DNA of 64,000 nucleotides, from the IMG/VR virus record IMGVR_UViG_3300023184_000046, positions 56,030 through 120,029 of that record; one strand, given 5' to 3'. The notes below the pieces were generated by a model that saw only the letters and a list, made by a program, of their open reading frames with translations, was not told the DNA's origin and searched no databases. This DNA is from a virus. Positions 1 through 64,000 of this stretch are shown here, piece by piece; the first letter of the stretch is position 1; every line of letters begins with the position of its first letter. The translations under genes and the position numbers were made by a program.

Positions 1-1
1 T

Positions 2-511
2 AAAGAAATTGATATAAAAAGATATTTCATTTTTACAGTTTTAAGAAATCCTTGGGATAGAATGGTTTCTTATTATTTTTTTTACAGAGACATTGTTAAA
101 AGAAATGAAAAAATAGCAAATAAAGCTAAGAAATTTGATTTCAAAGATTGGGTTTCTTACATTTATGATAATCCGAAAATTTTTAATTTTATTCACGATA
201 ATTGTTTAGACTATTTAACATGCGAAGATAAAGTAATTGTTGATTATATTATAAACTTCCATAATTTCTCAGAAGACATTGATGATTTGAAAAATATTTT
301 ACATTTAAAATTGCCTACATTGCATGTTAATTCTTCTAAACATGATTTTTACAAAGACTATTATTCAGAAAAAGAAATTGAAATAATATCAAAAATTTAT
401 AAAAGAGACATTGATTATTTTAATTTTGATTTTGAAAAAACAACTCAAATGAGTAAAATAATAAATGAAGAAAAAATTAATATTATTAGAAATAAAAAAA
501 TTAGTTTATAA
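2..511 (+). CDS. Sulfotransferase family 2 protein, 5'-truncated by window edge
   Basis: Frame is open from base 2 (KEIDIKRYFIFTVLRNPWDRMVSYY), which is the 3'-PAPS-binding RNPxxRxxS motif. C-terminal HVNSS..Y..YY...IYKRDIDYFNF is shared with the paralog at 5082. Confidence 0.8.
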   Translation, partial: KEIDIKRYFIFTVLRNPWDRMVSYYFFYRDIVKRNEKIANKAKKFDFKDWVSYIYDNPKIFNFIHDNCLDYLTCEDKVIVDYIINFHNFSEDIDDLKNILHLKLPTLHVNSSKHDFYKDYYSEKEIEIISKIYKRDIDYFNFDFEKTTQMSKIINEEKINIIRNKKISL

Positions 512-520
512 AGGTAAAAT

Positions 521-721
521 ATGATAATTATTCCAACTGAAATCAAATTAAGTGTAAAATTTTTAACTATTGATGCCAATACTGAGTCAGTAGTCGAAAC
601 TAATGATTTTTCATTAGATTTTCAAAAAATTGATAAAACCCTTTTCATAGAAGCTTATGAAGCATTAGAAAAAATTAAGCAAGAATTGATTGAAAAAAGC
701 AAAAAACTAAATCAATCTTAA
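521..721 (+). CDS. Hypothetical protein
   Basis: 66-aa ORF in tandem context with AAGGT upstream. Confidence 0.6.
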   Translation: MIIIPTEIKLSVKFLTIDANTESVVETNDFSLDFQKIDKTLFIEAYEALEKIKQELIEKSKKLNQS

Positions 722-732
722 TACATATTTTT

Positions 733-1320
733 ATGAACTTTGCTTTATGGTTAGAAAAAAAAGATATAGAACTATATGAATCTATTTTAAATGAAATGGA
801 TCGCAGAGAATTTTTAAAAGCTGCTGGTCTTGGATTAGCTGGATTAACTGGTTCTAATGCAGAAGCTGCTCCTGAAGAAGAACCCAGTAGAAAAAAAGAA
901 ATAACTATAAAGCCAATGACAGCTTCTTTGCAAAATGATTCTCCAAATGGCATGTTTTCTATAACAATAGAAAATGCCAAAGGTAAAAAAACTCATGATA
1001 TTCAATTTTTAATAAAAAAACAAATTGAGAAATTTTTAAACAACAGACAATTGAAGCTAAAAGATCCTTATGTAAATATAGATGTCTATTCTTATTTGAC
1101 AAATAAAACAAAAGATGATGTTCATGAAAAATTTATTACCACGAAAGATTTATTTATTTCTTATCCTCATGGTTCTTCATCAAATAAACTAGAAGCTTTT
1201 TTAATGAATAATAAGGATGCATATGATAATGATTCTTTAACATTTGTATTTAAATATACAGAGAAAAGACCTAAAGGTAATGGACAAGGCAATCCTTTGC
1301 AAAATCCTTTAAGAAAATAA
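733..1320 (+). CDS. Hypothetical protein with capsid-targeting-like leader followed by a Tat (twin-arginine) signal
   Basis: MNFALWLE...LNE then MDRREFLKAAGLGLAGLTGSNAEA (RRxFLK, h-region, AxA). Confidence 0.7.
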   Translation: MNFALWLEKKDIELYESILNEMDRREFLKAAGLGLAGLTGSNAEAAPEEEPSRKKEITIKPMTASLQNDSPNGMFSITIENAKGKKTHDIQFLIKKQIEKFLNNRQLKLKDPYVNIDVYSYLTNKTKDDVHEKFITTKDLFISYPHGSSSNKLEAFLMNNKDAYDNDSLTFVFKYTEKRPKGNGQGNPLQNPLRK

Positions 1321-1515
1321 TTAATTACCTTCAGTTTTTTCTTCTAACCATTCTTTAAAAGATTTAAATTTCTTCTTTTTTTTCTTGTGCTTAACAACTT
1401 TATCAGGCAATTTTGAATAATCAGTTTTCCTTGACCATTCCCCACAATCTACTTTTCCTCCAAATCCGTTACTTGCAAAACAAGCCTTCATTTGTGCTTT
1501 ACTAGAAAATGGCAT
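1321..1515 (-). CDS. Small basic phage protein (MPFSSKAQ...)
   Basis: AGGAG RBS before ATG at 1515. Ends in FKSFKEWLEE, like the capsid-targeting motif. Confidence 0.6.
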   Translation of the reverse strand: MPFSSKAQMKACFASNGFGGKVDCGEWSRKTDYSKLPDKVVKHKKKKKKFKSFKEWLEEKTEGN

Positions 1516-1569
1516 AATTACTCCTAATTTTAAAATTAATAATGATATATATTTGAAAAGGAGATAAAA

Positions 1570-1878
1570 ATGAAAGATAAATACTTGCTTTACTTGTCTG
1601 GAGTTATAAATGAAGAAACTTTTATTAAACAATCAAAAAATATAAAAGAATCCGAAAACAAAGAACTTAACAATTATATGTTTTTTCAAAACTTAAATGT
1701 TATTAAAAAGTGTATAGAAGATGTGTTAAATATGAATCAGGAAGATGTAGATAATTTATTGGAAGATGGTCATGATTGGGCTAACGATCATATTTCTGGA
1801 GCAAAGAATTCTATTGAACAAGTATGTGATTGGCTTAGAAATTCAACTAATAAAGATAAAAATATGGAGAATATGTAA
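1570..1878 (+). CDS. Hypothetical phage protein
   Basis: AGGAG RBS. NNYMFF...GHDWANDH motifs. Stop/start overlap with the next gene. Confidence 0.7.
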   Translation: MKDKYLLYLSGVINEETFIKQSKNIKESENKELNNYMFFQNLNVIKKCIEDVLNMNQEDVDNLLEDGHDWANDHISGAKNSIEQVCDWLRNSTNKDKNMENM

Positions 1879-2654
1879 TGGGAGGCAGTGAATCTATTGT
1901 AACTTGTGCAGATAGGAATAATCCAAATTTTCAAGTTTGGGGTGCAATGTCCGATCTTGGATGTAATAAAAAAAAGAAATATAAATTTAAATCATTCAAA
2001 GAATGGATTTCGACAAATAAAATACATCTTGAAGCTATAACTCTAGGAACTGAAGAAGTTGATGAAAGTCAAATAGATTCTGCTTATCAAAATGCAAAAT
2101 ACGCAGTTCAATTAGTAAAATTATATGATTTGACATTTCCTAAAGGCCAGAAGTTACTTGCAAACATAAGTACCATAGCGACTTTAAACCAAGGAGTTTA
2201 TGGTCTTTATAATTCTAAGGAAAATAAAGAAGTTATATTAAACCAACTTGCTATAAAACCAGAACAGCTTAATAAAATTAAAATGACTTTTGGTCAAGAT
2301 GCAATTGGAAAAGAAAATATTGATGGATTGCCTAGAGATGTAGTAAAAGGTGTATCTCTTAATGTTATTAAGAAATACATTCCCGAAATTAATGTTTCAA
2401 ATTTTTCGCCATCTAGTGTCATACATGTAAATGTTCAAAAACATTTGCAAAATCATAAAGATCCAATATCAGCAGTAATAGAATTAGCAAGCACCATCGT
2501 ACACGAAGCAACTCACGAATTAGATTTCACAAATACTAATGCAACATCAGAATCAAGTGCTGTAGCAGCAGAAGGTAAATTCAAAAATTGGGTTAAAAAT
2601 AACTGGAATATGATAACTCAAAAAATAAAATTTTTTTCAGAAAAGGTAAAGTAA
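1878..2654 (+). CDS. Putative zinc metallopeptidase-like protein
   Basis: TIVHEATHE (HExxH) with downstream E. Internal FKSFKEWI motif. Confidence 0.55.
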   Translation: MGGSESIVTCADRNNPNFQVWGAMSDLGCNKKKKYKFKSFKEWISTNKIHLEAITLGTEEVDESQIDSAYQNAKYAVQLVKLYDLTFPKGQKLLANISTIATLNQGVYGLYNSKENKEVILNQLAIKPEQLNKIKMTFGQDAIGKENIDGLPRDVVKGVSLNVIKKYIPEINVSNFSPSSVIHVNVQKHLQNHKDPISAVIELASTIVHEATHELDFTNTNATSESSAVAAEGKFKNWVKNNWNMITQKIKFFSEKVK

Positions 2655-2657
2655 AAT

Positions 2658-4487
2658 ATGAAAAAATATAAAAAAATCTTTATTCTTGGTTCAACAGAGC
2701 CTCCAATTACTACAACACCAGAACCAACGACCACAACACCAGAACCTACGACCACAACACCAGAACCTACTACCACAACAACGGTTGCACCTACTACTAC
2801 AGAAGCACCTACAACAACAACGACTACTACAGAAGCACCTACAACAACAACGACTACAGAAGCACCTACAACAACGACTACTACAGAAGCACCTACAACA
2901 ACGACTACTACAGAAGCACCTACAACAACGACTACTACAGAAGCACCTACAACAACAACGACTACAGAAGCACCTACAACGACTACTACAGAAGCACCTA
3001 CAACAACAACAACAACGACTACTACAGAAGCACCTACAACAACAACGACTACTACAGAAGCACCTACAACAACAACGACTACTACAGAAGCACCTACAAC
3101 AACAACGACTACAGAAGCACCTACAACAACGACTACTACAGAAGCACCTACAACAACGACTACTACAGAAGCACCTACAACAACAACGACTACTACAGAA
3201 GCACCTACAACAACGACTACTACAGAAGCACCTACAACAACGACTACTACAGAAGCACCTACAACAACAACGACTACTACAGAAGCACCTACAACAACAA
3301 CGACTACAGAAGCACCTACAACGACTACTACAGAAGCACCTACAACAACAACGACTACTACAGAAGCACCTACAACAACAACGACTACTACAGAAGCACC
3401 TACAACAACAACGACTACTACAGAAGCACCTACAACAACAACGACTACTACAGAAGCACCTACAACAACGGTTGCACCTACGACAACGGTTGCACCTACG
3501 ACAACGGTTGCACCTACGACAACGGTTGCACCTACGACAACGGTTGCACCTACGACAACGGTTGCACCTACTACGACTACATCAACTACTACCACACCAG
3601 AAGTTTGTCCTGCACTTTTTAATAGATTGGCTAATCTTAAAATTAGAAAAAGAAAAATTAAAGAATCTTTAAAAAACAATAAAGAAATTTATTCTAAAAA
3701 TGATAAAAATTATAATTATAAATCTTTAAGGAATATGATTGAAGAAATTAAAGATAAAATTAAAAAAATCAAAAAACAAATTATAGACAATTGTCCAGGT
3801 CCAAAATGTGATGCTGCTAAAAAAGCTGTAAGTGACAAAAAAGAAGAAAATAAAAAAAATGAAGCAGATTTGAAAAGTACACAAGAAGGAATTTTAAAAT
3901 TAGAAAAATTGGTCAAGGCAAACTTTACTAAAAAAGGAGATGCAGTAGATGAAACAGTTTGTGTAAATAAATGTGAAAGCAGCAAAACAGCTTGTTTGAA
4001 TAATTGTGGTAAAAACCAAAAATGTAAAGTCAACTGTGAAAATAATAGAAAAACTTGTGTTACTAATTGTATAGAAACAAATGTACTTGCAAATTTTAAA
4101 GTAATCGACAACGCTGTTTTAAAAATTGATCCAATTAATAAAAATATTGCAAAATTAAATTTTGACCTTGATGTTTTAAATGATCTGCAAGAAGAAAATC
4201 CAACAAATTCTAGGAAAAAAGAAATTGAAAATGTTAAGATAGAAATTGAAAATAAAAATAAAGAATATACACAAAAATTGGATGAACTTGGTAACTTGTG
4301 TAAAAAAGGTATAAAAAAACATGGAAAAGAATATTCTCCTTTTAAAACTCCAGCTATAAGTTTTAATAATATTAAAGATATATTAGCAAAGAAAAGGCTA
4401 GCAGAAAAATTACAACTTTATGTAGATAAAGGACGAAAAGAACTAAAGGATTTAGAAGCAAAAAAGAAAGAGATTTGTGGCAATTGA
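2658..4487 (+). CDS. Mucin-like Thr/Pro-rich repeat protein with Cys-rich and coiled-coil C-terminus
   Basis: About 300 aa of T(n)EAP/TTTVAP repeats, then a Cx3Cx6Cx3C-type Cys cluster and Lys/Glu-rich helices. Confidence 0.8.
   Translation: MKKYKKIFILGSTEPPITTTPEPTTTTPEPTTTTPEPTTTTTVAPTTTEAPTTTTTTTEAPTTTTTTEAPTTTTTTEAPTTTTTTEAPTTTTTTEAPTTTTTTEAPTTTTTEAPTTTTTTTTTEAPTTTTTTTEAPTTTTTTTEAPTTTTTTEAPTTTTTTEAPTTTTTTEAPTTTTTTTEAPTTTTTTEAPTTTTTTEAPTTTTTTTEAPTTTTTTEAPTTTTTEAPTTTTTTTEAPTTTTTTTEAPTTTTTTTEAPTTTTTTTEAPTTTVAPTTTVAPTTTVAPTTTVAPTTTVAPTTTVAPTTTTSTTTTPEVCPALFNRLANLKIRKRKIKESLKNNKEIYSKNDKNYNYKSLRNMIEEIKDKIKKIKKQIIDNCPGPKCDAAKKAVSDKKEENKKNEADLKSTQEGILKLEKLVKANFTKKGDAVDETVCVNKCESSKTACLNNCGKNQKCKVNCENNRKTCVTNCIETNVLANFKVIDNAVLKIDPINKNIAKLNFDLDVLNDLQEENPTNSRKKEIENVKIEIENKNKEYTQKLDELGNLCKKGIKKHGKEYSPFKTPAISFNNIKDILAKKRLAEKLQLYVDKGRKELKDLEAKKKEICGN
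2706..3600 (+). repeat. Coding tandem repeat (ACAGAAGCACCT + variable ACA/ACG/ACT runs; 18-bp ACGACAACGGTTGCACCT units)
   Basis: Directly visible, with unit lengths in multiples of 3. Confidence 0.95.
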
Positions 4488-4529
4488 TTTATTTATGAAT
4501 TTATGTTATAATTAAAAAAAGGAAGAAAT

Positions 4530-4865
4530 ATGGATCTTGATGATTTACAAAAAGTTAAAATTATTGTTGATTTGGGTAATGGAATTAAATGGACTTATGA
4601 AAATATAAATGCTATTATTGCTGAAGATAAGTTAGTAAGTTTAGAAAATCCAAATTCAACAATTCATGTTTTAAATATAGAAGCTTCATTGGTTACTGTT
4701 ACAAAAAGTGAAGGCGATGAAGAAAAAAATAAAAAATGCATCGAGAAAATTAAAAATTTAATTCAAGAATTAAATCCAATTTATACTGATGTTTCATCAG
4801 AAGTCAGCTGCACAAAAGATTGCGTTAATTGTGAAAATGGCTGTAACGGAAATTGTTGTTGTTAA
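4530..4865 (+). CDS. Hypothetical protein with Cys-rich C-terminus
   Basis: AAGGA RBS. Ends CTKDCVNCENGCNGNCCC. Confidence 0.65.
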   Translation: MDLDDLQKVKIIVDLGNGIKWTYENINAIIAEDKLVSLENPNSTIHVLNIEASLVTVTKSEGDEEKNKKCIEKIKNLIQELNPIYTDVSSEVSCTKDCVNCENGCNGNCCC

Positions 4866-4894
4866 TTTATTAAACTACAATCATATATAAATAC

Positions 4895-5089
4895 ATGAAG
4901 ACTTTTATAGAATTTGTAAAAGATTTGTATGGAGAAGAAATAGTTGGAATATATCCACCTTTATATAACGGAGTTGGACAATATCCTCCTCTTGCTAATC
5001 AAACTGGCTCAGATATGATTTATGTTAAAGCAAGTAGAGATAGCTTAAAAAAGAAAAAGAAAAAGAAAAAGAAAAAGAAAATTAATTAA
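4895..5089 (+). CDS. Small capsid-targeting-motif protein with poly-Lys tail
   Basis: MKTFIEFV start. TATAAATA at 4886-4893. Confidence 0.6.
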   Translation: MKTFIEFVKDLYGEEIVGIYPPLYNGVGQYPPLANQTGSDMIYVKASRDSLKKKKKKKKKKKIN

Positions 5090-5726
5090 ACATTTTCTTA
5101 GTTATAAATTTTTTAAATATATCATATTTTTCTTTATTTATAACTCTATCAAAATCAGAATAATATTTATCATCAAAATTAAACTTGAAGTAATCAATGT
5201 CTTTCTTGAATATTTCAGAAACCATTTTTATATTATCATCATTTTTATAATAATTTTTATAATACTCATGATTGCTTTTGTTAACATGAAGCAAATTATC
5301 TTTTCTATTTATTATATTTCTTATAAATTCAAAATCTTTCTTTATAGTATGAAGATTACAAATATAATCAACAATTATATTATTGTCTTCAGAAATCCAA
5401 TCAAGTACTGTTCTAATATGAGAATTACTATTTAAGAAAGCATTATATTCATTTTTCAAATAAGTGTCAAAACATGGATTTTCATGAATGAACAATTCTT
5501 TGGTTTGAAATGAATTACCTGACTTAATCTGATAAAAATAAGACGAAACAATTCTTGTCCAAGGGTTCCTCGTGCAAGCAAAAACTAAATATTTTTCATA
5601 TATTCTAGGAAATGATTTTTTGTAATAAGAAGCAGCACGATGCTCTTGATTACTTTTGAAATATTTAGTAATAGAAGACCCACCAGTTTTTGGAATATGT
5701 ATAAATATAAAAGGATTTGTTATCAT
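5082..5726 (-). CDS. Sulfotransferase family 2 protein
   Basis: FIHIPKTGGSSI (5'-PSB loop) and RNPWTRIVSSYFY (3'-PB) motifs. Confidence 0.85.
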   Translation of the reverse strand: MITNPFIFIHIPKTGGSSITKYFKSNQEHRAASYYKKSFPRIYEKYLVFACTRNPWTRIVSSYFYQIKSGNSFQTKELFIHENPCFDTYLKNEYNAFLNSNSHIRTVLDWISEDNNIIVDYICNLHTIKKDFEFIRNIINRKDNLLHVNKSNHEYYKNYYKNDDNIKMVSEIFKKDIDYFKFNFDDKYYSDFDRVINKEKYDIFKKFITKKMFN

Positions 5727-5785
5727 ATTTTATTTATACTTTTAAAATAAAAATTAATATTTTAAAATTAACTAGTAAATAAATT

Positions 5786-6238
5786 ATGAAGTTTAAATTT
5801 TGGATAATGACAGAAGAATTAATTTCATCTTTACCAAGAGATGATTATGGATCTCCAATTGCATGGGAAGAAGATAACTACAGAATAACACTTTATAATA
5901 CTAGCAATTACTTTAATGCTTATTTGATGCACAATGAAAACAATTGGAAACAAATTGGTTCATTGAAAACAAAAATATCTACAAAAAAAATAAATGGCAC
6001 TAAAATTAAATACGCTGAAGTTTCTACTATCTCTCTTCATAAAGAACACCAAAATAAAGGCTTTGGAACTCAGCTTTATAAAATATTATTAAAATATTTG
6101 CCAGATGATATTGTTGGTATTGGATCAAATTTACAATACAGACTAAATAAAAAAGAAATACCTAAAATATATCAAAAATTAGGATATGAATCTTATAATG
6201 ATGGTGATTTTCAATTAATAAAAAAAAATACAATTTAA
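5786..6238 (+). CDS. GNAT-family acetyltransferase with capsid-targeting-like N-terminus
   Basis: HQNKGFGTQLY acetyl-CoA motif A and IYQKLGY motif B. MKFKFWIMTEE start. Confidence 0.65.
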   Translation: MKFKFWIMTEELISSLPRDDYGSPIAWEEDNYRITLYNTSNYFNAYLMHNENNWKQIGSLKTKISTKKINGTKIKYAEVSTISLHKEHQNKGFGTQLYKILLKYLPDDIVGIGSNLQYRLNKKEIPKIYQKLGYESYNDGDFQLIKKNTI

Positions 6239-6261
6239 AATTTTATTTTATGTAGGTATAA

Positions 6262-6915
6262 ATGAAAATTCTTAAATTTAGCCATATTACAAAAACTGCT
6301 GGATCTACAATAGTGTGGATTGCACATTTAGATAATGTAAAATGGGGCTGGGGCGATGAACAATTCTGGAAGAATCTTATAGTTTCTTCAAGATATAAGT
6401 ATAAAGGTTGCATTTGGCATTTTCCAATAAGTTTTTGTGAAAACAAGTTATTAAATGAAACACTTTTAAAGTATAATTTTTTTACAGTAGTTAGAAACCC
6501 ATATGAGCGATGTATCAGTGAATATTATTGCAAATGGGGAGGGCCAGAAATTAAATCTAAAGAAAAAAAAGATTTCAACTCTTATATTCAAAAAAATCTA
6601 ATAGATATTAAAAATTTTAAATTTACATCTGGTCATTTTATTCCGCAATTTTTTTATGCATATGACGAAAATAATAAAAGAATTATTGAAGATGTATTGA
6701 AATATGAAAATATAGAAACTGAATTTAATAATTTGATGAATAAATATAATTATAAATTTAAATTTTTTTACGATAAAAATAAAAATTTAATTAAAAAATT
6801 CAAACAATGTGATTTTTCAAAAGAAACTATAAAGTTAATACAAGAAGTTTATTATAAAGATTTTATTTTTTTTAACTATGATTTAGAACCTGTAATAAAT
6901 ACATGTGATTTTTAA
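6262..6915 (+). CDS. Sulfotransferase family 2 protein
   Basis: HITKTAGSTI, VRNPYERCISEYY, HFIPQ and YYKDFIFFNY motifs. Confidence 0.85.
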   Translation: MKILKFSHITKTAGSTIVWIAHLDNVKWGWGDEQFWKNLIVSSRYKYKGCIWHFPISFCENKLLNETLLKYNFFTVVRNPYERCISEYYCKWGGPEIKSKEKKDFNSYIQKNLIDIKNFKFTSGHFIPQFFYAYDENNKRIIEDVLKYENIETEFNNLMNKYNYKFKFFYDKNKNLIKKFKQCDFSKETIKLIQEVYYKDFIFFNYDLEPVINTCDF

Positions 6916-6940
6916 TTAATAAAATATAAACTTTGAATTT

Positions 6941-7180
6941 TTATTTATCAAGCATTTTTCTTACTCTCATTAATGATTGTAGATCATTAAACTCATTTTC
7001 TGTTAATGGATCTAAACTTGGGCCTGTTGAAATCTTATCTATCATTTTTTCTATAGTTTTAACTATTTCTACTTTTATACTATATGCTTTGCTACTGTAA
7101 AAACCTGATAAATATGACATTACTGAAAAAAATAAAACTATGAAGAAAATCATTAAAATATCATTGTCATCTTTTTCCAT
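6941..7180 (-). CDS. Small membrane protein
   Basis: N-terminal hydrophobic helix ILMIFFIVLFFSVMSYL. AAGGA RBS. Confidence 0.6.
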   Translation of the reverse strand: MEKDDNDILMIFFIVLFFSVMSYLSGFYSSKAYSIKVEIVKTIEKMIDKISTGPSLDPLTENEFNDLQSLMRVRKMLDK

Positions 7181-7196
7181 TGTAATATTCCTTTGG

Positions 7197-7781
7197 TTAA
7201 ATTTTTTGTTTCTCCCTTATTAATATAAACTTGTATTTTTCTATATTCTTCATTGAATCTTCACACCATTCTTTATGTATTACTAATTTTTTATTTATTA
7301 AATAATTTAATTGATCTTTGTAAATTCTTACTGCAATATCATTAGGAGAAAATCCAGAATATATTTTGTGAGGTAGATTTTCTAGCATCCATTCCAATGA
7401 TGCTTTGCCAAATATAAAATATTCCTTGCATTTAGTTAACGCTACTTTTGCATTTTGTTCACATGCCTTCTTTATTGAAAAAACTTTGAATGAATAAAAA
7501 CTATCTAAGAATTCTGGAGCAGTTTTTATTTCTATTAATTCCTCTTCATCGCCTATTATGTATTTCTTGTCAACATTATGATTATTTAGATTGTTTTCTA
7601 TTAAATTACCTGAATTATCAATTCCGTTTTCACTTAATATTACTTTGACTTTCATCCTACTCTCAAATTCAATTCTTAAACATTCACCATATATTGATTC
7701 TCTCTGAGTATAATCATAAATATTACTCGCAAATACCTCTTCTGATCTATTGTCTTTTCTAAAATACAATGAATTATTCAT
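7197..7781 (-). CDS. Hypothetical protein, possible PD-(D/E)XK nuclease fold
   Basis: NVD...LIEIKT pattern. Confidence 0.45.
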   Translation of the reverse strand: MNNSLYFRKDNRSEEVFASNIYDYTQRESIYGECLRIEFESRMKVKVILSENGIDNSGNLIENNLNNHNVDKKYIIGDEEELIEIKTAPEFLDSFYSFKVFSIKKACEQNAKVALTKCKEYFIFGKASLEWMLENLPHKIYSGFSPNDIAVRIYKDQLNYLINKKLVIHKEWCEDSMKNIEKYKFILIREKQKI

Positions 7782-7846
7782 TATAATATTCTAATATTTA
7801 AGTGCTTAAATAGCAATAAAATACAAAGCAAATCATAAATAAATAT

Positions 7847-9301
7847 ATGAACTTTAAAAACTGGCTATTATTATCTGAAGGTTCAATTAAAATTCCTTAC
7901 AAGGTAATTCAACCTATTGTTAATGATTATTTTGATTTTTACAAAAATGTTAACTTGGGTAAATCAAAATTTAGAGATGAAGAACACATATACACACTTG
8001 ATCTTTCAGATACAAACTACAATTTCCCTAATATAATTCCAAAATTAAAAGTAACTTACAAAGGCATTAAGGGTAAAACTACTATAGGAGGCTTTACACC
8101 ATCTAAAACTAAAATTGAATACCCACCGTTACCTTATAATCCTACAAGAGATCCAATTACTGTAATTGGAGATATTATATTAAAAAAAGATTTACCTTCT
8201 AACGAATCTCCTGTTAAATTAATTGAACATGAAGTCATACATTTTATACAAGACCTTATAAATATTCACATGTCACACAATAAAGGAATTTACAAAAATG
8301 ATGGTCAATTAGGTAGTGGCAAAAGACCTGATTTCGGTGGCAGCGGACCAAGAAAATTAACACAAGATTTAATGAATAAATTAAATGTTGATTTTCTTGG
8401 TGATAATAAAAAACATGGAAGAAGAATAGATCACGAAAAAATAGCAACTGAATATCAAACTAACTTAAGTTCTATTATAATTTTATTATATCAACAATTT
8501 ACAAGTACATTTTTAAATGGAAATTTAAACCCAGATTATTATTCTTATCCTTATGACATTATAAAAAATATCAAAACTAAAGAAGATTTTGAAAAAAACA
8601 AAGATGTAATTATTGAATTTTTAAATAATCAAACCGCAAAAAAGAAATTTATTCAAAAAATTAATATTAATAAATTAACAAAAATTAAAGATTTCAATAA
8701 AGAATTGTATAATTGGTACTTAAGTGAAATTTATAAAAACTTTGTAATAAAAGATATTGAAGAATATAAACTAAATCAAATTGTAGATGAATATTTCTTT
8801 GTTAAAAATAAATCATCTAATGAAGATAAATATTTTGCAAATAACATAACTTTAAGAAATTTTATAAAACTATTTAAAAATACAGATTCTAATAGTTATA
8901 CTATAAATCACAGTAATTCTTTGCAAGAAATACCTTATCACAAAACCATTGAAAATGTTAGTTCAAGTTATTTATTTGATTTTGCAAAAAGAATAATTGA
9001 TAAGTTTTATCAAGTTAAAGCAAAAGACATGGATTTGAAAGATTATAGATATGGACCAGAAGTTTCTAAGAAAACTATCAATCGCAATGACTTAAAAATT
9101 ATTTTTAATTTTATTAAAAAGTTAAAAGAAAAATCCAATACTTATGCACCAGAAGGCTTTGTTGGATTAGAAGAACTTTCAAGAGAACTTGTTGTATTCT
9201 TAGCAGAAGATATCGCATGGTCATATGAACAACATTATAGAAATAAAAAAATAGATAAAATTCCACCTACAACATATGATATAATAGAAGACTTTTTATG
9301 A
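7847..9301 (+). CDS. Capsid-targeting-motif protein with HExxH motif
   Basis: MNFKNWLLLSE start. IEHEVIHFIQ. Confidence 0.6.
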   Translation: MNFKNWLLLSEGSIKIPYKVIQPIVNDYFDFYKNVNLGKSKFRDEEHIYTLDLSDTNYNFPNIIPKLKVTYKGIKGKTTIGGFTPSKTKIEYPPLPYNPTRDPITVIGDIILKKDLPSNESPVKLIEHEVIHFIQDLINIHMSHNKGIYKNDGQLGSGKRPDFGGSGPRKLTQDLMNKLNVDFLGDNKKHGRRIDHEKIATEYQTNLSSIIILLYQQFTSTFLNGNLNPDYYSYPYDIIKNIKTKEDFEKNKDVIIEFLNNQTAKKKFIQKININKLTKIKDFNKELYNWYLSEIYKNFVIKDIEEYKLNQIVDEYFFVKNKSSNEDKYFANNITLRNFIKLFKNTDSNSYTINHSNSLQEIPYHKTIENVSSSYLFDFAKRIIDKFYQVKAKDMDLKDYRYGPEVSKKTINRNDLKIIFNFIKKLKEKSNTYAPEGFVGLEELSRELVVFLAEDIAWSYEQHYRNKKIDKIPPTTYDIIEDFL

Positions 9302-10812
9302 ACTTTAAACAATGGTTATTACTAACTGAATCTGTATCAATTTCTCAATCTTTAAAGAAATTTAAAAATAATAAAGATTTCGAAAAAACATATAATATTG
9401 CTTTTAAAAAAATCAGCAGTTTACCTCCTAATGTGCCAGATAAATTAAAAAGAATTTATGTAAATTATTTTGCGTGGAATACTTTCAATGCAAAAGAATT
9501 AACTGGCATGCCAAGTGTAAAGATTATGATTGATGATAAGATAAATAGTAATATAGATGATGTTAAAGATTATTTAGTTGCAAATAAAGACAACAATGTT
9601 TTGACATCTAAATTAAATAACCCTGAGTTTTCATTAGAAGAATTAAAAAAATTAAGTGAAGTTTGGCATGAAGAATTAAAATCTAAAAAATTAACGCCAG
9701 CTAAAGAAGGAGAAACACTTATTGATTTATCTAATTTGGGATCTCAATGGCAAGGATGGAGATGGGTTTCTTTAAACGAAAAATATTGCAACCAAGAAGC
9801 AAATGCTATGGGTCACTGTGGAAATGCTGCATACAAAACAGGAGATAATATACTTTCTCTGAGAGATTCACAAAATGTACCACACCTTACATTTATTGAA
9901 AACAGAGGTGTTTTAGGAGAAATGAAGGGAAGAAATAATTCTAAACCTTCACCTAAATATCATTTGCCAGTTATAGAATTGCTTAAAAGCAATAAAATAC
10001 TATCAGTAAGAGGTGGTGGACATGCCCCAGAGAGTAATTTTTCATTAGATGATTTAATTAACAAAGAAGCTTTATTAAAAATAAAACCAAAGTTAGATTT
10101 TAACATTTATAAAAAAGAATTTATCAATTCCTTGCTGAAGCTTCCTGATAATGAAAAAATTAATGAAATAGAAAACATCTTAGATGAAAGATTTACTTTA
10201 GATGAGCATGAAGATTTTGTTTATAGCAAATTTAAAAGCACTGAAGAATTTTTATCTTGGATGAATAAATTTACTAGTTCGAATATAAAAAGAAACCTTA
10301 ACTTTGGATTTTTAGATGAAATGATGGATCATATAGATATAGATATATCAGGCGAAGAAATAAAAGAAGCAATTGAATATATTGATGAATTTAATTTTGA
10401 AAAAATTAAAAAACTAGCAAAAAATGAAAATGTTTCTTTAGAAGAACCAAAAGATATTCTAGAATTAACAGATTCATCTTTTAAAGATGATATCATGCAG
10501 CACATTACTGATGCTTTAAGAAACACATATGAACAAAGTATGTTAGATGAAATTTGGGATGATTTTAAATCTTCTTTTGAAAGCAATGAAGACAAAAATT
10601 ATTTGCTGAATAGAATCTATCATTCAAATGACATAAGAATTGTTTTAAACAAAAAATTACTAAATGATATTTTAACTAAATTTTCAAGTGAATCAAATAC
10701 TGAAAATTTTCAAAATTTGTTAGAAGAAATAAAATACACTTATTATCCAGCAGATGTTTACCCTAGTTTAAACAAAGAATCTTTTAATGAATATCTAAAA
10801 AGTTTAATTTAA
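9298..10812 (+). CDS. Capsid-targeting-motif protein with PcfJ-like domain
   Basis: MNFKQWLLLTE start. EANAMGHCG...ILSLRD...PHLTF...EMKGRNN resembles PcfJ-like domains. Confidence 0.55.
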   Translation: MNFKQWLLLTESVSISQSLKKFKNNKDFEKTYNIAFKKISSLPPNVPDKLKRIYVNYFAWNTFNAKELTGMPSVKIMIDDKINSNIDDVKDYLVANKDNNVLTSKLNNPEFSLEELKKLSEVWHEELKSKKLTPAKEGETLIDLSNLGSQWQGWRWVSLNEKYCNQEANAMGHCGNAAYKTGDNILSLRDSQNVPHLTFIENRGVLGEMKGRNNSKPSPKYHLPVIELLKSNKILSVRGGGHAPESNFSLDDLINKEALLKIKPKLDFNIYKKEFINSLLKLPDNEKINEIENILDERFTLDEHEDFVYSKFKSTEEFLSWMNKFTSSNIKRNLNFGFLDEMMDHIDIDISGEEIKEAIEYIDEFNFEKIKKLAKNENVSLEEPKDILELTDSSFKDDIMQHITDALRNTYEQSMLDEIWDDFKSSFESNEDKNYLLNRIYHSNDIRIVLNKKLLNDILTKFSSESNTENFQNLLEEIKYTYYPADVYPSLNKESFNEYLKSLI

Positions 10813-10867
10813 ATTAATAAACTATAAACTTTAAGTATAAATATATTACTACCCAAAGGAAGCAATT

Positions 10868-11887
10868 ATGAACATAGCAATACTCGGAGCAATAGACGAA
10901 CCAACTTGGCTTGAAGACATTCAAACTAAATTGATGGCAACTAATAAATTTCAATTAGTTGATATTGTTGATGTTATAGAGTCTACACCAACTCTTTCAA
11001 CTTTGTTGAATTATGACTCGTTATTGGTCTTTAATGATATAGATTACTATGACAATCTAGAATTGGGAAATATAATTGCTGATTACATTGATACTGGAAG
11101 AGGAGTAGTCACTTCGGTTTTTGAAACAGCAGGGGAAATGGGCTATTTGCAAGGAAGATGGAGTAGCGAAGGATACTATGTGATCGACCCATCTGGACAG
11201 GAAGATGGTATTCAATTATATCTTGGAACTGTATTTATTCCATCTCATCCCATCATGGTTGGAGTTACTACATTTGATGGCGGTTCTAGTAGTTATTATG
11301 GATCAGGAAGTCTTTCTCTTTACACTACGCTAATCGCTAATTGGACTAATGGATCACCTCTCATTGCAGAAAAATCAAATAAGGATAATGGCGATCCAAT
11401 AGCTGGCAAATGTGTTGCTTTAAATTTTTACCCGCCTTCTTCAGATGTTAGAGTTGATTTTTGGAATCCTGCTACTGATGGTGCAACAATAATGGCTAAT
11501 GCTTTGGAATACGCAGCAGGAGGAGTAGTAGTAAATTACACAGTTAAATTGACTCCAGATGAAGTTAATATTGGAACCGAAGGGTACTTAGATACTTCTG
11601 TTGTTAATGGTGTATCCAAACAAAGAACTATTGGGCCTGTTGAAACTGTATTTTCTAATGGTGATCGAAAAGTTGTAGGAAACTTAAAAGATGGAGATAA
11701 TTTTGATAATCAAGTACAAAATTTAGCTGACATTATTGGATTGATTGAATTAACTACAACGACAACGACTCCAGAACCTACAACAACTACTACAACTACA
11801 ACACCTGCACCAACTACTTCAACTACCACAACTACCACAACTACTCCTGCACCAACGACTACAACGACAACAACTGTTGCACCATAA
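10868..11887 (+). CDS. Probable virion-associated protein with Thr/Pro-rich tail
   Basis: TATAAATA at 10836-10843 plus AAGGA RBS. Gly/Thr/Asp-rich body and C-terminal TTTTPEP/PAP repeats. Confidence 0.6.
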   Translation: MNIAILGAIDEPTWLEDIQTKLMATNKFQLVDIVDVIESTPTLSTLLNYDSLLVFNDIDYYDNLELGNIIADYIDTGRGVVTSVFETAGEMGYLQGRWSSEGYYVIDPSGQEDGIQLYLGTVFIPSHPIMVGVTTFDGGSSSYYGSGSLSLYTTLIANWTNGSPLIAEKSNKDNGDPIAGKCVALNFYPPSSDVRVDFWNPATDGATIMANALEYAAGGVVVNYTVKLTPDEVNIGTEGYLDTSVVNGVSKQRTIGPVETVFSNGDRKVVGNLKDGDNFDNQVQNLADIIGLIELTTTTTTPEPTTTTTTTTPAPTTSTTTTTTTTPAPTTTTTTTVAP

Positions 11888-11894
11888 ATAAATT

Positions 11895-12416
11895 ATGAAA
11901 TTTAAACTTTGGCTGGAAAATGAATCTAATGATCTTTTAAATTGGTTGAAAAGTAAACCGCAATCAACCTTAACAAAATCTTGGGAAGATGAATCTTCTA
12001 CAGATTATTTGATTACAACTAAATTAAAAGATGATTCATTTATTCATTTTACTTTAAAAGATAGAGCATTGAAAATACTAGAAACTAAAAAAATATTGGC
12101 TAAACCACCACACGAAAGATATTTGTATTTCGGTGCTTATGCTATATCAGTAAACTTTGGATATCTTGTAGAAGATGTACAAATTAATCATGTTAAAGAA
12201 AATGAAACAAAAGAAAACCCAGCAGTTGCTATTAAGTTTAAAACTAATACTTTCCCACATAGAAAAATTGGACACCCAGAAGAGATAAATTGGGATCGAG
12301 ATGTTAGTATTATTGGTGCTGAAATTATTAAAGTTTCAGATGCATTAAATATGCTTAAAAATAATAAACCAAATCTTAAAGAAAACGATGGCTACTCAAT
12401 AGAGTATACAAAGTAA
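11895..12416 (+). CDS. Capsid-targeting-motif protein, possible ADP-ribosyltransferase-like fold
   Basis: MKFKLWLENE start. The H(FT)...Y(AIS)...EE pattern is only weakly suggestive. Confidence 0.4.
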   Translation: MKFKLWLENESNDLLNWLKSKPQSTLTKSWEDESSTDYLITTKLKDDSFIHFTLKDRALKILETKKILAKPPHERYLYFGAYAISVNFGYLVEDVQINHVKENETKENPAVAIKFKTNTFPHRKIGHPEEINWDRDVSIIGAEIIKVSDALNMLKNNKPNLKENDGYSIEYTK

Positions 12417-12419
12417 ACT

Positions 12420-13019
12420 ATGAAATTTAAACTTTGGTTGGAAAATGAAGATTACAGAGGTACACATCAACCTCCAACCAAAGAAGATGCTCCACTTCAT
12501 GATTTAACTAATACTTATCCAGATGATATTTATGGTCCAAATGGTGCAAGATATTATGGGCATGGTGACCCTAATATAGATAACTATACCATTAGTATTA
12601 TTCAATCTGCTAGAAATAAACCAAATATGCAAGTTAAAATTTATAGAGCTATGCCAAAAGTACTTTCTAGTCAAGAAAAAATAAATGATCTGGAAAAACA
12701 AAAAAAGTACATACAAAAAACAGGAAAAATACCTCCTGCTGCTATGGATTATCTTGGCTCTGCTAGTTCTTATTTTAATCCTTCTAAATATTATGAAATT
12801 CTTAACAAGGAATTAGAAAAAATAAACTCTAAACCTCTTGTTGAAAAAGAAAAAATTAAAATAAACTCTGGTGATTGGGTTTCAATAAATAGACAATATG
12901 CAGTCGAACATGGACAAAGCAGCTTAAGAAATAATTACAGGATTTTAACTAAAACTGTTCCAGCTAGAACACTTTTTACTAATGGCGATTCAATCCACGA
13001 ATGGGGTTATAATCCTTAA
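12420..13019 (+). CDS. Capsid-targeting-motif protein, possible ADP-ribosyltransferase-like fold
   Basis: MKFKLWLENE start. IYRA...GDWVS...YAVEHG...HEWGY (R-S-E-like). Confidence 0.45.
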   Translation: MKFKLWLENEDYRGTHQPPTKEDAPLHDLTNTYPDDIYGPNGARYYGHGDPNIDNYTISIIQSARNKPNMQVKIYRAMPKVLSSQEKINDLEKQKKYIQKTGKIPPAAMDYLGSASSYFNPSKYYEILNKELEKINSKPLVEKEKIKINSGDWVSINRQYAVEHGQSSLRNNYRILTKTVPARTLFTNGDSIHEWGYNP

Positions 13020-13063
13020 TTTATAAAAAATTAAATTTTTTGAATTACTATTATAAATAAACT

Positions 13064-13852
13064 ATGGAACTTGAAACTGTTATTTTTACATGTACAACAT
13101 TTTTTGATTTTGAAAATAAAGATAATCAAAACAAATGGAATTGTTTTTGCAATGCTATTGACAGTATTTTAGAAAAACATACACAAGATGATTTAAATAA
13201 AATAAAAAAATGGATAATTGTCAATGAATATTCAGAATCCCCAAAAAGAGATTGGGTAGCTGCTGTTCATGAAAAATATCCATTTATTGAAGTAATTCAA
13301 AAGACTAAAGAAAATATAGGACAAGCCCGTTCACTTAATATTATTCTTGAAAAAATTAAAAAATATACATATTGGATTCATTGGGAAGAATCATGGTATT
13401 GCAAATTACCATGTTTAAATCGCATGTTTGATGTTATGCATAATACTAACATTACGCAATTGCAATGTACGCAGGAGAATGGAATGCCAAGTTGGATTAG
13501 ATCAAATCCTAATCTTCATCCTCTAAGTAAAACTATAAATGGAACTGAATTTTACGAACTTAATCCTAATTCTGCTGAAACATATGAGAATCTTAATAAA
13601 AAAATCTCTGAATTTTACAAAAATTTTAGTTCTTTTATTAATAATTGGCCTCTATATTCATTACGACCTTCTACAAATCGTGTAAGTGGCTATAAATTTG
13701 GAGATTTTTCCACACAACCAGAATATTGGCCGTTTAGGTTTGAATGGGATTTTGGTAGACGATGGCTGTTGGCAGGAAATACAAAAGCAGTACTTCCAGA
13801 TGGACCAATTATGAGAAATGAAGAAAGCCATGTAAGTACATGGTCTGTATAA
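13064..13852 (+). CDS. Glycosyltransferase family 2-like protein
   Basis: WIIVNEYS, GQARSLNII, YWIHWEESW (degenerate DxD region). Confidence 0.55.
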   Translation: MELETVIFTCTTFFDFENKDNQNKWNCFCNAIDSILEKHTQDDLNKIKKWIIVNEYSESPKRDWVAAVHEKYPFIEVIQKTKENIGQARSLNIILEKIKKYTYWIHWEESWYCKLPCLNRMFDVMHNTNITQLQCTQENGMPSWIRSNPNLHPLSKTINGTEFYELNPNSAETYENLNKKISEFYKNFSSFINNWPLYSLRPSTNRVSGYKFGDFSTQPEYWPFRFEWDFGRRWLLAGNTKAVLPDGPIMRNEESHVSTWSV

Positions 13853-13901
13853 TTGTATAGTATTAAAAACTCAAATAATTTTTTAATTGCATAAATAAAC
13901 T

Positions 13902-14735
13902 ATGAACTTCAAACATTGGCTTAATGAAGAAAATACAGATAGTCAATCCAAACTCATGGATAGACTAAAGCACATAAACGATACATCCAATTATAGTGAT
14001 GGATTTGGAAATGATGGAGGAAACCACTTTCTTCTAACTCTATATTCAGCAGCCATGGGATATCCAAAAGGCACTAAAATCGTATCCATTCTCAATAGTA
14101 ATTTAAATTATTGGAAAGATCCTGATGTAAAAAATCTCATGGATAGTCTCGTCAGTGATGGCAAACTAAAAATTATTAATAAAAACGAAAACTTATTTGT
14201 TGGTGAACCAAATGCCGTAAATGCAATAGTTAAAGAATGGGAATATATTAGTAAATTTAAATGGGATAGCGAAAATCCAAGAATGAGTGAAAACCTTAAA
14301 AATGCACATAGAAGAATCGGGGTTTTACTTGGATACAAACCAGATGTAACTGAGGATTTTCTTGTGCATGCTGATAACTTGCACCACAATGTCCCAGAAA
14401 CAATTCTCATCGGCTCTGCTAGGATATACCTCATCGGAAATACTTTGATGATTAATGGGGAAAAGCAAAAATTTAATATAAAAATAACACCAGATCAAGT
14501 TGATATGCTAAAAAATATGGGAACCCTTAGCACTTTACAAAAAGAAAATATTATCGGAATAATGCCTCCTAATAAATCTGATTTTAGTAGTTCTCCAAGA
14601 CCTGCTGGACAGGAATTCATTAACCTTGGGGTTGCAAGAGTACAATTATCCAAGGATTCCATACATTTAAACAAAACAGTGATACCATTAACTAAACAGC
14701 AAGTCCAAGATATAAAAGATATGCTTGAAATATAA
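13902..14735 (+). CDS. Capsid-targeting-motif hypothetical protein
   Basis: MNFKHWLNEE. Internal duplicated C-terminal module (IGSARIYL / LGVARVQL). Confidence 0.65.
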   Translation: MNFKHWLNEENTDSQSKLMDRLKHINDTSNYSDGFGNDGGNHFLLTLYSAAMGYPKGTKIVSILNSNLNYWKDPDVKNLMDSLVSDGKLKIINKNENLFVGEPNAVNAIVKEWEYISKFKWDSENPRMSENLKNAHRRIGVLLGYKPDVTEDFLVHADNLHHNVPETILIGSARIYLIGNTLMINGEKQKFNIKITPDQVDMLKNMGTLSTLQKENIIGIMPPNKSDFSSSPRPAGQEFINLGVARVQLSKDSIHLNKTVIPLTKQQVQDIKDMLEI

Positions 14736-14747
14736 AAATATAACTAA

Positions 14748-15923
14748 TTAAACAACGGTTATTGCCATAGTAACCTCATAACCTGCATCTACACTTATAA
14801 ATCCTTTTTTTGTTCCAAATGCTCTTATTGGATTTAGGTTTCCCTTTTTTTGGAAATCATTACCGAATTTATTATTTCCAAATTGTCCAAAGGTATTAGT
14901 ACCCCAACAAAACAATTGACCAGCTTTTATCGCTGCTGTGTGACTCCATCCACAAGAGACTTGTTTCCAATTTGTTCCATATGTTGTTGTTTGTACTGGT
15001 GATGATTTTGGTTGAAGTCCAGGTTTGCCAGTACCAAGCTGACCATGATCATTATTACCCCAACACCATAATGTTCCGTCTGTCTTTATTGCTGCTGTGT
15101 GCCTATTACCACAAGAAACTTGTTTCCAATTTGTTCCAAATGCAATTGTTTGAACTGGCGAGCTTCTATTTGTTCTTGTGTTATCGCCCAATTGCCCATA
15201 AGGATTTTCTCCCCAACACCATAATGTTCCGTCTGTTTTTATCGCAGCTGTGTGAAGACCACCACAAGATACTTGATTCCAATTTGTTCCAAGTGCTGTT
15301 GTTTGAACTGGTGAGTTTTTGTAACCATTTGTATTGTCGCCAAGTTGACCATCGAAGTTTATTCCCCAACACCATAATGTTCCGTCTGTCTTTATTGCTG
15401 CTGTGTGTGCCCCACCACTAGCAGAAACTTGCTTCCAATTTGTTCCAAAGGTAACTGTTTGAACTGGTGAACTTCTAGAAGAGGTTAAGGTGTTGACAAC
15501 GCCTAATTGACCATAGCCGTTATCACCCCACAACCATAATGTTCCGTCTGTCTTTATTGCTGCTGTATGTGCACCTCCACAAGAAACCTGTTTCCAGTTA
15601 TTACCTCTAGTAATTGTTTGTACTGGTGATGATTTACCAACTACTGTATTATCACCAAGCTTTCCAGTCGTTGTTCTTTTTATTAGTGGTTCATAACCCC
15701 ACAACCATAATGTTCCGTCACTTTTTATACCTGCTGTATGTCCAAATCCACAAGAAACCTGTTTCCAGTTATTACCTCTAGCAATTGTTTGTACTGGTGA
15801 GCTTCTATGTACTATTGTGTTATCTCCAAGTTTTCCATTGTGGTTTGCTTGATCTCCTTTTGGTGGGAAACCACCATCATTTAAACCAGAACCAAATAAA
15901 AAACCGCTAGTATTTAATGTCAT
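14748..15923 (-). CDS. RCC1/BLIP-II beta-propeller repeat protein
   Basis: About 6 repeats of WKQVSCGxxHTAAIKTDGTLWCWGxNxxGQLG. Confidence 0.92.
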   Translation of the reverse strand: MTLNTSGFLFGSGLNDGGFPPKGDQANHNGKLGDNTIVHRSSPVQTIARGNNWKQVSCGFGHTAGIKSDGTLWLWGYEPLIKRTTTGKLGDNTVVGKSSPVQTITRGNNWKQVSCGGAHTAAIKTDGTLWLWGDNGYGQLGVVNTLTSSRSSPVQTVTFGTNWKQVSASGGAHTAAIKTDGTLWCWGINFDGQLGDNTNGYKNSPVQTTALGTNWNQVSCGGLHTAAIKTDGTLWCWGENPYGQLGDNTRTNRSSPVQTIAFGTNWKQVSCGNRHTAAIKTDGTLWCWGNNDHGQLGTGKPGLQPKSSPVQTTTYGTNWKQVSCGWSHTAAIKAGQLFCWGTNTFGQFGNNKFGNDFQKKGNLNPIRAFGTKKGFISVDAGYEVTMAITVV

Positions 15924-15980
15924 AGTTTACTCTTTTCTTTGTTGATATTTTTTAAAAACAACATAATATATATTAATTAT

Positions 15981-16340
15981 TTAATAATTCACAAATACAT
16001 TTTTACCATTTGTTTTTAATGTATCGTAATGCTCGCCATCTATATCCGTTCCTTTTTCATCATACCAATATGGATTTACTCTTGGATTGTAAAATATACA
16101 CTTGCCACTAATATCTGTTGCAGACTCTATCTTTACCCACTCACATTTAATCCAAGAACATACAGTTTTACTACCACCCTTGTAAATCTTATTAGCTGTT
16201 TTTTTACTATTGCACAAAACACAATTATATAAAGTTAACTTTACGGCCATAGGATCAAAATAACTTTTAATACCATCGTCATCTGTTATTTGCCACTTCT
16301 TAAAATTCTTGCCTTTAGCTAAATGAAATCTAATCTTCAT
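15981..16340 (-). CDS. Hypothetical phage protein
   Basis: 119-aa ORF coupled to the upstream gene. Confidence 0.65.
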   Translation of the reverse strand: MKIRFHLAKGKNFKKWQITDDDGIKSYFDPMAVKLTLYNCVLCNSKKTANKIYKGGSKTVCSWIKCEWVKIESATDISGKCIFYNPRVNPYWYDEKGTDIDGEHYDTLKTNGKNVFVNY

Positions 16341-16707
16341 TATTTTTACCTTTGTTTTTTATTAATAACTCGCCTACAACTTCTATTTTACCTACTAACT
16401 TTTGAAAATCAGATTGATCCATCTCAGAAATATTATTCATGTATGAATGAAGCTCAGAACATAACTCCTTGTATTCCTCTTGAAATTTCTTGCGATTAAA
16501 CTTACCTTCTGATGCTTTTTTGTAATATGCTAACTTAACATGAAAATGATCATAAGTCAATAATGCAAGTCCACCTTTTTCTTTTGCATTAGAAGCAATT
16601 TTGCCTGCTCCCTCTTCCCTCTTCTTTGCAAATTCTTCTATTGATAATTCTTCTTGCTCTGTAAGCAAACCAGATAATCTTAACAGTTGTTCGTTTAACT
16701 TATTCAT
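16330..16707 (-). CDS. Hypothetical protein
   Basis: GAGGA RBS. AATAAATA late-type box upstream on the - strand. Confidence 0.65.
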   Translation of the reverse strand: MNKLNEQLLRLSGLLTEQEELSIEEFAKKREEGAGKIASNAKEKGGLALLTYDHFHVKLAYYKKASEGKFNRKKFQEEYKELCSELHSYMNNISEMDQSDFQKLVGKIEVVGELLIKNKGKNNED

Positions 16708-16826
16708 TTGTCCTCTTTTCTTAAAATTTCATCACAATACTATTTATTGCTTTTTCTAAAAAAAAAACGGAACTAATTTGCCTCGCTATTGCATAAATAA
16801 CTTATTGATTTTAAACAAGGAACATT

Positions 16827-17294
16827 ATGAAAACATTTAAAGAATTCTTAAAACAAAAAATTAACGAACAAATGGATATGCAAGAGCCACCAGCTATGGT
16901 TAGCCCATCAAAATACGATAAATACGAAAATTTAAAACAAGAAAAGCTAAAATATTTTAATGAAAAATTTCAAAATGCAAGACCTGATGCTAAAGAAGCT
17001 ATACAATACTGGGTATTTGATAGAGATGTTAGCATGGAAAATTTTAAATCAATAGCTAATCGCATTCAAGATTTAACTGCTAATAATAAATGTAAATTTT
17101 TAACTCTTGATATTGGTGTAGCAATTATATGGTTTGATAAAGAAAAAGGAAAATTTGTAACCTCTTTTGCCCAGTCTGAGTTTGATAAATTTGTAAAATT
17201 ATTAGAAAAAATAATTCCATCATCTCCTGATTCTACTATGCAATCAAATCCTATGCCATCAAATATTGGAGATTATTTGCCTAAGCGGAACTAA
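16827..17294 (+). CDS. Internal-head-protein-like hypothetical protein
   Basis: MKTFKEFL start, nearly identical to the T4 IPI N-terminus. Confidence 0.65.
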   Translation: MKTFKEFLKQKINEQMDMQEPPAMVSPSKYDKYENLKQEKLKYFNEKFQNARPDAKEAIQYWVFDRDVSMENFKSIANRIQDLTANNKCKFLTLDIGVAIIWFDKEKGKFVTSFAQSEFDKFVKLLEKIIPSSPDSTMQSNPMPSNIGDYLPKRN

Positions 17295-17344
17295 TTTGCC
17301 TCGCTATTACATAAATAACTTATTAATTTAAAACAAGGAGTATC

Positions 17345-17554
17345 ATGAGTGAATTTTTAAATTGGCTAGAACAAAAAGATAACATGCTTTTCATCTCTAT
17401 AACAGAAGGAAAGAAAAAACATAAAAAAGATATTACTGGAGATGGCAAATCTGATTTTGCCGATGTTATAAAAGCTAGAGTCTTAGCTAGTGGCAAATCT
17501 GAAAAAGAAGCTCAAGGAATTGCTAAAAAGTATCATAAAAACAATGACAAATAA
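17345..17554 (+). CDS. Small protein with EF-hand/dockerin-like Ca-binding motif
   Basis: DITGDGKSDFAD. MSEFLNWLE leader. AAGGAG RBS. Confidence 0.55.
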   Translation: MSEFLNWLEQKDNMLFISITEGKKKHKKDITGDGKSDFADVIKARVLASGKSEKEAQGIAKKYHKNNDK

Positions 17555-17610
17555 GTAAATATAAACAAAATTATTTGCTGTGAACTTATTAATTAAAAAC
17601 AAGGAATACG

Positions 17611-17868
17611 ATGAAAACAATTAAAGAATATTTAAAAGAAAATAATTTACTTGATTCTAATCATAAATTGTCAACAGATCATAGTTTTAAGGATTTAATT
17701 ATAGATTCAATTCCAACTGATGCACTTAAAAATTTAAATCAATATAATTTAAACCATGGATCTGATCTTAAATATTTATTTAAAAATAAAAATTGGTCTA
17801 TAAATATACCTGATGAACATTGGGAAAATAGTTTTAATTTTCTTAAAAACAATAATTTCATTAAATAA
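17611..17868 (+). CDS. Small capsid-targeting-motif protein
   Basis: MKTIKEYLKE. AAGGA RBS. Confidence 0.6.
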   Translation: MKTIKEYLKENNLLDSNHKLSTDHSFKDLIIDSIPTDALKNLNQYNLNHGSDLKYLFKNKNWSINIPDEHWENSFNFLKNNNFIK

Positions 17869-17907
17869 AAGCGGAACTAATTCGCCTCGCTACCGCATAA
17901 ATAAACT

Positions 17908-18450
17908 ATGAAAACATTTATTGAATATATTAACGAAATAGAAAATAATAAAAGCGGAACTAATTCGCCCTATGATTACAATCATGAATTTAAAAAATGG
18001 ACTGTTTTCCTTGAAAAAAGAGATGCTTGCTATCATAAAGTAAAAAGCAGATACCATGTGTGGCCTTCGGCCTACGGTTCTGGGGCCCTGGTTAAATGTA
18101 GAAAAGTAGGTGCGAAAAATTGGGGCAATTCTAGAAGAAATGAAAATACTGAAACTACTGAATTAAATGAAGATATCTTTAAATCAGAAAAAGAAAAAGG
18201 ATTACGAGGCTGGTTCAATAGAAATAAAGGAAAAGGATGGATAGACTGCAAAGCTAGCAAAAAAGGAAAACTCGTTTCTTGTGGCCGTAAAAAAGCTGGC
18301 AAAGGTACTGAAAGAAAATATCCAGCATGTAGACCAACTTTATCAGCATGTAATAAAACTGGAATTAAAAGAAAAATAAGCAGTAAAGCTATTTCTTGGA
18401 AAAAGAAAATACTTGAAATGATAACATCTAAGATAGAAACAATAGAATAA
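17908..18450 (+). CDS. Basic Cys-containing phage protein (DUF5872-like)
   Basis: DACYHKVKSRYxVWPSAYGSGALVKCR and GLRGWF...CGRK...YPACRP motifs, recalled from T4-like phage proteins. Confidence 0.55.
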   Translation: MKTFIEYINEIENNKSGTNSPYDYNHEFKKWTVFLEKRDACYHKVKSRYHVWPSAYGSGALVKCRKVGAKNWGNSRRNENTETTELNEDIFKSEKEKGLRGWFNRNKGKGWIDCKASKKGKLVSCGRKKAGKGTERKYPACRPTLSACNKTGIKRKISSKAISWKKKILEMITSKIETIE

Positions 18451-18488
18451 AACGGAACTAATTCGCCCCGCTATTGCATAAATACACC

Positions 18489-19292
18489 ATGGATACTTTT
18501 GAAAATGCTACATCTTGGCTTCACCCTAATGGAACTTTCCATCCAATTAAAAAATATGGTAGCCATTCAAACTGGGCTTATCACAATAATAAAAAACTAG
18601 AAGAACTTTTTGCATCTGGATGGATGAGAGTAACTTTTATAGGCGATACTATCTATGTTAGCAATGATCTTTCTGTTCTTCCAACTTTTAAACAAAAAAA
18701 ATCAATAATGGATTTGTCAATAGAAAGTAACGAAAGATTTAAAAAAGCAATCTATGAAAATGGCAAAGGAAAAGAAACTACATTATTCTCATCTTATGAC
18801 TTCTCAGAATCAAATAATCACATCAACTTTAAAAACTGGCTACTACTCTCTGAAACTAGAGAAGGACTTCTACGATACCTTAAAGAAAAATTACCACATG
18901 TTCCTGAATATGTCTTATTTGATTTATTTTATAGAACTATTAAAAATTCTAAACCTGAAGAAATAGAAGAATTTATAGAAACATATAAAGATTATAAATG
19001 GGAACTTAAAACAAATTTTCCTATAAACTACGAAATATTTGATACTAACACTATCCGTAATTTTAAGGAAAGAAAAGGTGGATCAGAAAACCCTTATGGA
19101 GTTCCTAACGATAAACAAAGACATGATAAACAAAAAGAATTAATCGCAATTACAATTCCTAAAGAACCAATCATATTAATAAAAAATGGTACTAAATATT
19201 CACTTGCAGAAGGATGGCATAGAACCATTCAATTATTTGAAAAATATCCAAAAGGATTTGTATACCCACAAGTTTATATAGGTATACCATGA
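18489..19292 (+). CDS. Two-domain protein with C-terminal ParB/Srx-like domain
   Basis: EPIILI...LAEGWHR. Internal INFKNWLLLSE. Start moved to the ATG 4 nt after CATAAATA. Confidence 0.55.
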   Translation: MDTFENATSWLHPNGTFHPIKKYGSHSNWAYHNNKKLEELFASGWMRVTFIGDTIYVSNDLSVLPTFKQKKSIMDLSIESNERFKKAIYENGKGKETTLFSSYDFSESNNHINFKNWLLLSETREGLLRYLKEKLPHVPEYVLFDLFYRTIKNSKPEEIEEFIETYKDYKWELKTNFPINYEIFDTNTIRNFKERKGGSENPYGVPNDKQRHDKQKELIAITIPKEPIILIKNGTKYSLAEGWHRTIQLFEKYPKGFVYPQVYIGIP

Positions 19293-21121
19293 ACTTTAAA
19301 AACTGGCTAATACTCTCTGAAGAACAACTTTTAAATGAGGACTTCAAAACTCAAAGAGAAAAATTCATCCAACAAGGCATAGAACCAGATGCCGTTGACT
19401 ATTACCTCAATACATTTAAAACTATCAAAGATAAAAAATACAAACAAATAAATGACCCAATACCAAATCTTGAACATATCAAAGATAAAACCAATATAGA
19501 TGCTTTTAAAATATGGAAAGAACTAGAAGACTTCGTTGATTATGTGAAAAGCCAAGTAGATGTTTCTGGTAAAACTAGTTACAAGAATATCAAAGTAGAC
19601 GCAATACCAATTTATGAAGATAACGACCTGATAATTTATTACGCAGATACTCCTCAAGCATGCGTTACTTACAAAGGCAATGTTCCATATTCTTGGTGTG
19701 TTGCCCGAACCGATGCAAGTAATATGTTTTATCACTATAGATTTGGAACACATAAACCATCATTCTATTTTGTAAAAAACAAGGAACGAACCAATAAAGA
19801 ACTTGAAACATTTAAAGGAGGAACATTCACTGATGAATATCACTTCTTCGTAATCCAAGTAATAAAATATGCTAAACCTGAAAATAAAGATGATCAACAA
19901 TACATTGTAACTTCTGCACAAAATATTGGTGATCAACAAATGTCATGGAATGATATATTAAAACTAGAACCTAAATTAACTAATAAAGAAAATATATTTA
20001 TCAGCAAGCCTCTTGGAATTAAAGAAGAAGAACTATACAAAAAATTCATAAATGGTATTTCTGATGAAGAATTTGAAAACTTACCTTTTGATGAAAAAGA
20101 TATGTACTTAAATATTTATGTTAGACAAAACCGACCACTAACCGACAACCAATTTAAATTTTTACCACCTGATTTAAAAAATAAGTATATTGGCTTTGGA
20201 GTTGGTTTGTCTGATGAACAAGTTGAAATGATTGATTCTAAATTATATAAAAGATATGAAGATGTCACAAAAACTAAAATAGAAAAAACTATTGGAACTG
20301 ACGAATTTAAATTTACACCAAGCGAAGTTAATATATTATTAAAAAATATAAATGAATTTGATTTTAACAAGCTTTCTTATGCGAATGTTGCATATTTGCT
20401 TAAATACGCAACCGATACAGACAATATAGACAACATGGCAAAGTTAATTATACAAAAGAAACAAGAACTTAATGGTATTGATGTTTTTAATTTGCTTGAT
20501 AATGCAACCGATAAAGAAGAAATAGCAGAACTATTACAAAAAGATAAAAAAGATAAAAAAGATAACATTAGTAAACTTAAAAACAATGATATTGTTACAT
20601 TGCTTGATAATGCAACCGATAAAGACAAAATGGCAGAACTACTTATAAAATATAAAACAAAACTTCATGATCCATGGACCTCGAGTATTTGGCATTTGAT
20701 GAATAAGGCAAAAGACAAAGACAAAATAGCAGAACTAATTATCCAAAAAGAAACAGAACTTTCTAGCTTAAATCTCGTTCCTGAGAGTGGTATCGAAGCG
20801 TTACTTTATGATTCAAACGACACAGAAAAAATAGCAACCTTGCTAGGAACAGATAACATAAATAGACTTGAAAGTAGAAATATTCAAAATTTGATTACAA
20901 AATTAGAGGGCAGACCTTTAAAACTAGAAATAATTGCTAAAATATTAGGAGAAAAAAATATAAGTAAACTTACTTATGATTCTATTAAGTTAATGCTTAG
21001 CAAATCATATCCCAAAAAAGAAAATACCGCAAAAATACTAAATCAATATTACGCAAATAAAACACCACAAATAAAAAGATTAATTAATAAACATTTAAAA
21101 ACAAAAACCCCTCCTGAATAA
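19289..21121 (+). CDS. Large capsid-targeting-motif protein with C-terminal helical repeats
   Basis: MNFKNWLILSEE, SWCVAR motif and repeated LLDNATDKxxIAELL units. Confidence 0.7.
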   Translation: MNFKNWLILSEEQLLNEDFKTQREKFIQQGIEPDAVDYYLNTFKTIKDKKYKQINDPIPNLEHIKDKTNIDAFKIWKELEDFVDYVKSQVDVSGKTSYKNIKVDAIPIYEDNDLIIYYADTPQACVTYKGNVPYSWCVARTDASNMFYHYRFGTHKPSFYFVKNKERTNKELETFKGGTFTDEYHFFVIQVIKYAKPENKDDQQYIVTSAQNIGDQQMSWNDILKLEPKLTNKENIFISKPLGIKEEELYKKFINGISDEEFENLPFDEKDMYLNIYVRQNRPLTDNQFKFLPPDLKNKYIGFGVGLSDEQVEMIDSKLYKRYEDVTKTKIEKTIGTDEFKFTPSEVNILLKNINEFDFNKLSYANVAYLLKYATDTDNIDNMAKLIIQKKQELNGIDVFNLLDNATDKEEIAELLQKDKKDKKDNISKLKNNDIVTLLDNATDKDKMAELLIKYKTKLHDPWTSSIWHLMNKAKDKDKIAELIIQKETELSSLNLVPESGIEALLYDSNDTEKIATLLGTDNINRLESRNIQNLITKLEGRPLKLEIIAKILGEKNISKLTYDSIKLMLSKSYPKKENTAKILNQYYANKTPQIKRLINKHLKTKTPPE

Positions 21122-21124
21122 AAT

Positions 21125-21670
21125 CTAACAACGCCAATCATCTGAATACATCCACTTGAAACCACCTGATGTATTAAAACTCTTTCTTCCACTGCAAACA
21201 CTTGATATATTTGCCTTTCTACATCCACTTTCTTTTTCAGCAACCTCTAATGACTCGTACTCTTCTATAAACTCACCTTCTATACTTAATTTTACCACTC
21301 CTTTCTTACCACTCCTGAATCCTAATTCTTCTATCGCATGCCTTGTGTTCATGTAATTACTACACCATTCTAAATTCCCAATCTCGTTATCACCTTTTAT
21401 ACCATTCTTGTGATTTACTTGATCATATCCATTTGGATTAGGTATAAATGCAATTGCCACCAAACGATGAACCTTCATCTTATGCGACTTGCCTAACTTA
21501 TGCAGATAACAATACTGGTAACCTTTATCTGTATAGTGTTGAATACAGATCTTCTCTCTGTCTTTAAAATACAACTTTTTTAACCTGCCGAAATTACTAA
21601 TTAAATATGATTCAAATCCAGCCACTTCTCTCCACTCTTCGTTTAAATCTTTAATTTCTAATTTACTCAT
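21125..21670 (-). CDS. NUMOD4-HNH-NUMOD1 homing endonuclease
   Basis: EEWREVAGFESYLISNFGR (NUMOD4), VHRLVAIAFIPNP...VNHKNGIKGDNEIGNLEW (HNH), EYESLEVAE...ISSVC...GGFKW (NUMOD1). AGGAG RBS at MSKLE. Confidence 0.92.
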   Translation of the reverse strand: MSKLEIKDLNEEWREVAGFESYLISNFGRLKKLYFKDREKICIQHYTDKGYQYCYLHKLGKSHKMKVHRLVAIAFIPNPNGYDQVNHKNGIKGDNEIGNLEWCSNYMNTRHAIEELGFRSGKKGVVKLSIEGEFIEEYESLEVAEKESGCRKANISSVCSGRKSFNTSGGFKWMYSDDWRC

Positions 21671-22000
21671 ATTTAACTCCTTTCTTTTAATATACTGAAT
21701 TTTATTAAACCTTGTCAAACCTGAAAAAATATCACCGCCCTTTTTTTTACCAAACCTCTTTTTATAAATACTACTTTTTTGTACACTAATATACATTTAC
21801 TTAGTATCCAATTTTGCAACAACACAGCACACACCAAAAAATATAGTTCATTAAACAAACAAAGGGAGTGATGATACCACAGGCTATATAGGGAGTACCC
21901 AACTCTCTAATGTTTTTTATTTTTAATTTATTAATTTTTAATTTTGCAACAATTATTTTTTATGATAATGAAATATATTCATACTACTTGTGTAGCTAGT

Positions 22001-22105
22001 TCCCAGTCCCAGTCCCAGTCCCAGTCCCAGTCCCAGTCCCAGTCCCAGTCCCAGTCCCAGTCCCAGTCCCAGTCCCAGTCCCAGTCCCAGTCCCAGTCCC
22101 AGTCC
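22001..22105. repeat. Hexamer tandem repeat (TCCCAG) x ~17
   Basis: Perfect array, directly visible. Confidence 0.97.
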
Positions 22106-22137
22106 TAAGTACATCCGTGCAATACGAAACACTAGGC

Positions 22138-22175
22138 ACAAAAAAATACCCTACACCAAACTGGTGTAGGGTATT
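22138..22175 (-). terminator. Intrinsic terminator
   Basis: ATACCCTACACCA/TGGTGTAGGGTAT stem followed by a T-run on the - strand, just after the stop at 22192. Confidence 0.85.
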
Positions 22176-22191
22176 AAGTTTATTACTTTGC

Positions 22192-22560
22192 TCATGTATG
22201 TCTCTCAAAGATTTCGCTTAACTCTTTAAGGAAGGTTGACCTTATGTTCTTGATAAACTCACTAAACTGTTCGGTAATATCCTGACTATTACCTTCATCA
22301 TCAGGTATACCACAGAACAAAACATCACCTACAAGGTAGTCATTAAACTTAGTTAGCTTATTAGCACGATGCCAAACAGCCGTAGCAATTATATTATCAC
22401 GCAAGCCTTTAAGCTTGCCTTCTTCATTAACAAACCCAGAACCAATATTGCCAGCTTCGATGGCTTCTATGTAGCCACCAACTGCTCTTTGAATTTCTTT
22501 CAGGCCTTCAGCCTGAACTTCAATGATTTCGCCAGAAGTCTTTACAATAACTGCCTTCAT
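22192..22560 (-). CDS. DUF3846-like protein
   Basis: LKEIQRAVGGYIEAI...VNEEGKL..L..N..AT...LVGDV. GGAG RBS. Paralog at 53899. Confidence 0.75.
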   Translation of the reverse strand: MKAVIVKTSGEIIEVQAEGLKEIQRAVGGYIEAIEAGNIGSGFVNEEGKLKGLRDNIIATAVWHRANKLTKFNDYLVGDVLFCGIPDDEGNSQDITEQFSEFIKNIRSTFLKELSEIFERHT

Positions 22561-22658
22561 GATTATCTCCAACATAGCTGGAATTGGTTGTTTATAAATG
22601 ATTAAGTCACCAGCAATGACTAACATCATCAGCAATGTTTATAACTTGCTTACTGTAC

Positions 22659-22689
22659 TATCGGTTTAAAAGCTGTGCCATTTTCAACT
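22659..22689 (-). promoter_or_regulatory. AGTTGAAA-N17-CCGATA promoter-like motif (copy 1 of 16)
   Basis: Recurrent motif upstream of - strand genes. Confidence 0.75.
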
Positions 22690-22716
22690 ATTTAAAAAAT
22701 ATTTTATAAGATTGTT

Positions 22717-22905
22717 CTTAAGTACAACTGTGCAATAGGAAATCTTAAGTACAACTGTGCAATAGGAAATCTTAAGTACAACTGTGCAATAGGAAATCTT
22801 AAGTACAACTGTGCAATAGGAAATCTTAAGTACAACTGTGCAATGGGAAATCTTAAGTACATCTGTGCAATAGGAAATCTTAAGTACATCTGTGCAATGG
22901 GAAAC
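22717..22905. repeat. 27-bp tandem repeat x7 (CTTAAGTACA(A/T)CTGTGCAAT(A/G)GGAAAT)
   Basis: Directly visible. Member of the AAGTACATCCGTGCAAT family. Confidence 0.95.
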
Positions 22906-22914
22906 ACTAGGCAC

Positions 22915-22954
22915 AAAAAAATACCCTACACCATTTTGTTTGGTGTAGGGTATT
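22915..22954 (-). terminator. Intrinsic terminator
   Basis: Same ATACCCTACACCA stem as at 22138, plus T-run. Confidence 0.85.
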
Positions 22955-22971
22955 AAGTTTACTTACATGGT

Positions 22972-23427
22972 TTACATGGCCTTGGATGATTCGATCTCGG
23001 CAAAGCTGGCCTGCACCTTTACAGTTTGCTTGCCTGATACCGATACCTTTGGTATCGTTTCGGCAAAGACTTCTTTGATTGTATCCATCTTTGCTTTCAT
23101 TTTCTTTGACAGGATTACCAGCTTACCATCTTCTTTTTTCTCAAGCATTGCAGCCATGGCCTTCGCAGCCTTCTCGACTGCTTCATCACCATAGCTACCA
23201 AACTCGGCAGCAAATGCAGCAGCAAACTCATAGATGCTTACAGAGACAGTACCAGTCCTCTCGTAATCTTCGCCTTTATTGATTGAACCAGAAACATCAA
23301 TGTTCTGGATATCACCAGAAATATTATCAAGGATTGTTATCGAGCAATCAATTTTATGATTACCCGTGTTAAGCTTTTCTTCTTTTTCTCCAAATACCTT
23401 CTGGACTGCGATAAAAATCTCATTCAT
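22972..23427 (-). CDS. Hypothetical protein, paralog of 38764-39219
   Basis: Shared KVFGE...G.(I/V)NKGEDYER..TVSV..YEF...VFAET.PK.SVSGK. Confidence 0.8.
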   Translation of the reverse strand: MNEIFIAVQKVFGEKEEKLNTGNHKIDCSITILDNISGDIQNIDVSGSINKGEDYERTGTVSVSIYEFAAAFAAEFGSYGDEAVEKAAKAMAAMLEKKEDGKLVILSKKMKAKMDTIKEVFAETIPKVSVSGKQTVKVQASFAEIESSKAM

Positions 23428-23512
23428 AGCACTATCTCCATCATAGCTGGCATTGATTGTTTATAAGTGATTGTCACCAGCAATAACGAATCACTTTGTT
23501 TGTCTAATGTAT

Positions 23513-23543
23513 TATCGGTTTAAAAGCTGTGCCATTTTCATCT
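23513..23543 (-). promoter_or_regulatory. Promoter-like motif (AGATGAAA-N17-CCGATA)
   Basis: Spacer identical to the copy at 22659. Confidence 0.7.
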
Positions 23544-23572
23544 ATTTAGAAAATATTTTATAATTTATGATT

Positions 23573-23824
23573 CTTAAGTACATCTGTGCAATAGGAAATA
23601 AGTTTATGATAATAATTCTTAAGTACATCCGTCCAATGGGAAATAAGTTTATGGTTTATGATTCTTAAGTACATCCGTCCAATGGGAAATAAGCTTATGG
23701 TTTATGATTCTTAAGTACATCTGTGCAATAGGAAATCTTACGGCAATGGTAAATCCTAAGTACATCTGTGCAATAGGAAATCTTACGGCAATGGTAAATC
23801 CTAAGTACATCTGTGCAATAGGGA
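23573..23824. repeat. Six AAGTACATC(C/T)GT(G/C)CAAT motifs at ~45-46 bp period
   Basis: Directly visible. The inter-repeat segments are themselves repeated. Confidence 0.9.
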
Positions 23825-23918
23825 TTGCATTACATTGTGTTTTAAAGCGTTTGTTCTTTACTTGACCTAAGACTCATCTTAGCAAGAGATCGTTGAAAAT
23901 AGACGCATTGTGTGGGTG

Positions 23919-24003
23919 CTGGTGATGATATGCGGGTGATGATATGCGGGTGATGATATGCGGGTGATGATATGCGGGTGATGATATGCTGGTGATGATA
24001 TGG
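23919..24003. repeat. 14-bp tandem repeat GGTGATGATATGCG
   Basis: About 6 copies directly after the terminator on the - strand. Confidence 0.9.
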
Positions 24004-24008
24004 AAACG

Positions 24009-24047
24009 AAAAAATCCCCTACACCATTTTTAGTGGTGTAGGGGATT
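24009..24047 (-). terminator. Intrinsic terminator
   Basis: AATCCCCTACACCA/TGGTGTAGGGGATT stem plus T-run. Confidence 0.85.
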
Positions 24048-24055
24048 AGGTTTAT

Positions 24056-24253
24056 TTACTTGGCCAGCTTTTTTAATTCTACTGGGTCAAGGTGGTTCTT
24101 TTCAACATGATCGACCAGCTTAACTTTAATTTCCTTCAACTTCTCTTTGAGAACTTCGATTGTTTTCTCGATTGCATCTTTTTTGGAATCTAATGCAATC
24201 CATTCAGCAACAGGAAAGCAATCACCAGCATAGTTATAATTTTCAGCTTCCAT
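24056..24253 (-). CDS. Small hypothetical protein
   Basis: GAGGA RBS before MEAENY. Preceded by the conserved leader element. Confidence 0.6.
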   Translation of the reverse strand: MEAENYNYAGDCFPVAEWIALDSKKDAIEKTIEVLKEKLKEIKVKLVDHVEKNHLDPVELKKLAK

Positions 24254-24332
24254 AACATTAATCCTCGTAGCTGGAAGTAAATGGTTGTAAATGATTGTCA
24301 CCAGCAATAACGAATCATTTATGTAGGTTTAA

Positions 24333-24368
24333 TAATCCCCTTGCACCATGTTAATTGGTGCAAGGGGA
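24333..24368 (-). terminator. Hairpin after vWA gene (terminator or processing site)
   Basis: TCCCCTTGCACCA/TGGTGCAAGGGGA stem. Confidence 0.7.
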
Positions 24369-24375
24369 GATAAGT

Positions 24376-26217
24376 TTATTTAGTAACTAACTTTTTGATG
24401 GCCCTGCAAAGTAGTGGCAGGGATGACATCGTATCAGCAAGCGTAACCCAGTTACCTTGGCCGTAAAGCTTGTCGCCTATTCGATGATCGAAAGCATTAG
24501 CAATCCCGATTCCGAATACTCCAACTCCCGATTTTCTAGCTTCAACTACACATTTGTTTGTGTGATTTACTCCTAGACTTCCATCGTAACAGTTAGCACT
24601 TGGTTGACCATCTGAAATAACAAACAGATGATGAATCGAGTTAGCATTTGCTGGATTGGTTTCTATCATTTTTTGAGATATAAACCTCACGGCAAATCCA
24701 TCTGCATTGTTTGCAATTCCATCTGCAACTGCCAAGTTTTTAGTGTTGTCGAAACCTTTCCCAAAATATGGGAACATTTGGACAACATTGGCAACTCCAC
24801 CAGAATCAGCGGTATGACCATAAACAACTAAGTCTATGCCCCTAATGCCTTTTATGGCTTCGACAAGCTGCAAGCAAACTGTTCTTGCATCTGTAATGTT
24901 TCGGCCCATCATACTGCCTGACTGGTCAAGCAATAATCCAATGGTGTACTGTTTTCCTTTAGGCACTTCCTTTGTCTCAAATAGGCGAATCTTTTCACCC
25001 ATTTGAAATTTATGAAGTCCATTAACATCGAGATCGCCAAGCGTTTTACCAAAGTCTGGCCTTGCAAGCTTTACCGATTTAAACGCAAAGCTATTTTTAA
25101 TAGCTTCGATTGCTCTGCGATTTTTTATTAGAAAATCTCGGTAAGCATCTTTGGTTTTTGGCTTCATCCTAGCGTTTGTAACTTGATACTTGACCTTGGC
25201 TGGATCACCTTCCTTGGCTTCTGGTTCTTCGAGTTTTACTTCTTCTGGTTTTTCATCACCAGAGGAAAGCTTGTTTAACTCTGCAAGAACTGGTGAATGT
25301 TCTTCTGGTACTGGCGAATCTAAGAGTCTTTCAGCAGGTGTTTTAAATGGCGAACCATGGCCCTTGCACTTTTTATCTTTTCCTTCACCTTCACCATCGC
25401 CACCTTCAGCTTCTCCTTCACCATCTTCACCTTCACCACCTTCACCACCTTCACCATCGCCATCTTCACCTTCACCATCTTCTGGTGGTGCTGGTGGTGC
25501 TGGTGGTGCTGGTGGTTTTTCTTCTTCTTCCAATTCGATTATTTTGTCCTTAATCGTCTTGTAGATTCGTTCTGCGACTTCCAGTCTTTCATATCCCTCT
25601 GGACTATGATTGACTTTGAAATCCTCGGAAACATGGTCAAGAATCTCTTTAAATTCTTCCCAATGTTCTTGGATACCAGTATCACCAAAGTCTACTTCTG
25701 ATTGTGGCAATGTCCACTTTTCCATGATTGCGTTTACTTTTTCTGTCATGCTAGTTTTCTGGTTCACTTGTTTTTCGCATGAAATAGATTCTTGAAAAGC
25801 TTCAACTTCTGGTGTGAAACCAGTCCACTTTTCTTTGACTTTATCAAAGCTATTTTTGGTCAAGATTCCGTTGAAAATACTAATGCCTGTTTTACTTACC
25901 ATGTCACCAGTTTGACTGGTAAATCCTGTTACTGACATTTTCTCTTTGCTGGTCTTGCTTCTTAGCATTTCTTGCTTCGCAAGTATTCTACCCTTTTCTT
26001 CAAGCATGGCCTGTTCTACTTGTTCGACCTTTTTGCCATCAGCACTAATAAATTTACCAGCATCAATCACGATACTGTTTGAAGCACTTGCACCAGTAGC
26101 TTGTGTGAACCGAACTTCAATATTCTTTTCTGATCCATCTGAACTGTTCTGGATTAAATTGGCGGTGTTTGCCAATTCCCTAAGAATATCCATGCCAACA
26201 TCTTTGTTATTACTCAT
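24376..26217 (-). CDS. vWA-domain protein (CobT/NorD-like partner of MoxR ATPase), copy 1
   Basis: MIDAS LLDQSGSM...ISDGQP. Acidic Gly/Glu linker. Directly downstream of the AAA+ gene. Confidence 0.85.
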   Translation of the reverse strand: MSNNKDVGMDILRELANTANLIQNSSDGSEKNIEVRFTQATGASASNSIVIDAGKFISADGKKVEQVEQAMLEEKGRILAKQEMLRSKTSKEKMSVTGFTSQTGDMVSKTGISIFNGILTKNSFDKVKEKWTGFTPEVEAFQESISCEKQVNQKTSMTEKVNAIMEKWTLPQSEVDFGDTGIQEHWEEFKEILDHVSEDFKVNHSPEGYERLEVAERIYKTIKDKIIELEEEEKPPAPPAPPAPPEDGEGEDGDGEGGEGGEGEDGEGEAEGGDGEGEGKDKKCKGHGSPFKTPAERLLDSPVPEEHSPVLAELNKLSSGDEKPEEVKLEEPEAKEGDPAKVKYQVTNARMKPKTKDAYRDFLIKNRRAIEAIKNSFAFKSVKLARPDFGKTLGDLDVNGLHKFQMGEKIRLFETKEVPKGKQYTIGLLLDQSGSMMGRNITDARTVCLQLVEAIKGIRGIDLVVYGHTADSGGVANVVQMFPYFGKGFDNTKNLAVADGIANNADGFAVRFISQKMIETNPANANSIHHLFVISDGQPSANCYDGSLGVNHTNKCVVEARKSGVGVFGIGIANAFDHRIGDKLYGQGNWVTLADTMSSLPLLCRAIKKLVTK

Positions 26218-26336
26218 GTTCAATCATCCTTTAAAAAACTACAAAAACAAAAAGCTTGCAAAACATTTGCAAGCTTGATTACCACAATCAAATTTAACCC
26301 CCCTAATTCTTTGATTAGAGGGGTTTAAAAGGTTTA

Positions 26337-27581
26337 CTAGGCTAATCCCGCACCCTTCAACAACTCCCGAATTTTAGCCCTTTCGGATTCCTTAGAACCA
26401 TCATCTGTAAAATGGTTCACGATAGAAAATTCCAAACTGCTATTCCCGATTACTGCAAGCTTGGAAGCTGCGTTTTCCAGCAATCTGGTACTTAAGCTTT
26501 TGGTGTAAACTTCGCAAGCTTTATGTTTTGCACGAACTGTTCGGGCAATCATTGCAAGCTTATCTGACCTTGCAGCATCTAGGCCATGCTTACGCTGCAA
26601 TAGCAAGCTTTCATCCTTTTCATCGAGATAATCGACTTCGATTATATCGGAGAACCGATCACTAATTGCACCATCCATTTGATCTGTTCCCGTGAATTGC
26701 GATCCTTCATTCATCGTAGCAAAGAATGTAACTCCCGCTGCAACTGTGATAAACTCGCCAGTATCATCGAGAAAAGTTTGCCCCCTTGAATCTGCCATGG
26801 GAAGAAAAGTATTCATTGCCATTGGACTAAGGCGGTTGATTTCATCCAAGATGACTACCATCCTTGGCACTCTAATAGCGTTTACAAATTGGGAATAAAT
26901 CCATCGTATTCCCTTGTCATCCGCTGTTTTGAAACCAAACAAATCTTTGGCTTCACGCAAGGTAGGGCAATCAATTATTACTGCTGGTCTTTTTGCCTTG
27001 GCAGCAAATTGTAAGGCCAGCATTGTTTTCCCGCATCCAGCAGGGCCGACCAAACGAATCTTTGCACTAGGTTTACCCGCTGCGAAATCCCTGCGAGATA
27101 ACTTTTCAATCCCATTCAAATATTCCTTCAACTTTGGGTTGAAGGTAAAGTGGGGATCAATTGTTGGTATTGGAACTGGTGCAACTACTGGTGCAACCTT
27201 GGGAACAACTGGTGCTGGTGCTGGTTTAACTGCAACTGGTGCTGATTCCAATTCAGCATCTTTTGGCACTTCATAACCATCATCTAGGCCATCATCGTAT
27301 TCACTCATACTCTCAATATCCTCCATAAAGTTTTCTTCTTCAACTGGTGCAACTGGAACAACAACTACTGGTTTAACTGGTGCTACTGGTGTTTCACCAG
27401 CTTTAACTGCTTCCTTATACTGATGTCTTACTGCTGACCACTCAGCCTTTGTGATTTCGATACAAGCATCTTGGCAAGTCTTATGACAAGCTTCAAAGCT
27501 TGCCAAACCCTTTGAGTTTACCATTACTTCCCTAAGTAATTTGTACTTTTCGCTTCTTGCTTCACGGCTGAAAAAACTCAT
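26337..27581 (-). CDS. MoxR-family AAA+ ATPase (CobS/CbbQ/NorQ-like), copy 1
   Basis: Walker A GPAGCGKT, Walker B VILDEINR, ATMNEG..FTGT..MD.A..DRF, STRLL. AGGAG RBS at MSFFSR. Confidence 0.9.
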   Translation of the reverse strand: MSFFSREARSEKYKLLREVMVNSKGLASFEACHKTCQDACIEITKAEWSAVRHQYKEAVKAGETPVAPVKPVVVVPVAPVEEENFMEDIESMSEYDDGLDDGYEVPKDAELESAPVAVKPAPAPVVPKVAPVVAPVPIPTIDPHFTFNPKLKEYLNGIEKLSRRDFAAGKPSAKIRLVGPAGCGKTMLALQFAAKAKRPAVIIDCPTLREAKDLFGFKTADDKGIRWIYSQFVNAIRVPRMVVILDEINRLSPMAMNTFLPMADSRGQTFLDDTGEFITVAAGVTFFATMNEGSQFTGTDQMDGAISDRFSDIIEVDYLDEKDESLLLQRKHGLDAARSDKLAMIARTVRAKHKACEVYTKSLSTRLLENAASKLAVIGNSSLEFSIVNHFTDDGSKESERAKIRELLKGAGLA

Positions 27582-27660
27582 AATCAAACTCCTAAATTTA
27601 AAAAAAACAACAAAAAACCACATGGCAACAAAACCCTGTGGTGTGATAAGCTTATTGGTA

Positions 27661-27691
27661 TATCGGTTTGAAACTCGATCCATTTTCAACT
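27661..27691 (-). promoter_or_regulatory. AGTTGAAA-N17-CCGATA promoter-like motif
   Basis: 80 bp upstream of MoxR copy 1. Confidence 0.75.
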
Positions 27692-27713
27692 ATTTTTTTT
27701 TATTTTGAAAATA

Positions 27714-27944
27714 TTAATTTTCATCATCATCTTCACAATTAAAAGGCAGTTTACCAAGGTATAACTTATACCCTGCCTTTAATAATGTTTCTTTCACTTC
27801 CTCATTAGTTCCGAATATGTGTGCCTTATTATTGTTTTTATCAAAATACACGGCTTCAACGATATCATCCGTGAAAAACATTGGCAATCCTAGTGCTTTA
27901 ACATCGAAACCCATTACATCTGGCATCAAATCAAATGTTTCCAT
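27714..27944 (-). CDS. Small hypothetical protein
   Basis: AAGGT RBS. Has its own promoter motif at 27992. Confidence 0.65.
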   Translation of the reverse strand: METFDLMPDVMGFDVKALGLPMFFTDDIVEAVYFDKNNNKAHIFGTNEEVKETLLKAGYKLYLGKLPFNCEDDDEN

Positions 27945-27991
27945 GACATAACCTTTCAGTTAAATAAAGGGGCAACAAATTACTATTGTTG

Positions 27992-28022
27992 TATCGGTTT
28001 AAATTTTGATCCATTTTCAACT
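27992..28022 (-). promoter_or_regulatory. AGTTGAAA-N17-CCGATA promoter-like motif
   Basis: Recurrent motif. Confidence 0.75.
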
Positions 28023-28073
28023 ATTTTTTTTTATTTTAAAAGTATTTTAAGATTACAAAGTTTATAACCTTAC

Positions 28074-28670
28074 ATTTCTTATTGTACGGATGTACTTTAG
28101 GATAAGCTTATTTCCTATTGTGCGGATGTACTTTAGGATAAGCTTATTTCCTATTGTGCGGATGTACTTGCAGGCGGATGTAATTATAAAAAAATAAGTT
28201 TACAAGTACATCCGTATAATAAGTTTATAAGTACATCCGTGCAATAAGTTTATAAGTACATCCGTGCAATAAGTTATTAAGTTGAATTGTTTTAAGTACA
28301 TCCGTGCAATAAGGAAAAGCTTATTTTGTTTTATTTCGTATTGCACGGATGTACTTAATAAAGTTTAAGGTCACAAATTGTGACCTTAAGTACATCCGTC
28401 CAATGGGAAATAAGTTTATAGTTTATAATTCTTAAGTACATCCGTGCAATGGGACACAATTCTGGGACATAAATTATTTTGTAAGTACATCTGTGCAATA
28501 GGAAATAAGTTTATAGTTTATGATTCTTAAGTACATCCGTGCAATCGGAAATCTTAAGTACATCTGTGCAATAGGAAATAAGTTTATGGTTTATGATTCT
28601 TAAGTACATCCGTGCAATGTGAAATAAGTTTATATTTATAATTCTTAAGTACATCCGTGCAATGTGAAAT
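28074..28670. repeat. Array of ~15 AAGTACATCCGTGCAAT motifs in both orientations, with a 25-bp palindrome at 28365-28389
   Basis: 4 inverted and 11 direct copies counted by eye. Confidence 0.9.
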
Positions 28671-28872
28671 AAGTTTATGATAATAAGTTTATAAACTTGG
28701 TAAACTTTATTAATAAGTTTAATTAAATTGATTTTAATGTTTAGTAATTAAGTAATCTTTATTATTAGTTTGAATTAAAAGATCGCATTAGATTGCGTTT
28801 TAAAGAACTTTGTTTATTGGTTGAGTCTTTAGTCGTCTTTAGTATAGATCGTTAATTTTAAGCTTATCCTGT

Positions 28873-29313
28873 TACGCCTTAACCTGCTGGGCGTTAACCT
28901 GCTGTGCCTGCTACGCCTTAACCTGCTGGGCGTTGAACCTACCTGAACCTGCTGTGCCTTAACCTGCTGGCTGGGCGTTGAACCTGCTGGGCGTTGAACC
29001 TGCTGTGCCTGCTACGCCTTAACCTGCTACGCCTTAACCTGCTGGGCGTTGAACCTGCTGGCGTTGAACCTGCTGTGCCTGCTACGCCTTAACCTGCTGG
29101 CGTTGAACCTGCTGTGCCTGCTACGCCTTAACCTGCTACGCCTTAACCTGCTGGGCGTTGAACCTGCTGTGTCTGCTACGCCTTAACCTGCTACGCCTTA
29201 ACCTGCTACGCCTTAACCTGCTGGGCGTTGAACCTGCTGGCGTTGAACCTGCCTGAACCTGCTACGCCTGAACCTGCTGGCGTTGAACCTACCTGAACCT
29301 GCTATGCCTGAAC
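28873..29313. repeat. Composite minisatellite with AACCTGCT core (>20 copies)
   Basis: Units CCTTAACCTGCTACG / GAACCTGCTGG(G)CGTT / GAACCTGCTGTGCCTGCTACG. No ORF. Confidence 0.92.
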
Positions 29314-29347
29314 ACTACTAAAAAGAGACAATGATTGTATTAAATAG

Positions 29348-29429
29348 TGCTGATATGGAATTGCTGATATGTGATGCTGATATGGAAGATGCTGATATGC
29401 GGTTGATGATATGCAAGATGCTGATATGT
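29348..29429. repeat. Degenerate TG(C/A)TGATATG repeats
   Basis: About 6 copies directly after the terminator, same family as 23919. Confidence 0.8.
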
Positions 29430-29435
29430 AAACGA

Positions 29436-29472
29436 AAAAATACCCCATACCATTTTATTGGCATGGGGTATT
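29436..29472 (-). terminator. Intrinsic terminator
   Basis: ATACCCCAT(A/G)CCA/TGGCATGGGGTAT stem plus T-run. Confidence 0.8.
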
Positions 29473-29482
29473 AAGTTTAAAA

Positions 29483-31285
29483 TCAAGATGTAATTAGTTT
29501 TTTGATCTCTCGGCAAAGCAAAGGTAAAGAACTAATTGTATCCTTTAGGATTACATAATTTCCCGAACCGTAAAGAGAAGTGCCAACGGAATTGTCAAAG
29601 GCGTTTTGAATGCCAATTCCAAAAACATTAATCTTTCTTTCGGTAGACTGTTTCACGCATTTAGCCGTGTGTCTAATACCATTGTTTCCCGCATAGCAGA
29701 TTGCTGCTGGTTGACCATCTGAGATGACAAACAGGTGGTGTACGCTGTTTGCATTTGCAGGATTGGTTTCCAACATTCTCTCTGATATAAATCGGACAGC
29801 AAATCCATCTGCATTGTTTGACAATGCTTGTGCATTTGCTAGTCCAATGGTATTATCAGCACCCTTCTGATAATAAGGAATCATCTCTAGTGTGTTACCT
29901 TCGCCACGATCTGCGGAGTGTCCATAAACTACTAGGTCGATTCCTTTTATGCTTTTTATAGCTTCCACTAAAGCAAGGCAAACTGTAGAAGCATCTTTTA
30001 TCTTACTTCCACACATACTGCCTGATTGGTCTAGTAAAATTCCAATGGTATATTTCTTACCCTTGGGGATTTCCTTTTCTTCAAACAGGCGAATCTTTTC
30101 ACCCATATGAAATTTGTGTAAACCGTTGATATCAAGATCACCGACTGTCTTGCCAAAATTTGGTCTAGACAAGTGAACCGATTTAAAAGCAAACGATTGT
30201 TTTATAGCTTCAATCATTCTGCGATTGGTAATCATAAAACTACGATAAGTTTCCTTGTCTCTATTTGTTGGTTTAAACTTATGAACCCTTACTTTTATTT
30301 TTGCAGGGTCATAAGCTTCAGCGGATGAGGGAATATCTTTTGGAGTATCGTTGTTTGCCTTTAGATCCTGAAAACCTTGTGGGCTTGCAGAATTATCAGG
30401 TCGTTCAATAATTCTATCTCCAATGTTTTTAGAATCTCTTAAAGGCTTTTTACCTTCAGGATTTTCACCTTCACCTTCACCTTCACCTTCACCTTCACCT
30501 TCACCTTCACCTTCACCTTCACCTTCACCTTCACCTTCAGGTGCTTCAGGCGTTTCATCTTCACCTTCTGGCGTTTCAGGTGTTTCAGGCGTTTCATCTT
30601 CTACTTCTGTAATCCTAGAAGCGATTTCATCGTAGATTCTTTTTGAGATTTTTAACCTCTCGTTTTTTGCCGTTGGCTTTTTAAATTCTTCAGCTACATG
30701 ATCGAGAATCTTTTCAAAATCTTCAAAGTGTTCGCCAAGGCCAGTATCACCAAAATCAATGTTAGAATTTGGTAGTGTCCATTTTTCGATTATGGATTCT
30801 ACCTTTTCTTCCATTCTAGATTCTTTGGTAACTGAAATATCCTGACCAATAGAATCTTTAAAAGATTCAATCTCAGGTGCAAAGCCTGACCATTTTTCTT
30901 TAACACTATCAATTGCATTTTTAGCAGATACACCATTAAAGATTGTTTTTATCTCAGGTGTAGCTAACTCAGTAGATTCTTCTGAAAATCCACTAAGCGT
31001 CATTCGTTCATGTTGCGTAGTGGTTTTGAGTAATTCTTGTCTAGTCAAGATTCTACCCTTTTCCTCAGATAAAGCTTTATCATTAAGAACCAAGCTTCCA
31101 TCTTCTGCTGTAAACTTAGATAGATCAGCAACTAAATCTGTACGATCTGTTGTAGATTTAAATCCAACCGACAAGGTTTTCTCTTTATCACCCTCGCAAC
31201 CATTTGATAAAAGGTTTGCGGTTTTGGTCAATTCTGCCAAAATTTCTTGTCCGATTACGATGCTTTCTTTAGTCTTAGTATTCAT
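29483..31285 (-). CDS. vWA-domain protein, copy 2
   Basis: ILLDQSGSM...ISDGQP. (GE)n linker. Collinear paralog of 24376-26217. GAGGA RBS at MNTKT. Confidence 0.85.
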   Translation of the reverse strand: MNTKTKESIVIGQEILAELTKTANLLSNGCEGDKEKTLSVGFKSTTDRTDLVADLSKFTAEDGSLVLNDKALSEEKGRILTRQELLKTTTQHERMTLSGFSEESTELATPEIKTIFNGVSAKNAIDSVKEKWSGFAPEIESFKDSIGQDISVTKESRMEEKVESIIEKWTLPNSNIDFGDTGLGEHFEDFEKILDHVAEEFKKPTAKNERLKISKRIYDEIASRITEVEDETPETPETPEGEDETPEAPEGEGEGEGEGEGEGEGEGEGEGEGENPEGKKPLRDSKNIGDRIIERPDNSASPQGFQDLKANNDTPKDIPSSAEAYDPAKIKVRVHKFKPTNRDKETYRSFMITNRRMIEAIKQSFAFKSVHLSRPNFGKTVGDLDINGLHKFHMGEKIRLFEEKEIPKGKKYTIGILLDQSGSMCGSKIKDASTVCLALVEAIKSIKGIDLVVYGHSADRGEGNTLEMIPYYQKGADNTIGLANAQALSNNADGFAVRFISERMLETNPANANSVHHLFVISDGQPAAICYAGNNGIRHTAKCVKQSTERKINVFGIGIQNAFDNSVGTSLYGSGNYVILKDTISSLPLLCREIKKLITS

Positions 31286-31349
31286 ATTATCCTCATTTGA
31301 AAAAAGTAAAAAGGTAAAGCCCCACCACATTGGCAGGGCTTTGAAACAA

Positions 31350-32540
31350 CTACTCTGAAAGTCCTGAACCCTTAAGCAATTCCCGAATTTTTGATCTTTC
31401 CGAATCTTTGCTACCATCGTCAACAAAATGGCTAACAAGAGAATACTCAAGAGAACAAGCACCAATTTTAGCAAGCTTTTTAGCTGCGTTTTCCAGCAAT
31501 CTGGTGCTTATGCTTTTAGTATAAACTTCACTAGCCATAAATTTAGCCCTGACCGTTTTTGCAACCAATGCAAGCTTATCCGATCTAATTTTATCAAGAC
31601 CATGTTTTCTTTGCAGGAGCAAACTTTCATCAGGTTCTGATAAATAATTGATAGGAATCAAATCACAAAATCTATCGCATAAAGCGGAGTCCATTTGATC
31701 CGTTCCAGTAAACTGCGATCCTTCATTGCAGGTACTGAAAATCGTCACGCCTGCTGCAACCTTTATTTCCTCTTTGCTTTCGTCAAGATATGTTTCACCC
31801 CTAGAATCTAGCAAAGGCAATAAAGTATTCATGGTCATAGGGGATAATCTGTTTATTTCATCCATTACGATTACCATGCGGGGTATTCGTATTGCATTGA
31901 CGAATAAACTATTAACCCATTTAAGACCATCTTTATCTACTGTTTTATTACCGAATAAACTTAGCCCTTCTCTAAGTGTCATGCAGTCGATTATGACACA
32001 TGGGCGTTTGGTTTTAGCTGCAAACTGAATTGCCATGCTGGTTTTACCACAACCTTGATGGCCAACCAACCTGATAGCTGCACTAGGTTTGCCTGCTGCA
32101 AAGTCATCTCTCGACATTTGTTCAATGCCATTGAGATAATTTTTAAGATTGGTATCAAAGGTAAAATGAGGGTCAATCTGGTGCATAAATTTAGCTTTAA
32201 CCCACTCAGGGTATTCTGCTTTTTTAGGTGCAGGTGCAGGAACAAATTCTTCCATTTCAGGTTCATCCATAGGTTCAGGTTCTTCCATTACAGGAGCAGG
32301 AGCAGGTTCTTCCATTACAGGTATTGGTGCAGGTGCAGGTATTGGTGTTTCACCTGCTGCGATAGCATTTTTATACTGGTGTTTGATAGCACTCCAGTCT
32401 GCCTTAGATACTACAATGCCAACTGCTGCCAATGATTTATGGCAATGTTCAAAAGATGCTTCACCTTTAGTATTAACGAATATTTCCCTAAGTAAACGAT
32501 ACTTAGTAGTCCTAGCTTCTCTGCTGAAAAAATTACTCAT
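31350..32540 (-). CDS. MoxR-family AAA+ ATPase, copy 2
   Basis: GHQGCGKT, VMDEINR, STRLL. Paralog of 26337-27581. Confidence 0.9.
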   Translation of the reverse strand: MSNFFSREARTTKYRLLREIFVNTKGEASFEHCHKSLAAVGIVVSKADWSAIKHQYKNAIAAGETPIPAPAPIPVMEEPAPAPVMEEPEPMDEPEMEEFVPAPAPKKAEYPEWVKAKFMHQIDPHFTFDTNLKNYLNGIEQMSRDDFAAGKPSAAIRLVGHQGCGKTSMAIQFAAKTKRPCVIIDCMTLREGLSLFGNKTVDKDGLKWVNSLFVNAIRIPRMVIVMDEINRLSPMTMNTLLPLLDSRGETYLDESKEEIKVAAGVTIFSTCNEGSQFTGTDQMDSALCDRFCDLIPINYLSEPDESLLLQRKHGLDKIRSDKLALVAKTVRAKFMASEVYTKSISTRLLENAAKKLAKIGACSLEYSLVSHFVDDGSKDSERSKIRELLKGSGLSE

Positions 32541-32571
32541 CGTTTCTAATCCTTCTAAGACATGAGACATG

Positions 32572-32682
32572 ACTATCAATTAATCTGCCGTTTCTAATCG
32601 GCATGAAAACTAACTGATATTAAAATCTATACTATCAATTAATCTGTCATTTGCAATCGGCATGAAAACTAATTGATATTAA
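32572..32682 (-). promoter_or_regulatory. Tandem 59-bp duplicated hairpin leader upstream of MoxR copy 2
   Basis: Two units, each bounded by the inverted repeat TATCAATTA...TAA(C/T)TGATA. Confidence 0.55.
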
Positions 32683-32684
32683 CC

Positions 32685-32715
32685 TATCGGTTTGAAACCT
32701 CACCCATTTTCAACT
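32685..32715 (-). promoter_or_regulatory. AGTTGAAA-N17-CCGATA promoter-like motif
   Basis: Recurrent motif. Confidence 0.75.
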
Positions 32716-32766
32716 ATTTTTTTTTATTTTGAAAATATTTTAACATTACAAAGTTTATAAACTTAC

Positions 32767-33033
32767 ATTTCCTATTGCACGGATGTACTTGATAATCATA
32801 AACTATAAGTTTATTTCCTATTGCACGGATGTACTTGATAATCATAAACCATAAGTTTATTTCCTATTGTGCGGATGTACTTAAAATTTCCCGTTGTCCC
32901 ATTGCCCGTTGTCCCATTGCACGGATGTACTTAATATTTAAATAAATAAATTCAGTTAAAGTTATAAGTACATCCGTGCAGTAAATTTATAAGTACATCC
33001 GTGCAATAAAATTATAAGTACATCCGTGCAATA
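32767..33033. repeat. Seven AAGTACATCCGTGCAAT motifs (4 inverted, 3 direct)
   Basis: Directly visible. Confidence 0.9.
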
Positions 33034-33115
33034 AGTTTATAAACTTATAAGTTTATAAGTTTATATTTTATAAACTTATAATGTTTTTTCAGGCGGAGAT
33101 TTGAACTTATAAAAA

Positions 33116-33655
33116 TTATTTTTTCTTAAAGGTAATAGGAAGCTTACAGGCAGGACATCTATAAGTAAAAATTTTCGCTGGTTTCTTATAACGATAGAAC
33201 TTTTTATTACAGCACTCAGCAACTAATGGTGCATCATTGTGAAAATCATCACTTACAGACTTGCAACGGTTTGGTTTTGCTCCAATTTTAACACACATAG
33301 ATTTCCAAACATTATCATGCCAGTGATTTGGGCCAACAAGGGCGTGAGCTACTTCGTGCAAAATTGTGTCAATGATTTCACATTCTTTATCTAAATCTAA
33401 GTGGCGTTTAGAAAGTGTAATTGTTTTTTTGTTATATTTACAGCAACCTAGTCTACTTCTGGCATTATCAATTACAAGATTCCATTCTTCCAATCCATGA
33501 TCATTCATAATTTCTCTTGCTTTTTTAGACATACTTTTTCTTTTTATGGCATTTTTCCAAGTAGAACTAATGTTTAACAATGATTTTGCCAAGTTTAATG
33601 TCTTTTCAATGATTAGTTTTATTGCGTCAATGTTTTTGCTCCTTAGTATTAACAC
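33116..33655 (-). CDS. SprT-like zinc metalloprotease (start uncertain, possibly 33532)
   Basis: RLGCC...ITLS...TILHEVAHAL...H..VWK...IGA and C-terminal Cys pairs. Confidence 0.85.
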   Translation of the reverse strand: MLILRSKNIDAIKLIIEKTLNLAKSLLNISSTWKNAIKRKSMSKKAREIMNDHGLEEWNLVIDNARSRLGCCKYNKKTITLSKRHLDLDKECEIIDTILHEVAHALVGPNHWHDNVWKSMCVKIGAKPNRCKSVSDDFHNDAPLVAECCNKKFYRYKKPAKIFTYRCPACKLPITFKKK

Positions 33656-33979
33656 TTACTTTTTGTTTTACTACTTATTATTCGTTGGCATTTAAAAAGA
33701 TTTCACAAAATTATTTTAATTTATTAGGTAGTATAACCATTTTCTTGATTCCACGAAAATGGTCGATGTCGGTAAAACATTTTGGCGTACAGGAGTTGAT
33801 TGATATTATCATAATCTTATAAGATTATTTTATTAGGAATTCCAGGTCGCACTGGAGCTACCGTTAGACTGGAGGAGCATAGCAGGAGCAGGATCAGGGA
33901 CTCGTGGCGTATTGGGACTCGTGCGTCAGAAGTTAAATTATAAACTTATAAGTTTATAAGTTTATAAGTTTATTTTAAT

Positions 33980-34103
33980 GGTTTAACTGGTGCTACAGGT
34001 TCAACTGGAGCTACAGGTGAGACTGGACATACTGGAGACAGGTTAGACAGGTGAGACTGGTGCAACTGGTACTACTGGAGCTACGGGACAAACAGGATCA
34101 GAT
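33980..34103 (+). pseudogene. Possible degenerate collagen-like (G-X-T)n fragment
   Basis: GLTGATGSTGATGETGHTG, then a frameshift and TAG, then TGETGATGTTGATGQTGS. Confidence 0.35.
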
Positions 34104-34121
34104 AATTTTATAAGATTATGC

Positions 34122-34191
34122 CTGCTGATATGCGGTGATGATATGTGGTGATGATATGTAGCTGCTGATATGGAAGGTGCTGATATGGAAG
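34122..34191. repeat. TG(A/C)TGATATG repeat cluster
   Basis: About 5 copies downstream of the terminator on the - strand. Confidence 0.75.
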
Positions 34192-34224
34192 GTTTTTTAA
34201 TTTTTAAAAGGTTTAATGATATGG

Positions 34225-34258
34225 AAAAAGCTCACTTGTATAAACAAGCGAGCTTTTT
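34225..34258 (-). terminator. Intrinsic terminator (possibly bidirectional)
   Basis: AAAAAGCTCACTTGT/ACAAGCGAGCTTTTT. Confidence 0.75.
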
Positions 34259-34275
34259 GATTAGTGTAAGATATG

Positions 34276-34551
34276 TTATTCAAACATTTTTATAATTTCT
34301 GGTTGAGAATCAATTAACTTTCCTTCTTTATCTGCAAGGACAAGGTATGAGTAGGCAATGCTTGATCTTTTCACAAGGCAATCGCCATCAATCACAACAT
34401 AAACATTAACTCTGTAATGATTACCAAAGACATTAATTGCTTTGGCCTTCATAAAGTTAGGCGGTGTGCCTAACTGTTTCATTACTGCTACTTCTACTCT
34501 TTCACAGACATCTGTTTTCACAGACACAGGCATTTCAGTTGTTGTTGACAT
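34276..34551 (-). CDS. Hypothetical protein
   Basis: AGGAGG RBS. LGTP...HYRVNVYV...SYLV motif. Promoter motif at 34609-34639. Confidence 0.7.
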   Translation of the reverse strand: MSTTTEMPVSVKTDVCERVEVAVMKQLGTPPNFMKAKAINVFGNHYRVNVYVVIDGDCLVKRSSIAYSYLVLADKEGKLIDSQPEIIKMFE

Positions 34552-34642
34552 TCTACTATCCTCCTTTGAAAAGGTTCTAACATTATTTATCCTTCACACC
34601 TATTACTATATCGGTAAAAATTATAACAAAGTTTCAACTTTT

Positions 34643-36106
34643 TTAAAATTTAAAAAAGGTTTGTTCCTTTTTAATTCTATTAGCAACCAAACTTCTAACA
34701 TAGTATTGTTGTTTTTCTGTTATTCTTTGTTTAAATCTTTCAATATGGTGCTTGTAATTGGATTTAATATCATCATCAACAGAGTTTATATTTGTCTCTG
34801 CTTCTTTGAATCTAATATCTAATGCTAGTGCATATTCCATTGATGCTAATCTATCAGTAAGAATAAGTTTTTTTAATTTATCGCTTTTAGAATTACCAAA
34901 TTTAATTTCTTTATTTCTAATTAAATAAGATAATAGTTTTGCATTAGAAGATTCAACTATTAAGTCTGCTATTTTGTCATTGAAACTTGAAGCTTTTGTA
35001 CTATCAACATAGTATCTTATATTTTGGAAAAAGTTACTTACTTTATTTTCATCTCCATAAGGATTAAATGTAATTACTTTCTTTAATTCTTCAATGACTG
35101 ATTTTTCAAATAATTCTATGCGGTTATTTTTTTTGTTTGAAATTACTCTTGATAAATAAGAATACACATCATCGTTATCATTGCACAGATGAGATGCAAA
35201 CAGTTCTTTCTCTAGGACTTCCCATCTTTCCCAGTTACCAGATGATCTATAAGTGGTTTTATTAATTTGAAAAGCAATTTCATGGTATTCAACCATGCTT
35301 GTTATATCATTACTTAGCAAGTGTTCAAACTCTGGTATTCTTTTATCTTTACAATAAGCTAAAGTTAATCTTGCTAATAATTGAGGTTCTAATTTTTTAC
35401 TATTTTTAATAAAATCATAACTCAAAATTGCATTAGGTGAATGTCGCATATAACTAATTAATTCTTGTGCATCTTTTGAATTTGTAATTTCTAAATCAAA
35501 ATCTTTAATGATAAATTTTTCTATTAACTTATATGAATTATCTACAAGAGACATGATATATGGTGATTTATTTTTAATTGCATATTCTTCTAATTCCTTC
35601 CATTTTTTACTACCATACACATTGTTTATGTAATTTGCAAGATATCTTGTACTAATGTGTTTTATTATTTTCTCAAGTGGCATACTAAGCAATTCTTTTT
35701 CAAGATTACTTTCTTTTTTTGAACCAATGTTAAATCTATTTTTTTCAAAATAATCTAAAAATGCAAAGGAAATCTTATCATACTTAATAAACGCAGAAAT
35801 TAGTTTATTTAATTCATCTTTAGAGAATTGGTGGTTTCTACCAGCATATCCATATGTAAGCTTATGTAAGAAATCATTCACTTCATTTTCTGGTACTTCT
35901 GTAGAATTTAAACTTAGAAATTCCACAATGAAGTCAACCCAAGTTTCTCGTTTTATTTGATAAGAGTGAGTCAAAGTTTTTTTAAGTAAGTTAAAGAAAC
36001 CTTTTGGGTGTTTCTTAATTTTATCAAGTGCTTCATCTTTAGTGATAGCATTGTCATTTGCAATCAAGAATCTTTCTACTTGAGAGAGGTTAATTTTTTT
36101 AGCCAT
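34643..36106 (-). CDS. Helical-repeat hypothetical protein ending FFKF
   Basis: Degenerate Y..xxW/FxExE repeats related to the 57002 and 62677 families. Confidence 0.65.
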   Translation of the reverse strand: MAKKINLSQVERFLIANDNAITKDEALDKIKKHPKGFFNLLKKTLTHSYQIKRETWVDFIVEFLSLNSTEVPENEVNDFLHKLTYGYAGRNHQFSKDELNKLISAFIKYDKISFAFLDYFEKNRFNIGSKKESNLEKELLSMPLEKIIKHISTRYLANYINNVYGSKKWKELEEYAIKNKSPYIMSLVDNSYKLIEKFIIKDFDLEITNSKDAQELISYMRHSPNAILSYDFIKNSKKLEPQLLARLTLAYCKDKRIPEFEHLLSNDITSMVEYHEIAFQINKTTYRSSGNWERWEVLEKELFASHLCNDNDDVYSYLSRVISNKKNNRIELFEKSVIEELKKVITFNPYGDENKVSNFFQNIRYYVDSTKASSFNDKIADLIVESSNAKLLSYLIRNKEIKFGNSKSDKLKKLILTDRLASMEYALALDIRFKEAETNINSVDDDIKSNYKHHIERFKQRITEKQQYYVRSLVANRIKKEQTFFKF

Positions 36107-36117
36107 TGTAATATCCT

Positions 36118-36501
36118 TTAGAATTTAAAAAAGAAAGGTTTATCTGGTGGTTGTTTGTGATAGTCTAAAAGAATAGTTAGACATTCACCAGTAGCAAGTT
36201 CTATTGCTTTTTTACATTCTATACCTTTGAAGTTATCAGTTAAGTATCTTACTATATCTGTTTGGTTATTTTTAACCGCTTCCTTCAAAGCTGGTTCTAG
36301 TTGTTTTGCATCAAAGCTACCAACTTCGACTAATGATTTTAATATAAACAATCTTCCGTAGTGTGCTGCAAACTTTATACAATTGGTAAAATTATTTGCA
36401 CCAAAGTCTAATGATTCTTCTACTTTGTTTATATTATCTTCTAATACAGCGTTGAACATTTGTTCATTAAGTTGTTTAATTGTAATGCGTTCTTCGTCCA
36501 T
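36118..36501 (-). CDS. Ankyrin-repeat-like protein ending FFFKF
   Basis: AAHYGRLFILKSLVEVG, ALKEAVKNNQTDIVRYL. Confidence 0.65.
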   Translation of the reverse strand: MDEERITIKQLNEQMFNAVLEDNINKVEESLDFGANNFTNCIKFAAHYGRLFILKSLVEVGSFDAKQLEPALKEAVKNNQTDIVRYLTDNFKGIECKKAIELATGECLTILLDYHKQPPDKPFFFKF

Positions 36502-36505
36502 GTGA

Positions 36506-37108
36506 TTAACCTTTAATCAAGGTACTGAGGTAGTGCATCAATAAAAGACCGCCAATGTTTCTGCCAGCTTCGCATATTTGGTGTTCGTGATTATCTTCCC
36601 AAGTAAACTTATTTTTTTCTTCATCATAGACGGAGTTATTGTAAATCCAATCAAACAATTCATTATTAAGTTTGCAGAAGATTATTACTTCTGGTTCTTG
36701 TGATAGAGGAACATATTTAGCGGGATTTCTTTTATCAAGTGGGTGTTTGCCATCAATCATTATAAAGAGTAATTCATCTTCTTTATCTTCTTGTGGTGTT
36801 GGGTCATAAATTTCACCTGTTGGAGATTTATAGATAATATGTGGTTCAAAGTTTAAATAAAGTTCTTTTGCCCCTAGCCAGCAAATATAACCATGAATGG
36901 CTTCTCCCCCATGTTTTTCAATTATCTTTGCTATATTTCTATTTGATGATAGCATTTCGCAATCTTCTTGTGGTTTTAAAGTAACCACAATTGGAGTGCC
37001 TATTTTAGCCAATTCATCTTTATATTTTTCTTGGAATATTTTCTTAGTTGGAATCACACCATTTTCGTGTGAAATTTCAAATAAGTTATCTGCCATGCTA
37101 TTAATCAT
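36506..37108 (-). CDS. Hypothetical protein
   Basis: AGGAG RBS. GG..IHGY..W...EPH....P.GEIYDPTP. Promoter motif at 37129-37159. Confidence 0.65.
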   Translation of the reverse strand: MINSMADNLFEISHENGVIPTKKIFQEKYKDELAKIGTPIVVTLKPQEDCEMLSSNRNIAKIIEKHGGEAIHGYICWLGAKELYLNFEPHIIYKSPTGEIYDPTPQEDKEDELLFIMIDGKHPLDKRNPAKYVPLSQEPEVIIFCKLNNELFDWIYNNSVYDEEKNKFTWEDNHEHQICEAGRNIGGLLLMHYLSTLIKG

Positions 37109-37163
37109 GTTTTGTTCTCCTGTTATTAGATCGGTAATTAAGTTGGCAAAATTCCAACTATTT

Positions 37164-37580
37164 TCAAAATTCTATATCAAATCCAGATGCTGTAAGACAG
37201 AAGGTATAGAAAACTCCTAGAAGAATAGCGTTTAGTATTTCAATTTTTACACTTGGGTTTTGAATACTATCTTCAAATTCTTCTTTGATTTCATCATCTA
37301 TTTTAAATAACATTTCTTCTTCCATTTCTTCAAACAAGCAATTCAGATCATTTGAAGTTTTCAGTCGTTCACATAAATCAAAGTAATTATCTAATATTTC
37401 TTTGAATTGTTTATTATATTTACTGGAAACTAAAACATCTTCATTGCCAGTAATTTGATAAGTTAATTTTCTTATTAATGCTTTAATCTTATCAGATTCC
37501 ATGTCATTAATATTAATTAACGGCCTAATGTTATCATCATAGGCTTTTCTAATTTGATTTAATAGTGCTTGTTCTTCCAT
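37164..37580 (-). CDS. Hypothetical protein
   Basis: 138-aa ORF in the - strand run. Confidence 0.6.
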   Translation of the reverse strand: MEEQALLNQIRKAYDDNIRPLININDMESDKIKALIRKLTYQITGNEDVLVSSKYNKQFKEILDNYFDLCERLKTSNDLNCLFEEMEEEMLFKIDDEIKEEFEDSIQNPSVKIEILNAILLGVFYTFCLTASGFDIEF

Positions 37581-37622
37581 GACTTATAATATCATGGAAG
37601 AAGGCACGAAATCAAGAGGGTA

Positions 37623-38213
37623 TTAACTGTTAATTTTTGTAATTACCTCAACGATTTTATCTACAGTTTGTTTAACTGCTTTTTCATTTACATTTTCTTT
37701 ATTGGAAGTTAACCAGCTTATAAGAAAGCCTGTTATTTTTGTTCTTAATCCATCAACATCTTTATCGTTACGATACTCTTTTATAGCATTTTCAACTTCA
37801 CCACTATCACCAAAATCAACTTCATTAGTTGGTTCTTCAAGTTCATATTTCTCAATGCAATATTGGAATATTTTCTTTGAGAAATGGTCAATCATAAACT
37901 TAACTTTTAAATTATTATATTTTTCACTATTAATCTTATAGTTTTCTTTTACATTATCAGAAATATCTTTATCAGAAGTAACTTCTATGAGATTTTCAAA
38001 ATATTGCATTAAATCTGTAACTTGGTCTTTTCTTGTACTTACACCTTTTACAATTAAATCTTCATCTCCGAAATTACGATAAAGACACATATCAACATTT
38101 CTTGCTAGGTTTGAAATGTTTTCAAAGCTTGTATCTTGTTGGTTAGCAACCCTTTTAATAAAAGGTTCAATTGTACTCTGTAAGCATTTCTTGAAATCAC
38201 TTGCACTAATCAT
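37623..38213 (-). CDS. Hypothetical protein, paralog of 61861-62517
   Basis: VDxxLYRxFGDEDxI shared. AAGGA RBS. Promoter motif at 38257-38287. Confidence 0.7.
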   Translation of the reverse strand: MISASDFKKCLQSTIEPFIKRVANQQDTSFENISNLARNVDMCLYRNFGDEDLIVKGVSTRKDQVTDLMQYFENLIEVTSDKDISDNVKENYKINSEKYNNLKVKFMIDHFSKKIFQYCIEKYELEEPTNEVDFGDSGEVENAIKEYRNDKDVDGLRTKITGFLISWLTSNKENVNEKAVKQTVDKIVEVITKINS

Positions 38214-38281
38214 GGTATCATCCTTTATGTAAAAAACTTATTAGCCACACACTTACTATCGGAATTTAAACAACCAAAATT

Positions 38282-38764
38282 TCAACTTTTACACATTAAT
38301 TTTTCTAAAGTTTTTGCAACTTCATCTTTTATTTGTTCAATTGAAAGATCATCTACTTTTATATTGTATAAAACTGCCATGTGTACAACATTAAGCCATT
38401 CTTGATTAATAGGTGTAAAATACTTATTTTTAGATATAATGTTAGTGAGTACATCTACTTTTTCGTATATCTTATAGCACATTATTTGTGGCATAGAAGA
38501 TAAAGTTATATCATAGTGAACATCATTTTCATCTACTACCCAAGCATGAGTTATTGGAAGTCCTATACTGGTAACTACTATTCCTTCTGCATATCGTAGT
38601 TTATGCAGGTTCTGCATTACAATTCTTTGGGAATTTGCAAAGCATTGTTTAGCTTGTGGTCTAAAATTAGCAGCTTTAATAGATTCTTTAATGTGTTTTG
38701 GATGGTGTTTGTAAGGAACAGGACACCACCCATTCTTCATTAACTTATTAAAAACATCGTTCAT
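38282..38764 (-). CDS. Transglutaminase/papain-like fold hypothetical protein
   Basis: QCFANS...YAEG...HAWV...YDIT (Cys-His-Asp pattern). Confidence 0.5.
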   Translation of the reverse strand: MNDVFNKLMKNGWCPVPYKHHPKHIKESIKAANFRPQAKQCFANSQRIVMQNLHKLRYAEGIVVTSIGLPITHAWVVDENDVHYDITLSSMPQIMCYKIYEKVDVLTNIISKNKYFTPINQEWLNVVHMAVLYNIKVDDLSIEQIKDEVAKTLEKLMCKS

Positions 38765-39219
38765 TACATTGCTTCCTTATCCTGAGAAAACATTGATCTA
38801 ACTTTTACAGTTGTTTTGCCAGATACAGATGTTTTTGGCAATGTTTCTGCAAACACATCTTTGATATCATCAACTTTATCTTTAATTTTCTTAGAAAGTG
38901 TTGTTGCTTTGCCATCAAGTTTTTTAGCAACCACTTTACCCATAGCTAACGCAGCTTTTTCAATAGCTACTGCATCAGAGATGCCAAGTTCGGTTGAATA
39001 TTGTGCAATAAATTCGTAAAGGGCAACTGAAACAGTTGCAAGTCTTTCGTAATCTTCGCCTTTATTGACAGTTCCCTTAATATCTGCATTAACAATTGCA
39101 TCATTTTTGTTGTCCACTACTGTGATAGTAAGGTCAACATCATGGCTGCCAGTAGCCAATTTAGTGATTTGTTCTCCAAAAACCTTTTCGATTGCTGCAC
39201 AGGCTACTTCATTTAACAT
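38764..39219 (-). CDS. Hypothetical protein, paralog of 22972-23427
   Basis: Clear alignment by eye. Promoter motif at 39264-39294. Confidence 0.8.
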   Translation of the reverse strand: MLNEVACAAIEKVFGEQITKLATGSHDVDLTITVVDNKNDAIVNADIKGTVNKGEDYERLATVSVALYEFIAQYSTELGISDAVAIEKAALAMGKVVAKKLDGKATTLSKKIKDKVDDIKDVFAETLPKTSVSGKTTVKVRSMFSQDKEAM

Positions 39220-39398
39220 GATATACTTCCTTTATGTTGTATTACTTAGTTTCCCTATCATACTATCGGAAAGTTATTCGTTTGAATTTCAACTATCTTG
39301 CAAAAAATCTTAAATTTTTTAAAAGTATTTTGAAAATCATATAAGTTTATATTTGTCCGCAGGTTAACTAAACGCCTACAGGCAGGCAAGTAAATTTA

Positions 39399-39491
39399 TA
39401 AGTACATCCGTGCAGTAAAGTTATAAGTACATCCGTACAATAAAGTTATAAGTACATCCGTGTAATAAGTTTATAAGTACATCCGTGCAAA
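39399..39491. repeat. Four TAAGTACATCCGT motifs at ~25 bp period
   Basis: Directly visible. Confidence 0.9.
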
Positions 39492-39627
39492 AATTAAGAT
39501 TTCAGGTAAGTTTAAAGAAAGATTTTAATATTTCAGGAAGATTTTAAGATGCTTGACAAATATAATTATTCAAATACTCTTGTATATTAGATTGGTTTTG
39601 TGATAGGTTAATTACTATAAGTTGATT

Positions 39628-39837
39628 ATGAATAATAACATTGAAGTGAAAATTAAGCAAAATAATAGAAACCCAGAAGATTTGTATTTGGAAAAATACA
39701 AAGATATTCTTCTTTCTGGAAAGGCAAAAAAGTGTACTGGTTGTAAATGCATTACTCTTGGTAGATTGCCTGAAGCAGAACTTCTGTGTTATTTTTGCTG
39801 GTTAATTGAAAATAATTATATAAGCAATAAGCTTTAA
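39628..39837 (+). CDS. Small Cys-motif (zinc-binding?) protein
   Basis: CTGC...CYFC. TTGACA at 39554 upstream. Confidence 0.45.
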   Translation: MNNNIEVKIKQNNRNPEDLYLEKYKDILLSGKAKKCTGCKCITLGRLPEAELLCYFCWLIENNYISNKL

Positions 39838-39872
39838 TTGAATATTTCTGTTTTTAATAAGGAGAAGGAAAA

Positions 39873-40061
39873 ATGGATACTTTTGAAAACGCTTCCCCAC
39901 CTCATGAACAACCTGAAAAAGTCCTTGCAAGATGTTGGGAATGCGGTGAAGCTAAAATGTGTTTTGAACATATTGTTTGCTGTACTGGTACTCATTTTCA
40001 TACCTGTCCTGAATGCAGAGTTATTATTAATCAAGCTCCACAATTTAATATGTGGAGGTAA
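39873..40061 (+). CDS. Small zinc-finger-like protein
   Basis: AAGGA RBS. CWEC...CC..H..CPEC. Confidence 0.5.
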   Translation: MDTFENASPPHEQPEKVLARCWECGEAKMCFEHIVCCTGTHFHTCPECRVIINQAPQFNMWR

Positions 40062-40216
40062 TTGACATATTCTTATATCTGTCTGGCTATAATATAGATC
40101 AACATCCCGTCCTTATTACAGGCAGGCTATAATATAAACTTAATAAACTTATACTTTAACCTTAATAGCATCAGGATGTTTGTTTCTCTTTAGGCGTTTA
40201 AGGTTTTTGTGTAATT

Positions 40217-40462
40217 TTATCTCCGACCTTATCTCCGACTTTATCTCCGACTTTATTATTCTTGTGTTAGGAGCTTCCCCTCTTGTGTTAGGAGCTTCCC
40301 CTCTTGTGTTAGGAGCTTCCCCTCTTGTGTTAGGAGCTTCCCCTCTTGTGTTAGGAACTTCCCCTCTTGTGTTAGGAGCTTCCCCTTTTTGAAGCTATAC
40401 CGATGTAAGGGGAGGAGTTCACGCTGTAAGGGGAGGAGTTCACGCTGTAAGGGGAGGAGTTC
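40217..40462. repeat. Three adjacent tandem repeats: TTATCTCCGAC x3, CTTGTGTTAGGAGCTTCCCCT x6, TGTAAGGGGAGGAGTTCACGC x3
   Basis: Directly visible. Confidence 0.92.
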
Positions 40463-40551
40463 GCTATTACTGTCAGAAAAGTGCATACTATTTTCTGATT
40501 AACTTACAAAGAAACACGAAAGGAACACAATAATCAAATTGTGTTCCTTTA

Positions 40552-40679
40552 GGTGATGATATGGGGGATGATGATATGGGGATGATGATATGGGGGTGAT
40601 GATATGGGGGATGATGATATGGGGATGATGATATGGGGATGATGATATGGGGATGATGATATGGGGATGATGATATGGG
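40552..40679. repeat. (GATGATGATATGGG(G)) x ~9
   Basis: Begins right after the stop codon at 40683 on the - strand. Same family as 23919/29348/34122. Confidence 0.92.
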
Positions 40680-40682
40680 TAA

Positions 40683-41054
40683 TTATCTTCTTCTCTCTGC
40701 TGCATCAAACGACAATTGCCAATCAATATTATCTGCTGCTTTTGCTTTAAGTCTTTCTATTTGAAGTAATTGTGCGTCAACATTAGAAGAATTTACATGA
40801 TTTTTCATAAATGGTATTAAGTAATTCTTAAGCACATGGTTGTTAACAGTAAGAATAATGATTTCTTCGGCTTTTTTATCATCCATATCAGAATGGTTAG
40901 ATAACCAGCTTGCCATTTGGGAGCAATTGGTTTTAATGTATTCTATTTTTTCTTCAATGCTTCCATTTCTAGCAAAATTGAAGATTGATTCTATACTTTG
41001 CAATTCATTTTGTGCTTTAGAGTTGCCAAATAGATTGTTTAAAAAAGAAAACAT
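40683..41054 (-). CDS. Hypothetical protein ending NIDWQLSFDAAERRR
   Basis: RBS formed by the end of the upstream gene (AAGGAG). Confidence 0.65.
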   Translation of the reverse strand: MFSFLNNLFGNSKAQNELQSIESIFNFARNGSIEEKIEYIKTNCSQMASWLSNHSDMDDKKAEEIIILTVNNHVLKNYLIPFMKNHVNSSNVDAQLLQIERLKAKAADNIDWQLSFDAAERRR

Positions 41055-41056
41055 TA

Positions 41057-41551
41057 TTATCTCCTTCTTTCTGCTGCATCAAACGACAATTGCCAATCAA
41101 TATTATCAAGTGATTTTACGGTTGCAATAGAAGCATTTAGCATTTGTTGTTTTTGATAATTGTTTTCACCAGCTTGACTTAAAGAATTAAAAATAGAATT
41201 TAATTGGTTGTTTTCAGCTTTGAGACTATAAAACATTTTATCTTCTTCTTCTTTTTGCTTTTTTCTGATTGAGTCTTGTCTACTTTCTTCTCTTAATTCA
41301 GCTAAATGTTCTTGAAGTTTTAAATCTCTTTCTTTTCTTCGTAGTTCATTTCGTTTTTGTTCTTCGGTAAATGCTTCATCACTAGCTTGTTTTTTAAGCT
41401 TCTTTAATCTAATCTTTTCATCTTTTCTAATTTGTTTTTTTTCTTCTTCTGTCAATGATCTTAATTCACAAGAAGGTTTATTAGGAGTTTCACTTTTCAA
41501 AGCAGGGAGTTCTCTTTCCCAAGCAGCAAGCATTTCTTCGGTAGTTGGCAT
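41057..41551 (-). CDS. Coiled-coil hypothetical protein ending NIDWQLSFDAAERRR
   Basis: AGGAG RBS. Charged helical sequence. Confidence 0.65.
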   Translation of the reverse strand: MPTTEEMLAAWERELPALKSETPNKPSCELRSLTEEEKKQIRKDEKIRLKKLKKQASDEAFTEEQKRNELRRKERDLKLQEHLAELREESRQDSIRKKQKEEEDKMFYSLKAENNQLNSIFNSLSQAGENNYQKQQMLNASIATVKSLDNIDWQLSFDAAERRR

Positions 41552-41717
41552 AACAAATCTCCTTTTTGTTTATAATAATATATTAAACAAAAATATTAAG
41601 AAAGCAAGTCTTTTTCTTTTAATTTTTCTTCTAATAATATTATTATTTGTTTTAGTCTTAAGATTTCAAGTGATAGTTCGTTTGATTTAGATTCTTGTAT
41701 AAAAAATTCATTTTCGT

Positions 41718-42080
41718 TCAATTTTCCTCGTTTCTAAATGCATACAAAAATATTTTATTTGGTGTTTTCCTAAAGTAATTAAGTAATTTAAGTGGGAAAT
41801 TACCAAATATAGTTGTGTTTTGAAGATAATAAACATCATCTATAAGATTTAAAGTATAATTATAATTTTCAAATTCATAATTAGAAAACACAAGATAAAA
41901 AAATTCTTGTTCTTTTGGAAATTTGTTATTTATATGTTTGAGAATAATATCGCTGCCGTTTAGAAATTGTTCTTGTTTTATTTTAAAAACCTCGTCATCA
42001 AAAAACCAAAGATCATCATAGAACCAAGGTTCTAAAACTTTCTTTTTTATTCGATAAGGTTTTATTATGAACATCTCCAT
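41718..42080 (-). CDS. DUF6717-like hypothetical protein
   Basis: WFFDD....EQFLNGSD motif. TATAAATA 4 nt upstream on the - strand. Confidence 0.5.
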   Translation of the reverse strand: MEMFIIKPYRIKKKVLEPWFYDDLWFFDDEVFKIKQEQFLNGSDIILKHINNKFPKEQEFFYLVFSNYEFENYNYTLNLIDDVYYLQNTTIFGNFPLKLLNYFRKTPNKIFLYAFRNEEN

Positions 42081-42102
42081 TCTATATTTATAAATGGCAA
42101 TA

Positions 42103-42136
42103 AAAAAACTACTGCAAATTAAATTTTGCAGTAGTT
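42103..42136 (-). terminator. Intrinsic terminator
   Basis: AACTACTGCAAA/TTTGCAGTAGTT stem plus T-run. Confidence 0.7.
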
Positions 42137-42150
42137 GTTTGTTTTAGAAA

Positions 42151-42423
42151 TTAAACAGCAGGTTTTTCAATGAATCTATTTATATATTCATTTATAGCCT
42201 TTATGTTAATTCTTTCTCCGTGGCCTTTCCCAGGACCACCTAAAGGAAGTTGTTTTAAGCAAATTCCTCTTTCGATGTACTTTTTAGCTCTTTGAAAAGC
42301 TGACTGTGGTTGTAGTTCCAGTTTTTCTGCAACCTCGTAAATGTTACTGCTTTCCATCCATGCTTTAACGAAATGTTCTGCAACAATACGATCCTTGTAT
42401 TTCTTGCTTATTTTCTTAGACAT
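42151..42423 (-). CDS. Small HTH-like DNA-binding protein
   Basis: SNIYEVAEKLELQPQSAFQRA. GGGAG RBS. Confidence 0.5.
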   Translation of the reverse strand: MSKKISKKYKDRIVAEHFVKAWMESSNIYEVAEKLELQPQSAFQRAKKYIERGICLKQLPLGGPGKGHGERINIKAINEYINRFIEKPAV

Positions 42424-42659
42424 GATTAGTCTCCCTCTAACCAAAAATATGATAAACAACGCTTGTTTATCTTTACCTTATTATTATTATTAGATGTTAA
42501 AATGGGAAAGTCAACTATTTTTAAAATTTTTATTTAAATTTTTTAATTTAAAATGAAAGAGGGAAGACCACTACACTAGTCTTCCCTCGAATCGTCTGCA
42601 CTTATATATTAACCACTTTTAGTTAATATATTATATACATGAAGATAAAAATTTTCAAA

Positions 42660-43160
42660 TTATGAGTTATAATTTTCTTCAAATTCTTTTCCATAAGACT
42701 TGCTTTGTAAGCAAAGTTTTTCAAGTCTTTGTTTAAAAGCCAATATGTATGGAGGAAAAGATTTTAAACTATTGAAAAGATCATATAGTTTTAAACCACA
42801 ATCATTATTCATATTGATGTATATGCACTTTCCAACTTTACCAATATGATAAGACTCTGAAACAAAACACTCATTGTTTTTTTCTGTAATAACATCTTCT
42901 ATATCATTAAGCATCGCATTAATGACAGTATCTGATGTTTGTTTATTAATTTGATCCAATAGTTGCTTTAGGAAAACATCGTTAAATCTAAGGTTAATGC
43001 AATCTTTAAACCTATTAATTTGAAACGCAGGAGTTTCAACAAAGTTTTCATTTGAAATAGTGTTCATATTAACACTACCTTTGTATTGCTTTACATTTCT
43101 TTGGTGAAATGGTTTTGCTCCATTAAATCCATTGCCACTAAAATTCTTATGCTTGAACAT
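42660..43160 (-). CDS. Hypothetical protein
   Basis: AGGAG RBS. Promoter motif at 43231-43261. Confidence 0.65.
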   Translation of the reverse strand: MFKHKNFSGNGFNGAKPFHQRNVKQYKGSVNMNTISNENFVETPAFQINRFKDCINLRFNDVFLKQLLDQINKQTSDTVINAMLNDIEDVITEKNNECFVSESYHIGKVGKCIYINMNNDCGLKLYDLFNSLKSFPPYILAFKQRLEKLCLQSKSYGKEFEENYNS

Positions 43161-43325
43161 TTTTAAACTCCTATAAAGGTATAACTATTTAATGCAGTCA
43201 ACATAACTACAAAGTCATTCTATATTGTAATATCGGTTTTCTCAACTACAACATTTCAACTTTATCAAAAAAATAGTAAAGTTAATATCGAAAAAGCACG
43301 AATAAGTATGTGAAAGGAGTTTTTT

Positions 43326-43478
43326 ATGAAAAAATTAGTTTTACTATGTGTGTTTATATCAGGATGTGCAGGTGTAAAGAATTCAGTTAACACAGAAGCA
43401 AAGACATCCTACTATCCAAATAACACACAAAGTATTGAACGAATAGATTTATCTATTCAAATGAAAAAAGAATGGTAG
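43326..43478 (+). CDS. Small lipoprotein (not in ORF track)
   Basis: MKKLVLLCVFISGC lipobox, AAGGAG RBS, 50 aa. Confidence 0.65.
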   Translation: MKKLVLLCVFISGCAGVKNSVNTEAKTSYYPNNTQSIERIDLSIQMKKEW

Positions 43479-43551
43479 CTCCCCCTCTTGGACTCGAACC
43501 AAGAACCCCGAAATTAACAGTTTCGTGCTCTACCAATTGAGCTAAGGAGGA
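43479..43551 (-). tRNA. trnN: tRNA-Asn (GTT)
   Basis: TCCTCCTTAGCTCAATTGGTAGAGC...CTGTTAA...GGTTCGAGTCC...AGGGGGAG cloverleaf. Confidence 0.93.
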
Positions 43552-43691
43552 ATAAAACCACATTAATCAATATTAACAATAATTAGCAATATATCAAGTT
43601 AATTACATTCTTTAAAATAATATTTTAAATAAATTTTTTGTGTTTACTAAATAAGTTATGACAACCTTCATAACCTTTAGGATAAACACCC

Positions 43692-44240
43692 ATGATAAAG
43701 CTTAAATGCCTATTTTGTTATTCCAATTTGACAGGTAAAAAAATAAAATATTGCTCAAAAAACTGCGAAAACAAATATAAAGTAGAAAAAAACAAGATGA
43801 ATAGACATAAAGAAAAAGCTTTAAAGCCAAAAATTAAATGTCTAGTGTGTAAAACATTTATTCCAGAAGGAAAAAGAAAATTTTGTTCTGCTAATTGTGC
43901 TTGCAAATACAAAAACAGAGAAGATAATGGTGCTAGTTCTTATAAAAGCCAGTTAAAAAGAGCTAAAGAAAGAAAATTAATATTAATTAATATGCTTGGT
44001 GGCTCATGTCAATCTTGTGGTTATTGTAAAAATTACTCCGTTTTATCTTTTCATCATGTAGATCCAAAACTTAAAAAGTTTGGAATAGACTCTCGTCAAT
44101 GCTCTAATCGTAGTTGGGAAACTCTATTTGAAGAAGTAGCCAAATGTATCCTCCTTTGTCTTAATTGCCATTCAGAATTACATCATCCACAATGTTCTAT
44201 TGGGCCAGCAGGGAATCGAACCCTGTCTGCCGAATTATGA
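43692..44240 (+). CDS. HNH endonuclease with N-terminal Cys-rich zinc-binding repeats
   Basis: CQSCGY...FHHVDP...LLCLNCHSELH. Confidence 0.85.
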   Translation: MIKLKCLFCYSNLTGKKIKYCSKNCENKYKVEKNKMNRHKEKALKPKIKCLVCKTFIPEGKRKFCSANCACKYKNREDNGASSYKSQLKRAKERKLILINMLGGSCQSCGYCKNYSVLSFHHVDPKLKKFGIDSRQCSNRSWETLFEEVAKCILLCLNCHSELHHPQCSIGPAGNRTLSAEL

Positions 44241-44272
44241 GTTCGGAACTCTATCCAATGAGTTACAGGCCC
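44201..44272 (-). tRNA. tRNA with CAT anticodon (probably Ile2, possibly elongator Met)
   Basis: GGGCCTGTAACTCATTGGATAGAG...CTCATAA...GGGTTCGATTCCC...GGCCCA. G1-C72 pair, so not an initiator. Confidence 0.85.
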
Positions 44273-44293
44273 ATATTTTAAGTTTATTTAAAT

Positions 44294-44977
44294 TTATGAT
44301 TTTAAGCAAGAGTATTTCTCTAACTTTATTAAACCTTTATCTAATTCTTTATGATGATTAGGGCACAATGCAACTAAGTTTTTAATATCATTAACATCTT
44401 TAATCAATGTTTCCATCGTAAAAGATGCAATGCTTTTAATGTGACAAATCTCAATATAAATAGAATAACCACAAACATAACAGCATTTAGGTTCACCTGA
44501 TTTCTTATAAACTCTTCTGGCGTGATCTCTTATACCAGCGTGTCTATTAGAACCCTTGCCTCTTAAATAATGTAATCCTAATGTATTTTCACCAATATCT
44601 TTTATTTTTGTTATTTTAATAAAACATTTTTTACAATAAGATGCACCAGTTGAAATGTATGTCTCACATCCATCATGGCCACATTTATTAGTAAAGGTTC
44701 TTTTTTTAAAGTTTTTATTATTAATCTTGGCAGAACAGCTTGAAGAACAATATACTAATCCACTAGGAGATATTTCTTTTAACCTGCGATTTACTTCTTT
44801 ATTACAGGAAGAGCAGTTGTAAGTGCCACTTTGGGCGTTTTTTATTTTATCGCTTAAAGAAACATAAGGAACACAATCATAGCAGGATGTCCTATTGCCA
44901 CATTTAATTCTTTTTCCATTAACTTTAGTATTTACTAAGAATTCCTTATTGCACTTAATACAAATTTTGGTCTTCAT
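44294..44977 (-). CDS. HNH endonuclease with Cys-rich N-terminus
   Basis: CYVCGY...EICHIK...NLVALCPNHHKELD. Confidence 0.85.
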   Translation of the reverse strand: MKTKICIKCNKEFLVNTKVNGKRIKCGNRTSCYDCVPYVSLSDKIKNAQSGTYNCSSCNKEVNRRLKEISPSGLVYCSSSCSAKINNKNFKKRTFTNKCGHDGCETYISTGASYCKKCFIKITKIKDIGENTLGLHYLRGKGSNRHAGIRDHARRVYKKSGEPKCCYVCGYSIYIEICHIKSIASFTMETLIKDVNDIKNLVALCPNHHKELDKGLIKLEKYSCLKS

Positions 44978-45017
44978 AAATTATTTTATGAAGATTAATT
45001 AAAAATGCAAATTGAAA

Positions 45018-45090
45018 AGCTAATGGAGAGACTTGAACTCTCAACTTCAGGTTTACAAAACCTGCACTCTACCAATTGAGTTACACTAGC
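45018..45090 (-). tRNA. trnT: tRNA-Thr (TGT)
   Basis: GCTAGTGTAACTCAATTGGTAGAG...TTTGTAA...AGTTCAAGTCT...CATTAGCT. Confidence 0.92.
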
Positions 45091-45280
45091 AATTTTTAGT
45101 TTTCTTAACAAATAACACTTTGTTATCATTTTTAAGAAAAAAATGGTCATCATCTTCTTCAAGAAGATTCCATTCTTTATCTAATATAGCATCCGAATTC
45201 ACAGATATAAATTTAATATCTTCAGTGCAAGTTGAAATTAACACACTAATATCTAAATTGCAAAACATTGTATCTTCCAT
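45086..45280 (-). CDS. Small hypothetical protein
   Basis: GGAGG RBS. Confidence 0.6.
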   Translation of the reverse strand: MEDTMFCNLDISVLISTCTEDIKFISVNSDAILDKEWNLLEEDDDHFFLKNDNKVLFVKKTKNC

Positions 45281-45322
45281 GATAAACCTCCATAATAAAT
45301 TTAATATATTTTAAAAACAAAG

Positions 45323-46015
45323 TCAAGATTGAAGATAGTTAGATGTGTCTGTAGCACCATCATATTCATATATTTTTTTAATTAGCGGTGATGCTATCAT
45401 ACCTTTTTCTTCATTGCCAACAATAATAATTGGTGTGTCACTTGGTAAAGAAGAATCTGAAAACCATTTGAATAATATATTAAATCTTAATATTATCTGA
45501 CAAAACCACCAAGGTACTATATCTTTTAGTAAGTATGAACCACCTAAATCATATCCGCAATCTAAATAAATTTCTTTAACACTTTCTGTGCAATAGTATT
45601 TATTTTCATCATTAAAGTTAAAATCATAACTTGGATCTTCATCTGTAAATCTGATAATTGCATCTTTAAAGTTTAACTCATCAAAAACATTAATATTTTT
45701 TAATCTATAAACGCAAAAATCAATCCCCTCCCAATTATCAAACCAATCTAATACTCTTAACTTCCTAGTGCCAAAATCAGAAACATCTATGGCATAGTAT
45801 TCATCTTTATCAACATACATGATTGTGGCGTGAGAATATTTAGAATTAGTGTACTTCTGTACCCATTTAGCAAAAGGAATTCCAAACGGGCCTTTTACAT
45901 TAGAAGAATTGAAAACTATATCACCAGTTTTAAGGTTAAGTTTTTTTAAATTATCTAATAATTGCTTACGCTTTTCATAAAGAGGACCTGGCGTAAATAC
46001 ATTTTTTTTAGTCAT
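45323..46015 (-). CDS. Permuted papain-like amidase (YiiX/YebB, NlpC/P60 superfamily)
   Basis: KTGDIVF, YSHATI, YDFNF...YYCTE. Confidence 0.8.
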   Translation of the reverse strand: MTKKNVFTPGPLYEKRKQLLDNLKKLNLKTGDIVFNSSNVKGPFGIPFAKWVQKYTNSKYSHATIMYVDKDEYYAIDVSDFGTRKLRVLDWFDNWEGIDFCVYRLKNINVFDELNFKDAIIRFTDEDPSYDFNFNDENKYYCTESVKEIYLDCGYDLGGSYLLKDIVPWWFCQIILRFNILFKWFSDSSLPSDTPIIIVGNEEKGMIASPLIKKIYEYDGATDTSNYLQS

Positions 46016-46281
46016 ATGTTGTAATCTACAAAATTAAGGTTTAATAATGATCTTAACCTTTTAACCTCTGCTATTAAATTAACAATATTATCTTTGGCAC
46101 ATAATAAAAAATTAATATTATTTTTAATATCAACTTCAGAATTAGAAAAATCTGCAATTAAAATTGGTTCTAAACTTATCTCTGGCAAACATACTAAAAC
46201 TTTATCGTCTTTAATATACCATTTGCCTTCAGTAATATTATAAACTGTATCTTCAATTTTTTTAATATCTTCTTCTTTCAT
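46012..46281 (-). CDS. Hypothetical (Ead/Ea22-like) protein
   Basis: TEGKW...NINFL..A...IVNLIAEVKRLR. Confidence 0.5.
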   Translation of the reverse strand: MKEEDIKKIEDTVYNITEGKWYIKDDKVLVCLPEISLEPILIADFSNSEVDIKNNINFLLCAKDNIVNLIAEVKRLRSLLNLNFVDYNI

Positions 46282-46282
46282 A

Positions 46283-55519: not shown

Positions 55520-55638
55520 CTTAAATTTCCTTTTTAAGTCTCAGTTAAAACACATTTTAAAAAATACAAGCTGGAGTAACATACTTTAATATTTGCCCAG
55601 AATAAAATTTCTGTTACACCAGATTGTTCACTTGAAAA

Positions 55639-55830
55639 TCACTTTACTTGACGCACAGAAATAATAGTTATTTTATCTTTTCCATACTGTGCTTCTATAA
55701 TGTTCCTAGCAGCACTTGATGAACTTGCCTTAACAATCTCGCTACTACGAGTATAAGGTTTTTTAATTGAAAAGGAAACCTCATATTCATGTAATTCTAC
55801 AAATTTAACATAAGCAGGCATGTCAAACAT
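55639..55830 (-). CDS. Small hypothetical protein
   Basis: AAGGAG RBS. Confidence 0.6.
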   Translation of the reverse strand: MFDMPAYVKFVELHEYEVSFSIKKPYTRSSEIVKASSSSAARNIIEAQYGKDKITIISVRQVK

Positions 55831-55841
55831 TTATATACTCC

Positions 55842-56153
55842 TTAATCAAGCACCCATTCTTCAATCATTTCTTCCTTGGAATCAAATGTTTCACACGCAG
55901 AAAAATTAAATTTACTTCCAAGTTGATTAACTCCAACAATAAACTTATCGTTTACCTCGCCTAAGAAAATTGCAAAATTATCATTAGGGTCACCTTCAAA
56001 TAAGTTTCCATTCTTACGCTTTAAACATAAACCGATTGTTTCATCATCACCATAATCTTTATTACTTGTTGGGATTCTCTTATCACCAAACGCAGGTGTG
56101 TTTTCAAGAGCTTCATACGCCACATTAGGACTTAGTCTAGTTTTCATAAACAA
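55842..56153 (-). CDS. Hypothetical protein
   Basis: AAGGAG RBS. Confidence 0.6.
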   Translation of the reverse strand: MFMKTRLSPNVAYEALENTPAFGDKRIPTSNKDYGDDETIGLCLKRKNGNLFEGDPNDNFAIFLGEVNDKFIVGVNQLGSKFNFSACETFDSKEEMIEEWVLD

Positions 56154-56161
56154 TCTCCTTA

Positions 56162-56425
56162 TTAATGTTTTAAAAGATCAATAGGTTCGCCATTTAACAC
56201 ATGAGCCAAAGCTAAAGCTTCATTATTATCTTTAATATCATCATACCTTTTATCAAACTCTTCATCAATTTCCTGCTTACTTAAATCGGCATAAGGTTTA
56301 TATCTTTCTCCCATTAGAATATCAGATATAAGTTTATAATCTTTTTCAGAAATAGATTCTTTGATTTCAAGTATATCCTCTCCCATCATAAGGGCAATCT
56401 TCTCTTTACTGGTAAACTTTTTCAT
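56162..56425 (-). CDS. Hypothetical protein, paralog of 59114-59437
   Basis: DI.E.K..I...DY..I..IL.G.....Y..L....I..EF. Confidence 0.65.
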   Translation of the reverse strand: MKKFTSKEKIALMMGEDILEIKESISEKDYKLISDILMGERYKPYADLSKQEIDEEFDKRYDDIKDNNEALALAHVLNGEPIDLLKH

Positions 56426-56580
56426 AAATAATCTCCTTGTATTCTTCGGACTTCTTCAGTAAGCTTCTTCACTTCATCACGCAGTTTTTGCAACTCAGCT
56501 TCATTTTGCTTTATTGCAAGTGCTGCAAGATCATCTCTGTTTAACTTTATAAGATTGTTGAACTCTTCTTCACTTATCAT
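56422..56580 (-). CDS. Small coiled-coil protein (not in ORF track)
   Basis: MISEEEFNNLIKLNRDDLAALAIKQNEAELQKLRDEVKKLTEEVRRIQGDYL. AGGAG RBS. Fills the gap with overlaps on both sides. Confidence 0.6.
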   Translation of the reverse strand: MISEEEFNNLIKLNRDDLAALAIKQNEAELQKLRDEVKKLTEEVRRIQGDYL

Positions 56581-56821
56581 TTTTATTCTCCTTTATTAAT
56601 TCTATTCCACAATATTTACCAATGATTGATGAGCGAGCATAGATTTCATGTTCATCTTCCATAACATCATGGTTTTTCCATACCAAGGCATTACCTTGTT
56701 TTTGGAAAATGTGATTAGTTGCAGGTGCTATCCAGTTGCCACCTTCTTTTAAGAAATCGAAAACTTCCTTTAACCACTTAACATGATATTCTTCTGGTAT
56801 CCATTCTACTAAAGCTACCAT
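56570..56821 (-). CDS. Small hypothetical protein
   Basis: AGGAG RBS. Promoter motif at 56866-56896. Confidence 0.65.
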   Translation of the reverse strand: MVALVEWIPEEYHVKWLKEVFDFLKEGGNWIAPATNHIFQKQGNALVWKNHDVMEDEHEIYARSSIIGKYCGIELIKENKNDK

Positions 56822-57001
56822 GATAATTTCTCCTGTTTAAATGTTTCACTCTTACTCTACTACTATATCGGTTTAAGGCGTTTCAAAATTTCAACTTCTT
56901 AAAAAACTTTTTGATTTAAATCTTTGCATCAAATAAGTTTATCAATGTCTGCCTTTTCATAAAACCATTGGCCTTGTGAATTGGCATACATACTAAGTGT
57001 A

Positions 57002-58753
57002 TCAAGTAGAGGCTTGCTCCCCCGCTTCAACCCCTTCACTTTCTTTTCGTAAATCAACTCCACTTGGTTTCCTTCTTTGTCTTTTAGGTCTGGCACTTCC
57101 ATTGTTCAATATTCCTTTGTAAGTTTCATTGTTTACAATATCTGGATAAAGTCTTTCTAACTCAGGCCATGGTTTACCAAAAAATACATTCTTAGCATAA
57201 TTTAAAATACGATTATTAATAAACTCATTTAATGTTTCTTCACTTCTTGTTATCTCAGAAGGTATTGTTTGACAAAGATTCTGATGTGATCTTATCATGT
57301 GAGAAAAACTATACATAAGATCATCTTCTATTGTTTTAATACGCCTGCCTGTGTACCGAGAATAATCCATTGATAATTGAAAACTTTTAGCTAAGAACTT
57401 TTCTGCTTTTGCAATTCTTTTTATCTTATTATCTGGAGAGATATCCGATAAATGCTTTAAATACTTTGTAACTATATTTAAATCAGTATTTCTACCAAAA
57501 ATACTATACTCAGCTTCTATAAACCTTTTCTTGGTCAATATTGCATACTCTACAGCAACATCTGACCTTGTACATAAAACTTTCTCTGCTGTCAAACATT
57601 CTCCTTGTATAACATCACGCACATAATGCCAAGCTTCAAAAATAGAACAAATATTAAAGAAGTTTTCTTCTGCTTCTAAACATCTTTCTCCCAAATGATG
57701 AAGACAGTATTGAAGCATTGTAGTAGAATCTTGCTTTATAATGTCTTCAAATCCTTTAATCCTTTCTTTCTTTGGCACAACTTTTAAATACTTTAAAATA
57801 CAAGATGACCTATTAAATTTAACTAGCACATCCTCAAATTCTAAACTTCTAATATTTCTCTTAACGAAAAATTCAACTAAATTAGTAACAGAAGAATTAA
57901 GAATAGCAAACTTATAACCTTCTTCAAAGCTAGTTGGTTCATTTAATGAATCAATATACTCAAAAGGCATATTAGTATCAAAATCTAAAACATTTGTTGT
58001 TAAAAATGAATTGTTAAAATTATCCATGTCTTTTTTAATGTTCTCTTCAAATTCACCAAACCTTTCTCCCTTTAATATGTTTTTAGTATATTCAATTGCA
58101 CATTCACCATATAGGCTAAATAAATTTCTCAGCTTAACATTATCTGGAATATTAAATTGCACAACATAACGATCAACGCCTTTCATCAAAGTTTTGTCAT
58201 ACCTTCTAGGATTTACCAAAGGCTCAAATAAATAATCTTCTAAATCTTCTTTGCGAAAATTAAAATGACAACAATATTTTAATGCCATTCCTTTATCTGT
58301 AAAAATACTTGGTTCACCTAAAGTAAATCTTTTGTTAGAATGTATAGCATAATCGTAACTTGCATAAACATCTTTAGATATTATTATTTCTCCATCTGGT
58401 ATTTCACTTTCTCTAAATGTTTTTAAATAATGCAATGTAGATGCAGCATCCTTGAAAATTATTTTTTCCCAAGCTTTAAACCTCATTCTAAATCTACTAG
58501 ATAAATTTACTAAGTTATCACAGGTATGTTTTGTGTATTTGCTACTTCCCAATATGTTAATTAAATAATTATACTTTGAAAAGTTCTTTAAAAGTTCTTC
58601 TCTTGAAATTGCATTAATTCGATTGTATGCAAATGAAACTTCTTGATCTTCAACCATTTTGCATTTGTCGATAAAAGCTTTTCTTGGATCTATATAAGCT
58701 TCAACACCAATGCTTTGTAGAACTTCATTTTGCAAAACTTGAAAACTATCCAT
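57002..58753 (-). CDS. Helical-repeat protein (YA....xxRF.xxE..I units)
   Basis: Degenerate ~24-aa repeats related to the 62677/63377 family. Confidence 0.7.
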   Translation of the reverse strand: MDSFQVLQNEVLQSIGVEAYIDPRKAFIDKCKMVEDQEVSFAYNRINAISREELLKNFSKYNYLINILGSSKYTKHTCDNLVNLSSRFRMRFKAWEKIIFKDAASTLHYLKTFRESEIPDGEIIISKDVYASYDYAIHSNKRFTLGEPSIFTDKGMALKYCCHFNFRKEDLEDYLFEPLVNPRRYDKTLMKGVDRYVVQFNIPDNVKLRNLFSLYGECAIEYTKNILKGERFGEFEENIKKDMDNFNNSFLTTNVLDFDTNMPFEYIDSLNEPTSFEEGYKFAILNSSVTNLVEFFVKRNIRSLEFEDVLVKFNRSSCILKYLKVVPKKERIKGFEDIIKQDSTTMLQYCLHHLGERCLEAEENFFNICSIFEAWHYVRDVIQGECLTAEKVLCTRSDVAVEYAILTKKRFIEAEYSIFGRNTDLNIVTKYLKHLSDISPDNKIKRIAKAEKFLAKSFQLSMDYSRYTGRRIKTIEDDLMYSFSHMIRSHQNLCQTIPSEITRSEETLNEFINNRILNYAKNVFFGKPWPELERLYPDIVNNETYKGILNNGSARPKRQRRKPSGVDLRKESEGVEAGEQAST

Positions 58754-58820
58754 TTTAATATCCCTTTAAAACTTATAGTATGGATTCCTATTGTTACACT
58801 ATTGAATTCATTCTATTTTG

Positions 58821-59063
58821 TCAAATAGAAATTTTATAAAAAAGTATAATCTGAGATAAGAAAGGTATTACATCACATAGTATAACATCGTACTGTGCTG
58901 GTTTATATTCCCTCTTATTACCTAACCACTCAAAGAAAAACCAACCCTGCATATCTATGGCTATAAAAGTTGTTAAACTTATACCTAACATAAGTTCATA
59001 AAATACTAAAACTAAACAAATAGAAGAAAGAACCATACGCATAAAGTGAACCATGACATACAT
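58821..59063 (-). CDS. Small membrane protein
   Basis: Hydrophobic. AAGGA RBS. Confidence 0.5.
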   Translation of the reverse strand: MYVMVHFMRMVLSSICLVLVFYELMLGISLTTFIAIDMQGWFFFEWLGNKREYKPAQYDVILCDVIPFLSQIILFYKISI

Positions 59064-59113
59064 CCTTGTTATTTACTAGAGTTATCCTTGACACTAGTTA
59101 TATTATCGAACTA

Positions 59114-59437
59114 CTATAAACTTTTCTTTAGCTTTTTATTTGCAAATGCAGAAAAATCTATTGGGGGCTTTTCAACTTCGTCTGGAAATAATTGTATAAA
59201 TAATTGTTCAACCATTTCCTTTTTATATTCATCTATCACACCTAGCATATCCTCGAATTCAAGTTCTATTTGTGAGGCTGTTAGATTATTGTATTGTGTC
59301 CAATAATCACCAAATAAAATAGAACATATAAATTCATAATCATTATTATTAATTTCATCTTTTAATTCTATAATATCTCTACAAACTAAATAAGATGATT
59401 TCTGACTTCTGTTTAATCGTTTGCTATCTATACTCAT
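59114..59437 (-). CDS. Hypothetical protein, paralog of 56162-56425
   Basis: See paralog. AAGGA RBS. Confidence 0.65.
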   Translation of the reverse strand: MSIDSKRLNRSQKSSYLVCRDIIELKDEINNNDYEFICSILFGDYWTQYNNLTASQIELEFEDMLGVIDEYKKEMVEQLFIQLFPDEVEKPPIDFSAFANKKLKKSL

Positions 59438-59448
59438 TGTTAATCCTT

Positions 59449-60036
59449 TTAGCTACCATAGAAACTTTTGTCTTCTTCGTCTTCTAATGCTTCTAAATCA
59501 TTTTCTGTCTTTTCTGAAAACTCTTCAATCTGTTCCATAACTGATTTACCAGATACAGTAATTGAAGTGTTAGTTGAATTAGCTAAATCTTTAATTGTAA
59601 ATTTAATTACATTACCTGTGCTTATATGTGTAATCCTTAATTCTGGTTGTTCTATATCAATAATCCATTCATAAAGATATTCAACAAACATATTGCCAAC
59701 AGTTTCTTTTAAACTTATCTGTTTTTCAATTTCTTCATCATCAAATCCTTTGTAGTTTCCAGTATCAGGATTATATTCATTAAAAGTATAAAGAGAACCA
59801 CAGTAAGTGCCACCTCTAATGCTATGATAAGAATCATATGATCTGAAACTATAATAGGATTCTAAGTAATCTATTTTAAACTTACGAGGAGTCTTTTTAT
59901 CACCTATATTAGATAATAATTTCATCTCTGCTATTATTCGGTACATTTGGTTTGATGGATATCCATCAAATTGTAAATATTGTCCAACATAACCTCCCGC
60001 AGCTTGCGGGAATAAGTGCATTGATCTTGTACCCAT
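59449..60036 (-). CDS. Conserved phage protein (MGTRS...DGYP family)
   Basis: MGTRS...Y.QFDGYPS...EYLY motif typical of phage early proteins. Confidence 0.65.
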   Translation of the reverse strand: MGTRSMHLFPQAAGGYVGQYLQFDGYPSNQMYRIIAEMKLLSNIGDKKTPRKFKIDYLESYYSFRSYDSYHSIRGGTYCGSLYTFNEYNPDTGNYKGFDDEEIEKQISLKETVGNMFVEYLYEWIIDIEQPELRITHISTGNVIKFTIKDLANSTNTSITVSGKSVMEQIEEFSEKTENDLEALEDEEDKSFYGS

Positions 60037-60047
60037 AACTATTCTCC

Positions 60048-60248
60048 TTAATATTTAAAAAACTTTGGCCTTGGCCTTGGTAGTCCATTTGGTTTTATTT
60101 TGTAATAAGTCTCATTTACATAATCTAAGTCATCTTCTTCATCAACTAAATCTATAGAACCCATAATAGGGTTATACACATGATCACCAATGAAAATTTC
60201 ATCAGCAGAAAGAGTGTATCTTACTCCATTAAGCCACACATCTTTCAT
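60048..60248 (-). CDS. Small protein ending PRPKFFKY
   Basis: ATGA overlap with the upstream gene. Confidence 0.6.
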   Translation of the reverse strand: MKDVWLNGVRYTLSADEIFIGDHVYNPIMGSIDLVDEEDDLDYVNETYYKIKPNGLPRPRPKFFKY

Positions 60249-60514
60249 ACTTCCACCTTGCTTTTTTCAAGCTTTGAAAGTTCTTCCTTTACTACATCAA
60301 CACAATCATCTAATGTTAGCTTGCTCATGTCAAAGATATCACAAGCTACAAGCTTAATATCTTTGGAAAACAAAACAGGTTGTTGTAATGGATTTTTCTT
60401 AAGTAGTGATAACTTATAAGCTAAAACTAACTTTAGATATTTCTTCCATTTAGCTAAAGGAACTGAATAGATTCCATCTTCTGCATATATAAATTTATAA
60501 TTATTCAAGTTCAT
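60245..60514 (-). CDS. Small hypothetical protein
   Basis: AGGAG RBS. Confidence 0.6.
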   Translation of the reverse strand: MNLNNYKFIYAEDGIYSVPLAKWKKYLKLVLAYKLSLLKKNPLQQPVLFSKDIKLVACDIFDMSKLTLDDCVDVVKEELSKLEKSKVEV

Positions 60515-60525
60515 AACCTACTCCT

Positions 60526-60729
60526 TTATAAGTTTAAAAACATTTGTATTTCTGTAGTTTCAATCCACTTGAAACCATCTGGCAATTTGTTTATATCAAT
60601 ATCACCCTTGTAATTACTCGGCCCTGCCAAGGCCAATACTGTACTGAAGAACTGATCAAAAAAGTAAATTGATAAACCATCTTTGGTTTTAAACTCAGTT
60701 TCTTCCAAACCATATGCACTATTATTCAT
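60526..60729 (-). CDS. Small hypothetical protein
   Basis: AGGAGG RBS before MNNSAY. Confidence 0.6.
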   Translation of the reverse strand: MNNSAYGLEETEFKTKDGLSIYFFDQFFSTVLALAGPSNYKGDIDINKLPDGFKWIETTEIQMFLNL

Positions 60730-60757
60730 CGTAACCTCCTTGTTAAAATAAAAACAC

Positions 60758-61255
60758 TTAGTTAAATGCTGCCATTGATTTTTCAAACATATTAGAAAAT
60801 CTTCCAGCAAAATTTACTTTATCTTCTTTTTTAGTTGAACCAAATATTTCCCATTTACCAAGTGAAGCCTTGTCTCCTTCTCTAATAATATTAGCCTTAT
60901 GCAACACTTCTTCACTCATAGATGAATATTGCATAAACAATATTTCTTCACGCTGTGGATGATCAGCTAAACTACCATATTCGTCATATTGCTTTTGTAC
61001 ACTTTCATCTTTCTTTAATGATACTGTCCAACTTTCACTAATGAACAAATATTCACTAATCTTACCTATTTGAATTAAGTGTTTGATTCCTCGCATAATC
61101 TGATCTTTATCATCATTATTGCTAAAGCTAACTGGCAAAATCTTTACTTCTTTACCATCAGAAAGGAAAAACATAGGTGCAACATTTCCTTCTTCCTCTA
61201 AGTTTGCCAATGCAGTTTTCTTAATTTGCTCAATAGAATTTAAAATAATACTCAT
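60758..61255 (-). CDS. Hypothetical phage protein
   Basis: FISESW...HPQREE motif. AAGGA RBS. Confidence 0.65.
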   Translation of the reverse strand: MSIILNSIEQIKKTALANLEEEGNVAPMFFLSDGKEVKILPVSFSNNDDKDQIMRGIKHLIQIGKISEYLFISESWTVSLKKDESVQKQYDEYGSLADHPQREEILFMQYSSMSEEVLHKANIIREGDKASLGKWEIFGSTKKEDKVNFAGRFSNMFEKSMAAFN

Positions 61256-61266
61256 TGTTTAATTCC

Positions 61267-61791
61267 TTATATTGCTTCTAAGACTGTTCCAGCATCATCT
61301 AACAGCTTAACACTTACAATAGCGTTAAGATTATAACTTCTGTAGATTGCTTTCTTTACAATTCCAACTTGTTTCTTTGGTTCTTTTGGCTTTACCAACC
61401 AAGGTGATAAAACCTTCATGCTTATCGGGTCGCCTGTGTTTGTGTCTAAATATACTGTTTCTATATTCGATTCCACAATACATGGCAAGTAAATCTCACC
61501 ATTGTTCTCTACAAAGGGTGTTCCAACCACTTTAATGCCCCATTTACGAGGTGAAAGTTTATAATCGGCTTCGTACCCTTCTGCAACTTGATTTGCTTCA
61601 ATTTCGGCCTTTAAATCAAGATTACAACCAACCTTAACCCTTCTCTTAGTCATTTTAACGACCTCAAAAGGGCAACCACCTTTGGTCTTTGGTTCTGTAA
61701 CTGTGTCAATCTCTAGGACTTCTACATTTTTTATAGACTTGAAAAAGCTATAAATATCTGGTTCGGATGCTTCAATCTTTCTAAGTGTCAT
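61267..61791 (-). CDS. Hypothetical phage protein
   Basis: AGGAGG RBS. RKWG...TPFVE...YL. Promoter motif at 61811-61841. Confidence 0.65.
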   Translation of the reverse strand: MTLRKIEASEPDIYSFFKSIKNVEVLEIDTVTEPKTKGGCPFEVVKMTKRRVKVGCNLDLKAEIEANQVAEGYEADYKLSPRKWGIKVVGTPFVENNGEIYLPCIVESNIETVYLDTNTGDPISMKVLSPWLVKPKEPKKQVGIVKKAIYRSYNLNAIVSVKLLDDAGTVLEAI

Positions 61792-61860
61792 ATTAGACCT
61801 CCTATAGTTTATTCGGTATCAGTTACACCAAAATTTCAACTTTCTAAAAAATATTTTTAT

Positions 61861-62517
61861 TTATAAATCATTATTTTCAGAACAAGAAATAATGTCATTA
61901 AGCATTGCAGCAATCATTGCATCAATTTGTTCTTCTGGAAAATCATCTATATTCCTTTTCTCAATTTCATTAGATATCAGTTCCCTTAAAGATGCTTTTA
62001 GTTTTTCAAGGTCTTTAGTTTTCTTATATTCTTTAACAATTGATTTAGTAATAGGAATCTTAATATAACCAGAATCGTTTGTTTCAAACTTATCTTCATA
62101 TTTTGAAATACAGAAAGACATAAGCTTATTCATAAAGTTCATCATAACAAAGCTAAACTTTATATTGCTTCTATTATCTTCATCATTTATAAAATCGAAA
62201 TCAACATTGTTTTCTTTTGCCTGTTCGATGAAGTTATCAACTGTTTCATCTCCACTATCATTTCCATTTTCAAGATTATTGAATACACCTTCCATAGCGT
62301 TGTGTATTTTCTTGAAATAACCTTTTAATTCTTTTACTTTATGAGGTAAATCATTATTGGTGATAATATCTTCATCGCCAAATGAACGATATAGAACACC
62401 ATCTACTAATCTTACCAGAGTTGAAATTGTTTTATCGCTATGATCCCCATTTGCGATATCTTTGATTTTAGGGGTAACTACATCTGCCAATTGCTGCGAT
62501 ACTTCTTCAAGCTTCAT
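61861..62517 (-). CDS. Hypothetical protein, paralog of 37623-38213
   Basis: Start reassigned to MKLEEV (AAGGA RBS, matches paralog length). Promoter motif at 62574-62604. Confidence 0.65.
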   Translation of the reverse strand: MKLEEVSQQLADVVTPKIKDIANGDHSDKTISTLVRLVDGVLYRSFGDEDIITNNDLPHKVKELKGYFKKIHNAMEGVFNNLENGNDSGDETVDNFIEQAKENNVDFDFINDEDNRSNIKFSFVMMNFMNKLMSFCISKYEDKFETNDSGYIKIPITKSIVKEYKKTKDLEKLKASLRELISNEIEKRNIDDFPEEQIDAMIAAMLNDIISCSENNDL

Positions 62518-62676
62518 CTTACACTCATCCTTTTGTAAAGATATTCTATTTAATGTTCTTGCCACTACTCCTTATTCGGTTTTAATCATATCAAAGTTTC
62601 AACTTTATCAAAAAGAATATTGATTTTTTTTTCTAAAATCTCCTTAAACCATTTATAAATCAAACCTTACATCAAA

Positions 62677-63366
62677 TTAATATTTAAAAAATGAAGGCTT
62701 TGGAAATAACTTCATGTATCTATTATGTAAATCTTTATCTTTAACTATTTCCTTTTCGCCTAATTTAAAAGGTGCGTTTAAAACTTCTTTTGCATAAAGA
62801 TAAGAATCATCTATACTTTCAGCTATTGCATTTTCACCTAATTTAAAAGGTGCTTGTAAAACATTTAAAGCATAATGATAAGAATAATGTCCACTTGTAG
62901 CTATTGCAGCTTCACCTAATGGAAAAGGTGCGTTTAAAATATCTCTTGCATAATAATAAGAATACTTTGCACTTGTAGCTATTTCCTTTTCGCCTAATGG
63001 AAAAGGTTCTCTTAAAACATTTTCCGCATAAAGATAAGAAAATTCTGCATCTTTAGATATTTCAGCTTCGCCTTCTGGAAAAGATGTGTATAAAACTTCT
63101 CTTGCGTAACAATAAGAAAACTCTGCATCTTTAACTATCGCAGGTTCACCTAATGGAAAAGGTGCTTGTAAAACATTTAAAGCATAATGATAAGAATCAA
63201 ATGTACTATTGGCTATCGCAGGTTCGCCTAATGGAAAAGGTGCTTGTAAAACATCTCTTGCATAACAATAAGAATAAGCTGCATCTGTAGCTATCACAGC
63301 TTCACCTTCTGGAAAAGGTGCTTGTAAAACATTTAAAGCATATTCATAAGCTTCTTTTGCGTTCAT
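62677..63366 (-). CDS. 24-aa tandem repeat protein ending PSFFKY
   Basis: YSYxYAxxVLxAPFPLGExAIAxD units. Confidence 0.85.
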   Translation of the reverse strand: MNAKEAYEYALNVLQAPFPEGEAVIATDAAYSYCYARDVLQAPFPLGEPAIANSTFDSYHYALNVLQAPFPLGEPAIVKDAEFSYCYAREVLYTSFPEGEAEISKDAEFSYLYAENVLREPFPLGEKEIATSAKYSYYYARDILNAPFPLGEAAIATSGHYSYHYALNVLQAPFKLGENAIAESIDDSYLYAKEVLNAPFKLGEKEIVKDKDLHNRYMKLFPKPSFFKY

Positions 63367-63376
63367 AAACTTATCC

Positions 63377-63841
63377 TTAATATGTAAAAAATGCTGGTTT
63401 TGGTTTAGGTGGAAATAACTTTTTGTATTGTTTATGGATAATTTTATTTTCAGATATCACCTTTTCGCCTAGCGGAAAAGGTGCTTTAAGTATATCTTTT
63501 GCATACTTAAAAGAACCAACTAGACTCTCAGCTATAGCCTTTTCACCTAGCGGAAAAGGTGCTTTTAAAAGATATTCTGCGTAATGATAAGAATAAGTTG
63601 AATGTGTAGCTATCGCAGGTTCACCTAATGGAAAAGGTGCATTTAAAACATATAGTGCATAATGATAAGAATATTGTGCATCTGTAGCTATCGCAGCTTC
63701 ACCTAATGGAAAAGCTGCTTTTAATACATCTCTTGCATAAGCAAGAGAATAAGCTGCATCTTTAGCTATTGCAGCTTCACCTTCTGGAAAAGCTGCTTTT
63801 AAAACATTATAAGCATGATTATAAGCTTCTTGTGCTGTCAT
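63377..63841 (-). CDS. 24-aa tandem repeat protein ending PAFFTY
   Basis: Paralog of 62677. Confidence 0.85.
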   Translation of the reverse strand: MTAQEAYNHAYNVLKAAFPEGEAAIAKDAAYSLAYARDVLKAAFPLGEAAIATDAQYSYHYALYVLNAPFPLGEPAIATHSTYSYHYAEYLLKAPFPLGEKAIAESLVGSFKYAKDILKAPFPLGEKVISENKIIHKQYKKLFPPKPKPAFFTY

Positions 63842-63851
63842 AAACTTATCC

Positions 63852-64000
63852 TTAATATTTAAAAAATGCTGGTCTTGGTTTTTTTGGAAATAACTCTTTA
63901 TATTTATTTTGCATAAATTCAGTTCCCATTTTAAATATTATGCGTTCACCTAATGGAAAAGGTGCTTTTAAAACATATCGTGCATAATCGAAGGAAGATA
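63852..64000 (-). CDS. Third repeat-protein paralog, truncated by window edge, ending PAFFKY
   Basis: ...YARYVLKAPFPLGERII...ELFPKKPRPAFFKY*. Identical CATAAACTTATCCTTAATA junction. Confidence 0.8.
   Translation of the reverse strand, partial: SSFDYARYVLKAPFPLGERIIFKMGTEFMQNKYKELFPKKPRPAFFKY

Follow-up and report, generated by a model that had tools for sequence, protein, structure and literature searches.

The predicted protein encoded by ORF 733-1320 (+ strand, 195 aa) begins with a 21-aa leader, MNFALWLEKKDIELYESILNE, followed by a twin-arginine (Tat) type signal, MDRREFLKAAGLGLAGLTGSNAEA, and then by the mature part. The leader occupies residues 1-21 and the Tat-type signal residues 22-45, as the earlier note had claimed for this gene. 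All positions refer to the window, the whole stretch of 64,000 nucleotides that we analyzed, which forms the last 64 kb of a linear virus record of 120,029 bp (G000:C1:56030-120029). We tentatively read the two elements as a two-step address, in which the virion would bring the protein in and the Tat system of the next host would then export it. This is the single most likely reading, although we place it short of an even chance, and ordinary Tat export comes close behind. The combination of a leader of the capsid targeting sequence (CTS) type with a Tat signal is apparently undescribed, as far as our searches go. The literature search returned no paper that joins an ejection protein with twin-arginine, and the accessible part of a preprint on huge-phage envelopes (10.64898/2026.10.24.761521) contains no mention of Tat.

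Source of the contig and its nearest complete relative

The record originates from a tailed phage. Its completeness was estimated by CheckV at about 24%, implying a genome of roughly 500 kb, and its GC content is 30% over the record and about 25% near ORF 733-1320. A 514-aa protein encoded by the record matched baseplate-wedge PHROGs (phrog_219, E 1.2e-28). The top match of this protein among phage records (tblastn) was LR756511.1, with 43.6% identity over 99%, and its identity to named phages, T4-like cyanophages and others, was 21.6-25.2% among the matches listed. LR756511.1 (W01 hereafter) is an uncultured phage of 595,163 bp and the nearest complete relative; our search found no paper citing LR756511. 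DNA near-identical to the contig was present in 20 DNA runs from 13 studies, with labels of lake, freshwater or sediment metagenomes, and none of the 23 runs listed was an RNA run.

The neighbours of ORF 733-1320 are sulfotransferases and other non-structural genes, as judged with Pfam and PHROGs. Pfam searches of the contig yielded no S77 protease and no Gp23-type capsid match, and the control genomes gave none either. Since the record represents only about 24% of the genome by estimate, the missing S77 or Gp23 match does not show absence. W01 encodes a Peptidase_S77 (95.9 bits). The same gene matches phrog_207, a head maturation protease (E 3.6e-46), and is separated by one gene from the gene for the major head protein (phrog_138, E 5.2e-81). 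Two leader-bearing W01 genes, encoding proteins of 165 aa and 1076 aa, lie 1-7 kb downstream of the head module on the same strand. These matches show that the clade has a head module of the T4 type, including a prohead protease of family S77.

Layout of ORF 733-1320

The leader spans 21 codons (733..795, + strand), ends with L-N-E and has the form of the leader family, M-x-F-x-x-W-L...E. An upstream ORF of 66 aa that belongs to no family (521..721, + strand) has its stop 11 nt ahead of ATG 733, and at this spacing the two could be co-transcribed and translationally coupled. Directly behind the leader is an internal ATG (796..798, + strand) for M22, invariant in 12/12 aligned proteins, which may serve as a second start of translation or, at the proposed cleavage site, as the P1' residue. 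Neither ATG 733 nor ATG 796 is preceded by a Shine-Dalgarno (SD) or late-type (ATAAATA) motif.

The Tat signal (residues 22-45; 796..867, + strand) consists of the twin-arginine motif R24-R25-E-F-L-K29 (802..819, + strand), an uncharged Gly/Ala/Leu-rich h-region (residues 30-42; 820..858, + strand), the length of which varies by in-frame repeats of the (L-A-G) type, and the putative signal-peptidase site A43-E44-A45 (859..867, + strand). Behind it, an acidic/basic linker (residues 46-60; 868..912, + strand) of low model confidence leads into a predicted folded alpha/beta domain (residues 61-178; 913..1266, + strand). The gene closes with a basic tail ending GNPLQNPLRK and the stop codon (1267..1320, + strand), and this tail is kept where the domain is down to 19% identity.

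We modelled the protein with AlphaFold2 on the family alignment, obtaining a mean pLDDT of 70.7 with residues 34-57 below 50. The model of domain 61-178 is of the type beta-beta-alpha-beta-beta...alpha-beta, and its ten-residue blocks are mostly at pLDDT 83-92, the lowest being 62 and 73. The part after A45 has a pI of 9.4 and no cysteine. The protein matched no Pfam or PHROGs family. Foldseek with the domain gave 0 matches at E <= 0.001 against the PDB and 0 at E <= 0.001 against BFVD, the ESM Atlas gave no usable match for the domain, and the best hit of VIA-align wide was Z 5.6 (2r8j_A, 96 aligned residues, rmsd 3.6), below the noise level of 7-8. As modelled, the mature domain has no match to a known fold or family, from which novelty of the fold does not follow. 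That the cargo diverges fast while the leader in front of it stays constant suggests a role in host interaction or one related to defence.

The Tat-type signal

RREFLK fits the twin-arginine consensus and is followed by 13 uncharged residues (30-42) and then by the AxA site A43-E44-A45. Compared with the consensus (S/T)-R-R-x-F-L-K, the window has D-R-R-E-F-L-K, and the first position is D/E/Q, not S/T, in the family. R24, R25, F27 and L28 are invariant in 12/12 aligned proteins, the window's own included. Among five metagenome loci carrying the gene, the arginine codons vary synonymously (CGC/CGT) and the flanking residues 23 and 26 change. The h-region is uncharged and Gly/Ala-rich in all members although identity there is 49%. 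A six-frame scan of the contig for RR followed by a hydrophobic stretch gave 5 raw matches, of which only 733-1320 is located at a gene N-terminus by our reading. The NCBIfam model TIGR01409 (TAT_signal_seq) scored 15.7-16.0 bits on the 195- and 174-aa forms, against a cut-off of 16.7, and 21.2 bits on the 25-aa peptide alone, and it matched 8/12 family members at E <= 0.1. We judge the resemblance to exceed chance and take the segment 22-45 to be a signal of the Tat type that is kept by purifying selection. The AxA cleavage site described in the earlier note stood in part: it is present in the window (A-E-A, 43-45) but is not strictly kept in homologues.

The leader family and its resemblance to the T4 capsid targeting sequence

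In the contig, many genes open either with M-[NK]-F-K-x-W-L...[ST]-E or with M-K-T-F-x-E-[FY]-[LI]. A strict motif, M-x(0-2)-[FY]-x-x-W-[LIFM], matched 10 of the 148 predicted gene starts of the contig versus 0 of the 552 internal Met, and 18/999 gene starts versus 2/3036 internal Met in W01. With a looser motif, the matches were 15/148 (contig) and 40/999 (W01) at gene starts and 1/552 and 32/3036 at internal Met. Searched as a DNA pattern, the leader motif gave 10 matches in G000, the record from which the window was taken, and 9 in W01, while the reversed-pattern controls gave 0 and 1. The Leu, Phe and Asn/Lys codons vary, so conservation of the family is at the protein level. On this evidence residues 1-21 belong to a family of N-terminal leaders that this clade of huge phages conserves at the protein level.

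The cargoes carried by the leader family are diverse and include a GNAT domain, a ParB-C-like PHROG and several proteins of 484-610 aa without a family. The 610-aa protein (MNFKNWLILSE...) has a W01 homologue that is 47% identical and starts MEFREWFRSAE..., indicating that the leader persists at long evolutionary distance. The 484-aa leader protein had no match in W01, and PHROG and Pfam scans gave no virion annotation for the leader-bearing proteins. We also found the motif ATAAATA, which is similar to the T4 late promoter, at <=16 nt from the ATG of 7/15 leader-family genes versus 7/132 others (Fisher p 6e-5). The motif was nearly exclusive of SD-like sequences: among 133 genes, 14 had the motif, 54 had an SD-like sequence and 1 had both. 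About half of the leader genes carry ATAAATA; the target gene does not.

The T4 CTS, MKTYQEFIAE, is about 10 aa in length; it is removed in a single cut, and fusion to it brings a protein into the head, as described in the available part of PMC8442874. T-even internal proteins are a diverse set with only the CTS in common (PMC3012670, accessible text). In the portion of PMC5694885 at hand, T4 CTS propeptides are given as 10-20 residues, the prohead proteases of T4, phiKZ and SPN3US all cleave C-terminal to Glu, and identical N-termini on diverged paralogues are interpreted as CTS-like. Compared by eye, with no statistic attached, the leaders MKTFKEFLKQ and MKTFIEYINE of the contig and MKTFNQWLE and MKTFSEWLE of W01 share the arrangement M-K-T-aromatic-x-E-aromatic-aliphatic with MKTYQEFIAE. 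The leader of the target, MNFALWLE, has only the aromatic/aliphatic/Glu spacing in common with MKTYQEFIAE, likewise by eye and with no statistic. Judged from these sequences, the leader family resembles the T4 capsid targeting sequence.

Conservation in homologues

Of 122 candidates from a word-indexed search, 12 proteins, counting that of the window itself, reached E <= 0.01, and an exhaustive search of representatives gave 7 matches at E <= 0.001. The protein family is thus small and without a Pfam domain. The 12 aligned proteins are not independent and reduce to 7 representatives at 50% identity. One of the 7 representative matches, a 1496-aa protein (P0016), was dropped as low-complexity similarity, residues 42-92 being matched in 5 stretches. 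The 733-1320 protein had no match among 50,697 phage records (tblastn) and no homologue in W01. In IMG/VR, 35 stretches matched the leader peptide patterns and none of them encodes a relative of the target; the exact 44-nt leader pattern matched 0 stretches there.

Leader and RR were retained together in 11/11 other members of the family and in 5/5 metagenome loci, a positive outcome of the check on homologues that the earlier note had asked for. Mean pairwise identity was 0.887 for the leader (1-21), 1.0 for M22, 0.736 for the RR motif (23-29), 0.49 for the h and c regions (30-45), 0.46 for the linker (46-60), 0.586 for the domain (61-178) and 0.52 for the tail (179-195). The leader is the best-conserved multi-residue segment of the protein (88.7% versus 58.6% for the domain). 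The invariant columns include M1, F3, W6, L7, E8, K10, D11, L14, S17, I18, L19, E21, M22, R24, R25, F27 and L28. One homologue, P0011, is identical to the target at 21/21 positions of the leader, 22/114 of the domain and 11/17 of the tail. In the more distant P0009 and P0010 (57% identical overall), 6 and 8 leader residues are changed with the frame open, and W6, L7, E8, S17-I18-L19, E21 and the I-L-x-E-M junction are kept. This junction, with L19-x-E21 right before M22, is kept in 12/12 proteins. Residue 23 varies between D, E and Q, and M22 is constant in 12/12.

At the DNA level, we compared the contig with the five metagenome loci, which came from one scan, out of 319 pattern matches, and share 82-91% identity with the contig across flanks of several kilobases. 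The leader DNA and the 60 nt upstream are almost identical in 5/5 loci, and variation begins at the Tat signal (nt 796). In 60-nt bins with terminal gaps handled, identity was 0.92-0.98 in block 513-812, which takes in ORF 521-721 as well as the leader, and 0.69-0.70 in 813-932. The leader DNA is nearly invariant and offers too few substitutions for a synonymous/non-synonymous test. A unique island of conserved DNA at the leader was considered and downgraded, as positions 1413-1652 were equally conserved once terminal gaps were handled. A cause of leader conservation at the RNA level was rejected, since Rfam gave 3 tRNAs only and the fold of nt 690-830 had a z of 0.05.

In the contigs of 4 runs over 500-1400, no variants were listed in 641-837, with one run (X8) uncovered at 717-809. 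One contig of run X2 carried a 9-nt in-frame insertion in the h-region behind 838, and one of the five loci (L007) had an h-region with one extra in-frame LAG unit. In another locus, L010, DNA similarity to the contig ends at nt 823 and restarts at 1286. The cargo of L010 between the Tat motif and the C-terminal tail appears to have been replaced, or to have diverged past DNA recognition.

A proposed two-step route and its alternatives

In the proposed route, translation would start from ATG 733, probably coupled to ORF 521-721, and the leader would carry the precursor into the prohead core. The prohead protease would then cut after L19-N-E21, leaving M-D-R-R-E-F-L-K as the new N-terminus; the rule for the T4 prohead protease is (L/I)-x-E. 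The protein would be ejected with the DNA into the next host, where the Tat system would export it to the periplasm and signal peptidase would cut near A-E-A45. Since Tat accepts finished, folded proteins, it could export an ejected one. The earlier note had proposed this masking of a Tat signal by a capsid-targeting leader, and the proposal is partly supported: homologues retain leader and RR jointly, and we add the leader family, its likeness to the T4 CTS, the S77 protease in W01 and the acidic leader. That the protein is packaged, that its leader is cut off behind E21, that the leader masks the Tat signal and that the injected protein is exported are steps that we infer. The sequence also offers points that weigh against the two-step route: the target gene is without ATAAATA, its neighbours are non-structural, the protein is without a W01 homologue and M22 is invariant. 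As W01 also has leaderless Tat-like N-termini of the form M-x-RR, the target read from M22 has all the parts of an ordinary Tat precursor. The known sites of action of ejected phage proteins are the cytoplasm and, while entry proceeds, the envelope channel, and we know of no ejected protein that a host export pathway sends on to a new address.

A possible second reading, on balance somewhat unlikely, is ordinary Tat export, by which the full-length protein with its leader, or most of it, would reach the periplasm of the very cell that produces it. The leader would then be a long n-region, and its family would serve something other than head targeting, for example as a shared interaction, stability or chaperone-binding helix. 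The conservation of the Tat signal and the non-structural gene neighbourhood are consistent with such export, as are other Tat-like signals of the clade, which make the use of host Tat by these phages look routine. In W01, Tat-like N-termini starting at Met are MERRGFMF..., MDRRSFLG... and MMETRRGW..., and a further one, ...NSRRNFLK, has RR at residue 15, all without the family leader. These W01 signals appear to cut both ways, making the Tat signal here more credible and M22 more like a normal start. Some hydrogenase and reductase Tat signals have RR at residues 15-18. According to the accessible parts of PMC5449189 and PMC3471235, Tat motifs of dual Sec-Tat membrane proteins can function at some distance from the very N-terminus, so in the cell that makes the protein the signal may be recognizable in spite of the 21-aa extension. 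Leader-like motifs were also found internally, as KFKSFKEWI at residue 39 of ORF 1878-2654, and at a C-terminus, as KFKSFKEWLEEK in ORF 1321-1515(-), locations that fit a general interaction motif.

The charge of the leader argues against ordinary export. In Tat signals the n-region carries a net positive charge, and RR marks the boundary between n and h (PMC13673990, available text). The net charge is -3 for the leader, -2 for residues 1-25 and +1 for the form from M22. The leader, acidic as it is, is therefore not a typical Tat n-region, and its removal would give a canonical Tat signal; a positive n-region is found in the form starting at M22 and not in the long form. In addition, no part of the protein is better conserved than the leader, which also occurs on proteins without an export signal, and its family resembles the T4 CTS and adjoins the head module in W01.

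We regard two products or two fates as unlikely. Translation may start at both ATG 733 and ATG 796, or one precursor may be partitioned; either way there would be a packaged pool and a pool that Tat exports directly in the producing cell. M22 is invariant in 12/12 proteins while residue 23 varies, and the layout from M22 matches that of the leaderless W01 signals. We know of no sequence feature that would keep Tat from recognizing the long form. However, ATG 796 is without an SD-like or ATAAATA motif and has G at position -3, as in 11% of predicted genes, and the invariance of M22 is weak evidence because the 12 sequences are closely related.

It is more unlikely still that the RR/hydrophobic segment is not a Tat signal in vivo; in that case it could serve for membrane insertion or for interaction, in a protein that is ejected or stays in the cytoplasm. 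TIGR01409 is just under its cut-off on the whole protein (15.7 versus 16.7 bits), and the AxA site is not conserved in all homologues. However, the 25-aa peptide alone reaches 21.2 bits. The invariance of RR-x-F-L with synonymous codon change and the uncharged, Gly/Ala-rich h-region kept in all members at 49% identity also speak for a Tat signal.

Translation from the internal start only, which the earlier note had entertained and in which 63 nt upstream would be the untranslated, in-frame remnant of a cassette insertion behind an older leader-bearing start, is very unlikely: nearly invariant leader DNA with variation starting at nt 796, and a W01 gene (217923-218555(-)) with a probably spurious in-frame extension before MNRRTFM, are consistent with it, but the leader clearly belongs to a family found at protein N-termini, P0009 and P0010 change 6-8 leader residues with the frame open and key residues kept, ATG 733 lies at a coupling distance of 11 nt past the upstream stop, and neither RNA structure (z 0.05) nor an Rfam match explains the conservation.

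If the two-step route is true, the protein would be a virion-delivered periplasmic effector that is present before any phage gene expression, so that minutes after adsorption the phage would have a finished protein of its own in the periplasm. It might serve superinfection exclusion, protection of incoming DNA or remodelling of the envelope. The route would also mean that phages of about 500-600 kb have kept the principle of the T4 CTS and widened it considerably, to tens of cargoes. Independent of the route, the leader family may provide a simple sequence handle for predicting the head cargo of uncultured huge phages and extend the T4 CTS idea to a distant clade.

Comparison with known systems

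The closest parallel to the leader is the CTS found on T4 internal proteins IPI-IPIII. In both systems a short N-terminal peptide is common to otherwise diverse proteins of one phage, an aromatic-x-x-aromatic-aliphatic pattern is followed by Glu, and the leader stays constant while the cargo diverges; W01 also has a T4-type S77 protease and head gene cluster. In contrast to the T4 CTS, the leader here has 21 aa versus about 10, is mostly of the form M-[NK]-F-x-x-W-L versus MKTYQEFIAE, and has many more carriers (10/148 and 18/999 genes), with packaging and cleavage being putative here. To our knowledge, no T4 internal protein has an export signal behind its CTS.

The giant phages SPN3US, phiKZ and 201phi2-1 pack many proteins into the head, several of them with N-terminal propeptides that are removed after Glu by a T4-related protease, and their paralogues keep identical N-termini (PMC5694885, accessible text). 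Unlike the leader, these propeptides are mostly >100 residues, carry the cleavage motif (S/A/G)-x-E and have no sequence relation to it.

The second element resembles the bacterial Tat signals described by TIGR01409 in its RR-x-F-L-K motif, its weakly hydrophobic, Gly/Ala-rich h-region and its AxA c-region. It differs from them in that 21 net-negative residues precede the motif, and these derive from a leader family that is also found on non-exported proteins. The leaderless Tat-like signals of W01 (LR756511.1) begin at Met without the family leader, and their mature parts are unrelated to the target protein, yet they share with residues 22-45 the arrangement M-[DEN]-R-R-x-F followed by an uncharged stretch.

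The leader family and leader-like motifs

We identified short N-terminal leaders on otherwise unrelated genes, in the two forms M-[NK]-F-K-x-W-L..E and M-K-T-F-x-E-[FY]-[LI]. Genes with these leaders start at window positions 4895, 5786, 7847, 9298, 11895, 12420, 13902, 16827, 17345, 17908, 19289 and 47563, and another starts outside the window, on the minus strand at position 33554 of the whole virus record. Most of the leader-family genes lie in a cluster at 7.8-21 kb of the window. In the nearest complete relative, the 595-kb uncultured phage LR756511.1, 18-40 of 999 genes carry a leader of this family. The family may mark the head-cargo set of the clade.

Leader-like motifs were also seen away from N-termini. 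An internal copy, INFKNWLLLSE, in which Ile replaces Met, occurs at residue 113, centrally within an ORF that encodes 267 aa (18489-19292, plus strand). It could reflect fusion of genes, a start of an unusual kind or a site of internal processing. In two proteins, KFKSFKEW[LI] is preceded by a run of lysines: one of 64 aa (1321-1515, minus strand), where the motif is C-terminal, and one of 258 aa (1878-2654, plus strand), where it is found at residue 39. The 258-aa protein also contains an HExxH motif (VHEATHE).

Gene context and cargo divergence

The Tat-signal ORF (733-1320, plus strand) is surrounded by three Sulfotransfer_2 (PF03567) paralogues (2-511, plus; 5082-5726, minus; 6262-6915, plus) and a GNAT acetyltransferase bearing the family leader (5786-6238); the related metagenome locus L008 is without the first sulfotransferase. 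A 609-aa protein (2658-4487, plus strand) has mucin-like, Thr-rich TTTTT(T)EAP repeats over about 300 residues, and after them a C-terminal part rich in Cys and Lys. Elsewhere, the window encodes two sets of CobS/CobT-like AAA+ and VWA protein pairs (24376-27689, 29483-31474 and 46283-47482, all minus strand) and three tRNA genes (Asn, Met and Thr; 43478-45090, minus strand).

In a second related locus, L010, the cargo at 237-758, compared with window positions 824-1285, has undergone either cassette-like replacement or extreme divergence, with 19% identity in the domain. It is flanked by the leader and Tat motif on one side and by the GNPLQNPLRK tail on the other, all of them constant; L010 has the tail unit in duplicate.

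Two other signal-like N-termini were observed. A second Peptidase_S77 paralogue of LR756511.1 (242240-243133, minus strand; a weak match of 34.8 bits) begins with MINRRCFIAECAYGLTALVAG, which contains RR; a Tat signal is doubtful here because of a Glu within the stretch. The other, at window 47804-48160 (104759-105160 of the whole record, minus strand), is a Sec-type signal, MKSFIIGLIVLLGISNSADA, with Q as the next residue. Gln directly after the predicted cleavage site is typical of Bacteroidota and may be a hint at the host.

The ATAAATA motif

ATAAATA lies 4-5 nt upstream of ATG in 14 of 133 genes (for example at window 7836-7842, 11884-11890, 13891-13897 and 17897-17903), with enrichment among leader-family genes. 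It is accompanied by a Shine-Dalgarno-like sequence in one gene, the two being almost mutually exclusive. The motif looks like a T4-late-type promoter; if it is one, its closeness to the ATG would leave the mRNAs almost no 5' leader.
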